A stretch of 32,000 nucleotides of DNA from Microcystis aeruginosa NIES-843 (GTDB lineage Bacteria > Cyanobacteriota > Cyanobacteriia > Cyanobacteriales > Microcystaceae), in contig NC_010296.1 of NCBI RefSeq assembly GCF_000010625.1, positions 5,670,001-5,702,000 of the forward strand, in the 5' to 3' direction. Within the stretch, counting starts at the first letter, position 1, and each line of letters opens with the position of its first letter. Positions 1 through 32,000 of this stretch are shown here, in pieces. The notes under the pieces were generated by a model. That model was given only the letters and a program-made list of their open reading frames with translations. It did no database searches and was not told the DNA's origin. The translations under genes and the position numbers were made by a program.

Positions 1-387
1 AAAATAATCCTTAGCACAATTGACAAATTTTGAGGCAACTTTACCGTGATGGGGAATATCTAAGGGACTTTGATAGGGACTATCAGCAGGGACAGCTACC
101 GACATCCGACAGTAACCAAATTTTAGGTCAATTAAATTAGCCACATCGGGAGATTTTTCTAATAAAACATCATAACCGGCGATGCCTAATTGTGCCTGAC
201 CGTATTCTACATAAACTGGTACATCTGTTGCTCTTACTAATAACGCTTTCGCTTGGTTAGTGGGGTCGGTAATCTGTAATTGGCGATTTTTTGAGTCAAG
301 AAAGGCACTAAAATCTAAGCCAATTTTCTGAAATATTTGGATACTTTCGTTTAGTAAAGCACCCTTCGGTAAGGCAATTGTTAGCAT
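1..387 (-). CDS. hisG: ATP phosphoribosyltransferase (short-form HisG), N-terminal 129 codons; 3' end lies beyond the window
   Basis: My own minus-strand translation from the ATG at 385-387 gives [78 protein letters not shown]... This matches the HisG N-terminus as I recall it. The frame is open to the window edge, so it is absent from the ORF track. Confidence 0.8.
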
Positions 388-409
388 AGAGGGAATTATG
401 AATTGGGAA

Positions 410-492
410 GTGGGGTGTGGGGTGTGGGGTGTAGGGTGTGGGGTGTAGGGTGTGGGGTGTAGGGTGTAGGGTGTAGGGTGTGGGGTGTGGGG
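410..492. repeat. Tandem heptamer array (GTGGGGT/GTAGGGT, about 12 units), STRR-like, G-rich on the + strand
   Basis: Read directly: gtggggt gtggggt gtggggt gtagggt gtggggt gtagggt ... Confidence 0.9.
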
Positions 493-511
493 AGAATAAA
501 TAAAAAATAAT

Positions 512-556
512 CTCCTGACTCCTGAATCCTGAATCCTGAATCCTGAATCCTGTCTC
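512..556. repeat. Second tandem heptamer array (CCTGACT/CCTGAAT/CCTGTCT, about 6 units)
   Basis: Read directly: cctgact cctgaat cctgaat cctgaat cctgaat cctgtct. It abuts the stop codon of the HAD gene. Confidence 0.85.
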
Positions 557-1306
557 CTAACAGCTAAAATCATAACTGATAACCGAGATGGCAGTCAGTT
601 CTCTAATGACCACATCAGCTAATTGTAAATCTTGATGGGTTTCCGGTTGCCAACTAATTGCGATCGCTGCTGCTGATTTTGCCTGTTTAGCCATTTCCCA
701 ATCGGCCCTAGTGTCCCCCACCATCAGGGTTTTGTCCACTGCGATCCCCAAAGCTTGACAGGTTTCTTGCAATAATAGGGGATCGGGTTTACTTAAACCT
801 CGATCGCAGCCCTGGGCAATTTTAATATAATTTAATAGGCCATTTTCCTTGACAAATTGCTCCACTCGTGCTGTGGTATCGGAGGAAAGAATCGCTAATT
901 GTAACCCGGCCGCGTGCAGATAACGAATTACTTCTAAACATTGGGGATAGAGGGGATTGAAGCGGGGGGGAACCTTTTCATCGGCCGCTTGGAAGGCCGC
1001 TTTTGCGATCGCCATTGCCGTTAACCAATCCCGGCCGGTGGAAGCAATACAACCGGCAGCGGCGATATGATTATCTCTGCGGCTGCCCACTGCCATTAAA
1101 CCGGCAGGATTGAGACTATTTGCCCCAATACCGAAAGTTTTAGTTAATAAAGACTCTAAACCAGGGATTTGCGATTCAATGGCTTGTATCCGGGCTATAG
1201 CTCGATCGTACCAGAAAGCCCGCGAATCCTCTAGCGTACCGTCCTTATCAAAAACAATCCCTTGAATATCTCTAAATTCTCGATTACCACAGCGAATTAT
1301 CGACAA
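557..1306 (-). CDS. HAD-superfamily hydrolase (phosphatase-like)
   Basis: 249-aa track ORF. It has the DxDGT motif ([11 protein letters not shown]) and the distal GD..D motif ([11 protein letters not shown]) typical of HAD phosphatases. Confidence 0.8.
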
Positions 1307-1350
1307 ATAAACCCCCTTATTTTTATTGAATGTCAGCCATCATTTTAGCT

Positions 1351-1560
1351 CTCAGGAGACAGGATTCAGGAGATAGGAGACAGGAGATTATTTCTATTTA
1401 TTCTCCCCATCCCCCCACTTCCCTACTTCCCACTTCCCTACACCCCACACCCCACTACCCCACACCCCACACCCCACTACCCCACACCCCACACCCCACT
1501 ACCCCACTACCCCACTACCCTACACCCCACACCCCACTACCCTACACCCCACACCCCACT
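1351..1560. repeat. Inverted counterpart of the 410-556 arrays: AGGAGAC/AGGATTC units followed by a C-rich ACACCCC/ACTACCCC array
   Basis: caggagattatttctatttattctcccc is the reverse complement of ggggagaataaataaaaaataatctcctg at 489-517. It is followed by about 150 nt of ccccaca/ccccacta units. The 85-aa track ORF 1330..1587 is simply a translation of this repeat. Confidence 0.9.
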
Positions 1561-1589
1561 TTCCTATACCTTTTAAACAGGATTTAGTA

Positions 1590-2267
1590 TTATTCCTCAA
1601 AAGCGGCTTTTTGCTGACGGACTAAATCGACACCGCGGGAAGTTCCCAGACGGGTGGCCCCGGCCCGGATAAGAGCGATCGCTTGTTCTAGGGTGCGAAT
1701 TCCGCCGGATGCTTTAATTCCTACCCGGCCTTTGCTAATTTCCTTGAGAAACTTCACATCGCTAACCGTTGCACCTCCAAACCAGCCGGTACTGGTTTTT
1801 AGATAACTGACTCCTGCATCCATGCAAATTTCCGCCGCTAAGCGTTTCTCGGTGTCCGTCAGTTGCGAGGTTTCCAGAATCGCTTTTACCGTCTGGCCAG
1901 TTTCCTGACAAATACTAGCAATTTCTTGGAATAATTGCTCAGATTTCCCATCTTTTAGCCAACCGAGATTAATAACCACATCTAACTCCTTGGCACCATT
2001 ATCTACGGCTTCTAAAGCCTCATAACGTTTAACTGCGGAGGTAGTGGCCCCCGCGGGAAAACCAATCACGGTAGAAACTAAAGTTTTTTTGCCGTGGAGT
2101 AACTGCACCGCTTGCTTAACGGCAGCGGGATAAACGCAGACGGTGGGAAAACGATATTGTTCGGCCTGTTGACAGTAAGCCTCTAATTGTTCACTGGTGG
2201 CGGTGGGGATGAGGAGAGAATGGTCGATATATTGTGCTAAATCTAGATCAGAATCGGTGATAGCCAT
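1590..2267 (-). CDS. deoC: Deoxyribose-phosphate aldolase
   Basis: 225-aa ORF with YLKTSTGW and IKASGGIRT motifs. Length and motifs fit class I DeoC. Confidence 0.85.
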
Positions 2268-2426
2268 TATCTAAGCCTCAATATAGTCAATCGATCGCTA
2301 TTTTCTCATTTTATGGAAATCGCACAGCAAAGTCATCTCTCGTTAACCTAGAAATTCAGAGACTAGCAAAAATCCAGTAACCTAGGAAGAAACCGTCACA
2401 AGTGAAGACTAGGAGACAATAGACCT

Positions 2427-5036
2427 ATGTTAGAAGCGTATCATCAGCACGTTGCCGACCGAGCGAAATTAGGTATCCCTCCCCTTCCCCTCAACGCTCA
2501 ACAAACGGCGGAATTATGCGAAATACTCAAAAATCCGTCCGAAGAACTCAAAGGAGAATTGCTGACCCTGCTGCGTGACCGTGTTCCCCCCGGAGTTGAT
2601 GAAGCGGCCTACGTTAAAGCGGGATTTTTAACAGGAATTGCCAAAGGTGAAATAAAATCTAGCGTTATCTCCGCTCAGGGTGCGGTTAGCTTACTGGGAA
2701 CCATGGTAGGTGGTTATAACGTTCATTCTCTGATTGAACTGCTGAAATCCAGAGATATTAATATCGCCGCCGCCGCTGCCAGTGCTTTAAGTAAAACCCT
2801 GCTGGTATTCGACGCATTTAACGAGGTTTTGGAATTATCCGACACCAATCCCTATGCTAAACAGGTCATCGATGCTTGGGCCAATGGTGCTTGGTTTATC
2901 GCTAAACCGAAACTTGCTAAAGAAATTACCGTCACCGTCTTCAAAGTCCCAGGAGAAACCAATACAGATGACCTATCTCCCGCTCCCCATGCCACCACCC
3001 GGCCTGATATTCCCCTTCATGCTTTGGTTATGTTAGAAACCCGTCAACCTGGGTCCTTAGAAACCATTGCCGAATTGAAAAAATTAGGCCATCCGGTCGC
3101 CTATGTGGGGGATGTGGTCGGGACTGGTTCCAGCCGAAAATCGGCGATTAACTCGGTTCTCTGGCATATTGGCGATGATATTCCCTTTGTACCTAATAAA
3201 CGTGCTGGTGGCTATATTTTAGGCAGTAAAATCGCCCCTATCTTCTTTAATACTGCTGAGGATTCCGGCGCTTTACCGCTTGAATGCGATGTTAGCCAAA
3301 TGAACACGGGGGATGTGATTAAAATCTATCCCTACGAAGGCAAAATCACCAACGAAGCGGGCGCAACTATTAGCACTTTTAGCCTCAAACCTGAGACAAT
3401 TCTGGATGAAGTGCGGGCCGGCGGTCGTATTCCCCTCTTAATCGGTCGCAGTCTCACCGATAAAACCCGTCACGCCTTGGGACTTGAGGCTAGTACCCTA
3501 TTTACCCGTCCAACTATGCCTAGTGACACGGGTAAAGGTTACACCCTAGCGCAAAAAATGGTCGGCAAAGCTTGCGGTTTACCCGGGGTGCGGCCGGGTA
3601 CTTCCTGTGACCCAATTATGACTACGGTAGGGTCTCAGGATACCACCGGCCCGATGACCAGAGACGAGTTAAAAGAGTTAGCCTGTTTAGGTTTTAGCGC
3701 CGATTTAGTCATGCAGAGTTTCTGTCACACGGCAGCCTATCCGAAACCGGTTGATATTCAAACTCATCACCAATTACCGGACTTTTTCTCTACCCGGGGT
3801 GGGGTGGCTTTACGTCCGGGAGATGGCATTATTCACTCCTGGTTAAATCGGATGTTATTGCCGGATACGGTGGGGACTGGAGGCGATTCTCATACTCGTT
3901 TTCCCCTGGGAATTTCCTTTCCTGCGGGGTCGGGTTTAGTGGCATTTGCCGCCGCTTTGGGAGTAATGCCTTTGGATATGCCGGAATCGGTTTTAGTGCG
4001 TTTTACGGGGGAATTACAACCAGGTGTAACTCTGCGCGATATTGTTAATGCTATTCCCTACGTTGCCATCCAAGAGGGTAAATTAACCGTGGAAAAACAG
4101 AACAAAAAAAATGTTTTTAACGGTCGCATTATGGAGATGGAAGGGCTGCCGGATTTGAAATTAGAACAGGCTTTTGAGTTAACCGATGCCACGGCGGAAC
4201 GTTCCTGTGCCGGTTGTACGATTAAGTTAAGTACCGAGACAGTGGCGGAATATTTACGCTCTAATGTGGCCCTGTTAAAAAATATGGCAGCCCGGGGTTA
4301 TAGTGATGCCAAAACTATCCTACGTCGGGTAGCAAAAATGGAACAATGGTTAGCTAATCCTGTCCTGATGGAGGCGGATAAGGATGCCGAATATGCGGAT
4401 ATTATCACCGTCAACTTAAACGAGATTAAAGAACCAATTGTCGCCGCACCCAATGACCCCGATAATATCAAGTTAATGTCGGAATGCGCCGGGGATAAAA
4501 TTGATGAGGTGTTCATCGGTTCTTGTATGACTAATATCGGCCATTATCGCGCCGCCGCTAAGATATTAGAAGGGGCAGGAGTTGCTAAGGCTAAACTGTG
4601 GATTTGTCCCCCCACCCGCATGGATGAAAAACAATTGCGCGATGAGGGAATGTATGGCATTTTTGCCGCTTCTGGGGCGCGTACCGAGATGCCTGGATGT
4701 TCCCTTTGTATGGGTAATCAAGCGCGGGTTGAAGACAGAGCAACGGTATTTTCTACCTCGACTCGTAACTTCAATAATCGCATGGGAAAAGATGCGCGAG
4801 TCTATCTCGGTTCCGCCGAATTAGCGGCGGTTTGTGCGCTGCTGGGACGCATTCCCACCGTCGAGGAATACCTCGCAATTGTCACCGAGAAAATTAATCC
4901 TTTTGCCAGCGATTTATACCGCTATTTGAACTTTAATGAAATCGCTGGTTTTGAGGATGAAGGCCGGGTAATTCCCCTAGAAGATTTACCTAAGATTGAG
5001 GATATCTTAGGGATTCCTTCTGGTGTTTTGAGTTAG
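2427..5036 (+). CDS. acnB: Aconitate hydratase B (bifunctional aconitase 2 / 2-methylisocitrate dehydratase)
   Basis: 869-aa ORF. It has an AcnB-type N-terminal domain plus the Fe-S ligand motifs [21 protein letters not shown] and [10 protein letters not shown]. Confidence 0.95.
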
Positions 5037-5048
5037 TATGAAGTTGAG

Positions 5049-5077
5049 GGTGAGCTATGAAAAGCTCACCTTTTGTT
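5049..5077 (+). terminator. Rho-independent terminator of acnB
   Basis: Perfect 8-bp stem ggtgagct/agctcacc with a 6-nt loop, then ttttgtt. It begins 13 nt after the acnB stop. Confidence 0.7.
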
Positions 5078-5100
5078 CAGAAAATAAAGAGGTAAAATTT

Positions 5101-5370
5101 ATGGGGATGCCCTGTGAAGTGAATAGTATTTTAAAGTTAAAACCATCTCAAGGTTATCCAGAAAGTTTGGAATTATCTAAACAGTATCAAGGGAGCAAAG
5201 AAGATTATAGAATTATTCCTGTTGATGTTCCCATTCCTTTGGTAAATGAACATTGGGTCGCCTACGCAGATGTTATCATTGAAAAATTAGTTTGGGAAAA
5301 TCGTCAAACAACAGTTTTATTTAGAATTGATAGGATTTATCCAGTCCCTTTTATTGTCAAAGAAACTTGA
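5101..5370 (+). CDS. Small conserved cyanobacterial protein, DUF2584-like (89 aa)
   Basis: The track ORF 5038..5370 starts inside the acnB terminator hairpin. An internal ATG at 5101 has aagagg 8 nt upstream. The MGMPCEVNSILKLKP... start resembles DUF2584, from recall only. Confidence 0.55.
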   Translation: MGMPCEVNSILKLKPSQGYPESLELSKQYQGSKEDYRIIPVDVPIPLVNEHWVAYADVIIEKLVWENRQTTVLFRIDRIYPVPFIVKET

Positions 5371-5376
5371 AATTAG

Positions 5377-6207
5377 ATGAAGGATCAACAACGAATAATT
5401 ATTGCAAGAATTATTAAGTATGAATTTGATTATTTTCTCAGAAAATTCAAGCCTTGGGAAAAACTCATATTTTTGTTATACTTAATAGTAGCAATTGTGA
5501 CAGGTTTAGGGGATGCAAGTTCATTTTTTACAGGAGAGAATAGTCCTATACCTAGGGAATGGAAATTATTAAAAAGCCCTCAAATAGTTACGATTATATC
5601 TATTATTATCTTAGGAATTCCTGTTTTACTCTCTCAAACACAGACTGGACAAGATACTGTTGAACTTTTAGAAACAATTCGCTTAAATATTGTGCCAGCA
5701 ATCAGTAGTTTTTTAGAAGAATTATCTGTTAATATAAAACAAAAATTTAATCTAAAAGGCAATATCAGAGTATCCTTGTGGATACCAGTGAGACAAAAGT
5801 TATTTACTTGGAATCTCCAAATGGTATGTAAAACTAGCAATGTATCTGATAGGGAACTAGAGGCACTTTTTGAATTAGATGAAGGGGTAATTGGTTACAC
5901 ATACCTGAAGACTAAAAGAAAGTATGCGTTGGAGTTTATTGATATTTCTAATTCCCAGCAATTACCGTCTTCTTATGTCCCTCTCCAAAGAGACAATGAA
6001 CTATTAATTAATCCTCATATAAAAATTGTGTTAGCTGTAGCTGCACTGCAAAAAAGTTCTATTCTGGGACTATTAGCTGTTGATACCGATGATAGTGCAG
6101 ATTTAAGCTCAATGAATGATAGAAATCTGCATAGTAGTATTTTAGACTGGATGACACAATACAATAACGTTGTTAAATTACTCTGGAGAATGAAGAATAA
6201 TGTCTAG
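5377..6207 (+). CDS. Uncharacterised membrane protein: two TM helices plus a possibly GAF-like cytosolic domain
   Basis: 276-aa AT-rich ORF. Hydrophobic helices LIFLLYLIVAIVTGL and IVTIISIIILGIPVLL are followed by a soluble domain of about 170 aa (VSLWIP...GVIGYTY...ILGLLAVD). I recognise no family with certainty. Confidence 0.6.
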   Translation: MKDQQRIIIARIIKYEFDYFLRKFKPWEKLIFLLYLIVAIVTGLGDASSFFTGENSPIPREWKLLKSPQIVTIISIIILGIPVLLSQTQTGQDTVELLETIRLNIVPAISSFLEELSVNIKQKFNLKGNIRVSLWIPVRQKLFTWNLQMVCKTSNVSDRELEALFELDEGVIGYTYLKTKRKYALEFIDISNSQQLPSSYVPLQRDNELLINPHIKIVLAVAALQKSSILGLLAVDTDDSADLSSMNDRNLHSSILDWMTQYNNVVKLLWRMKNNV

Positions 6208-6279
6208 GGTATTGACTAGGTTAAGCAATTGACTCATGATAACAGTAGGGTTAAGACCTAAACCACAGAGGAAACTATT

Positions 6280-6456
6280 ATGTCTGAGTCACTAAAACAA
6301 CAGAGACAAGCACCTAGTTTAAAGTTAATTGAAATATTAGAAGATGGTAGTGCCAAAACTTTTATCTACGAAGATCCCGAAAAAAAGAGCAAATCCAGCT
6401 TTATTGCTCGAATAAAGGCTAAAATACAACAAAAATTCCGACCATCAGCTAATTAG
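6280..6456 (+). CDS. Small Lys-rich hypothetical protein (58 aa)
   Basis: Below the track size cutoff. The ATG at 6280 has gaggaa 7 nt upstream. The product is MSESLKQQRQAPSLKLIEILEDGSAKTFIYEDPEKKSKSSFIARIKAKIQQKFRPSAN, and a hairpin terminator follows. Confidence 0.45.
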   Translation: MSESLKQQRQAPSLKLIEILEDGSAKTFIYEDPEKKSKSSFIARIKAKIQQKFRPSAN

Positions 6457-6488
6457 TTCTTATGTATTTGCCAGATCATTTGTACACA

Positions 6489-6519
6489 AGGGGGTTATCT
6501 ACCCCCTGATTTGTTTTTA
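6489..6519 (+). terminator. Hairpin terminator after the small ORF
   Basis: Stem aggggg/ccccct with loop ttatcta, followed by gatttgttttt. Confidence 0.55.
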
Positions 6520-6605
6520 TAGTCATGACCGATTAGTTTGATACATTCTAGATACATGAAGCTCTTATCCTGTCTAGTATTAATATTCTCAATCTTAATT
6601 GAAAT
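6520..6605 (+). mobile_element. Truncated copy of the tagtcat... MITE (right terminal repeat missing)
   Basis: It is about three quarters identical, ungapped and judged by eye, to the reverse complement of the complete 91-bp MITE at 19803-19893. The last 23 nt (atattctcaatcttaattgaaat) are identical. It starts tagtcatgac after TA but ends at gaaat, where acnB-derived sequence begins. Confidence 0.7.
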
Positions 6606-6700
6606 CGCTGGTTTTGAGGATGAAGGCCAGGTAATTCCCCTAGAAGATTTACCTAAGATTGAGGATATCTTAGGGATTCCTTCCGGTGTTTTGAGTTAGT
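6601..6700 (+). repeat. Orphan duplicate of the last ~100 nt of acnB, including its stop codon
   Basis: 98 of 100 nt match 4938-5037. The differences are ggccggg vs ggccagg and ttctgg vs ttccgg. Confidence 0.95.
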
Positions 6701-6838
6701 TGACCGGTTATGGGTCATTTCGATCGAGGCGAAAGATTTCTTTTGATTTCGATCAAGATGACCCCTCTAACGATCGAATTTTCGACAATTATAGGATTTT
6801 TTTCGATATACGGAATGACAACTCGATAAAATAAAAAT

Positions 6839-7132
6839 ATGAAATTCGAGTGGGATCGACAAAAGAACCGAGCGAATATCATCAAGCACGATCTAGACTT
6901 CGCGGACGCGCAGCGGATATTTGAACATCCCATTCGAGTTTCCCTTGACGAACGAGAAAATTATGGCGAAGATCGATTGATAGGAATCGGTACGCTCGAT
7001 GGCCGAGTGGTAGTTGTCGTTTTTACAGAACCGAGTAGAGATACAATTCGTATTATTTCACTTCGTAAAGCTTTACCCTATGAACGAAAACGATATGAAC
7101 AATACCTCCGAGACGAATTGGGAGAAAGTTGA
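6839..7132 (+). CDS. brnT: BrnT-family toxin (DUF497)
   Basis: 97 aa. MKFEWDRQKNRANIIKHDLDFADAQRIF...RIISLRKA matches the BrnT pattern. Confidence 0.85.
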   Translation: MKFEWDRQKNRANIIKHDLDFADAQRIFEHPIRVSLDERENYGEDRLIGIGTLDGRVVVVVFTEPSRDTIRIISLRKALPYERKRYEQYLRDELGES

Positions 7133-7346
7133 CGCTCTTACGGAAGAGGAAATCGACACATCCGATATTCCGCCCTTAACCGAGGAGTTTTTTAGTAAAT
7201 CGCGGTGGTGGAAACCTGTAGAGAAAGTAAATGTTCTTGTTCAAGTAGATCCCGAAACCCTAGCTTGGTTTCAATCACAGGGCGAGGATTGTGAACAAAA
7301 AATGTCCGCCGCTTTACGGATTTATGCGGAGGCTCACAAAGTATAG
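7080..7346 (+). CDS. brnA: BrnA-family antitoxin
   Basis: An internal ATG at 7080 overlaps the 3' end of brnT. MNENDMNNTSETNWEKVDALTEEEIDTSDIPPLTEEFF...AALRIYAEAHK is typical of BrnA. The track start at 7014 lies inside brnT. Confidence 0.8.
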   Translation: MNENDMNNTSETNWEKVDALTEEEIDTSDIPPLTEEFFSKSRWWKPVEKVNVLVQVDPETLAWFQSQGEDCEQKMSAALRIYAEAHKV

Positions 7347-7477
7347 TCAAGTTTAGTTCGGGTACAAGCCACACAATAAAAAAGTTCGCTATCATTTTGA
7401 GCGGGATGAAAAGCCACACAATCTCATTTACCAATAAATCGCCTTAAATGAAATGATAAAAGTGAGTACGAAAAATT

Positions 7478-8443
7478 ATGATTATAGATGTACCGACTGG
7501 AGATGATTTTAAATCCGCTGGCATTGATTTTTTAAATCTGGCTTGGGATACGCTGATAAGTTTATCTACAAAACTTAAGGATGCGGAATATTTTTATAAT
7601 GTGTATTATAGCGATGAGAATGAAGAAGTAATCGATCAATTGTCATCTGAGCAATATTGGAAACAAGCACAACGTCCATTGAGTACAGCCCTTTCCCTTA
7701 TTCAACAAGGAACCGAATTTCTCTTAAAAGGTCATATTGCTACAGTTAGCCCGTATTTACTAATTTCAGGAGATCCGAGTAATTATCCCAGTAAATCTCA
7801 TGAGCGCAATATCCGTTTTAGTGAATTTAAAACAATTGATGCACAGGATTTAGTCAAAGTTTATAATACCGTATCGACTGGTCGATTACCAGATAACTTT
7901 CGACAAAGATTTGAAGATTTGAGAAGCAAGCGAAATATAATTATGCACACTGTAGATCCTGAATTATATATAAAAACTAAAGATCTGTTTGTTGAAATTC
8001 TAGAAATTTGTCATTATTTGATAGAGCCAAACTCGTGGATAAAAATTCGAGGACAATTCATTCAAAATGAACCTGAATCTGTTCTATATAGCTCTGAAAC
8101 CAGAGAATTATATAATTGGCTGGCTTTGGAAATAAACCTTGTAATTGATTTATTAACACCTTCAGAAAATAATAAATATTTTAATTTTAATAAAAAAACA
8201 AGACGTTATTTCTGTCCTAGTTGTTATAGTGGTTTTAGGGAAGATTACGAAGACGAACAGATTCCAAGATTAGCTCAACTAATACCTAATGAACCAACTA
8301 GCAACACTATTTATTGCCTTGTATGTAATGAATCTTATGAAGTATTGCGGGAAGATTGCACAGCTGAAGATTGTCTGGGTAATGTCATAGATCCTGATGA
8401 TGGTACATGTCTTACCTGTGGTTCGGACAATTTTCGAGATTAA
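7478..8443 (+). CDS. HEPN-domain protein (MAE_28990-like) with a C-terminal multi-CxxC zinc-ribbon region
   Basis: 321-aa, very AT-rich ORF. It has LSLIQQGTEFLLKGHIATVSPYLLI plus an R-x4-H motif, LRSKRNIIMH (R152..H157). The tail carries CPSC (246-249), CLVC (280-283), C294/C299 and CLTC (311-314). Confidence 0.6.
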   Translation: MIIDVPTGDDFKSAGIDFLNLAWDTLISLSTKLKDAEYFYNVYYSDENEEVIDQLSSEQYWKQAQRPLSTALSLIQQGTEFLLKGHIATVSPYLLISGDPSNYPSKSHERNIRFSEFKTIDAQDLVKVYNTVSTGRLPDNFRQRFEDLRSKRNIIMHTVDPELYIKTKDLFVEILEICHYLIEPNSWIKIRGQFIQNEPESVLYSSETRELYNWLALEINLVIDLLTPSENNKYFNFNKKTRRYFCPSCYSGFREDYEDEQIPRLAQLIPNEPTSNTIYCLVCNESYEVLREDCTAEDCLGNVIDPDDGTCLTCGSDNFRD

Positions 8444-8450
8444 TTGTTGA

Positions 8451-8615
8451 AATTGTAATAAATATCTTGTATGTATTAATTTCTTTATTTTTTTAATCGG
8501 ACAAGAAATTTATGAAAAGTTTTTTGCTCAAGCTGCCATACAAATAATCTTGCAAAAGTATCAAATTTTATTGTTAATTGTTGACACTAATCAGGAGGAA
8601 TCGTTCAATGGATAA
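8451..8615 (+). pseudogene. xisH: 5'-truncated xisH remnant (C-terminal ~50 codons only)
   Basis: An in-frame reading without a start codon gives ...LIGQEIYEKFFAQAAIQIILQKYQILLLIVDTNQEESFNG*. This parallels the C-terminus of the XisH at 19409. Its stop overlaps the xisI ATG. Confidence 0.5.
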
Positions 8616-8949
8616 ACTAAATTATTATCAAAGCATAATCAAGAAAATTCTCACAGAATATGCAGAAATTTCCTCACAAGTACCCGATCAAGACATAGAA
8701 GAAATATTGATGTTTGACCATAATAGAAGCCAATATCTTTGGTTTAATATTGGCTGGAAAAATGGCAAACGAATTAAAGCGATTTCCGTTTATCTTCGTC
8801 TAAAAAATGACAAAATTTATATTGAATAAGATTGGACAGAAGCAGGTATCGCCACGGAATTAATGCGCGTAGGAATTCCCAGCAGTGAGATAGTTTTAGC
8901 TTTTCAACCTCCCGAAGTGCGTCAGTTTACCGAATTTGCGATCGCCTAA
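8608..8949 (+). pseudogene. xisI: xisI-like gene with an in-frame TAA at codon 74
   Basis: MDKLNYYQSIIKKILTEYAEIS...KIYIE* is followed in the same frame by [39 protein letters not shown]. It is colinear with the intact XisI at 19086..19421. The TAA is at 8827-8829. Confidence 0.8.
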
Positions 8950-9127
8950 AAATTATTCTTTACTTTCTCGTCAGATGAGGAGTATCTAAAATCGAATATT
9001 TAAATATACTTGTTTCCAAGTCATTTCTGTCACTTCATCTTTGGCTCGCCGGTTCAAGGGTTAGATATTTTCCGAGCAAAAGTGCTACAATGTAATCTTA
9101 GGGGTCAAAACAATCAAGGAGAAGAGC

Positions 9128-10024
9128 ATGGTCAGCAAAATTGATCGCCAAGCATTTTTACAATCCTTAATAGTGCCACCGGGTAAAGAAATTTCTCTGC
9201 ACAAAGACTACGATCCCGGGTTTAAGCCAGACTACATTACCAAAGAAGATGCCACGCTGCTGCTGCAACAGGGGATCGAAAAAATGGCCGAGTTTCAAGA
9301 TAAACTTTATGCTCAGGATACCTATGCCCTGTTAATTAATCTGCAAGCGATGGATGCGGCAGGTAAAGATGGTACGATCAGGCACGTTATGTCGGGTTTA
9401 AATCCCCAAGGCTGTCAGGTATTTAGCTTTAAAGTTCCCTCGGCCGAAGAACTAGACCACGATTATCTCTGGCGATATTATAAAGCCTTACCGGAGCGGG
9501 GTCGTATCGGTATTTTTAATCGTTCTTACTACGAAGAATTATTAGTCGTGCGCGTCCATCAAAATTTATTGGAACGGCAAAAACTCCCCCCAGAAGACAG
9601 AACCAAGAAAGTTTGGCAGCGACGTTTTGAGGAGATTAATAATTTTGAAAAATATCTGGTTAACAATGGGGTTATTGTCCTGAAATTCTTTCTCAATGTT
9701 TCTAAAGGAGAACAGAAAAAACGCTTTTTAGAAAGAATTGATCGCCCCGAAAAAAACTGGAAGTTTTCTGAAAATGATGTCAAAGAAAGAGCTTTTTGGG
9801 GTGATTACATGAAAGCCTACGAGGAGGTATTCAATCATACCAGTACCGAATGGGCCCCCTGGTATATTATCCCGGCTGATCGCAAATGGTTTACCCGTTT
9901 AGCTGTGGGGGCGGTTATTTATCACACCCTCGAATCCCTTGGTTTAAAATATCCCACCGTCACCGAAGAACATCACCAAGCTTTACTGAAAGCCAAAGAA
10001 ATCCTCGAAAACGAGCCAGATTAA
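9128..10024 (+). CDS. ppk2: Polyphosphate kinase 2 family phosphotransferase
   Basis: 298 aa. DAAGKDGTIRHVMSGLNPQG and IFNRSYYEE motifs fit the PPK2 family. Confidence 0.85.
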   Translation: MVSKIDRQAFLQSLIVPPGKEISLHKDYDPGFKPDYITKEDATLLLQQGIEKMAEFQDKLYAQDTYALLINLQAMDAAGKDGTIRHVMSGLNPQGCQVFSFKVPSAEELDHDYLWRYYKALPERGRIGIFNRSYYEELLVVRVHQNLLERQKLPPEDRTKKVWQRRFEEINNFEKYLVNNGVIVLKFFLNVSKGEQKKRFLERIDRPEKNWKFSENDVKERAFWGDYMKAYEEVFNHTSTEWAPWYIIPADRKWFTRLAVGAVIYHTLESLGLKYPTVTEEHHQALLKAKEILENEPD

Positions 10025-10105
10025 AAATGGAAGAAAATCCCCAAAAAGCGATAATTGCCGGAAAATCGATCGTATAATCAATGTCGATTTGAGAGAATTA
10101 CCCCT

Positions 10106-11815
10106 ATGAATTATCGCATTGATCGCCGCACCTATGCAGAAACCTACGGCCCCACCGTCGGAGATAAAGTTCGCCTCGCAGACACGGAATTATTTATCGA
10201 AGTCGAAAAAGATTTCACCACCTACGGCGATGAGGTAAAATTCGGCGGCGGTAAAGTAATTCGCGATGGGATGGGCCAATCCCCCATTTCTAGGGAAGAT
10301 GGGGCGGTAGATTTAGTGATTACTAATGCCTTAATTCTCGACTGGTGGGGCATCGTTAAAGCCGATGTGGGCATTAAAGACGGCAAAATTTATAAAATCG
10401 GTAAGGCGGGCAATCCCCACATTCAAGATAATGTCGATATTATTATCGGTCCTGCTACCGAGGCATTAGCTGGGGAAGGGATGATTTTGACAGCAGGGGG
10501 GATTGATGCCCATATTCATTTTATCTGTCCCCAACAAATTGAGACAGCGATTGCGTCGGGGATTACCACAATGATTGGTGGCGGGACCGGACCTGCAACG
10601 GGAACTAATGCCACCACCTGCACCCCGGGAGAATGGCACATCTATCGAATGCTAGAGGCGGCCGAAGCTTTCCCGATGAATTTGGGTTTTTTGGGTAAAG
10701 GCAATAGCAGTCAGCCGGAAGGACTAGCGGAACAGGTAAAAGCGGGGGTAATTGGCTTAAAACTCCATGAAGATTGGGGAACCACTCCGGCAGCCATTGA
10801 TACCTGTTTAAGCGTGGCCGATAAGTACGATGTGCAGGTGGCGATTCATACCGATACTCTCAATGAGGCCGGTTTTGTTGAGGCCACTATCGCCGCTTTT
10901 AAAAATCGCGTCATTCACACCTACCACACGGAAGGAGCCGGTGGTGGTCATGCTCCCGATATTATCAGGGTTTGCGGGGAAATGAACGTTTTACCCTCCT
11001 CTACCAATCCCACGCGTCCCTATACGACGAATACCTTAGAGGAACACCTCGATATGTTGATGGTTTGTCATCATTTAGACCGGAGTATTCCCGAAGATGT
11101 GGCTTTTGCTGAATCCCGCATCCGCCGCGAAACTATTGCCGCCGAGGATATTCTCCACGATTTAGGGGCTTTTAGTATAATTTCCTCCGATTCTCAAGCG
11201 ATGGGACGGGTGGGGGAAGTAATTATCCGCACTTGGCAAACTGCCCACAAAATGCGGGTACAACGGGGCAGACTGACCGGGGAAACGGGAGAGAATGATA
11301 ATCTGCGAGCAAGACGATATATTGCTAAATATACGATTAATCCTGCTATTACCCATGGTGTCTCCGATTATGTCGGTTCCATCGAGGTGGGCAAATTAGC
11401 CGATTTGGTTCTCTGGAAACCGGCATTTTTTGGCGTAAAACCGGAAATTGTCCTGAAAGGCGGTTTAATCGCCTGGGCGCAAATGGGCGATGCTAATGCC
11501 AGTATTCCCACACCCCAACCGGTTTATATGCGTCCCATGTTTGCCTCTTTTGGTGGTGCGATCGCCAAAACTTCCTTGACATTTGTTTCTAAATATGCTA
11601 TGAAAGCGGGCATTCCTGAGAAGTTAAAGCTGAAAAAAACCGCCGTGGCCGTGTCGAATACGCGCAATATCAGTAAGGCTAGTATGAAGCTTAATGACGC
11701 TTTACCGCGCATGGAAGTTAATCCCGAAACCTACGAGGTGCGTGCTGACGGGGAATTATTAATCTGTGAACCCGCTACGGTTTTACCCATGGCCCAACGC
11801 TATTTCCTATTTTGA
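10106..11815 (+). CDS. ureC: Urease alpha subunit
   Basis: [30 protein letters not shown]... with [18 protein letters not shown] and MVCHHLD motifs. The ATG at 10106 fits the conserved UreC N-terminus better than the track start at 10055. Confidence 0.95.
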
Positions 11816-11832
11816 ATTCGATTTCAGATTCA

Positions 11833-11863
11833 GAAAACGGGTTTTTTCAAAAAACCCGTTTTC
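11833..11863. terminator. 31-nt perfect palindrome gaaaacgggttttttCaaaaaacccgttttc; a bidirectional terminator-like member of a repeat family
   Basis: 15-bp arms read directly. It lies between the convergent ureC and the coiled-coil gene, and T/A tracts flank it on both sides. Confidence 0.7.
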
Positions 11864-11877
11864 TTTTTGAATCACAG

Positions 11878-12213
11878 TTAAGGATTAGTAGGAAGGTTTG
11901 GTAAAAATAACTTAACTAATCCTGCCATTAGTGCAGCAACAATAGCAACAAAGATGGTTCGATTAGTAAATTCCAAGTTATCTAGTCGTTTATTCACGCC
12001 TGTTAATTCTCCTTTAATATTTGCTATGTCAACTCTTAAGTTATTCACTTCTTCAGATAGCTTGTCTATTTTGCTATTAAGTTGTTCAGATAATCTGTCT
12101 ATTTTGCCATTAAGTTGTTCAGATGACTTGTCTATTTTGTCATTAACTTCTTTGAATTGTCCTACAATAAAGTCTTTTAATTCTTTGAGGTCGTTTTCTG
12201 TAAATGTTGCCAT
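11878..12213 (-). CDS. Tail-anchored coiled-coil protein with internal 11-aa repeats
   Basis: 111 aa. KIDKSSEQLNG/KIDRLSEQLNS/KIDKLSEEVNN repeats are encoded by a 33-bp tandem triplication at about 12053-12151. The C-terminus is hydrophobic (IFVAIVAALMAGLVKLFL). Confidence 0.6.
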   Translation of the reverse strand: MATFTENDLKELKDFIVGQFKEVNDKIDKSSEQLNGKIDRLSEQLNSKIDKLSEEVNNLRVDIANIKGELTGVNKRLDNLEFTNRTIFVAIVAALMAGLVKLFLPNLPTNP

Positions 12214-12283
12214 TGTGTGACTCTCCTAGTAATTGTTTGTGATACCAATAATCTTACCACTAAGTTTAACTCCTAACCCTTAA

Positions 12284-12577
12284 TCAGTCAAATTGCATCG
12301 AAGTTGCATCACCAGAGAGAATAAAACTGGCCCAATAAAAAGGATGTTTTTGCTTCTCACCCTTGAGCATTCCTAGTTGAATTTGTCGTAAAGCTTCACT
12401 GCGTCCTTCTCCTTTTTGTAAGCGTCCATAATAGGCGACCATTAAATCTTTAGTTGCGTCATCAGATACTTTCCAAAGGCTAATTAATTGGCTTTCACTT
12501 CCCGCAATAACTAAAGCGCGGCGCAATCCATAAATCCCTTCACCTACGCTTCTAGTTTGGTGATTTTTTGATGATAA
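12284..12577 (-). pseudogene. C-terminal fragment of a CHAT-domain protein
   Basis: The frame is open from a TAA at 12578-12580 and has no ATG. It reads ...GEGIYGLRRALVIAGSESQLISLWKVSDDATKDLMVAYY...KQKHPFYWASFILSGD, a typical CHAT C-terminus. Confidence 0.65.
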
Positions 12578-12645
12578 TTAATGCTTTATACTGTATATTA
12601 ATTAAGTAGCTGGTTATAATTAAATTAAAAATGGATTTTAGGTTT

Positions 12646-12724
12646 GATCCCCCCTGCCCCCTTGATAAGGGGGATGCCGATAGGCGGGGGGATCCCCCCT
12701 TAATCCCCCCTTAATAAGGGGGGC
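12646..12724. repeat. GC-rich nested-palindrome element (MITE-like)
   Basis: gatcccccc...ggggggatc encloses cccccttgataaggggg. A second hairpin, ccccccttaataagggggg, follows. Confidence 0.6.
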
Positions 12725-12747
12725 ATCTGACAACTTTTAACGCCGAC

Positions 12748-12903
12748 CTACTTATCAAATTTAGCCAAGATTTTCAATCCTTCTTCTGGGTTGCCATTAG
12801 CTGCCATTTCCTTAAATCTAGTATAGGCATTAAATTCGGCTAAAGTGTTGGTGGAAAGATATTCAATCAGTTTATTGATACTGATTCCTTTTAGTTCATT
12901 CAT
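12748..12903 (-). CDS. Small hypothetical protein (51 aa), translationally coupled to the upstream TumE-like ORF
   Basis: My own translation is MNELKGISINKLIEYLSTNTLAEFNAYTRFKEMAANGNPEEGLKILAKFDK*. Its ATG overlaps the upstream stop in an ATGA arrangement at 12900-12903. Confidence 0.4.
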   Translation of the reverse strand: MNELKGISINKLIEYLSTNTLAEFNAYTRFKEMAANGNPEEGLKILAKFDK

Positions 12904-13225
12904 AGAAAACTCCTGATTCTGGCGGTAATTTCCTGAAGAACTTCTAAGAGCGTTGGAGCAGCGGACGAGATTACATTTTCTTCACTGCTGTCATGTTTGT
13001 GATGGGGATAGGTTGGGAGGTTCAGCTTTTTATGATGTGGAGTATTATCATAACGGAAAATTAAGGTATTCATGGTATTCATATACTGATAAGCGTACAT
13101 ATTACGATTAATAAAACTGAATTATCAATGAATTTAATTTCGGCTCGAATAAATCCTTCGTAACTATCGCGTTTTTCACAATCTAGCGTAAAAAATTTTA
13201 TTACTGAACAGGTTGCGAGAATTGT
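12900..13225 (-). pseudogene. DUF6516/TumE-like gene, apparently frameshifted
   Basis: The C-terminal part (track 12900..13100) contains LIFRYDNTPHHKKLNLPTYPHHKH. The expected N-terminal part (...CEKRDSYEGFIRAEIKFIDNSVLL) is in another frame immediately upstream. The switch lies around 13105-13125. Confidence 0.45.
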
Positions 13226-13247
13226 TTAAATCTGTTGAAAATAATCT

Positions 13248-13511
13248 TCAATTAACAAATTCAATTCCTCTGAGTCTTTCTGCTTTTTCCTGTAGGCATT
13301 GTAGCATTCGCAATTCGCCAATCCATTCGTCAAGTTCCAGGGTTTCCTGAAATTCGTCGTTTTCGTAGCGATGCAGAAATTCTGCTGTGGACAGTTGATA
13401 TTTGTCCTCAAATTCTCGCAGTCGTTGTTCGGTACGCTGGATACCCGCTTCAGTGGAACGTAGGGCTTCAGCGATTGCGCCTTCGATTAGAGGTTTGAGG
13501 GAGCCGGAGTG
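13248..13511 (-). pseudogene. Small helical antitoxin-like protein lacking its start (5' end abuts an inserted element)
   Basis: My own translation is ...SGSLKPLIEGAIAEALRSTEAGIQRTEQRLREFEDKYQLSTAEFLHRYENDEFQETLELDEWIGELRMLQCLQEKAERLRGIEFVN*. The track ORF 13226..13411 is in the wrong frame. Confidence 0.5.
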
Positions 13512-13868
13512 TTGACATCCTCGCCGCCCTAAAAGTGCGGCGATTCCTAAACCTCACGATTTAAGTTTCTGCTTCCACCACCGTCGCATACCACAGTTAA
13601 AAAACCATGTACTGTCTTACACAGAGTCCACAGACTTTCGCCCCATTTCAGAAGCCCGATTCCGTGTGTCCCACGGTACGTTGACCGCCTATAGCTTCTT
13701 GTACTTGTTGCGCGCGACTTTTTACCCGGCCAAGCTTTTCTGGTCGGAACCCCCTAAGCCGAGTTTTCAAGGTGCTGCGCCGTCCACTTGGTTTTCGAGA
13801 CTGGCCTTTTAATTCTAACGTAAAGCCAACCTAGAACGGCGGGGTTTCAGACCCAAAATTTCCGATGA
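13509..13868 (+). mobile_element. Decayed non-autonomous copy (C1) of an IscB/RRXRR-like element
   Basis: It shares its ends with 18491-18951 read on the opposite strand. The 5' hairpin is cgccgccctaaaagtgcggcg, against ccccaccctaaaagggacgggg in C2. The 3' end is gtaaagcc...ggcggggtttcagacccaa, and it also shares ttctaacg. Confidence 0.45.
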
Positions 13869-14090
13869 GAGATGAGTTTGAGTTCCTTCATAATAGGAAG
13901 TCTTGTAGCTACTTTTGCATTATAGACAATTGCTAAGATATCCAGAGGGCGCAGGTTGCTTGTGCCGCTACACTAGACCTCTCCAATAATTGTCAAACTA
14001 AGGGCTGAAGTCCTTTTGATCTATGGTCAATTTTTGGGTTCATTTTTTCTCTTTTCTCCTTCTCTCTCAGATTATACTTTTGACTTTTGA

Positions 14091-14367
14091 CTACTGAGTA
14101 GACTGAATCATAGGCGGAATGTCGGTTTTAGCGTCGTTGGCGAGTTGGTTGGCGCGGGCGACGGGATCAAAACGGAGGCTAGGATTCCACTTTTGGGCGA
14201 TTTTAAAGCCTTCAATTGCTTCGTTGATTTTGCCTTCCCTAGCCAAGGCTTCGCTTTGTTTCATCAAAATACTCGCACCAGGCTGGGTGAGGTCAGCAGT
14301 TTGGCAGGTCGATAATTTAGCCAGCATTTGAGGATTGACAATCAAATAGTTTTTTAACCAATTACAG
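14091..14367 (-). pseudogene. C-terminal gene fragment (CNWLKNYLIVNP motif plus a TPR-like helix pair) abutting the IS1634-like element
   Basis: The first codons of the track ORF (MRVRNVG) are IS terminal-repeat sequence. The genuine part starts at about CNWLKNYLIVNPQMLAKLSTCQ...ALAREGKINEAIEGFKIAQKWNPSL. Confidence 0.5.
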
Positions 14368-16441
14368 CCCACATTCCGCACCCTCAACTGTCACATAAGC
14401 TGTCCCCCTCCAGAGACTTGAGTAAAAATACCTAGCTGGTGAAGGTTTTCTCGGTGGCCGCTAGGGGGGTCTTGAGACCCCTAATTATGAAAAAATAGGA
14501 ATTGTTGGAAAACTGAGGCGAGTGGACTGTTCGACCATGAATCAATCAACAGAAATTGAAGTCAAAAATCTAGACCATCTGGGATTAGTAGCCGGAATTA
14601 TCGATGAAATAGGAATCGTTGAAATTATCAACGAACAAGTCTCAATTGAGCGAGGAGAAATTGTCACAGCGGGGCAAGTCGTGAAAGCAATTATCCTGAA
14701 TGGATTGGGATTTGTCTCCCGAGCCTTGTATTTATTTCCTCAATTTTTTGAAGATAAAGCAACCGAACATCTGCTGGGAGAGGGCATCGAACCAAAACAC
14801 CTGAATGATGATAAAATTGGTCGAGTAATGGACAAACTTTATCAACTTAATGTTTCGGTCATTTTCCTACTGATTAGTTTAGCCGCCGTGAAAAAATTTG
14901 GTGTAGCAACCGAGAACTCCCATTTAGATTCGACTTCTCTATCAGTAGAAGGAGAATATAAAAAGGAATACCCAACAGTAGAAATCCTGAAATCAGGAGC
15001 AGTGGGAGAAGAAATTGAAACCGGACAACAGCCAATAAAAATTACCTACGGATACTCCCGCGACCGACGACCTGACTTAAAACAATTTATGATTGACTTA
15101 ATCGTAAGTGGGGATGGAGATGTACCTTTATTCCTGAAAGTAGGGGACGGAAATGAAGCGGACAAAGCGGTTTTTGGTCAAATCGCCCGAGAATTTAAAA
15201 AACAAGTTGACTTTGACAGTTTAATAGTCGGCGATAGCGCCCTCTATAGCAAAGAGAATTTAAAACTAATGAAAGAAATGCGTTGGTTGTCTCGAGTACC
15301 ATTAAGCATTAAAGAGGCTCAAGAGTTAGTCGATAGCATCTCAGAAAAAGAGTTAACCGATTCAGAAATACCGGGTTATTCCTGGCGGGAAACAAGCTCT
15401 AACTATGGGGGGATAGAACAAAGATGGTTGCTAGTTGAAAGTCAAGCTAGACAAGAATCAGACTTGAAAAAATTAGAGAAAAAAATCGAGCAGGAAAAGA
15501 ATTCTGCCCAAGAAAAAATCCGGCAACTATCCCGAAGAGAATTTGAGAATAGAGCGGTGGCGTTGGCGATAGCCAAAGGATTATCTGACTCCTTAAAATC
15601 TCATCAGTTAACGGAGATTAAAGTCAATCTCATTCCGCCTGAGTCCCAGGGGTCAAAACTCAAATCAAAAGACGATTTACCCTCTCAAAGCTATCAAGTT
15701 CAAGCCAAATTAGAGTTGAATTTGACCGCCATTGAGAGGCTAAAGAAACGAGCAGGACGATTCGTTTTAGCAACTAACGATTTGGAGAAAAAACGATTAA
15801 GCAGTGAGGATATACTCAAAAAATATAAAGGGCAACAAGCTCCGGAAAGAGGATTTTCTTTTCTCAAAGACCCCTGCTTTTTTGCCCACAGTGTCTTTCT
15901 CAAATCTCCCCATAGAATCGAGGTCATGGCCATGCTCATGGGCTTGTGCCTGCTGGTTTATACTATTGGTCAAAGACAACTTCGTTTAAGTTTAAAACAG
16001 CAGGAGACGGGACTGAAAAATCCGTTGGGTAAGTTAACTGACCGACCAACATTACGCTGGATATTTCAGAACTTTCAAGGGATTCATCTCCTACGTATTC
16101 AAGACAATCAAAAGATTAGCAACTTAACGGATGAGAGGCGCAACATTTTGAGATTTTTCCCCAAACCTTGCCAAGAATATTATCTCTTATCTTGACCAGA
16201 TGGATTGACTTCAAGGGGTGACAAAACAAAGCGAGCAACTGGAACATCTCCCCCTAGATGTTAAGTCTGATTGCCTAGTCATTCTCAACAAGCACTGTTT
16301 ATTGAGAATGACTGGGGGAACTCTGAAATTTTCGGCTTAGTTGCCGGCAGCTTGCCGCCAACTCACTCCTCTAGATAAGTATTTTGACTCGCGCCCCTTC
16401 CTCTTTTGAGACGTTGTGACACTTAGGGTGCGGAATGTGGG
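14368..16441 (+). mobile_element. IS1634-family (IS4-related) insertion sequence, about 2.07 kb
   Basis: Terminal inverted repeats are cccacattccgcaccct(caac)tgtcaca at 14368 and its complement ending at 16441. They enclose a 557-aa transposase. No target duplication is visible. Confidence 0.8.
14522..16195 (+). CDS. IS1634-family transposase
   Basis: The N-terminus is ...VKNLDHLGLVAGIIDEIGIVEIINEQV. Length is about 550 aa. GTG at 14522 or ATG at 14537 could be the start. Confidence 0.8.
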   Translation: MDCSTMNQSTEIEVKNLDHLGLVAGIIDEIGIVEIINEQVSIERGEIVTAGQVVKAIILNGLGFVSRALYLFPQFFEDKATEHLLGEGIEPKHLNDDKIGRVMDKLYQLNVSVIFLLISLAAVKKFGVATENSHLDSTSLSVEGEYKKEYPTVEILKSGAVGEEIETGQQPIKITYGYSRDRRPDLKQFMIDLIVSGDGDVPLFLKVGDGNEADKAVFGQIAREFKKQVDFDSLIVGDSALYSKENLKLMKEMRWLSRVPLSIKEAQELVDSISEKELTDSEIPGYSWRETSSNYGGIEQRWLLVESQARQESDLKKLEKKIEQEKNSAQEKIRQLSRREFENRAVALAIAKGLSDSLKSHQLTEIKVNLIPPESQGSKLKSKDDLPSQSYQVQAKLELNLTAIERLKKRAGRFVLATNDLEKKRLSSEDILKKYKGQQAPERGFSFLKDPCFFAHSVFLKSPHRIEVMAMLMGLCLLVYTIGQRQLRLSLKQQETGLKNPLGKLTDRPTLRWIFQNFQGIHLLRIQDNQKISNLTDERRNILRFFPKPCQEYYLLS

Positions 16442-18490
16442 TTGAAAGTTATTTGAGGCAACCTCACCCGATCGCTCTAACCGATTGACCGCAAGGATCG
16501 TTTCCTGTTCCTCCTGCGCCTGTTGCAACGCTATCTCTGCCTGTCGCGCCGCCCTTTCTGCCTTTTGCTGCTGGGCTGCAGCAAGTCGGAACTGCTGCTC
16601 TGCTGCCACCTTATCCCGTTCTGTGGCTGCCCTATCTCGGTTGACTTGAGCCAACTGCGCCGAGGCTACCAGTACCCGTTCCTGTGCTTGTAGGTATTGC
16701 TGCTGGGCCGATCGCGCTTGGTTTTGTGCCTGCTGGAACTTGCGATCGGCATCCTTTAGCTTTCCTCGCGCTACTGAGAGATTTTTCTGGGCTAATTTTT
16801 CCTTTCCCCTCGTCTGGCGCAAATTGCTATCTAAAATAATTTTGTCTTGCTGTAACTTCCTTTGGTCTGCTAATAATCTCAGTTTGTCGCCGTTCAGTTT
16901 TGTGATATTGGTTTGGGCAACCCTGAAATTATTCGTTGCCTTTATCGAAATAGGAACGGCAATAGCAGCAATGGCAATAGCTCCCAATGCCCCCAACAAA
17001 CTAAGCTTATTGCGTCGATTAGCTTTTTTGATGATTCTGCCGGATTCCTCCCTTGTTTCTAATAATGCTTGGTTCGCTGTTTCTAATTCTGTTTCCGCCT
17101 GTTCCCTCGCCGCAGTCAAAATCTGATTCGCTTCCGTTTCCGCCGCCAATCGCCTTTCCATATCCCGTTTTTCGACATCCTGGCTATCATCTAAAAAGCG
17201 TTCATCTTCTTTACTCAAGCGCTTTCCTTTTGCCCAAGTCTCCGCCTCCCGCAACGCCTGTCCCCGCAACAAAAACGACTCTTTCTGCTCTTCTTGTGCC
17301 TCCTGCCAAGCCTTAAACGCCTCCCCATAAAACCCCGGACGCAAATCCGCCAAAGCGCGAGCCACCCACTGCCCATTAAACACCTGCGCGTAGATGGGGT
17401 TATAGACTTTCAACCTGCCCTCTCGCTTCACCACCAAACCCGTCAGCCGCAGTTGCAGTTGCTCGTAGCTCTCATCGGCAATGATCCCCCCTTCCTTTCT
17501 GGATGAGAGAGGGGGGGGTTCAGCATCCAAAACTTGCTGATAAATCCCTAGCAGTCGCCCCCGTAGCCGTTCGTCACTGCGTAAAATCCTGTCTCGAATC
17601 GTTTTCAAATGCGGCGGCACGTCCTGCGCCTCCCAATTATCGATAAGCTGGCTCGTCACCACCTGCGCCACCAAATCTGGGGGCGATAGGCGCAAATCTG
17701 CCTCCTGCACTACCAAATTCAAGACCCGCTGCGTCAAAAACGGCTGTCCCCCCGTCCAATACAACACCGCTTGCAGCACCGCCTGCGGATCGTCCACCTT
17801 GCCCACCAAACCCTGCATCAACGGTTGAGCTTCCTGGAGTTGAAAGCCACTCATCTCCACCGCCCGACCGATATTAAACGCCGAACTACGCTTACTGACA
17901 ATCAGATCGGAAGGTGTTGCCACCCCTAAAAACGCAAAAGTCAGCCGCCGATAACGCAGATCTTCCGCCCGCCGCTCAAAGAAAGAGCGAATCAGAATGA
18001 AAAAACCATCGGTATCAAACTTGAGACTGAGCAGGTTATCAATTTCTTCGACAAAAATGACGACATCTTGCGAGAGTTCTGCCAGCAATACGCGATCGAT
18101 AAAATAAGTAAAGCGTTCGACCGCCGAAATCGACTGAGCCGCCAGATCCTTCCACCAACTCGAAAAATCGATTTTCTCTTGTAAATGCAAATCATCGATC
18201 AAGCGTTTTATGGTTCCGGCATACCACTGATCCTCGCTCAAACTGGTTCCCCGGGTTTGCGGGTCAATGACCGCACAAGCCACCCCCTCTGCCGCTAACT
18301 TCTGCATCACCCGCACCCGCAAACTAGACTTGCCCATCTGCCGCGAGTTAAAGACAAAACAATATTCTCCTGATTTCAGGCGATCGTACAATTCGCGATC
18401 GGCCTGTCGCTCTACATACCCACGATATTCGGCAGGTAAGCTCCCGCCTACTTGATAGCTAAAAGGAGTCGAGGAAGTTGGGTTTGTCAT
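16442..18490 (-). pseudogene. AAA-like (pfam14516-type) P-loop ATPase with a TM helix and long coiled coil; 3' end cut by the IS1634-like element
   Basis: [27 protein letters not shown]...[10 protein letters not shown] (Walker A) and VVIFVEEID (Walker B). [21 protein letters not shown] is followed by coiled coil, the TM helix [21 protein letters not shown], and a Q/A/R-rich coiled coil of about 200 aa. The track tail 16337-16441 is IS sequence. Confidence 0.7.
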
Positions 18491-18951
18491 CGAAAAATTG
18501 GGTCTGAAACCCCGCCCTTTAGCGATAGCGGAGGGCGGCTTTACATAAGTCAGTGAGAAACAATTAAACCGTTAGAACGACGAATTAACTGAATCTTGCT
18601 AACGGCTATCTGTCCCAATCGTTGACCATTGGCATCGCTTACAGATAACTGTTTTTCGGTATCTCCACTAACATAACCAATTCCTTTAGGAGAAGAAACT
18701 AAATCTCCTTTACGGAACCCATGTCTTCTGGTAAAGTTAAAGTCCCTTCCCGCAACACAATCAAGATGTCTTGTCTAACAACGCTTTACCAATAAAGCTT
18801 AGAGGGAATCCGAACTAGGGAAGTATTCGGAGGTCTGGGCCAGATTGTGTCTCGATGCGGTAGTCTCTACTTGCGTCGCCTAAATTGGTCTAGGCAAGCC
18901 CCGTCCCTTTTAGGGTGGGGTTAGTGACCTGATAAGCTTAGACGCACTTAC
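18491..18951 (-). mobile_element. Decayed copy (C2) of an IscB/RRXRR-like element with a 74-codon ORF relic and a structured 5' region
   Basis: The minus-strand relic at 18550..18774 has no start codon. It reads [74 protein letters not shown]. This resembles the (K)THxLDAxCVG ... GFxxGDxV ... RxxG C-terminal region of IscB-family proteins, from recall. Its ends match C1. Confidence 0.45.
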
Positions 18952-19022
18952 ATTGCACTTTAATATCCTGGAACGCCTTGTAGATAGGGATACGAGTAGG
19001 AAACTTAAATGCGTCTAAGCTT
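18934..19022. repeat. 13-bp perfect inverted repeat aagcttagacgca / tgcgtctaagctt separated by 63 nt
   Basis: Read directly at 18934-18946 and 19010-19022. It overlaps the presumed 5' boundary of C2. Confidence 0.7.
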
Positions 19023-19047
19023 ACCAAGTTGCTAAAAATATGTCCCA

Positions 19048-19078
19048 GAAAACGGATTTCTTTAAGAAACCCGTTTTC
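19048..19078. terminator. Variant of the gaaaacgg...ccgttttc hairpin family, downstream of xisI
   Basis: Stem gaaaacgg/ccgttttc with a 15-nt loop, located 8 nt beyond the xisI stop. Confidence 0.55.
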
Positions 19079-19085
19079 TAAGAGG

Positions 19086-19421
19086 TTAGGCGATCGCGTA
19101 GCCCGTGTAACCGCGTACATCCGCCGGATGAAAAGCGAGGACAATATCCTGCCGGGGAACACCCGCCGCCACTAGCTCATGGGTTACTCCGTCTTCGGTT
19201 TCATCTCGTTGTACCCAGATTTTCTCGTTGATAATATCCAAATGAATTAAACAGCCATGCACGCGAGTTTTGCGATCCCATCCGAGCGTCATCAAAAGAT
19301 AGCTATCTCGAACTTCATCAAAAATCGGCTTACAAATCAATTCGCCGTGAGAATAAGGGATTTCAGTATAAGGAATCAAAACCGATTTAATAATATGACG
19401 ATACTGATCTAATTTTTCCAT
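19086..19421 (-). CDS. xisI: XisI protein (fdxN-element excision controlling factor family)
   Basis: 111 aa. MEKLDQYRHIIKSVLIPYTEIPYS...KIWVQRDETEDGVTHELVAAGVPRQDIVLAFHP. It overlaps the xisH 3' end by 13 nt. Confidence 0.85.
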   Translation of the reverse strand: MEKLDQYRHIIKSVLIPYTEIPYSHGELICKPIFDEVRDSYLLMTLGWDRKTRVHGCLIHLDIINEKIWVQRDETEDGVTHELVAAGVPRQDIVLAFHPADVRGYTGYAIA

Positions 19422-19918
19422 TGCGAAATGACCTCCTTTTCAGCATCAAAAACAATAAACTTGAGATTTTCATCTTCGATTAAAATTTGTCCGATTGGCT
19501 CTTCAAAAAATGAATTATAAATCACATCTCTAATCGCCAAATATAGTTTATAATCAGGATAAGAACGACGCAAAACAGCCCGATAGATCGCAAACTGTCC
19601 AATCGCATCACGACAGGCTTGTAATTCTGATTCCCCCAGAAAGCTTTTAACTTCTACAGCAATTTTTTGCTCCAATCGCTCTGCTAATATTAGCTTTTTA
19701 GCCCCCAAATCGACGTACATATCTTTTCGCCCCCAACGGAGATGAAACGGATCGTGCGTGATCGTCCACCCATCTTTAATCAGGGCTTGCTTCGCAGCAT
19801 TATAGTCATTTCAATTAAGATTGAGAATATCAATGCCAGAGTTCATAAGGGTTTAACTGGTCTAGAGTGTATCAGACTTATCTGAAATGACTATATGATA
19901 CAGATCGAGAGCGGGCAT
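19409..19918 (-). pseudogene. xisH: xisH interrupted by a 91-bp MITE after codon 8
   Basis: MPALDLYH (19918-19895) is followed by the MITE, then NAAKQALIKDGWTITHDPFHLRWGRKDMYVDLGAKKL... Removing 19803-19893 and one TA restores a 138-aa in-frame XisH. Confidence 0.85.
19803..19893. mobile_element. 91-bp MITE with perfect 10-bp terminal inverted repeats (tagtcatttc / gaaatgacta) and a TA target duplication
   Basis: TA is present at 19801-19802 and at 19894-19895. TA targeting resembles IS630/Tc1-mariner-derived MITEs. Confidence 0.85.
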
Positions 19919-19979
19919 AATGGACTAAGTTAGCATAAACGACTAGATAAATAGACAATAGACTGTAAAGTGTTTTTAT

Positions 19980-21596
19980 TTAATTTCCTCCCAAGCGATC
20001 GCAAAAATCCTGACGATAAAGATCGCAGCGAGGTTTCACATTATTATCAACCCGCACCACTAATCCCATACTGTCCAGTTTAAACGACTCCTCAGACCGC
20101 AAACGTACCGGCGCTTCAGAAGTAATAACCAATTTCATGGCTGCCCCCAGTTCAGGATAATCTTCCAAAGTCTTCAAATGTCCCCGCAGATAATCGCTGT
20201 AAATTCCCGCTTCTGTGGGAGCCGTCCGCAAAAATTCCGCCAAAGAAAGATCCCCCGCTGCAATGTGATAGAGTGCCGAGCGCACCATGTAGGGATGCCC
20301 TCCAATTAACCCCATAAATTGTTCGAGTTCCCCCTCTGTCCAAGTTAATCCGTGCCGTGCTACCAACTCCTGTACCTGTTCAGGCGTAAACTCTCCCAAT
20401 TCGATGGGCAACCCCACATTAAAAGGCGATTGATTGATATCCCGTTGGGCATAGGACTCTTGAGAATGGACGATGATCAGCCGCAATTTCTGCCACAGTT
20501 TTTTAATCTTGGAACTTTCATGCCAGCCGCGCAATAATCCGCATAAATCCGTCTCGATATCTGCGTATTTAAAGATGCGATCAAAGTTATCGATCGCCAA
20601 CACCAACGGGCGATCGTCCCCCTCTAATAAATACTTCTCAAAATAATCCGTACTGTTATCGTTCGCTCCAAAAATATCATCCCAATACTCTTCAATCTTG
20701 ACCCTTACTCCTAGTGGTTTACCCACCGACGCACAAAACCACTGCATGAACTTGTCGAGATCGTCAAAGAACTTTTGATTGGTCTGTTCCAGATCGATCG
20801 TTACCGCACGATAGCCTAGTTGAGATGCTTGGGCAAGTACCTTCGCCATCAGGGACGATTTGCCCATATTGTGGGGCGATTTAATCCGAATCAGGGAGCC
20901 AGGCTTTTGAATTTCCTCATAGCACCGTTCTTCGTAAGGGGAAGTAATATAAAAGCGAGAGTCAATGCTAACTTGTCCTTCTGGAGATTCCAAGCTAATT
21001 TCCTGTTGTATCTTGTCTGGAGTAACTGTTGGCTTGAGGGGTTCCGATTGCGTTGGCATCTCAGTGGCTTTTGCGGATTGTTGAGGCTCTGGCAAGACAG
21101 TAGGCTGTTTATCAGTTAACACTGTCGCCATTTCCATTGCCGCGTGGCGAATCCCCTTAGCAATATTTAAAAACGCCTCACCCCGATTACTCCAAGTCGT
21201 CACAGGCTTGGCATTTTTTGGCAAAGCTTGCAACTTACCAAAAGGCGCACCACTCCAATCCACCGGCTTCAAAATAATCGGAATCACCCGCGCCTCCCCC
21301 GCATCATGCCGTGCAATCGCCCGTTCCATTTCAAGATCATAACAGTAGTCAGAAGCGATAAAGTTTTCACTAATCAACAACAGAATAATCTCGGCTGAAT
21401 TGAGATTTTCATCAATGGCTTGTTTCCACTCTGTTCCAGCACTAATTTTGCGATCGTGCCATGATTTAATCACTCCCTGTCTTTGTAATGACGCGAGGTG
21501 AAGTCCCAAAGTTTCCCGCAGTTTCTCATCCCGGTGAGAGTAAGAAATAAATACATCGAGCGGTGTGGATGATATGTCTGGATTAGGTAAAATCAT
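19980..21596 (-). CDS. TIR domain fused to an AAA-like (pfam14516-type) ATPase
   Basis: 538 aa. The N-terminal TIR reads DVFISYSHRDEKLRETLGLHL...ILLLISENFIASDYCYDLEMERAI. The ATPase part reads RFYITSPYEERCYEEIQKPGSLIRIKSPHNMGKSSL (Walker A), LVLAIDNFD (Walker B) and INQSPFNVGLPIELGEFTPEQVQELVARHGL. Confidence 0.8.
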   Translation of the reverse strand: MILPNPDISSTPLDVFISYSHRDEKLRETLGLHLASLQRQGVIKSWHDRKISAGTEWKQAIDENLNSAEIILLLISENFIASDYCYDLEMERAIARHDAGEARVIPIILKPVDWSGAPFGKLQALPKNAKPVTTWSNRGEAFLNIAKGIRHAAMEMATVLTDKQPTVLPEPQQSAKATEMPTQSEPLKPTVTPDKIQQEISLESPEGQVSIDSRFYITSPYEERCYEEIQKPGSLIRIKSPHNMGKSSLMAKVLAQASQLGYRAVTIDLEQTNQKFFDDLDKFMQWFCASVGKPLGVRVKIEEYWDDIFGANDNSTDYFEKYLLEGDDRPLVLAIDNFDRIFKYADIETDLCGLLRGWHESSKIKKLWQKLRLIIVHSQESYAQRDINQSPFNVGLPIELGEFTPEQVQELVARHGLTWTEGELEQFMGLIGGHPYMVRSALYHIAAGDLSLAEFLRTAPTEAGIYSDYLRGHLKTLEDYPELGAAMKLVITSEAPVRLRSEESFKLDSMGLVVRVDNNVKPRCDLYRQDFCDRLGGN

Positions 21597-21611
21597 GGCT
21601 CTCAGTTTTAC

Positions 21612-21680
21612 GATTTCAGAAAACGGTTTTTTTCAAACTATTGATTTCAGAAAACGGGTTTTTTCAAAAAACCCGTTTTC
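21612..21680. repeat. One partial and one full copy of the gatttcagaaaacggg-tttttt-caaaaaacccgttttc hairpin repeat
   Basis: 21650-21680 is identical to the palindrome at 11833-11863. 21612-21638 is a half copy. Confidence 0.8.
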
Positions 21681-21864
21681 TCGTCTAACTTGTTATACTA
21701 TACTACTACAACTTAAAACCTCACCATTCCCTAATCTTCCCTGTGGGGTTGGAGACAAGCTTTGCACCCTCACTGAAGGAGTAATTTCCCACTTCCGCTC
21801 GCAACTATAGAATTAGCTATAATAAAATTACCACAGGTATCATCTTCATATTTCTGGAAACTAT

Positions 21865-22113
21865 ATGACCTTAAAACAATTAGACCGAATTACTTTTAAC
21901 TCCAAAATTATGGCAGGTCAAGCCTGTATTCGAGGAATGCGTATTCCTGTTTCTTTAATTCTTAATCTACTTGCTAACGAAAAGCCGATAGAGGAAATAT
22001 TAGAGGAATACCCTGACCTAGAAAGAGAAGATATTCACCAATGTTTATTATATGCTTCTTGGTTAGCCAGAGAACAAGTTCATTATTTTGAATTAATCGA
22101 GCAATGGAGATAG
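21865..22113 (+). CDS. DUF433 antitoxin-like protein
   Basis: 82 aa. SKIMAGQACIRGMRIPVSLILNLLANEKPIEEILEEYPDLEREDIHQCLLYA fits DUF433. Confidence 0.8.
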   Translation: MTLKQLDRITFNSKIMAGQACIRGMRIPVSLILNLLANEKPIEEILEEYPDLEREDIHQCLLYASWLAREQVHYFELIEQWR

Positions 22114-22472
22114 AGTTTCTAGCCGATATGGGGATTTATCTGCGTACAGTCTCATGGTTAAGAGAACAAGGTTATGATGTCGTTCATCTTCGATATGAAG
22201 GCTTACAAACTTTATCTGATCAGTAAATTCTTGCCAAAGCAAAAAGAGAAAAGCGGATAATTTTAACTGTCGATCTAGATTTTTCTCAACTTCTCGCTAT
22301 TAGTGGTGATAATTTACCAAGTGTCATCCTATTCCGTTTAGGCAATGAAAACTACAATCTAATTAATCAGCGTTTAACTATAGTTTTACGAGATTGTACA
22401 AAAGCATTAAAGACGGGAGCAATTGTGTCAGTAACAGATCGTATTTTTCGGATTAGACTTTTATCAATTTAA
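22104..22472 (+). pseudogene. DUF5615 (PIN-like, Mut7-C-like) toxin partner with an in-frame TAA at codon 41
   Basis: The ATG at 22104 overlaps the DUF433 stop. It reads MEIEFLADMGIYLRTVSWLREQGYDVVHLRYEGLQTLSDQ*ILAKAKREKRIILTVDLDFSQLLAISGDNLPSVILFRLG... The TAA is at 22224-22226. Confidence 0.75.
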
Positions 22473-22553
22473 GATTTTTGCTTTATAGCGTTCATGGAGT
22501 CTTCCCGTTAATTCCATCTTAAATATTGTGTTCCAAAAGCGAACACCTTTATT

Positions 22554-23772
22554 AGAACTCTTGCAAATTAATTATATGTTATAATGATGGGTTAACTAAT
22601 TTTCCCCAAAAAAATTAGTTAATCAGTACATTCGTCCTGAATGAAAACTTGAAGTTTAACTTTTAACTCAAAACTCTTTAGAGCTGCTTTAATTTGGTTA
22701 TCAAAACCTCTTTATTTAAGCGGCACAAACTATCTCAATTTTTATAATTGAGAATAAATTCTCCTTGACTTGATTAATCTTTAGGCAACTTTTAAGAAGC
22801 TGCTATACCTATCCCTAACTCACAGTTATAAATAGCCGCCAACAAGTTAACTCTTAAACTATATCTTCGACGACGATTCCGATATTTACAGGATAAGATT
22901 TTAAAGATTTTGAGTTTCCTATTTATATGTTCAATGATAATCCTTTCTTTGGCTAAAGCCTTGTTATACTCTTTTTCTAACTCTGTTAATTTTCTATTTT
23001 TCGATTTCTTTTTCGGTGTATAACTATTACTATGGTATGCAGCTATTCCCTGATAACCACTGTCTTCTATGCTGGTAGTTAAAGGATGAAAACGAACTCG
23101 ACTTTTTTTAAATAAACTAAAATCATGACCTCTACCTTTCCCACAAAAGACACAGATAATTTCCTCGGTATTTTGATCAGCTACTAATTGGGATTTTAAA
23201 GTATGATAACCTCTTTTACCCCCCAAAAAATCTTTCTGTTTCTTTTTGGGGCGTTCAATGGGAGTTTCCGTTACATCCATTACCGTTACGACCGGTATCT
23301 CTGCTTGATTTAGTAGAGCTTTTTTTCCTTTTAAACGGAAGTTTCCCGATTGTAAAAGCATTTTTTCCGTCTTATTTACAATCCGACATATAGTTGATTC
23401 TGATAGTTCCCAGCTTGTACCAATGTGAAAATATGTTCTATATTCTCGCCAATATTCTAACGTTACTAAAACTTGTTCTTCTATAGATAGTTTAGGTTTC
23501 GGTCCCCTTTTAGATGGTGAATTAGAGTCGGCTTCAACACTTTTTACTGATTCTACCATCTTTCTATAGGTTTGTTTATACACACCGAAACGGCGTTTGA
23601 ATTGTTCATCTGATAAGTTTTGATAATCCATAATTTTGCTAATAAACATAGCAAAATTATAGATGATTTCCTGACCTAAGATCACATTTTATTCTTTTTT
23701 CCACTTCAATCTAAGAATTGAGAAAAAAGCAAAACCTTATATTATACCATAAAAAAATTATGCAAGAGGTCT
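22554..23772 (-). mobile_element. IS5-superfamily (DDE_Tnp_4 / Harbinger-like) insertion sequence, about 1.2 kb
   Basis: Imperfect terminal repeats are agaactcttgcaaa... at the left end and agacctcttgcata... (complement) at the right end. ATT flanks both ends and may be a 3-bp duplication. Confidence 0.65.
22792..23631 (-). CDS. DDE_Tnp_4-type transposase
   Basis: MDYQNLSDEQFKRRFGVYKQTYRKMVE (HTH), then VTVMDVTETPIERP, GRGHDFSLFK and ERIIIEHINRKLKIFKIL. The ATG at 23629-23631 is preferred over the longer track start. Confidence 0.75.
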   Translation of the reverse strand: MDYQNLSDEQFKRRFGVYKQTYRKMVESVKSVEADSNSPSKRGPKPKLSIEEQVLVTLEYWREYRTYFHIGTSWELSESTICRIVNKTEKMLLQSGNFRLKGKKALLNQAEIPVVTVMDVTETPIERPKKKQKDFLGGKRGYHTLKSQLVADQNTEEIICVFCGKGRGHDFSLFKKSRVRFHPLTTSIEDSGYQGIAAYHSNSYTPKKKSKNRKLTELEKEYNKALAKERIIIEHINRKLKIFKILSCKYRNRRRRYSLRVNLLAAIYNCELGIGIAAS

Positions 23773-23782
23773 ATTATTGAGT

Positions 23783-23842
23783 ACAAATTATAACATTGGC
23801 AAATAATCTCCCTGTCCTCTGTGTCTCTGTGGTTAATTACAC
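23783..23842. repeat. Direct repeat copy 1 (aaattataacat..aataatctc..tgtgtctctgtggttaatta)
   Basis: About 50 of 60 nt match 24590-24649, including a perfect 20-mer. Confidence 0.8.
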
Positions 23843-24162
23843 TTCGTTTCTGAATAGTCACCAATAATTATAGGTTCTTTGTTGGGAATTTTGACAATAA
23901 TTTCGACAGTTCCACCTAATGCGTTAACTACTTCGCGCAGTGTATTTAGCTCTAGATTTTGCTCTTGTTTAAGTTTAGGTACTATTGATTGCTGTACTTC
24001 AAGATGCTCTGCCAATTCTGATAAAGATAAACCTAGTTTTTCCTGCAAATACTTAAGCGTAAGTTCCTCCAGATAAATTTGGGAAGCTCTTGCTTTAATA
24101 ATTGCTTGTCGTTCTCCACAAAGTTTATTAAATTCTTCCGAGAAGTTGGTATATTCTTTCAT
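23833..24162 (-). CDS. HTH (XRE-type) antitoxin, HigA-like
   Basis: 109 aa. The HTH is LQEKLGLSLSELAEHLEVQQSIVPKLK. A 4-nt overlap links it to the upstream toxin gene. Confidence 0.7.
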   Translation of the reverse strand: MKEYTNFSEEFNKLCGERQAIIKARASQIYLEELTLKYLQEKLGLSLSELAEHLEVQQSIVPKLKQEQNLELNTLREVVNALGGTVEIIVKIPNKEPIIIGDYSETKCN

Positions 24163-24515
24163 GACTTTTCTTCCTTAAGTTTTTCCAGATATTTTTGATA
24201 ACGTTGATCTGCTATAGGAATATTTTCTTTGTACCATCTTTTGTTACCTGACTTGTTCCCCCCAACAAGTAAAATTGCTTGTCGATGAGGATCAAAGGCA
24301 AATAAAACACGCCAAGGTTCACCTTTATACTGAATACGAAGCTCTTTCATATTCTTAAAAGAAGATCCTTCAATGGTATCAACTCGTGGTCTCCCCAGTG
24401 CTGGTCTAAGTTTCATCAATACAGTTAAAACAGCAAATATTTCATTTTGAAGTCCCTGTTCTTGTTGATAAAACCAGAACCTAAAATCTGGATCAAATAT
24501 AATATTCTATTCCAT
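24159..24515 (-). pseudogene. RelE/ParE-superfamily (Gp49/HigB-like) toxin with TAG as codon 3
   Basis: ME*NIIFDPDFRFWFYQQEQGLQNEIFAVLTVLMKLRPALGRPRVDTIEGSSFKNMKELRIQYKGEPWRVLFAFDPHRQAILLVGGNK... The TAG is at 24507-24509. The track lists only the TTG-initiated distal 86 aa. Confidence 0.65.
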
Positions 24516-24589
24516 AACTATAATATAGTCTGTACATAAAATAATGTCAAGCTTTCAGTTAAACATTCGGCTCTCTTGCCATCATCATT

Positions 24590-24649
24590 ATAAATTATAA
24601 CATCGGTGAATAATCTCTGTGTTCTTTGTGTCTCTGTGGTTAATTACCC
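24590..24649. repeat. Direct repeat copy 2
   Basis: See 23783-23842. Confidence 0.8.
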
Positions 24650-24720
24650 TCGATAATCTCCGTACCTCGCTCCAACTCGAAAATGCTATGATAAAAACAA
24701 ACTATCACTTCTGATCAAGT

Positions 24721-25044
24721 ATGGACACACAAAACCCTCACTCAACTGTAGAATCAGACGATTTAATCAAAGAACTTGAGGAAACTTTAATCATAACTAA
24801 CTTAAACAATCATTCAACCTCTAACACATCCGAAGAGCCTGAGTTATCAATGGAAGAACTCGATGCTAAATGGGATGCACTAGAAAATGATCCAGAATTT
24901 CGCAAAAAACCTTTTTGGCAAAGAATTGTTGAGATTGGTAAAGTTGTTCCCCAATCAGAATGGCGAAAACACTTACCTACAGACTTTGCGCGTAATTTTG
25001 AACACTATATGTACGGCGCACCGAGAGAAGATGAGGAAGAATGA
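24721..25044 (+). CDS. Antitoxin-like protein, copy 1 (107 aa) of a tandem duplication
   Basis: Residues from ...TNLNNHSTSNTSEEPELSMEELDAKWDALENDPEF... are nearly identical to 25131..25382. The ATG used by copy 2 is ATA here, so an upstream ATG extends the ORF. Confidence 0.6.
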   Translation: MDTQNPHSTVESDDLIKELEETLIITNLNNHSTSNTSEEPELSMEELDAKWDALENDPEFRKKPFWQRIVEIGKVVPQSEWRKHLPTDFARNFEHYMYGAPREDEEE

Positions 25045-25085
25045 AACAAATTTTCGCAAAACATTTACCTGACCAGATAATTTAG
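25041..25085 (+). pseudogene. 14-codon remnant of a PIN toxin gene after antitoxin copy 1
   Basis: atgaaacaaattttc... (MKQIFAKHLPDQII*) parallels atgagaacaattttc (MRTIFLD...) at 25379, with the same ATGA overlap. Confidence 0.5.
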
Positions 25086-25130
25086 GTTATCATTAACTTA
25101 TTCTCTTTAATCTAAAAGGAAACTTTAATC

Positions 25131-25382
25131 ATGACTAACTTAAACAATCATTCAACCTCTAACACATCCGAAGAGCCTGAGTTATCAATGGAAGAACTCG
25201 ATGCTAAATGGGATGCACTAGAAAATGACCCAGAATTTTTAGCAAAACCTATCTGGCAACAAATTATAGAAATTGGTAACGTTGTTCCCCAATCAGAATG
25301 GCGAAAACACTTTCCCAGAGACTTTGCGCGTAATTTTGAACACTATATGTACGGCGCACCGAGAGAAGATGAGGAAGAATGA
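25131..25382 (+). CDS. Antitoxin-like protein, copy 2 (83 aa), partner of the PIN toxin
   Basis: 4-nt overlap with the PIN gene. The N-terminus is acidic, and the C-terminus reads PRDFARNFEHYMYGAPREDEEE. Confidence 0.65.
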   Translation: MTNLNNHSTSNTSEEPELSMEELDAKWDALENDPEFLAKPIWQQIIEIGNVVPQSEWRKHFPRDFARNFEHYMYGAPREDEEE

Positions 25383-25792
25383 GAACAATTTTCTTAGATA
25401 CATCCTATTTACAGGCTCTTGCTGATTTTGGCGATAATCTTAATCCATTAGCTACAGCTATGACAGGACGACTCCGTAACTTTAGAGGTGTTACCAGTGA
25501 AATGGTTCTGACAGAATTACTCAATGCTTTATGCAGTAGAGGGGAATATTTACGCAAATCAGCTATTCGTCTAACTCATAGATTACGCAATGACAGCAAA
25601 ACCATAATCATTCCCCAAACCAGTGAACAATTTCACCAGGCTTTTGATTTTTACCAAAGACGATTAGATAAAGGATACAGTTTAACTGATTGTGCTTCCA
25701 TGCAGATTATGAGACAACTGGAAATCTCTGAAATATTAACCTTTGATAAGCATTTTCAGCAAGAAGGATTTAGCGCATTACTCAGAGAATAG
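25379..25792 (+). CDS. PIN-domain (VapC-like) toxin
   Basis: 137 aa. MRTIFLDTSYLQAL... with TDCASMQIM and FDKHFQQEGF, typical acidic PIN signature positions. Confidence 0.75.
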   Translation: MRTIFLDTSYLQALADFGDNLNPLATAMTGRLRNFRGVTSEMVLTELLNALCSRGEYLRKSAIRLTHRLRNDSKTIIIPQTSEQFHQAFDFYQRRLDKGYSLTDCASMQIMRQLEISEILTFDKHFQQEGFSALLRE

Positions 25793-25807
25793 TCACTAAA
25801 CTTTACT

Positions 25808-26512
25808 TCACTTCAATTTTTTCCTCGCTTCATATAACCATTGTTCTTCCTCTGTATTAATTATCCTCCCTTCGGCTAAATTAAGACATTTACGCCAATT
25901 TTCCTGAGATAATTTCTTATCTTCTTTTTCTAAAAGTTGAGCATAAATACAAAAAGCAGCACCGGGATTGCGGATAAATTTCTGATAAGCTGGATTTTCA
26001 GCGATACCAATAGCAACTAAAAGATTAGGAACTGCATCTTCACTGCGATTTTGCTTAAATCTGGCCCAGCCTAGATTTTTATAAATACTATATTTTTGTA
26101 CTGCTAAATTGCGTTTCTCATCTTCAGTAAATTGGTCTAGTTTTTCATCTTTTTCTGCTAATAATCTCTTAGCTTTTTCCAGTAACTCTACCGCTTCTGC
26201 ATTCTTATTATCTCGCAGATACCAATAAGCGAGATTATTATAAGCATCTATAAAACCACCTTTTGCCGCAATTAAATAGTGTTTCTTCCCATTAGTCAAA
26301 TCCTGTAACTCTTCGTAAAGTGTTGCCAACTTATAATGAGCATCTAGATTATCTGGATCTAACTCAATTGCTTTTAAATACTTCTCTTCGGCTGAAGCTA
26401 AATTAGGAAATTCTTGACTTGCTGGCGGAGGAGATTGTAAACGGCTTCCTGCTTGCTTATAAAACTCAGAAAACCAAGAGAAATTTAGATAAATTCCCAA
26501 GAGAAAAGCAAA
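25808..26512 (-). pseudogene. Distal (TPR-repeat) half of a TM-TPR gene split by the IS1380-like element
   Basis: It has TPR-like helices (AEEKYLKAIELDPDNLDAHYKLATLYEEL; AYNNLAYWYLRDNKNAEAVELLEKA). The frame joins 28501..29071 exactly once the IS and one CAAA copy are removed. Confidence 0.8.
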
Positions 26513-28500
26513 CCCGCATTTCTCACAAAAAGTACGATCACCAACCCCCGAAGCCTTACAAAATCTGGGTTTTGACTGGGTGATCGCCTTGTAGCAAAAA
26601 CGACAGTGTGTTGTTAGGATTCAACTTAAGCTCATCATCAATTAGACCTTGAAAAAAGAACAAATTTAAAATGCGTATTTTTAGGTTAATTAGTTGATAA
26701 AGTCTCAATTTTAAGTAGAGAATGAAGTCAAAAGCTTGCTATAATTTAATCATTAAAACTATTTAAAGTATGTCAAGTTTATGACTCCTAGTTCAGACCA
26801 GTCTCGACTCAATCAATTAAATTTTGGAAACCTCAATGGAAGACAAGTAATCGCTAATTTTGAGGGAGGAAAAATCACCTCAGATGCAGGAATTATTTTG
26901 ATGGCAGAGTTAGACCAAAAGCTAAAAATAACGGCTCGGTTTGCCGAATGTTTTCGAGATTATCGAAATTCATCCTATCTAGATTATTCAGTTCATGAAC
27001 TACTCGCACAAAGAGTTTATGGGATAGTTTTGGGATATGAGGATGTCAATGATCATGATAAATTACGTCATGCTCCAGCTTTAGCAATAGCATTGAAAAA
27101 ACTAAATTTTATTGACTCAGCCCAAGCAAATTTAGCGGGAAAAAGTACAATTAATCGACTAGAATATTGTCCGGAAACAGTCATCAATCAAGAGAACAGT
27201 CGTTACCATAAAATCGAGCCTAACCCCAAAGAAATTGAAAAAGCTTTTGTGGACATCTTTCTAGAATCCTACAAAAAGCCACCGAAACCAATTATTTTAG
27301 ACATGGATGTCACCGATGACCAAGTGCATGGAAATCAAGAGGGAGCGTTTTTCAATACTTATTATAAAGGAGTGTGTTATGCTCCTTTGTATATTTTCTG
27401 TGAGCATCATTTATTAGTAGCTAAACTCCGGTCTTCTCATGTAGATACTGCTGGGGGAGCATTAGAAGAATTGCAGCGAATAATCGGTATAATTCGAGAA
27501 AAATGGTCAGATACGCAGATATTAGTACGAGGAGATAGTGCCTATTCCCGTGAAGATATCATGAAATTTTGCGAAAGTCAAGCAGGAGTTGATTATGTTT
27601 TAGCAATGGCAACGAATAGTCAATTAAAATTACGAGCGACCGATGTAATTGAGAAAGCTAAGGCAGATTACGAGCAAAGACTTCAGCCAGTTACTGAATT
27701 AATGGAGACGTTATTTTCTCCCGATGAAGAGTTAGGAGAATTGGCGAAATTGGTACCAGAATCGACTTGGTATCGTTCCCTATGTTATCAAACCCAAAAA
27801 TCCTGGAGCCGTTCAAGAAGAGTGGTGACAAAAGTTTGTCCTGGTAGTGAGGGCGTAAAAATTCGCCACGTTGTGACTTCTTTACCTGCATCAAAGATTC
27901 CCCCATCTAAACTTTACACTGAAAAATATTGCCCCAGAGGTGAGAGGTCAAATCGAATTAAAGAGCAACAATTAGACTTATTTGCTGACCGGAATTCGAC
28001 ACAGACATTTGAGAGTAATCAATTAAGACTTTGGTTGTCATCAATGGCTTATGTTTTAATGCAAGCTTTTCGTCAAAATTGTTTGGCTAAAACTTCTTTT
28101 GCCAAAGCGACAGTGGGAACAATTCGCCTTAATTTCCTTAAATTAGGAGCTAGAATTACTGTTAGTGTCAGAAGAATTTTAATCGCAATTGCCAGTTCTT
28201 GTCCCTATCAAGATATTTTAGCGATAGCTTACTCTAGAATTCAAGCGATAGCGGGAACTGGATAAGTTGAAGAGTTTTCAAAGATCATTAAATAGTCTTA
28301 AAAATGGCTGCTTATAAATTCAGCTAACTTTGTCGTGAACATTTTCCCTAATTGACGGAATTTTTCCAGTAATTCAGGAATTTTTTGATTAGTTTAGTCA
28401 GATTATTCCTTGATAACTAAGCGGGTTTCTCTTATTTTTGAAAAACACCAACTTTTAACCTCCAAATTAGGTTCTTAATTCAGTTTGTGAGAAATGCGGG
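26513..28500 (+). mobile_element. IS1380-family insertion sequence, 1988 bp, with a 4-bp target duplication
   Basis: 17-bp perfect terminal inverted repeats are cccgcatttctcacaaa (26513-) and tttgtgagaaatgcggg (-28500). CAAA is present at 26509-26512 and 28501-28504. Confidence 0.9.
26781..28265 (+). CDS. IS1380-family transposase
   Basis: 494 aa. FEGGKITSDAGIILMAELDQKLKI...LLAQRVYGIVLGYEDVNDHDKLRHAP and IKEQQLDLFADRNSTQTFESNQLRLWLSSMAYVL are typical of IS1380 transposases. Confidence 0.85.
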   Translation: MTPSSDQSRLNQLNFGNLNGRQVIANFEGGKITSDAGIILMAELDQKLKITARFAECFRDYRNSSYLDYSVHELLAQRVYGIVLGYEDVNDHDKLRHAPALAIALKKLNFIDSAQANLAGKSTINRLEYCPETVINQENSRYHKIEPNPKEIEKAFVDIFLESYKKPPKPIILDMDVTDDQVHGNQEGAFFNTYYKGVCYAPLYIFCEHHLLVAKLRSSHVDTAGGALEELQRIIGIIREKWSDTQILVRGDSAYSREDIMKFCESQAGVDYVLAMATNSQLKLRATDVIEKAKADYEQRLQPVTELMETLFSPDEELGELAKLVPESTWYRSLCYQTQKSWSRSRRVVTKVCPGSEGVKIRHVVTSLPASKIPPSKLYTEKYCPRGERSNRIKEQQLDLFADRNSTQTFESNQLRLWLSSMAYVLMQAFRQNCLAKTSFAKATVGTIRLNFLKLGARITVSVRRILIAIASSCPYQDILAIAYSRIQAIAGTG

Positions 28501-29071
28501 CAAAGACTATTACTGTTACAGAAAACTGTATTTCTTCATACCAATGTTCAGCAATCCCAAGAAATTTCATTAACTTAACAAAACCCTTCTGGCGCGTCCG
28601 TGTGAGAGCATTTTCAGTTTGTAACAAAGAAATGAAAGTCGAAAAAATAACACCTCCTATTTCTAGCAAACCTGAACCACCACTAAGAAACCGAGTAGCA
28701 ATCGTTCCGATTAATGTAAAATTAACCCCTAATAAAACCAGTTTAACGATTCTCCATAGCCAATCAAAGCGATTGCAAGGATGCAAAGATTCCCTACTTT
28801 CTAAATGCCACCACCAAGCCTGAGCAGAAATAGGTAAAGTCTCCCGATATTCAGCTAAATCAAGAACTTGAGTAATTTTGTAACTCTTCTGTTTTAATCT
28901 ATTATCTTGTTCGATTAATTTTGACCACATATCAACCGAAATTTCCGCCTCAGCTTCCATTTGTTTATGAAGAGCATCTCTGGCGGCAATAATTTCTAAA
29001 GCCTCTGCTTTTTTCAGAGATTTATTATGAGAAGTATCTAAATAATTTAGAGCATTCTGGTAAGTAGTCAT
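28501..29071 (-). pseudogene. Proximal half (N-terminal helical region plus TM segments) of the IS-split TM-TPR gene
   Basis: MTTYQNALNYLDTSHNK... with LVLLGVNFTLIGTIATRFL and GGVIFSTFISLL. The last 9 codons of the track ORF (ARISHKLN*) are read from the IS end. Confidence 0.8.
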
Positions 29072-29107
29072 GCAAAATTAATTACCCAAATAAAAAATTA
29101 AGAAGTA

Positions 29108-30203
29108 TAATACATAAAAAAACGAAGCAGCAGGAAAATACAATGAGATTGATTAGAGACCTAAACCCCGAGAGCCAGAAAATGCTAGAGAGAATTTATC
29201 GAGCTAGTAAACATCATCAAGTAAGAGAGCGAGCGAAATGTATACTCTTAAGTTTTCAGGGAACCACGATAGAAGAATTGAGCGGAATATTTGGAGTTAC
29301 GAGAAAGACCATCTATAATTGGTTGACGGCCTGGGAAGATAGAAAACTAATTGGTTTTTATAATCGTCGAGGAAGAGGGAGAAAACCTAAATTGACAGAA
29401 GCCCAAGGTCAACAAGTTATTGACTGGGTAAAAGAAGAACCGAAAAGCTTAAAAAAAATCCAGATAAAAATTGTAGAAGAAGGGAAATTAACCGTAAGCA
29501 AAGACACGATAAAAAGACTCATAAAAAAAATCAACATGAGGTGGAAAAGGGTGAGAAGAGGGGTCGCCAAAACCCCTGATGAGTGGGAGCTTGAGGTCAA
29601 ACTACCTATTTTAGAAGAACTAAAAAAACAGGAAAAAAGAGGAGAGATTGAGATAGGATATTTGGATGAAATGGGAGGGGATTCAAAGCCTTGTATTCCT
29701 GACGCTTGGCAAGAAGAAAAAACCACGATAAAGTTACCACCAATTGAAGGTAAAAGACTAAATATTTTAGGAATAATGAAACGAGATAATCAATTATTTT
29801 ATGAGACACAGGTCGGAACGGTTACTAGCGAGATAGTTATTAATTTTCTGGATAAATATTGCCAAAATATACAGAAAAAAACTGTCATAATAATTGACCA
29901 AGCTTCCATTGATACCAGCGAGGCATTTATGGAGAAACTTGAGGAATGGGAAAAGAAAAACTTGAAAATATTTTGGTTGCCCACTTATTCACCTCATTTA
30001 AATTTAATTGAAATATTATGGAGATTTTTAAAATATGAATGGATTGAATTTAGCGCCTATAAAGACCGAAAGAGCCTCCTCGCTTACGTTAAAAAAGTGC
30101 TGGACAATTTTGGAGGCGAGTATGTAATTAATTTTGCCTAGGTACTTAACGCTCTAAAGCAACTTGAAAGGGTGTCGGCACAGGTGCAGGAGAATTCATA
30201 TTA
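29108..30203 (+). mobile_element. IS630-family insertion sequence (boundaries tentative)
   Basis: The transposase ORF is flanked by weak terminal repeats taatacat.../...catatta, each adjoining a TA. The size of about 1.1 kb fits IS630. Confidence 0.45.
29143..30141 (+). CDS. IS630-family (DDE_3) transposase
   Basis: 332 aa. The HTH is TRKTIYNWLTAWE. It also has GYLDEMGG, IIIDQASIDTS and WLPTYSPHLNLIEILWRFLKYEW. Confidence 0.85.
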   Translation: MRLIRDLNPESQKMLERIYRASKHHQVRERAKCILLSFQGTTIEELSGIFGVTRKTIYNWLTAWEDRKLIGFYNRRGRGRKPKLTEAQGQQVIDWVKEEPKSLKKIQIKIVEEGKLTVSKDTIKRLIKKINMRWKRVRRGVAKTPDEWELEVKLPILEELKKQEKRGEIEIGYLDEMGGDSKPCIPDAWQEEKTTIKLPPIEGKRLNILGIMKRDNQLFYETQVGTVTSEIVINFLDKYCQNIQKKTVIIIDQASIDTSEAFMEKLEEWEKKNLKIFWLPTYSPHLNLIEILWRFLKYEWIEFSAYKDRKSLLAYVKKVLDNFGGEYVINFA

Positions 30204-30331
30204 TACAATCCTAAAAGTTTAGTTTCTTTCACTGTTTGAGGGTAAAAAATACTCCAGCAAAACTGGCTGCTGATACTAAATCCTGTTTAAAAAGTATAGG
30301 AAAGTGGGAAGATGGGGCAAATAACCAAAGA

Positions 30332-30356
30332 AATTAGGAACCATAGGTCCCTAATT
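30332..30356 (-). terminator. Hairpin downstream of tRNA-Arg
   Basis: 7-bp stem aattagg/cctaatt. A T-rich run follows on the minus strand (tttctttgg). Confidence 0.4.
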
Positions 30357-30383
30357 CCTGTAGTATATGCCATTGTATGTAAC

Positions 30384-30456
30384 GGGCTTGGAGAGACTCG
30401 AACTCCCGACCTTGTGGTCCGTAGCCACACGCTCTAATCCACTAAGCTACAAGCCC
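30384..30456 (-). tRNA. tRNA-Arg (anticodon ACG)
   Basis: The reverse complement folds as a cloverleaf. The acceptor stem is GGGCTTG/CAAGCCC and the anticodon stem TGTGG/CCACA, with loop CTACGGA. The T arm is GGGAG-TTCGAGT-CTCTC. Length is 73 nt and no CCA is encoded. Confidence 0.95.
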
Positions 30457-30499
30457 TTGTTTTTCTCAACAGTAAACTACTATAGCACAGGTTCATTCA

Positions 30500-31000
30500 A
30501 TGACGCAAGAGGGTAAAGAAAAATTATCTCATCTCGACAGCCAAGGCGAGGCCCAGATGGTGGATGTATCGGAGAAAATGCTCACTAAACGCACTGCTAT
30601 CGCCCTAGGACAAGTGAGAATGCTAAAAACGACTTTTGAAGCCATAGAACAGGGAAATGCGCCTAAAGGTGACGTTTTAGGGACGGCCAGACTAGCGGGA
30701 ATTATGGCGGCCAAACAAACTTCCTCCTTAATTCCCCTTTGCCATCCCTTACCCCTGCAAAAAATCAATGTTCAGATTATCCCGAAAGCAGAGTTACCCG
30801 GCTACGAAATTCGGGCAGAAGTGGTGACAAAATCGGAAACTGGGGTAGAAATGGAGGCTTTAACTGCGGTATCTGTGGCAGCCTTGACTTTATACGATAT
30901 GGCTAAAGCGTTAGAAAAATCAATCCTGATTGAAAATATCCGTCTGCTGAGTAAAACAGGAGGAAAATCAGATTATCACAAGGATTACCTGTTGCGATGA
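30500..31000 (+). CDS. moaC: Cyclic pyranopterin monophosphate synthase
   Basis: 166 aa. [24 protein letters not shown]...IPLCHPLPL...[21 protein letters not shown] fits MoaC. Confidence 0.9.
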
Positions 31001-31044
31001 AAACCCTAAGTAGGGTTTGCGGCAAAAAGTTTTTCCTGGTGGCA

Positions 31045-31090
31045 GGGTGTGGGGTGTGGGGTGTGGGGTGTGGGGTGTGGGGTGTGGGGT
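31045..31090. repeat. Third heptamer array, (GGGGTGT) x about 6.5
   Basis: Read directly. It has the same unit as 410-492 but different flanks. Confidence 0.9.
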
Positions 31091-31239
31091 TTTACCAATT
31101 TTCAGGGAGTCAATTACCTAAGTTTCGGGGAAAAAGTACCTGAATTTTCCCCCCAATCACTCTAATCGCTGGCACTTTTTGATTTCAAAAAAGCCTAAAG
31201 ATATTATCCAAGAAGGTTTTTAGATTTATTCAGCAAACC

Positions 31240-32000
31240 CTAAGTAACCCCTTCTAATTTTTCATCGGTCAATTGATATAATTCCTGTAATTTCTCTAAT
31301 TTGTCGGGGTCTGCTTGCCAAAAACCGCGACCCTGTGCTTCTAACATTCTACCGACAATATTACGGAAAGCTTCGGGATTAGCTTGACGCAATTTTTCCG
31401 CCATTTCTGCATCAAAAGCGTAGGTATCGGCTGCCTGATCATACACCCAATCGTCACTAAAATTAGCCGTACCGCCCCAACCAATTAAAGCGGTCATTCT
31501 TTGGGAGATTTCGTAGGCCCCACCGGAACCTTGATTAACCATGGCATTGGCCCATTTAGGATTGAGTAATTTACTGCGGTATTCTAAGCGCAAAACCTCC
31601 TCTAATTTGCGGGGAGTTGTATCATTGGAAAAACTCTCGACAAAACTTGTCATTACCCGTTTACCGCTTTGTTTTTCTGCGGCTAATTTTAATCCTCCCG
31701 TGTTGCCGTAGTATTCCTGAATATCGGTTAAACCGTATTCTACCGAGTCAATTTCTTGGATAATACTTTCACTGGTTTTTAATAACTGTTGTAGCACTTC
31801 TGGCCGCGCTTGTCCCTTATCTTGACGACCATAACTAAAAACATTACGCTTTTCCCAAGTTTTCGCTAATTCGTTGTCATTGTCCCAATTTCCCTCCACT
31901 ACTTGGTCATTAACTAAAGAGCCAAAATCCCCGGCAGGATTGGAAAATAAACGAGCGCTCGCATTGTCAATTCCTTGACTTTTTAAGGCTAAATAGTGCT
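31240..32000 (-). CDS. CobN/ChlH-family chelatase large subunit, C-terminal part (5' end beyond the window)
   Basis: The frame stays open upstream of the track GTG to the window edge (HYLALKSQGIDNASARLFSNPAGDFGSLVNDQV-VEGNWDND...). IDSVEYGLTDIQEYY and LLNPKW motifs are present, and it ends ...DEKLEGVT*. Confidence 0.75.
   Translation of the reverse strand, partial: HYLALKSQGIDNASARLFSNPAGDFGSLVNDQVVEGNWDNDNELAKTWEKRNVFSYGRQDKGQARPEVLQQLLKTSESIIQEIDSVEYGLTDIQEYYGNTGGLKLAAEKQSGKRVMTSFVESFSNDTTPRKLEEVLRLEYRSKLLNPKWANAMVNQGSGGAYEISQRMTALIGWGGTANFSDDWVYDQAADTYAFDAEMAEKLRQANPEAFRNIVGRMLEAQGRGFWQADPDKLEKLQELYQLTDEKLEGVT

What the first reader, a model, noticed from the sequence alone, without database searches (positions are those of the whole stretch)
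16442..21596. Candidate conflict system: TIR-AAA ATPase, xisHI, and AAA/TM/coiled-coil ATPase on one strand
Two paralogous AAA-like (pfam14516-type) P-loop modules lie 1.5 kb apart in the same orientation.

The upstream one carries an N-terminal TIR domain, which in bacteria is typically an NADase or signal-generating immune effector. The downstream one instead has a TM helix and a coiled coil of about 200 aa. Between them is an xisH (endonuclease-fold) / xisI pair.

A soluble TIR-ATPase sensor-effector paired with a membrane-tethered paralogue is not a system I can name. Every downstream component has been hit by mobile DNA (the MITE, the IscB-like relic at the ATPase start, and the IS1634-like element). 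That is what would be expected of a costly defence locus under decay. The TIR gene itself is intact.
Basis: partly seen in the sequence, partly recalled or inferred. Interest (0 to 1): 0.7.

Follow-up and report, generated by a model that had tools for sequence, protein, structure and literature searches.

The report
Split NLR-like ATPase pair, broken copy
This Microcystis locus is a transposon-damaged copy of a two-gene cassette found in nearly all sampled cyanobacteria: a soluble TIR-bearing STAND-like ATPase next to a membrane-spanning paralogue with an outward-facing repeat sensor. The cassette looks like an immune receptor split into an effector half and a sensor half, and xisH/xisI between the genes is a passenger.

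Summary
On the minus strand lie a TIR + AAA_35 gene (19980-21596), xisH/xisI (19086-19917) and a second AAA_35 gene with coiled coils and a TM helix (16442-18490).

- The two ATPases are true paralogues (hhalign 99.7 %).
- They form a conserved cassette. In 78 of 80 informative loci from many cyanobacterial genera, an "A" gene is directly followed by a "B" gene.
- The A gene is a variable N-terminal effector (TIR, CHAT, kinase, EAD, cyclase or HTH) plus AAA_35.
- The B gene is AAA_35, one TM helix and a variable C-terminal module (mostly WD40 or TPR).
- Both ATPases fold like STAND/ORC-Cdc6 modules.
- Hydropathy, charge bias and domain content put the B sensor outside the cytoplasm.
- xisHI sits between A and B only in one sub-clade. 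Other loci carry other small nuclease genes there, so it is cargo, not core.

In this strain B is a stump. An IS1634 replaced the roughly 670 aa that hold the WD40 array in the M. aeruginosa KW allele. A 91-bp MITE splits xisH, and a HEARO/IscB relic separates xisI from B.

Best model: ligand-bound B nucleates A, which switches on TIR NAD+ cleavage. This model is inferred, not shown.

I found no named system that matches. The closest concept is the nSTAND2 two-gene operon.

The parts
19980..21596 (-). A gene: TIR (aa ~13-160), disordered linker (aa 164-201), then an AAA_35 module of nucleotide-binding, helical and winged-helix domains (aa 205-536). Intact. Walker A is GKS. Walker B is AIDNFD, so the catalytic Glu is replaced by Asn.
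   Evidence: Pfam. The PADLOC ThsB-type TIR model matches the TIR only. AF2 model pLDDT 81; Foldseek finds RPP1 TNL, PAB2304, Avs3/4 and ORC/Cdc6. Motif statistics. E89 conservation.
19803..19893 (.). 91-bp MITE inside xisH, between codons 8 and 9. It has 11-bp perfect terminal inverted repeats and a TA target duplication (IS630/mariner style).
   Evidence: Absent from L001 and L007. Inverted repeats. Sequence.
19409..19917 (-). xisH, a PD-(D/E)XK-fold protein, disrupted by the MITE. The intact allele is 138 aa.
   Evidence: Pfam XisH 3.1e-34 over profile positions 36-133. Intact sequence from L001. PDB 2inb and 2okf. PD-(D/E)XK classification from PMC3424549.
19086..19421 (-). xisI, intact, 111 aa. 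It overlaps the xisH stop.
   Evidence: Pfam XisI 1.3e-41. PDB 3d7q and 2nwv.
19043..19083 (-). Terminator-like hairpin (19-bp stem, T run) just after xisI. It is part of the sequence shared with intact alleles.
   Evidence: It lies inside the 99.9 % identical block 19022-19803.
18492..19021 (-). 530-bp insertion between xisI and the B start codon. It is a relic of a HEARO/omega-RNA (IscB-type) element with no intact ORF.
   Evidence: Absent from L001 and L007, where the spacer is 69 bp. Rfam RF02033 at 18736-18928, 36 bits, E 2.3e-5, model positions 1-211 of 211, below the gathering score of 83.
16442..18490 (-). B gene, native part (aa 1-683): AAA_35 nucleotide-binding, helical and winged-helix module (aa ~14-373); a conserved extension carrying the 'LLRGxAL..A..WA.GK.LS..D..FL' motif (to aa ~440); a cytoplasmic long helix (aa 427-501); one TM helix (aa ~505-527); then a post-TM coiled coil. 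It is cut at 16442 by the IS.
   Evidence: Pfam. AF2 model pLDDT 84.6; Foldseek finds SSO1545, ORC2/Cdc6, RuvB, RPP1 and Avs5. TM evidence. Uninterrupted relatives P0122 and P0123. 99 % nucleotide identity to other strains only up to 16938, just past the TM helix.
14368..16441 (+). IS1634-family insertion sequence (transposase 14522-16195). It replaces about 2 kb of B's WD40 array. No target-site duplication is visible.
   Evidence: NF033559, 401 bits. DUF4277 + DDE. Inverted repeats CCCACATTCCGCACCCT.
14091..14367 (-). Orphaned C-terminal cap of the B gene (GCNWLKNYL...C...EALAREGKINEAIEGFK...). It corresponds to aa ~1345-1420 of the intact WD40 allele.
   Evidence: Protein comparison with L007. 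blastn 14255-13900 against L007 16609-16942. Two-Cys cap motif.

Best explanation
The locus is a strain-specific, inactivated copy of a conserved cyanobacterial two-gene cassette built from two paralogous STAND-like (Pfam AAA_35) ATPases.

- Gene A carries a swappable N-terminal output domain, here a TIR that is a predicted NAD+-cleaving domain. It has no sensor.
- Gene B carries no output domain. After its ATPase module it has one TM helix and a swappable, strain-variable C-terminal module (WD40 in the ancestor of this allele). That module is predicted to lie outside the cytoplasm.

Proposed mechanism (inferred):
1. B is a membrane-spanning receptor.
2. Ligand binding or envelope perturbation at its periplasmic module is relayed through the TM helix and coiled coils to its hydrolysis-competent ATPase.
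3. The activated B module nucleates co-oligomerisation with the soluble A paralogue through the homologous ATPase modules. This parallels NAIP-NLRC4 and plant sensor-helper NLRs.
4. Clustering of the TIR domains switches on NAD+ hydrolysis. The outcome is growth arrest or death, for example as abortive infection.

xisH/xisI is a small mobile module of the kind seen in toxin-antitoxin pairs. It settled in the A-B spacer of one sub-clade and is not required for the system.

In this window the sensor half is destroyed by IS1634 plus loss of the WD40 array. xisH is split by a MITE, and a HEARO/IscB relic separates B from upstream transcription. Only the TIR-A gene is intact, and the system is most likely non-functional.
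For: Shown:
- A and B are paralogous over the whole nucleotide-binding, helical and winged-helix module.
- B follows A on the same strand in 78 of 84 A genes. Four of the six exceptions end within 100 nt of a contig edge. 58 of the 78 gaps are <=150 nt.
- Three of three look-ups anchored on B find A directly upstream.
- A and B co-diverge: r = 0.917 over 70 loci, against a permutation maximum of 0.09.
- Single-chain A-B (P0272) and B-A (P0354) fusions exist.
- The N-termini of A are typical conflict-system outputs: TIR 26+11, CHAT 14, Pkinase 14, EAD4/EAD1 4, cyclase 2, sigma70_r4/HTH 6.
- The same AAA backbone at 80-90 % identity carries CHAT instead of TIR.
- B C-termini are WD40 in 34 of 50, the rest TPR, TPR+CHAT and others.
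- Fold: the A model hits plant TNL RPP1, PAB2304, Avs3/4, ORC/Cdc6 and Dark. The B model hits SSO1545, ORC/Cdc6, RPP1 and Avs5.
- Topology: 59 of 65 B proteins have exactly one hydrophobic segment after the ATPase. K+R counts are 4.3 on the N side and 2.4 on the C side, with N>C in 49 and N<C in 3.
- Topology, continued: homologues with GH24 lysozyme, PG_binding_1, beta-lactamase or COP23 C-termini have the TM helix. Those with PP2C or Macro have none.
- WD40-type tails often contain only two Cys, both in a conserved C-terminal cap.
- ATPase asymmetry: B has Walker A and [DE]-E in 79 of 79. A has Walker A in 83 of 83, but the catalytic Glu is Asn in 38 of 83, including this window.
- TIR: E89 is >=90 % conserved and aligns with the Glu of the Cat1 'WCWD-ELEQA' motif.
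- xisHI as passenger.
- Damage in this strain.
- Allelic hypervariability starts exactly after the TM helix.
Against: - No experiment or expression data are available.
- Hetero-oligomerisation is inferred from paralogy, adjacency, co-divergence and rare fusions. None of these proves contact, and co-divergence is also expected from shared descent.
- A defence role is inferred from domain content only. PADLOC v2 has no model for either ATPase, and no cassette was found on viral contigs.
- Kinase, cyclase and HTH/sigma outputs fit ordinary envelope signalling equally well.
- WD40, TPR and CHAT domains are usually cytoplasmic, so a periplasmic location is unusual. AF2 gives the TM segment low confidence.
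- Foldseek TM-scores are moderate (0.4-0.6). The best single-domain matches are archaeal PF01637 ATPases and ORC/Cdc6 rather than classic NACHT or NB-ARC.
- xisHI stays with the cassette across genera while the effector changes, so an accessory role is not excluded.
Confidence: 0.55

Rival explanations
1. The A+B pair is a general transmembrane signalling device, not an immune or cell-death system. B senses an envelope or extracellular cue and A converts it into phosphorylation, cNMP synthesis, transcription or NAD+-derived signalling. The TIR version is just one output.
For: A outputs include Ser/Thr kinase (14), sigma70_r4/HTH (6) and cyclase (2). STAND proteins such as MalT and AfsR are regulators (established knowledge). 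B C-termini include PG_binding_1, lysozyme and beta-lactamase-like modules that could monitor the cell wall. No cassette was found on phage contigs, and PADLOC has no model for the ATPases.
Against: TIR, CHAT and EAD outputs make up more than half of A proteins and are hallmarks of conflict systems (PMC7159879). Effectors are swapped on near-identical backbones. The sensor is hypervariable between conspecific strains. The cassette sits among toxin-antitoxin modules and IS elements in a variable island. It is frequently pseudogenised.
Confidence: 0.25
2. xisH/xisI is an integral third and fourth component. XisH would be a nuclease effector and XisI its inhibitor, controlled by the two ATPases.
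For: In Microcystis the four genes are tightly packed (62- and 69-bp gaps, xisH and xisI overlapping). The A-xisH-xisI-B order persists in Pseudanabaena spp. and a Coleofasciculaceae MAG even though the A effector differs: kinase, cyclase or TIR. XisH has a PD-(D/E)XK nuclease fold.
Against: xisHI is absent from about 72 of 78 non-Microcystis cassettes, many with A and B separated by 2-4 bp. The same spacer holds unrelated small genes elsewhere: Uma2, HNH, HSDR_N-like, 23S-IVS and a secreted 198-aa protein. xisH is truncated to 118 aa, or split, in several Microcystis strains in which the neighbouring genes persist. A terminator-like hairpin follows xisI. Other xisI copies lie nearby.
Confidence: 0.1
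3. A and B act independently. B is a self-contained receptor and A is a free-standing TIR-STAND whose partner or ligand is elsewhere. Adjacency would reflect tandem duplication and co-inheritance only.
For: Tandem arrays such as A-B-B and B-B(-B) fusions show that the family expands by local duplication. Some B alleles carry their own CHAT protease, so they could act alone.
Against: The architecture is complementary: A never has a sensor, B has no N-terminal output, and only one B allele type examined (L001/L003) carries an enzyme domain, a C-terminal CHAT. The A-then-B order is strict in 78 of 80 loci and start/stop codons often overlap. The ATPase motifs are conserved asymmetrically. A-B fusions exist.
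Confidence: 0.1

Closest known systems
nSTAND2 mobile two-gene operon (Kaur, Iyer, Burroughs & Aravind 2021, eLife; PMC8195603, section 15)
   Same: Two adjacent genes each encode a paralogous STAND-type NTPase. One carries variable effector modules. The authors predicted a hetero-multimeric ring and a counter-invader role.
   Different: In nSTAND2 the effector-bearing partner has eroded NTP-binding motifs and mostly carries GT4 or HEPN. Here both partners keep Walker A; only the catalytic Glu of A is lost, in 46 % of cases. Outputs are TIR, CHAT, kinase or EAD. The partner is a single-pass membrane protein with WD40/TPR. Pfam matches AAA_35, not any nSTAND model.
Paired or networked NLRs: NAIP-NLRC4 in animals, sensor-helper and TIR-NLR (RPP1, ROQ1) in plants
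   Same: The A model aligns over TIR plus nucleotide-binding domain with the RPP1 resistosome (E 2e-11). Labour is divided between a ligand-binding NLR and an effector-bearing NLR that co-oligomerise (established knowledge). A-B-B arrays resemble several sensors feeding one effector.
   Different: Homology is at the AAA+/STAND fold level only (12-15 % identity). A has no repeat domain at all. The B sensor is predicted to be extracytoplasmic, unlike the cytosolic NLRs.
Bacterial STAND defence proteins (Avs1-7, bNACHT) and Thoeris ThsB
   Same: Domain logic of effector, NTPase and repeat sensor, with Foldseek matches to Avs3, Avs4 and Avs5. The TIR matches a PADLOC ThsB model at 3.9e-61.
   Different: Avs and bNACHT are single polypeptides and cytosolic. 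No PADLOC model matches either ATPase. No ThsA (SIR2/SLOG or Macro) partner is present in the window.
XisH/XisI (fdxN-element excision factors of Anabaena PCC 7120)
   Same: Clear family membership by Pfam and by PDB relatives 2okf/2inb and 2nvm/3d7q.
   Different: None of the ORFs of 90 aa or more scanned across the window has a recombinase domain, so there is no XisF-type serine recombinase or excisable element. Here the pair behaves as a small mobile two-gene module.
Archaeal PF01637 'Arch_ATPase' (PAB2304 2qen, SSO1545 2fna) and ORC/Cdc6
   Same: Best single-domain structural matches for both A and B, with TM-score normalised to the target 0.55-0.61. A has a weak Pfam ATPase_2 hit.
   Different: These proteins lack effector, TM and repeat fusions and do not occur as paired paralogues. 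Sequence identity is 13-15 %.

Membership tests
Pfam AAA_35 (PF14516) | Match to the family HMM above the gathering score | tested here: met
   A: 435.7 bits, full length. B: 82.8 bits over profile positions 4-258 of 331. Cut-off is 27.
STAND NTPase superfamily | P-loop nucleotide-binding domain followed by a helical domain and a winged-helix domain | tested here: met
   AF2 models show a beta-alpha nucleotide-binding domain, a helical bundle and a C-terminal beta-hairpin winged helix. Foldseek finds RPP1, Avs3/4/5, Dark, ORC/Cdc6 and PF01637 ATPases.
STAND NTPase superfamily | Specific STAND sequence signatures (for example a GxP motif in the helical domain) and placement inside the STAND clade rather than ORC/Cdc6-like AAA+ | tested here: inconclusive
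   GxP-like GGHPY (A) and GGQPF (B) align with each other. However, the top single-domain structural hits are PF01637 and ORC/Cdc6, and no phylogeny was made.
STAND NTPase superfamily | Fusion to effector and repeat (WD40/TPR) modules | tested here: met
   Effectors are on A and WD40/TPR on B, so they are split over two genes.
STAND NTPase superfamily | Nucleotide-dependent oligomerisation | not testable with these tools
   Needs biochemistry or cryo-EM.
nSTAND2 two-gene operon (PMC8195603) | Two adjacent paralogous STAND genes | tested here: met
nSTAND2 two-gene operon (PMC8195603) | One partner has eroded NTP-binding motifs and carries GT4/HEPN effectors | tested here: not met
   Walker A GK[ST] is present in 83 of 83 A and 79 of 79 B. 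Only the A Walker-B Glu changes to Asn, in 38 of 83. No GT4 or HEPN was seen among 54+26 A N-termini.
Enzymatically active TIR (NADase or signal-generating) | TIR fold with the conserved catalytic Glu after the 'WC' motif on helix alpha-C | tested here: met
   TIR_2 and TIR Pfam hits. E89 is >=90 % conserved in 26 homologues and aligns with the Cat1 Glu. It lies on helix 83-98 of the model.
Enzymatically active TIR (NADase or signal-generating) | NAD+ cleavage activity | not testable with these tools
   Needs an enzyme assay.
Thoeris | ThsB-type TIR together with a ThsA (SIR2/SLOG or Macro) effector gene | tested here: not met
   The TIR matches the ThsB model, but no ThsA-like gene is among the window ORFs.
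XisH / XisI | Matches to PF08814 and PF08869 in an adjacent, overlapping gene pair | tested here: met
   xisH is interrupted in this window.
XisH / XisI as excision factors | Association with an XisF-type recombinase and an excisable element | tested here: not met
   No recombinase domain in any ORF of 90 aa or more scanned across the window.
IscB/HEARO element | HEARO (omega) RNA next to an IscB ORF | tested here: inconclusive
   The RNA match is full length but reaches 36 bits against a gathering score of 83. There is no IscB ORF, and the 38-aa remnant has no Pfam hit.
IS1634 family | IS1634 transposase with terminal inverted repeats | tested here: met
   NF033559, 401 bits against a cut-off of 100. 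17-23-nt inverted repeats.

The most novel reading that the evidence does not exclude
The AAA_35 A/B cassette would be a previously unnamed, very large family of split, membrane-spanning NLR-like receptors. At E<=1e-30 there are 5194 B-type cluster representatives at 50 % identity.

In this reading a bitopic sensor paralogue reads a periplasmic or cell-surface cue, such as phage attachment or ejection, cell-wall damage or non-kin contact, through hypervariable WD40/TPR modules. It then recruits a cytosolic effector paralogue (TIR, caspase-like CHAT, kinase or other) by hetero-oligomerisation. This would be a bacterial counterpart of sensor-helper NLR pairs that senses outside the cytoplasm.
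Probability: 0.35. Interest if true: 0.85.

Novelty: new variant of a known kind. Interest (0 to 1): 0.62.

Why it matters
If the model holds, cyanobacteria would carry an abundant class of NLR-like receptors in which sensing and execution are divided between two paralogous ATPases. The sensor would face the periplasm. All characterised bacterial STAND defences (Avs, bNACHT) and eukaryotic NLRs sense inside the cytosol.

This would give a simple, genetically separable model of sensor-helper NLR activation. It would also offer a candidate mechanism for detecting phage or neighbours before genome entry.

It could help explain strain-level differences in phage susceptibility and programmed cell death in bloom-forming Microcystis. 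There the sensor half is hypervariable and often knocked out by IS elements.

For annotation, 'AAA-like domain-containing protein' pairs could be recognised as one unit, and xisHI between them treated as cargo.

Tried and rejected
- Literature: a search for PF14516 gave 0 papers, and AAA_35 gave only unrelated hits. Kaur et al. 2020 (iSTAND, EACC1) and 2021 (nSTAND1/2), Doré et al. 2024 and the 2026 STAND survey do not describe this pair. PMC7685563 is not held.
- iSTAND membership: rejected. There are no MoxR or vWA neighbours and the P-loops are intact.
- Thoeris: rejected because there is no ThsA.
- Chance adjacency in a defence island: rejected by the 78-of-80 linkage.
- Sequence search of the PDB with the A profile found only TIR domains and a RecA P-loop fragment, so structure prediction was needed.
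- Pfam on the IscB-like peptide remnant: no hit.
- IMG/VR scan: only TIR-domain relatives and no AAA_35 cassette.
- Promoter and terminator scan: fewer sites than in shuffles, so it is uninformative about operon structure apart from the hairpin after xisI.
- A first MITE pattern search with a fixed spacer length failed. The search for the inverted repeats alone succeeded.
- Two family-search calls failed because of an off-by-one error in my coordinates and were repeated.

Full report
**Origin and layout**

The window is Microcystis DNA. The TIR-AAA_35 protein is 100 % identical to myaer102_33600 of M. viridis NIES-102.

Housekeeping genes flank a variable island. Aconitase B, PPK2 and ureC lie on one side; tRNA-Arg, MoaC and CobN lie on the other.

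The finding lies in this island on the minus strand:

| Element | Coordinates | Notes |
|---|---|---|
| A gene | 19980-21596 | TIR_2 + full AAA_35 |
| xisH | 19409-19917 | interrupted |
| xisI | 19086-19421 | intact |
| B gene | 16337-18490 | AAA_35 + helices + hydrophobic segment |
| IS1634-family element | 14368-16441 | plus strand |

**Checking the observation**

- The two ATPase modules are paralogues over their whole length. hhalign gives probability 99.7 %, E 4.6e-26 and 317 aligned columns, with A 205-533 matching B 14-373.
- Comparison with other Microcystis genomes (L001 to L012) shows what the intact locus looks like. It is a tight same-strand cluster.
  - A (538 aa), then a 62-bp gap, then xisH (138 aa) overlapping xisI (111 aa).
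  - Then a 69-bp gap, then a B protein of 1420 aa or 1438 aa.
  - The 1420-aa form is AAA_35, coiled coil, TM, coiled coil, about 14 WD40 repeats and a C-terminal cap.
  - The 1438-aa form is the same N-terminal half followed by five TPR_12 units and a CHAT protease.

Against this reference the window has three lesions inside the locus:

1. A 91-bp MITE at 19803-19893 between xisH codons 8 and 9. It has perfect 11-bp terminal repeats and a TA duplication.
2. A 530-bp insertion at 18492-19021 between xisI and B. It holds a full-length but sub-threshold HEARO RNA match, the RNA partner of IscB-type HNH elements (36 bits, E 2e-5).
3. The IS1634 element. It abuts B after codon 683 ('…ASNNFQ'). Relatives P0122 and P0123 continue there with native sequence. 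On its other side lies only the last ~75 codons of B, as ORF 14091-14387.

Relative to the intact WD40 allele of M. aeruginosa KW (L007), about 670 aa that hold the WD40 array there are missing. There is no target duplication. The 717-aa 'AAA/TM/coiled-coil ATPase' is therefore a stump, not an architecture.

**Is the pairing real?**

I scanned one genome per species with a profile of TIR-A homologues. This gave 80 loci from Pseudanabaena, Leptolyngbya, Cyanobium, Synechococcus, Crocosphaera, Acaryochloris, Nostocales, Oscillatoriales and others. I annotated them with my own HMMs for TIR, A-type AAA_35, B-type AAA_35, XisH and XisI.

- Of 84 A-type genes, 78 are followed on the same strand by a B-type gene.
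- Four of the six exceptions end less than 100 nt before a contig edge.
- In 58 cases the gap is 150 nt or less, often with overlapping stop and start. Leptolyngbya O-77, Cyanobium FGCU-6 and a MAG have 2-3-nt gaps.
- Three look-ups anchored on B proteins all found an A gene directly upstream.
- Pairwise identities of A modules and of their partner B modules correlate at r = 0.917 over 70 loci. The maximum over 500 permutations was 0.09.
- Some loci are A-B-B.
- The representative library contains A-B and B-A single-chain fusions as well as B-B(-B) fusions.
- The B family is large: 5194 cluster representatives at E<=1e-30.

**What the parts are**

The N-termini of A are swappable outputs:

| Output domain | Count |
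|---|---|
| TIR | 26 by my HMM, plus 11 divergent TIR_2 |
| CHAT | 14 |
| Ser/Thr kinase | 14 |
| sigma70_r4/HTH | 6 |
| EAD4 | 3 |
| cyclase | 2 |
| EAD1 | 1 |

The AAA module closest to the window's (73-77 % identity) carries CHAT, kinase or cyclase rather than TIR. CHAT-AAA_35 proteins share 80-90 % identity with the window's ATPase part. Effectors are therefore exchanged on a conserved backbone.

B proteins have no N-terminal output. Their C-termini are WD40 in 34 of 50, otherwise TPR, TPR+CHAT and others. Homologues also carry GH24 lysozyme, PG_binding_1, class-A beta-lactamase, COP23, PP2C or Macro.

AF2 models of A (pLDDT 81) and of B residues 1-535 (pLDDT 84.6) show a nucleotide-binding domain, a helical domain and a winged helix.

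- Foldseek matches A to the plant TIR-NLR RPP1 across TIR plus nucleotide-binding domain (E 2e-11). It also matches the PF01637 ATPase PAB2304, Avs3/4, ORC/Cdc6 and Dark.
- Foldseek matches B to SSO1545, ORC2/Cdc6, RuvB, RPP1 and Avs5.

I call the module STAND-like. Exact clade placement is open.

**Topology of B**

Four independent lines of evidence favour a real single-pass helix with the N-terminus inside and the C-terminus outside.

1. 59 of 65 B proteins have exactly one strongly hydrophobic 19-mer. It lies 10-60 aa after the ATPase module, even though its sequence is not conserved.
2. K+R counts average 4.3 on the N side and 2.4 on the C side. N exceeds C in 49 proteins and the reverse holds in 3.
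3. Homologues whose C-terminal domain is typically extracytoplasmic have the helix: lysozyme, peptidoglycan-binding, beta-lactamase and COP23. The two with typically cytoplasmic domains, PP2C and Macro, lack it.
4. WD40-type tails end in a conserved 'GC.WL..YL…C' cap. The median total Cys count in the ~750-aa tail is two. This fits a disulfide in an oxidising compartment.

In Microcystis, nucleotide identity between strains is 99 % up to just past the helix (window 16938). It vanishes beyond that point. The outward-facing part is therefore the hypervariable part.

**ATPase asymmetry and TIR**

- B keeps RQMGKSS and [DE]-E in 79 of 79 sequences.
- A keeps GK[ST] and the Walker-B Asp in 83 of 83. 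The catalytic Glu is Asn in 38 of 83, including the window's AIDNFD.
- B therefore looks always hydrolysis-competent, whereas A is often a binder only.
- The TIR has the near-invariant E89 in 'CYDLEME'. It aligns with the Glu of the NADase Cat1.
- No ThsA-like partner is present, so direct NAD+ depletion is the simplest output. This is inference.

**xisH/xisI**

Membership in the family is clear. Outside Microcystis the pair lies between A and B in only six loci: four Pseudanabaena or Pseudanabaenales, one Coleofasciculaceae MAG and one probably mis-binned MAG. All belong to the sub-clade closest to the window, and their effectors differ (kinase, cyclase).

Elsewhere the spacer is empty or holds other small genes. 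These are Uma2 plus HNH, an HSDR_N-like PD-(D/E)XK protein, a 23S-IVS four-helix protein and a secreted 198-aa protein.

xisH is truncated or split in several Microcystis strains while xisI persists. I read xisHI as mobile cargo of the kind seen in toxin-antitoxin pairs, at about 75 % confidence. An accessory role is not excluded.

**Mechanism proposed (inferred)**

1. B is a membrane receptor.
2. A signal at its outer module activates its ATPase.
3. The activated B nucleates the soluble A paralogue through the homologous modules. This parallels NAIP-NLRC4 or plant sensor-helper NLRs.
4. Clustered TIR domains cleave NAD+.

What is shown: paralogy, strict linkage and gene order, complementary architectures, co-divergence, rare fusions, fold, topology indicators and motif asymmetry. 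What is not shown: contact between A and B, enzymatic activity, the trigger and any phenotype.

**State in this strain**

The system is most likely dead. The sensor is lost, and B is separated from upstream genes by the HEARO relic.

The idea that the locus decays because it is costly is not tested. The same island has three more IS insertions in unrelated genes: IS5 at 22555-23771, IS1380 at 26513-28499 and IS630 at 29064-30146. It also has a nonsense mutation in a neighbouring PIN-like toxin gene. Other strains keep intact alleles.

**Comparison with known systems**

The closest described concept is the nSTAND2 two-gene operon of paralogous STAND NTPases (PMC8195603). Its defining detail is an effector-bearing partner with eroded NTP-binding motifs, carrying GT4 or HEPN. 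That is not met here.

PADLOC v2 has no model for either ATPase. No paper in the searchable library mentions PF14516.

I rate the cassette a new variant of a known kind (STAND/NLR-like conflict systems). The extracytoplasmic sensor and the split into sensor and effector genes are its distinctive features.

Noticed in passing
window 10261-10547 (-): An Rfam 5_ureB_sRNA match (118 bits) lies antisense inside the urease alpha-subunit gene (10055-11815 +). It probably reflects conservation of the coding sequence rather than a cyanobacterial sRNA.
   Followed up: no
window 21865-22475 (+): A toxin-antitoxin-like DUF433 / DUF5615 (PIN-like) pair lies next to the A gene. DUF433 is intact, but the DUF5615 partner has an in-frame stop at codon 41. 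It is intact (122 aa) in other strains.
   Followed up: partly
window 22555-23771, 26513-28499, 29064-30146: Three further IS insertions are absent from other strains: IS5, IS1380 and IS630 families. The last two split a single TPR gene, whose remnants are at 25808-26500 and 28475-29071.
   Followed up: partly
window 23833-24419 (-): A Gp49 (HigB-like) / HTH_37 gene pair, another toxin-antitoxin-type module in the same island.
   Followed up: no
window 19043-19083 (-): A 19-bp-stem hairpin followed by a T run lies directly after xisI and is conserved in intact alleles. It may terminate or attenuate transcription before the B gene in cassettes that carry xisHI.
   Followed up: no
proteins P0241-P0251, P0272, P0354, P0244-P0246: The representative library holds single chains with two or three B modules, and A-B and B-A fusions. 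It also holds B proteins followed by 2-5 repeats of only the helical + winged-helix half of the module.
   Followed up: partly
L016 9329-9844 (Cyanobium sp. FGCU-6): A SLATT_1/DUF4231 membrane protein gene lies divergently just upstream of the TIR-A/B cassette. SLATT domains are known partners of TIR and nucleotide signalling.
   Followed up: no
window 14091-14387 (-) and the C-termini of WD40-type B proteins in L007, L039, L044, L048, L082 and others: A conserved C-terminal cap 'GC.WL..YL…C' is present. Its two cysteines are often the only ones in the ~750-aa tail, which suggests a disulfide.
   Followed up: partly
window ~5000-9000: A low-GC stretch (0.32-0.37, against about 0.45 on either side) contains ORFs without Pfam matches (5377-6207, 7478-8443). 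It may be another acquired segment.
   Followed up: no
L054-L059 (Laspinema/Oscillatoria), A-B spacer: A conserved 198-aa protein with an N-terminal signal-like segment and no Pfam match is encoded between A and B in this clade.
   Followed up: no

Follow-up and report, generated by a model that had tools for sequence, protein, structure and literature searches.

An internally deleted ISC1-1_MA (IsrB) copy and a TnpB-lineage PATE with a common transposon end in Microcystis aeruginosa NIES-843

Two short segments, C1 and C2, of the Microcystis aeruginosa NIES-843 genome are very probably decayed or non-autonomous members of two sister IS200/IS605 lineages that have been described for the genus Microcystis. 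They lie in a window of 32,000 nucleotides (NC_010296.1, positions 5,670,001 to 5,702,000), which is the whole stretch of DNA that was analysed and to which all positions refer. C2 is a copy of the already described element ISC1-1_MA, as demonstrated by its homology, its boundaries, the empty sites, its family and its deletion. The element codes for IsrB, an IscB relative that does not contain an HNH domain. C1 is a small protein-less element, which belongs to the TnpB lineage IS605B-1_MA. In an earlier note on the same DNA, both segments had been regarded as relics of an IscB/RRXRR-like element. This applies to C2, with the correction that its parent is an IsrB without HNH and not an IscB, but it does not apply to C1. 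The features by which the two segments resemble each other do exist; they represent transposon ends, however, which does not prove that both segments derive from an IscB element. The result is genuine but unremarkable, the whole system being already described for Microcystis, and has little import beyond correct annotation.

Structure of C2 and its intact parent

The element ISC1-1_MA was described in 2016 by Kapitonov, Makarova & Koonin, who reported four copies in M. aeruginosa NIES-843 (PMC4810608). Its consensus ends were given as 5'-GTCA and CGATGA-3' with GT...CG as the true termini, and the target N|ATGA was verified by empty sites (PMC4810608). The boundaries of C2 were set by comparison of copies and empty sites. 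Its true extent is 18928-18491, whereas previously it had been drawn from 18491 to 18951; positions 18929-18951 are part of an unrelated 87-bp MITE. The element and its parts are the following:

18491..18928, minus strand: C2, a 438-bp internally deleted ISC1-1_MA copy (IsrB-encoding, IS200/IS605 superfamily) with the termini 5'-GT...CG-3'
18731..18928, minus strand: IsrB omega-RNA scaffold of the HEARO type, 198 of the 215 nt preceding the isrB ATG in the intact element
18899..18920, minus strand: right-end-proximal hairpin CCCCACCC-TAAAA-GGGACGGGG, the first HEARO stem-loop
18731..18736, minus strand: deletion junction with CTTTAC microhomology (intact copy: CTTTAC on the left, CTCTAC on the right)
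18550..18732, minus strand: IsrB relic, the last 60 codons and the stop codon, TAM-interacting C-terminal domain
18491..18549, minus strand: left end of C2 as defined by TnpA, with an imperfect palindrome at 18505-18545
18500-18512, minus strand: small hairpin GGGTTTCAGACCC in the left end; the element ends with ...AATTTTTCG

Full-length parent elements with the same termini were found at two loci, one of which (L117) is the very same site in another strain. The other one (L088), on an M. ichthyoblabe chromosome, is an intact element of ~1.37 kb comprising a HEARO sequence, a 364-aa ORF with RRXRR only and the same 3' end. Comparison of C2 with L088:1099-2474 by blastn yielded two blocks of 96% identity around a gap of ~930 bp, in which C2 18938-18731 corresponded to L088 1089-1296, and C2 18736-18487 to L088 2225-2474. 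The first bases of block 1 extend the homology 10 nt upstream of the element; this was attributed to chance, the element boundary being 18928. The supposed loss of the nuclease ORF from C2 was hence confirmed. Lost by the deletion were the 17 nt directly preceding the isrB ATG (TCTTAAGGATTATCTCC, including the Shine-Dalgarno site), the start codon and ~304 codons (1-304) of isrB. Its junction resides at a CTNTAC microhomology and reads ...GGGACTTTAACTTTACCAGAAGACATGG.... None of the four other IsrB-class copies (0/4) exhibited this deletion, and C2 is not a multi-copy derivative in the sampled genomes. The proposal that C2 is a MITE-like derivative was therefore abandoned, since the deletion occurred in place and was seen in this strain alone among those sampled.

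The L088 protein could be aligned end to end (residues 2-361) with the IsrB of Desulfovirgula thermocuniculi (DtIsrB), whose structure is solved (8DMB; E = 1.7e-42), whereas alignments with IscB structures covered only the N-terminal ~117 residues. Moreover, Pfam revealed RRXRR alone and no HNH domain in the L088 protein and in 10 full-length relatives. We concluded that the parent protein is an IsrB, i.e., an HNH-less IscB relative, of which the window keeps only a C-terminal relic. ATGA adjoins every copy of the element; RNA-guided nicking by the IsrB of ISC1-1_MA is putative.

The relic itself is shorter than originally thought. The start-less frame of 74 codons exists (18771-18553), but only its last 60 codons (18732-18553) are derived from the protein, and the peptide THLDCVAG, once held to be IscB-like, is a chance translation of the 3' part of the omega-RNA. 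The similarity to IsrB was verified by phmmer, which aligned the relic with residues 427-491 of DtIsrB 8DMB (E = 2.8e-4), while Pfam did not assign a family either to this relic or to the relic ORFs of other genomes. A word-indexed search with the relic peptide disclosed 42 ORFs, all short (40-130 aa) and none full length, from Microcystis, Nostocales and other cyanobacteria, with identities of up to 98%, the latter being reached by Microcystis relic ORFs. By an exhaustive profile search, proteins of 339-521 aa were obtained, and ten out of ten tested contained the Pfam domain RRXRR and lacked HNH. Many cyanobacterial genomes list such IsrB C-terminal relics, 60-130 aa in length, under the label 'hypothetical protein' (L001:4001-4393, L003:4001-4225), a class of database entries that is explained by these data. 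Upstream of the relic loci L001, L003 and L100 of other cyanobacteria no HEARO was detected, which gives no support to a recurrent derivative composed of an omega-RNA and a protein tail. At L003, a tRNA gene is situated ~430 nt upstream of the IsrB relic.

The guide RNA of C2

The presence of a guide RNA 5' of the ORF, and its far-reaching preservation in C2, had been predicted correctly. A search of the whole window with Rfam at gathering thresholds did not reveal HEARO. A permissive search of 18400-19100 in E-value mode yielded a match to RF02033 (HEARO) at 18928-18736 on the minus strand, which covered the full length of the model (positions 1-211) with E = 9e-6 and a score of 36.1 bits, short of the gathering score of 83 and thus of the membership threshold of the family. 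Intact L088 gave nearly the same value (36.0 bits), indicating that the lineage as such scores low and that decay is not the cause. In three copies with differing upstream flanks, element and match begin with the same base; IsrB-class copies start precisely with GTCAC, corresponding to HEARO position 1, and the sequences upstream of them are unrelated. Compared with scaffolds that accompany an intact isrB, that of C2 shows 96-99% identity; the fold energy of the C2 scaffold, calculated from a single-sequence fold, is unexceptional (z = -1.58).

The hairpin near the terminus of C2 (CCCCACCCTAAAAGGGACGGGG at 18920-18899) is probably also the right-end hairpin of TnpA, and a similar hairpin exists at the equivalent end of TnpB-type elements. 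The 5' hairpin that had been ascribed to both segments was recovered as far as the loop region CCCTAAAAG near the terminus is concerned, but C1 does not exactly fit the ...CGGGG consensus. For IscB elements it has been reported that the omega-RNA scaffold derives from the right end of the transposon, that the guide is encoded by sequence beyond the element, where transcription of the omega-RNA must also begin (bioRxiv 10.1101/2023.03.14.532601).

Insertion site and decay in place

C2 is located directly in front of an AAA_35 gene. The features of the site are:

18487..18490, minus strand: ATGA target site and TAM (host); its ATG is the native start codon of AAA_35
16337..18490, minus strand: AAA_35 gene (AAA-like NTPase; PF14516, E = 2.6e-23), of which the element is now the 5' leader
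18935..19021, strand not applicable: 87-bp MITE with 12-bp inverted terminal repeats (AGCTTAGACGCA) and a TA duplication, unrelated to C2
19043..19083, minus strand: terminator-like hairpin after xisI, also present in empty sites, where ~21 nt separate it from the downstream ATG
Target sequence of C2 (flank and TAM): ...TGCGTCTAAGCTTATCAG-ATGA

Nine Microcystis strains possess the empty site ...TTGGTATCAG|ATGACAAACC..., and in these strains AAA_35 is called from that ATG; AAA_35 orthologues begin at the same codon. The empty site TATCAG|ATGA and the filled site TATCAG-GT...CG-ATGA differ by the element only, without any duplication of the target. It follows from this comparison that ATGA is host sequence and that the element was inserted exactly before the native start codon. 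C2 therefore abuts the ATG and does not, as had been stated, end about 10 nt away from it. In L117, a full-length RRXRR element occupies the identical point (...TTGGTATCAG|GTCACTAACC...). The existence of nine empty sites and of this full-length copy indicates that the ~930-bp deletion of C2 took place at the site itself. The MITE, whose 12-bp repeats are perfect, lies 4 nt upstream of C2 in the flank encoding the guide and is absent from both the nine empty-site strains and L117. A single site thus provides one dated decay series, leading from the empty to the full-length and finally to the MITE-hit and deleted state.

The xisI neighbour of C2 is present in many Microcystis assemblies. It is part of a conserved Microcystis block composed of TIR+AAA_35, xisH, xisI and AAA_35 (window 16337-21596; L109-L118), whose last AAA_35 gene product varies between 344 and >1438 residues from strain to strain and carries WD40 or TPR tails. 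The block looks like a variable locus of STAND-type NTPases.

Probable fate of C2

In our reading, an ISC1-1_MA copy inserted between the leader and the ATG of the AAA_35 gene downstream of xisHI and then lost ~930 bp in place by a deletion via the CTNTAC microhomology. What remained is the omega-RNA scaffold, the last 60 IsrB codons and both transposon ends. A separate 87-bp MITE later split the flank that would supply the guide of the omega-RNA. C2 is most likely an inert relic. If a truncated omega-RNA were nevertheless made by read-through from xisHI, it might be bound by an IsrB encoded elsewhere. Such read-through would be needed because C2 does not contain a promoter-like site of its own, and it would have to pass the hairpin upstream of C2, which has a 19-bp stem and a T-run.

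We also considered that C2 may be a functional stand-alone omega-RNA. Read-through would then generate guide and scaffold, with which an IsrB acting in trans nicks empty alleles, leading to retention by homing, or another target. The close similarity of the scaffold to isrB-linked copies and the integrity of both transposon ends are consistent with this assumption, as is the co-oriented gene upstream, an arrangement typical of IscB elements (bioRxiv 10.1101/2023.03.14.532601). Moreover, stand-alone omega-RNAs working with IscB have been reported, as cited in PMC9581776. On the other hand, the last 17 nt of the scaffold including the Shine-Dalgarno segment are gone, and truncation of the terminal hairpins bearing this segment reduced nicking in DtIsrB (PMC9581776). 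Furthermore, C2 is preceded by a strong hairpin with a T-run, and the deletion was found in this strain only among those sampled. Since the MITE splits the flank encoding the guide and now makes up most of it, the guide no longer matches the wild-type empty allele, and together with the missing 17 nt this makes an activity of the C2 omega-RNA doubtful. Given that a promoter of its own, an unbroken guide flank and the Shine-Dalgarno segment are all lacking, we consider a working orphan omega-RNA unlikely and regard the inert relic as the default.

It is very unlikely that C2 was co-opted to serve the AAA_35 gene as promoter or regulatory leader. Because the element abuts the ATG, every AAA_35 transcript must start in C2 or cross it, which is the argument in favour of such a role. 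However, no sigma-70-like site was found in 18350-19150 on either strand, so the suggestion that C2 could supply the promoter of this gene was not supported; moreover, the ATG-proximal end resembles a weak terminator (hairpin and TTTTT), and the insertion is absent from most strains. It is more likely that the insertion dampens the AAA_35 gene than that it drives it. The weak intrinsic-terminator pattern at this end (GGGTTTCAGACCC followed by AATTTTTCG) occurs at the same position in all copies of the element.

C1, a PATE of the TnpB lineage

The boundaries of C1 were also derived from comparison of copies, by which the previous span of 13509-13868 was corrected to 13512-13864. The segment is composed as follows:

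13512..13864, minus strand: C1, a 353-bp PATE (palindrome-associated transposable element) of the IS605B-1_MA lineage; the strand given is the TnpA/TnpB strand
13512..13660, minus strand: right-end-proximal region with two conserved hairpins and with homology to the TnpB-element 3' end, the part encoding TnpB omega-RNA scaffolds
13800..13864, minus strand: left end, the 3' block in common with C2
13865..13868, plus strand: target site ATGA (TCAT on the TnpA strand)

In the orientation adopted by the earlier note, C1 has the termini 5'-TT...CG-3'. Its near-terminal hairpin is made up of TCGCCGCCCT/AGTGCGGCGA at 13521-13543. Seventeen near-full-length copies were found, most of them 97-100% identical, and 36 distinct flanks were counted in the sampled genomes. 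Unlinked copies thus share an equal internal structure, which identifies C1 as a proliferating MITE/PATE.

The end that C1 does not share with C2 is 88% identical over 65 nt to L026:2799-2863, which belongs to a TnpB element. The alignment with the TnpB element reaches ~150 nt inward and comprises two hairpins, in which 11 of 24 predicted pairs show compensatory changes. These hairpins could equally be an omega-RNA scaffold or DNA hairpins for TnpA; a putative scaffold would be located on the minus strand of the window and read toward 13512. The TnpB elements containing the 19-mer described below are 1321 bp long and harbor an antisense ORF of 396 aa with the Pfam domains HTH_OrfB_IS605, OrfB_IS605 and Cas12f-like TNB. 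Using TnpB as query against C1, tblastn recovered only the last six residues, KQKLKS. For the interior of C1 (~13660-13800, ~140 nt), neither a homologue nor a counterpart in the sampled TnpB copies was found.

C1 is very probably a derivative of IS605B-1_MA that encodes no protein and has multiplied recently. It is probably still mobilisable. As both C1 and C2 keep their two ends, a TnpA provided in trans could still move either of them.

When C1 was removed in silico, MKELKLISH joined HSGSLKPLIEGAIAEAL... in frame on the minus strand, from which it can be concluded that C1 interrupts a small ORF of ~96 aa. A TumE-toxin gene (12900-13100) follows closely downstream of this split ORF, MKELKLISH|HSGSLKPLIEGAIAEALRSTEAG... 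(13150-13511 and 13865-13895, minus strand). Pfam did not assign a family to the first 63 residues of the rejoined product.

Shared ends of two sister lineages

The block at the 3' end, which had been reported for both segments, was confirmed. The window contains two copies of its 19-mer GGCGGGGTTTCAGACCCAA and no more, one at 13838-13856 (plus strand) and one at 18498-18516 (minus strand), against a chance expectation of 0.01. Likewise, the flank TCATCG is present in C1 and C2, where it consists of the terminal CG of the element and the ATGA target site. Apart from an end block of ~45 nt and a short hairpin near the other end, little else could be aligned between the two segments. A scan for the 19-mer, carried out with one genome per species, gave 105 stretches, mostly of Microcystis and Roseofilum. 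In public genomes, 104 copies of several element classes end with ...CCCAA-W-TTTC-N|ATGA, after which the flanks diverge. A specific target, insertion without duplication, subterminal hairpins and the lack of terminal inverted repeats place these elements in IS200/IS605.

The 3' end of ISC1-1_MA is known to be shared with the prolific, TnpB-only IS605B-1_MA, whose tnpB is antisense, and the ends recognised by TnpA are common to both elements (PMC4810608). Following this work, the ends of both lineages would be recognised by a Y1 TnpA in trans, no tnpA gene lying in the window, and insertion would occur without duplication 5' of ATGA. Whether a relic belongs to the IsrB or to the TnpB lineage can therefore not be decided from the signature of the shared ends.

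It is barely conceivable that C1 and C2 are both MITE-like relics of one IscB/RRXRR-like family, each with an omega-RNA at its 5' side. The 3' block, the near-terminal hairpin and the junction CG|ATGA, whose likeness suggested this, belong to ends that ISC1-1_MA is known to share with IS605B-1_MA (PMC4810608). For C1 the idea is already refuted: a HEARO match at E<=10 and IsrB protein similarity are both lacking, its DNA matches the IsrB element by blastn only in the shared 34-nt end, and its other end resembles TnpB elements. In C1, no Rfam family was matched at all, and the supposed peptide traces (GFRDW..NSN) could not be aligned with IsrB by BLASTP at E<=100. Both the covariance-model and the protein comparison were hence positive for C2 and negative for C1. 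The missing similarity to HEARO and IsrB together with the TnpB-like end assigns C1 to the PATEs of the IS605B-1_MA lineage and not to the IscB relics.

Position of the insertions relative to start codons

With ATGA as its target, the IS family could conceivably home in on start codons. At 12 of 29 reconstructed empty sites, the element was located directly before a start-like ATG, defined as an ATG with which an ORF of 100 or more codons begins and which is preceded by an in-frame stop within 25 codons upstream. The same criteria applied to 4.6% of the ATGA sites of these loci overall and, depending on the ORF mask, to 13-25% of the ATGA sites outside long ORFs. The enrichment gave p values from 2e-9 to 0.05 over all comparisons and is not robust to the choice of the null, with p ranging from 1.5e-4 to 0.05 between the nulls compared. 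The over-representation of the family at start codons is suggestive only. It may mostly originate from selection against intragenic insertions. Many flanks following ATGA resemble true N-termini, as for SurE (MKLLVSNDDGI), an epimerase (MKKLLITGASGF) and Tat/Sec signal peptides. In at least one case counted as start-like (L014, CTP synthase), the element actually resides in the 5' leader.

It is rather doubtful that the family indeed seeks start codons in such a way that, after insertion precisely between the leader and the ATG of a gene, a host promoter would drive the outside-encoded guide, omega-RNA and isrB, and that relics like C2 would become obligatory host leaders, perhaps bound by IsrB produced in trans. 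In the literature searched, we found no mention of an association with start codons. The possible coupling of ATGA and start codon is the only forward-looking point of this analysis.

Other elements of the window

Within 16 kb of the window there are four DDE transposase genes (14522-16195, 22792-23685, 26781-28265 and 29143-30141), which represent the families IS4-like with DUF4277, DDE_Tnp_4, DDE_Tnp_1_4 and IS630-like DDE_3. The region is a dumping ground for mobile elements. The Rfam search also yielded a match to 5_ureB_sRNA (RF02514) at 10261-10547 on the minus strand, which with 118 bits is above the gathering score and lies antisense in the gene of the urease alpha-subunit (10055-11815). 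This match most likely reflects conservation of the coding sequence and not an sRNA.

Comparison with known systems

C2 agrees with ISC1-1_MA in its termini GT(CA)...CG, in the insertion at N|ATGA without duplication and in its occurrence in the same genus. The intact relative L088 (~1.37 kb) shows the further properties of this element, namely an RRXRR protein without HNH and a 3' end common with IS605B-1_MA. C2 differs from it by being a remnant of 438 bp, from which ~930 bp including nearly all of isrB have disappeared. Neither the omega-RNA nor the C2 copy was described in the 2016 paper, in which the term HEARO is absent (PMC4810608).

C1 resembles IS605B-1_MA and ISMae10 (TnpB-only, IS1341-like) in its termini 5'-TT...CG-3', in the target N|ATGA and in its right-end-proximal sequence (88% over 65 nt to the 1321-bp TnpB copies). 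It is distinguished from them by its size of 353 bp, the lack of tnpB and the interior of ~140 nt without a detected counterpart.

With the HEARO family RF02033, C2 can be aligned over the full model, including the 5' stem and the hairpin CCCC...UAAA...GGGG, and the match is positioned at the transposon end upstream of an RRXRR ORF, but its score is 36 bits compared to a gathering score of 83. The system most closely related by its protein is the OMEGA nickase DtIsrB (8DMB; PMC9581776), with which the parent protein of C2 shares the domain order and a full-length alignment. DtIsrB recognises the TAM NTGA (PMC9581776), to which the ATGA found here corresponds, and in both systems the omega-RNA lies immediately upstream of the ORF and contains the Shine-Dalgarno sequence in its 3' end. 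Unlike DtIsrB, the Microcystis element has a scaffold of ~215 nt instead of ~260 nt, on which the HEARO model aligns with one internal stem-loop missing, and its activity is putative.
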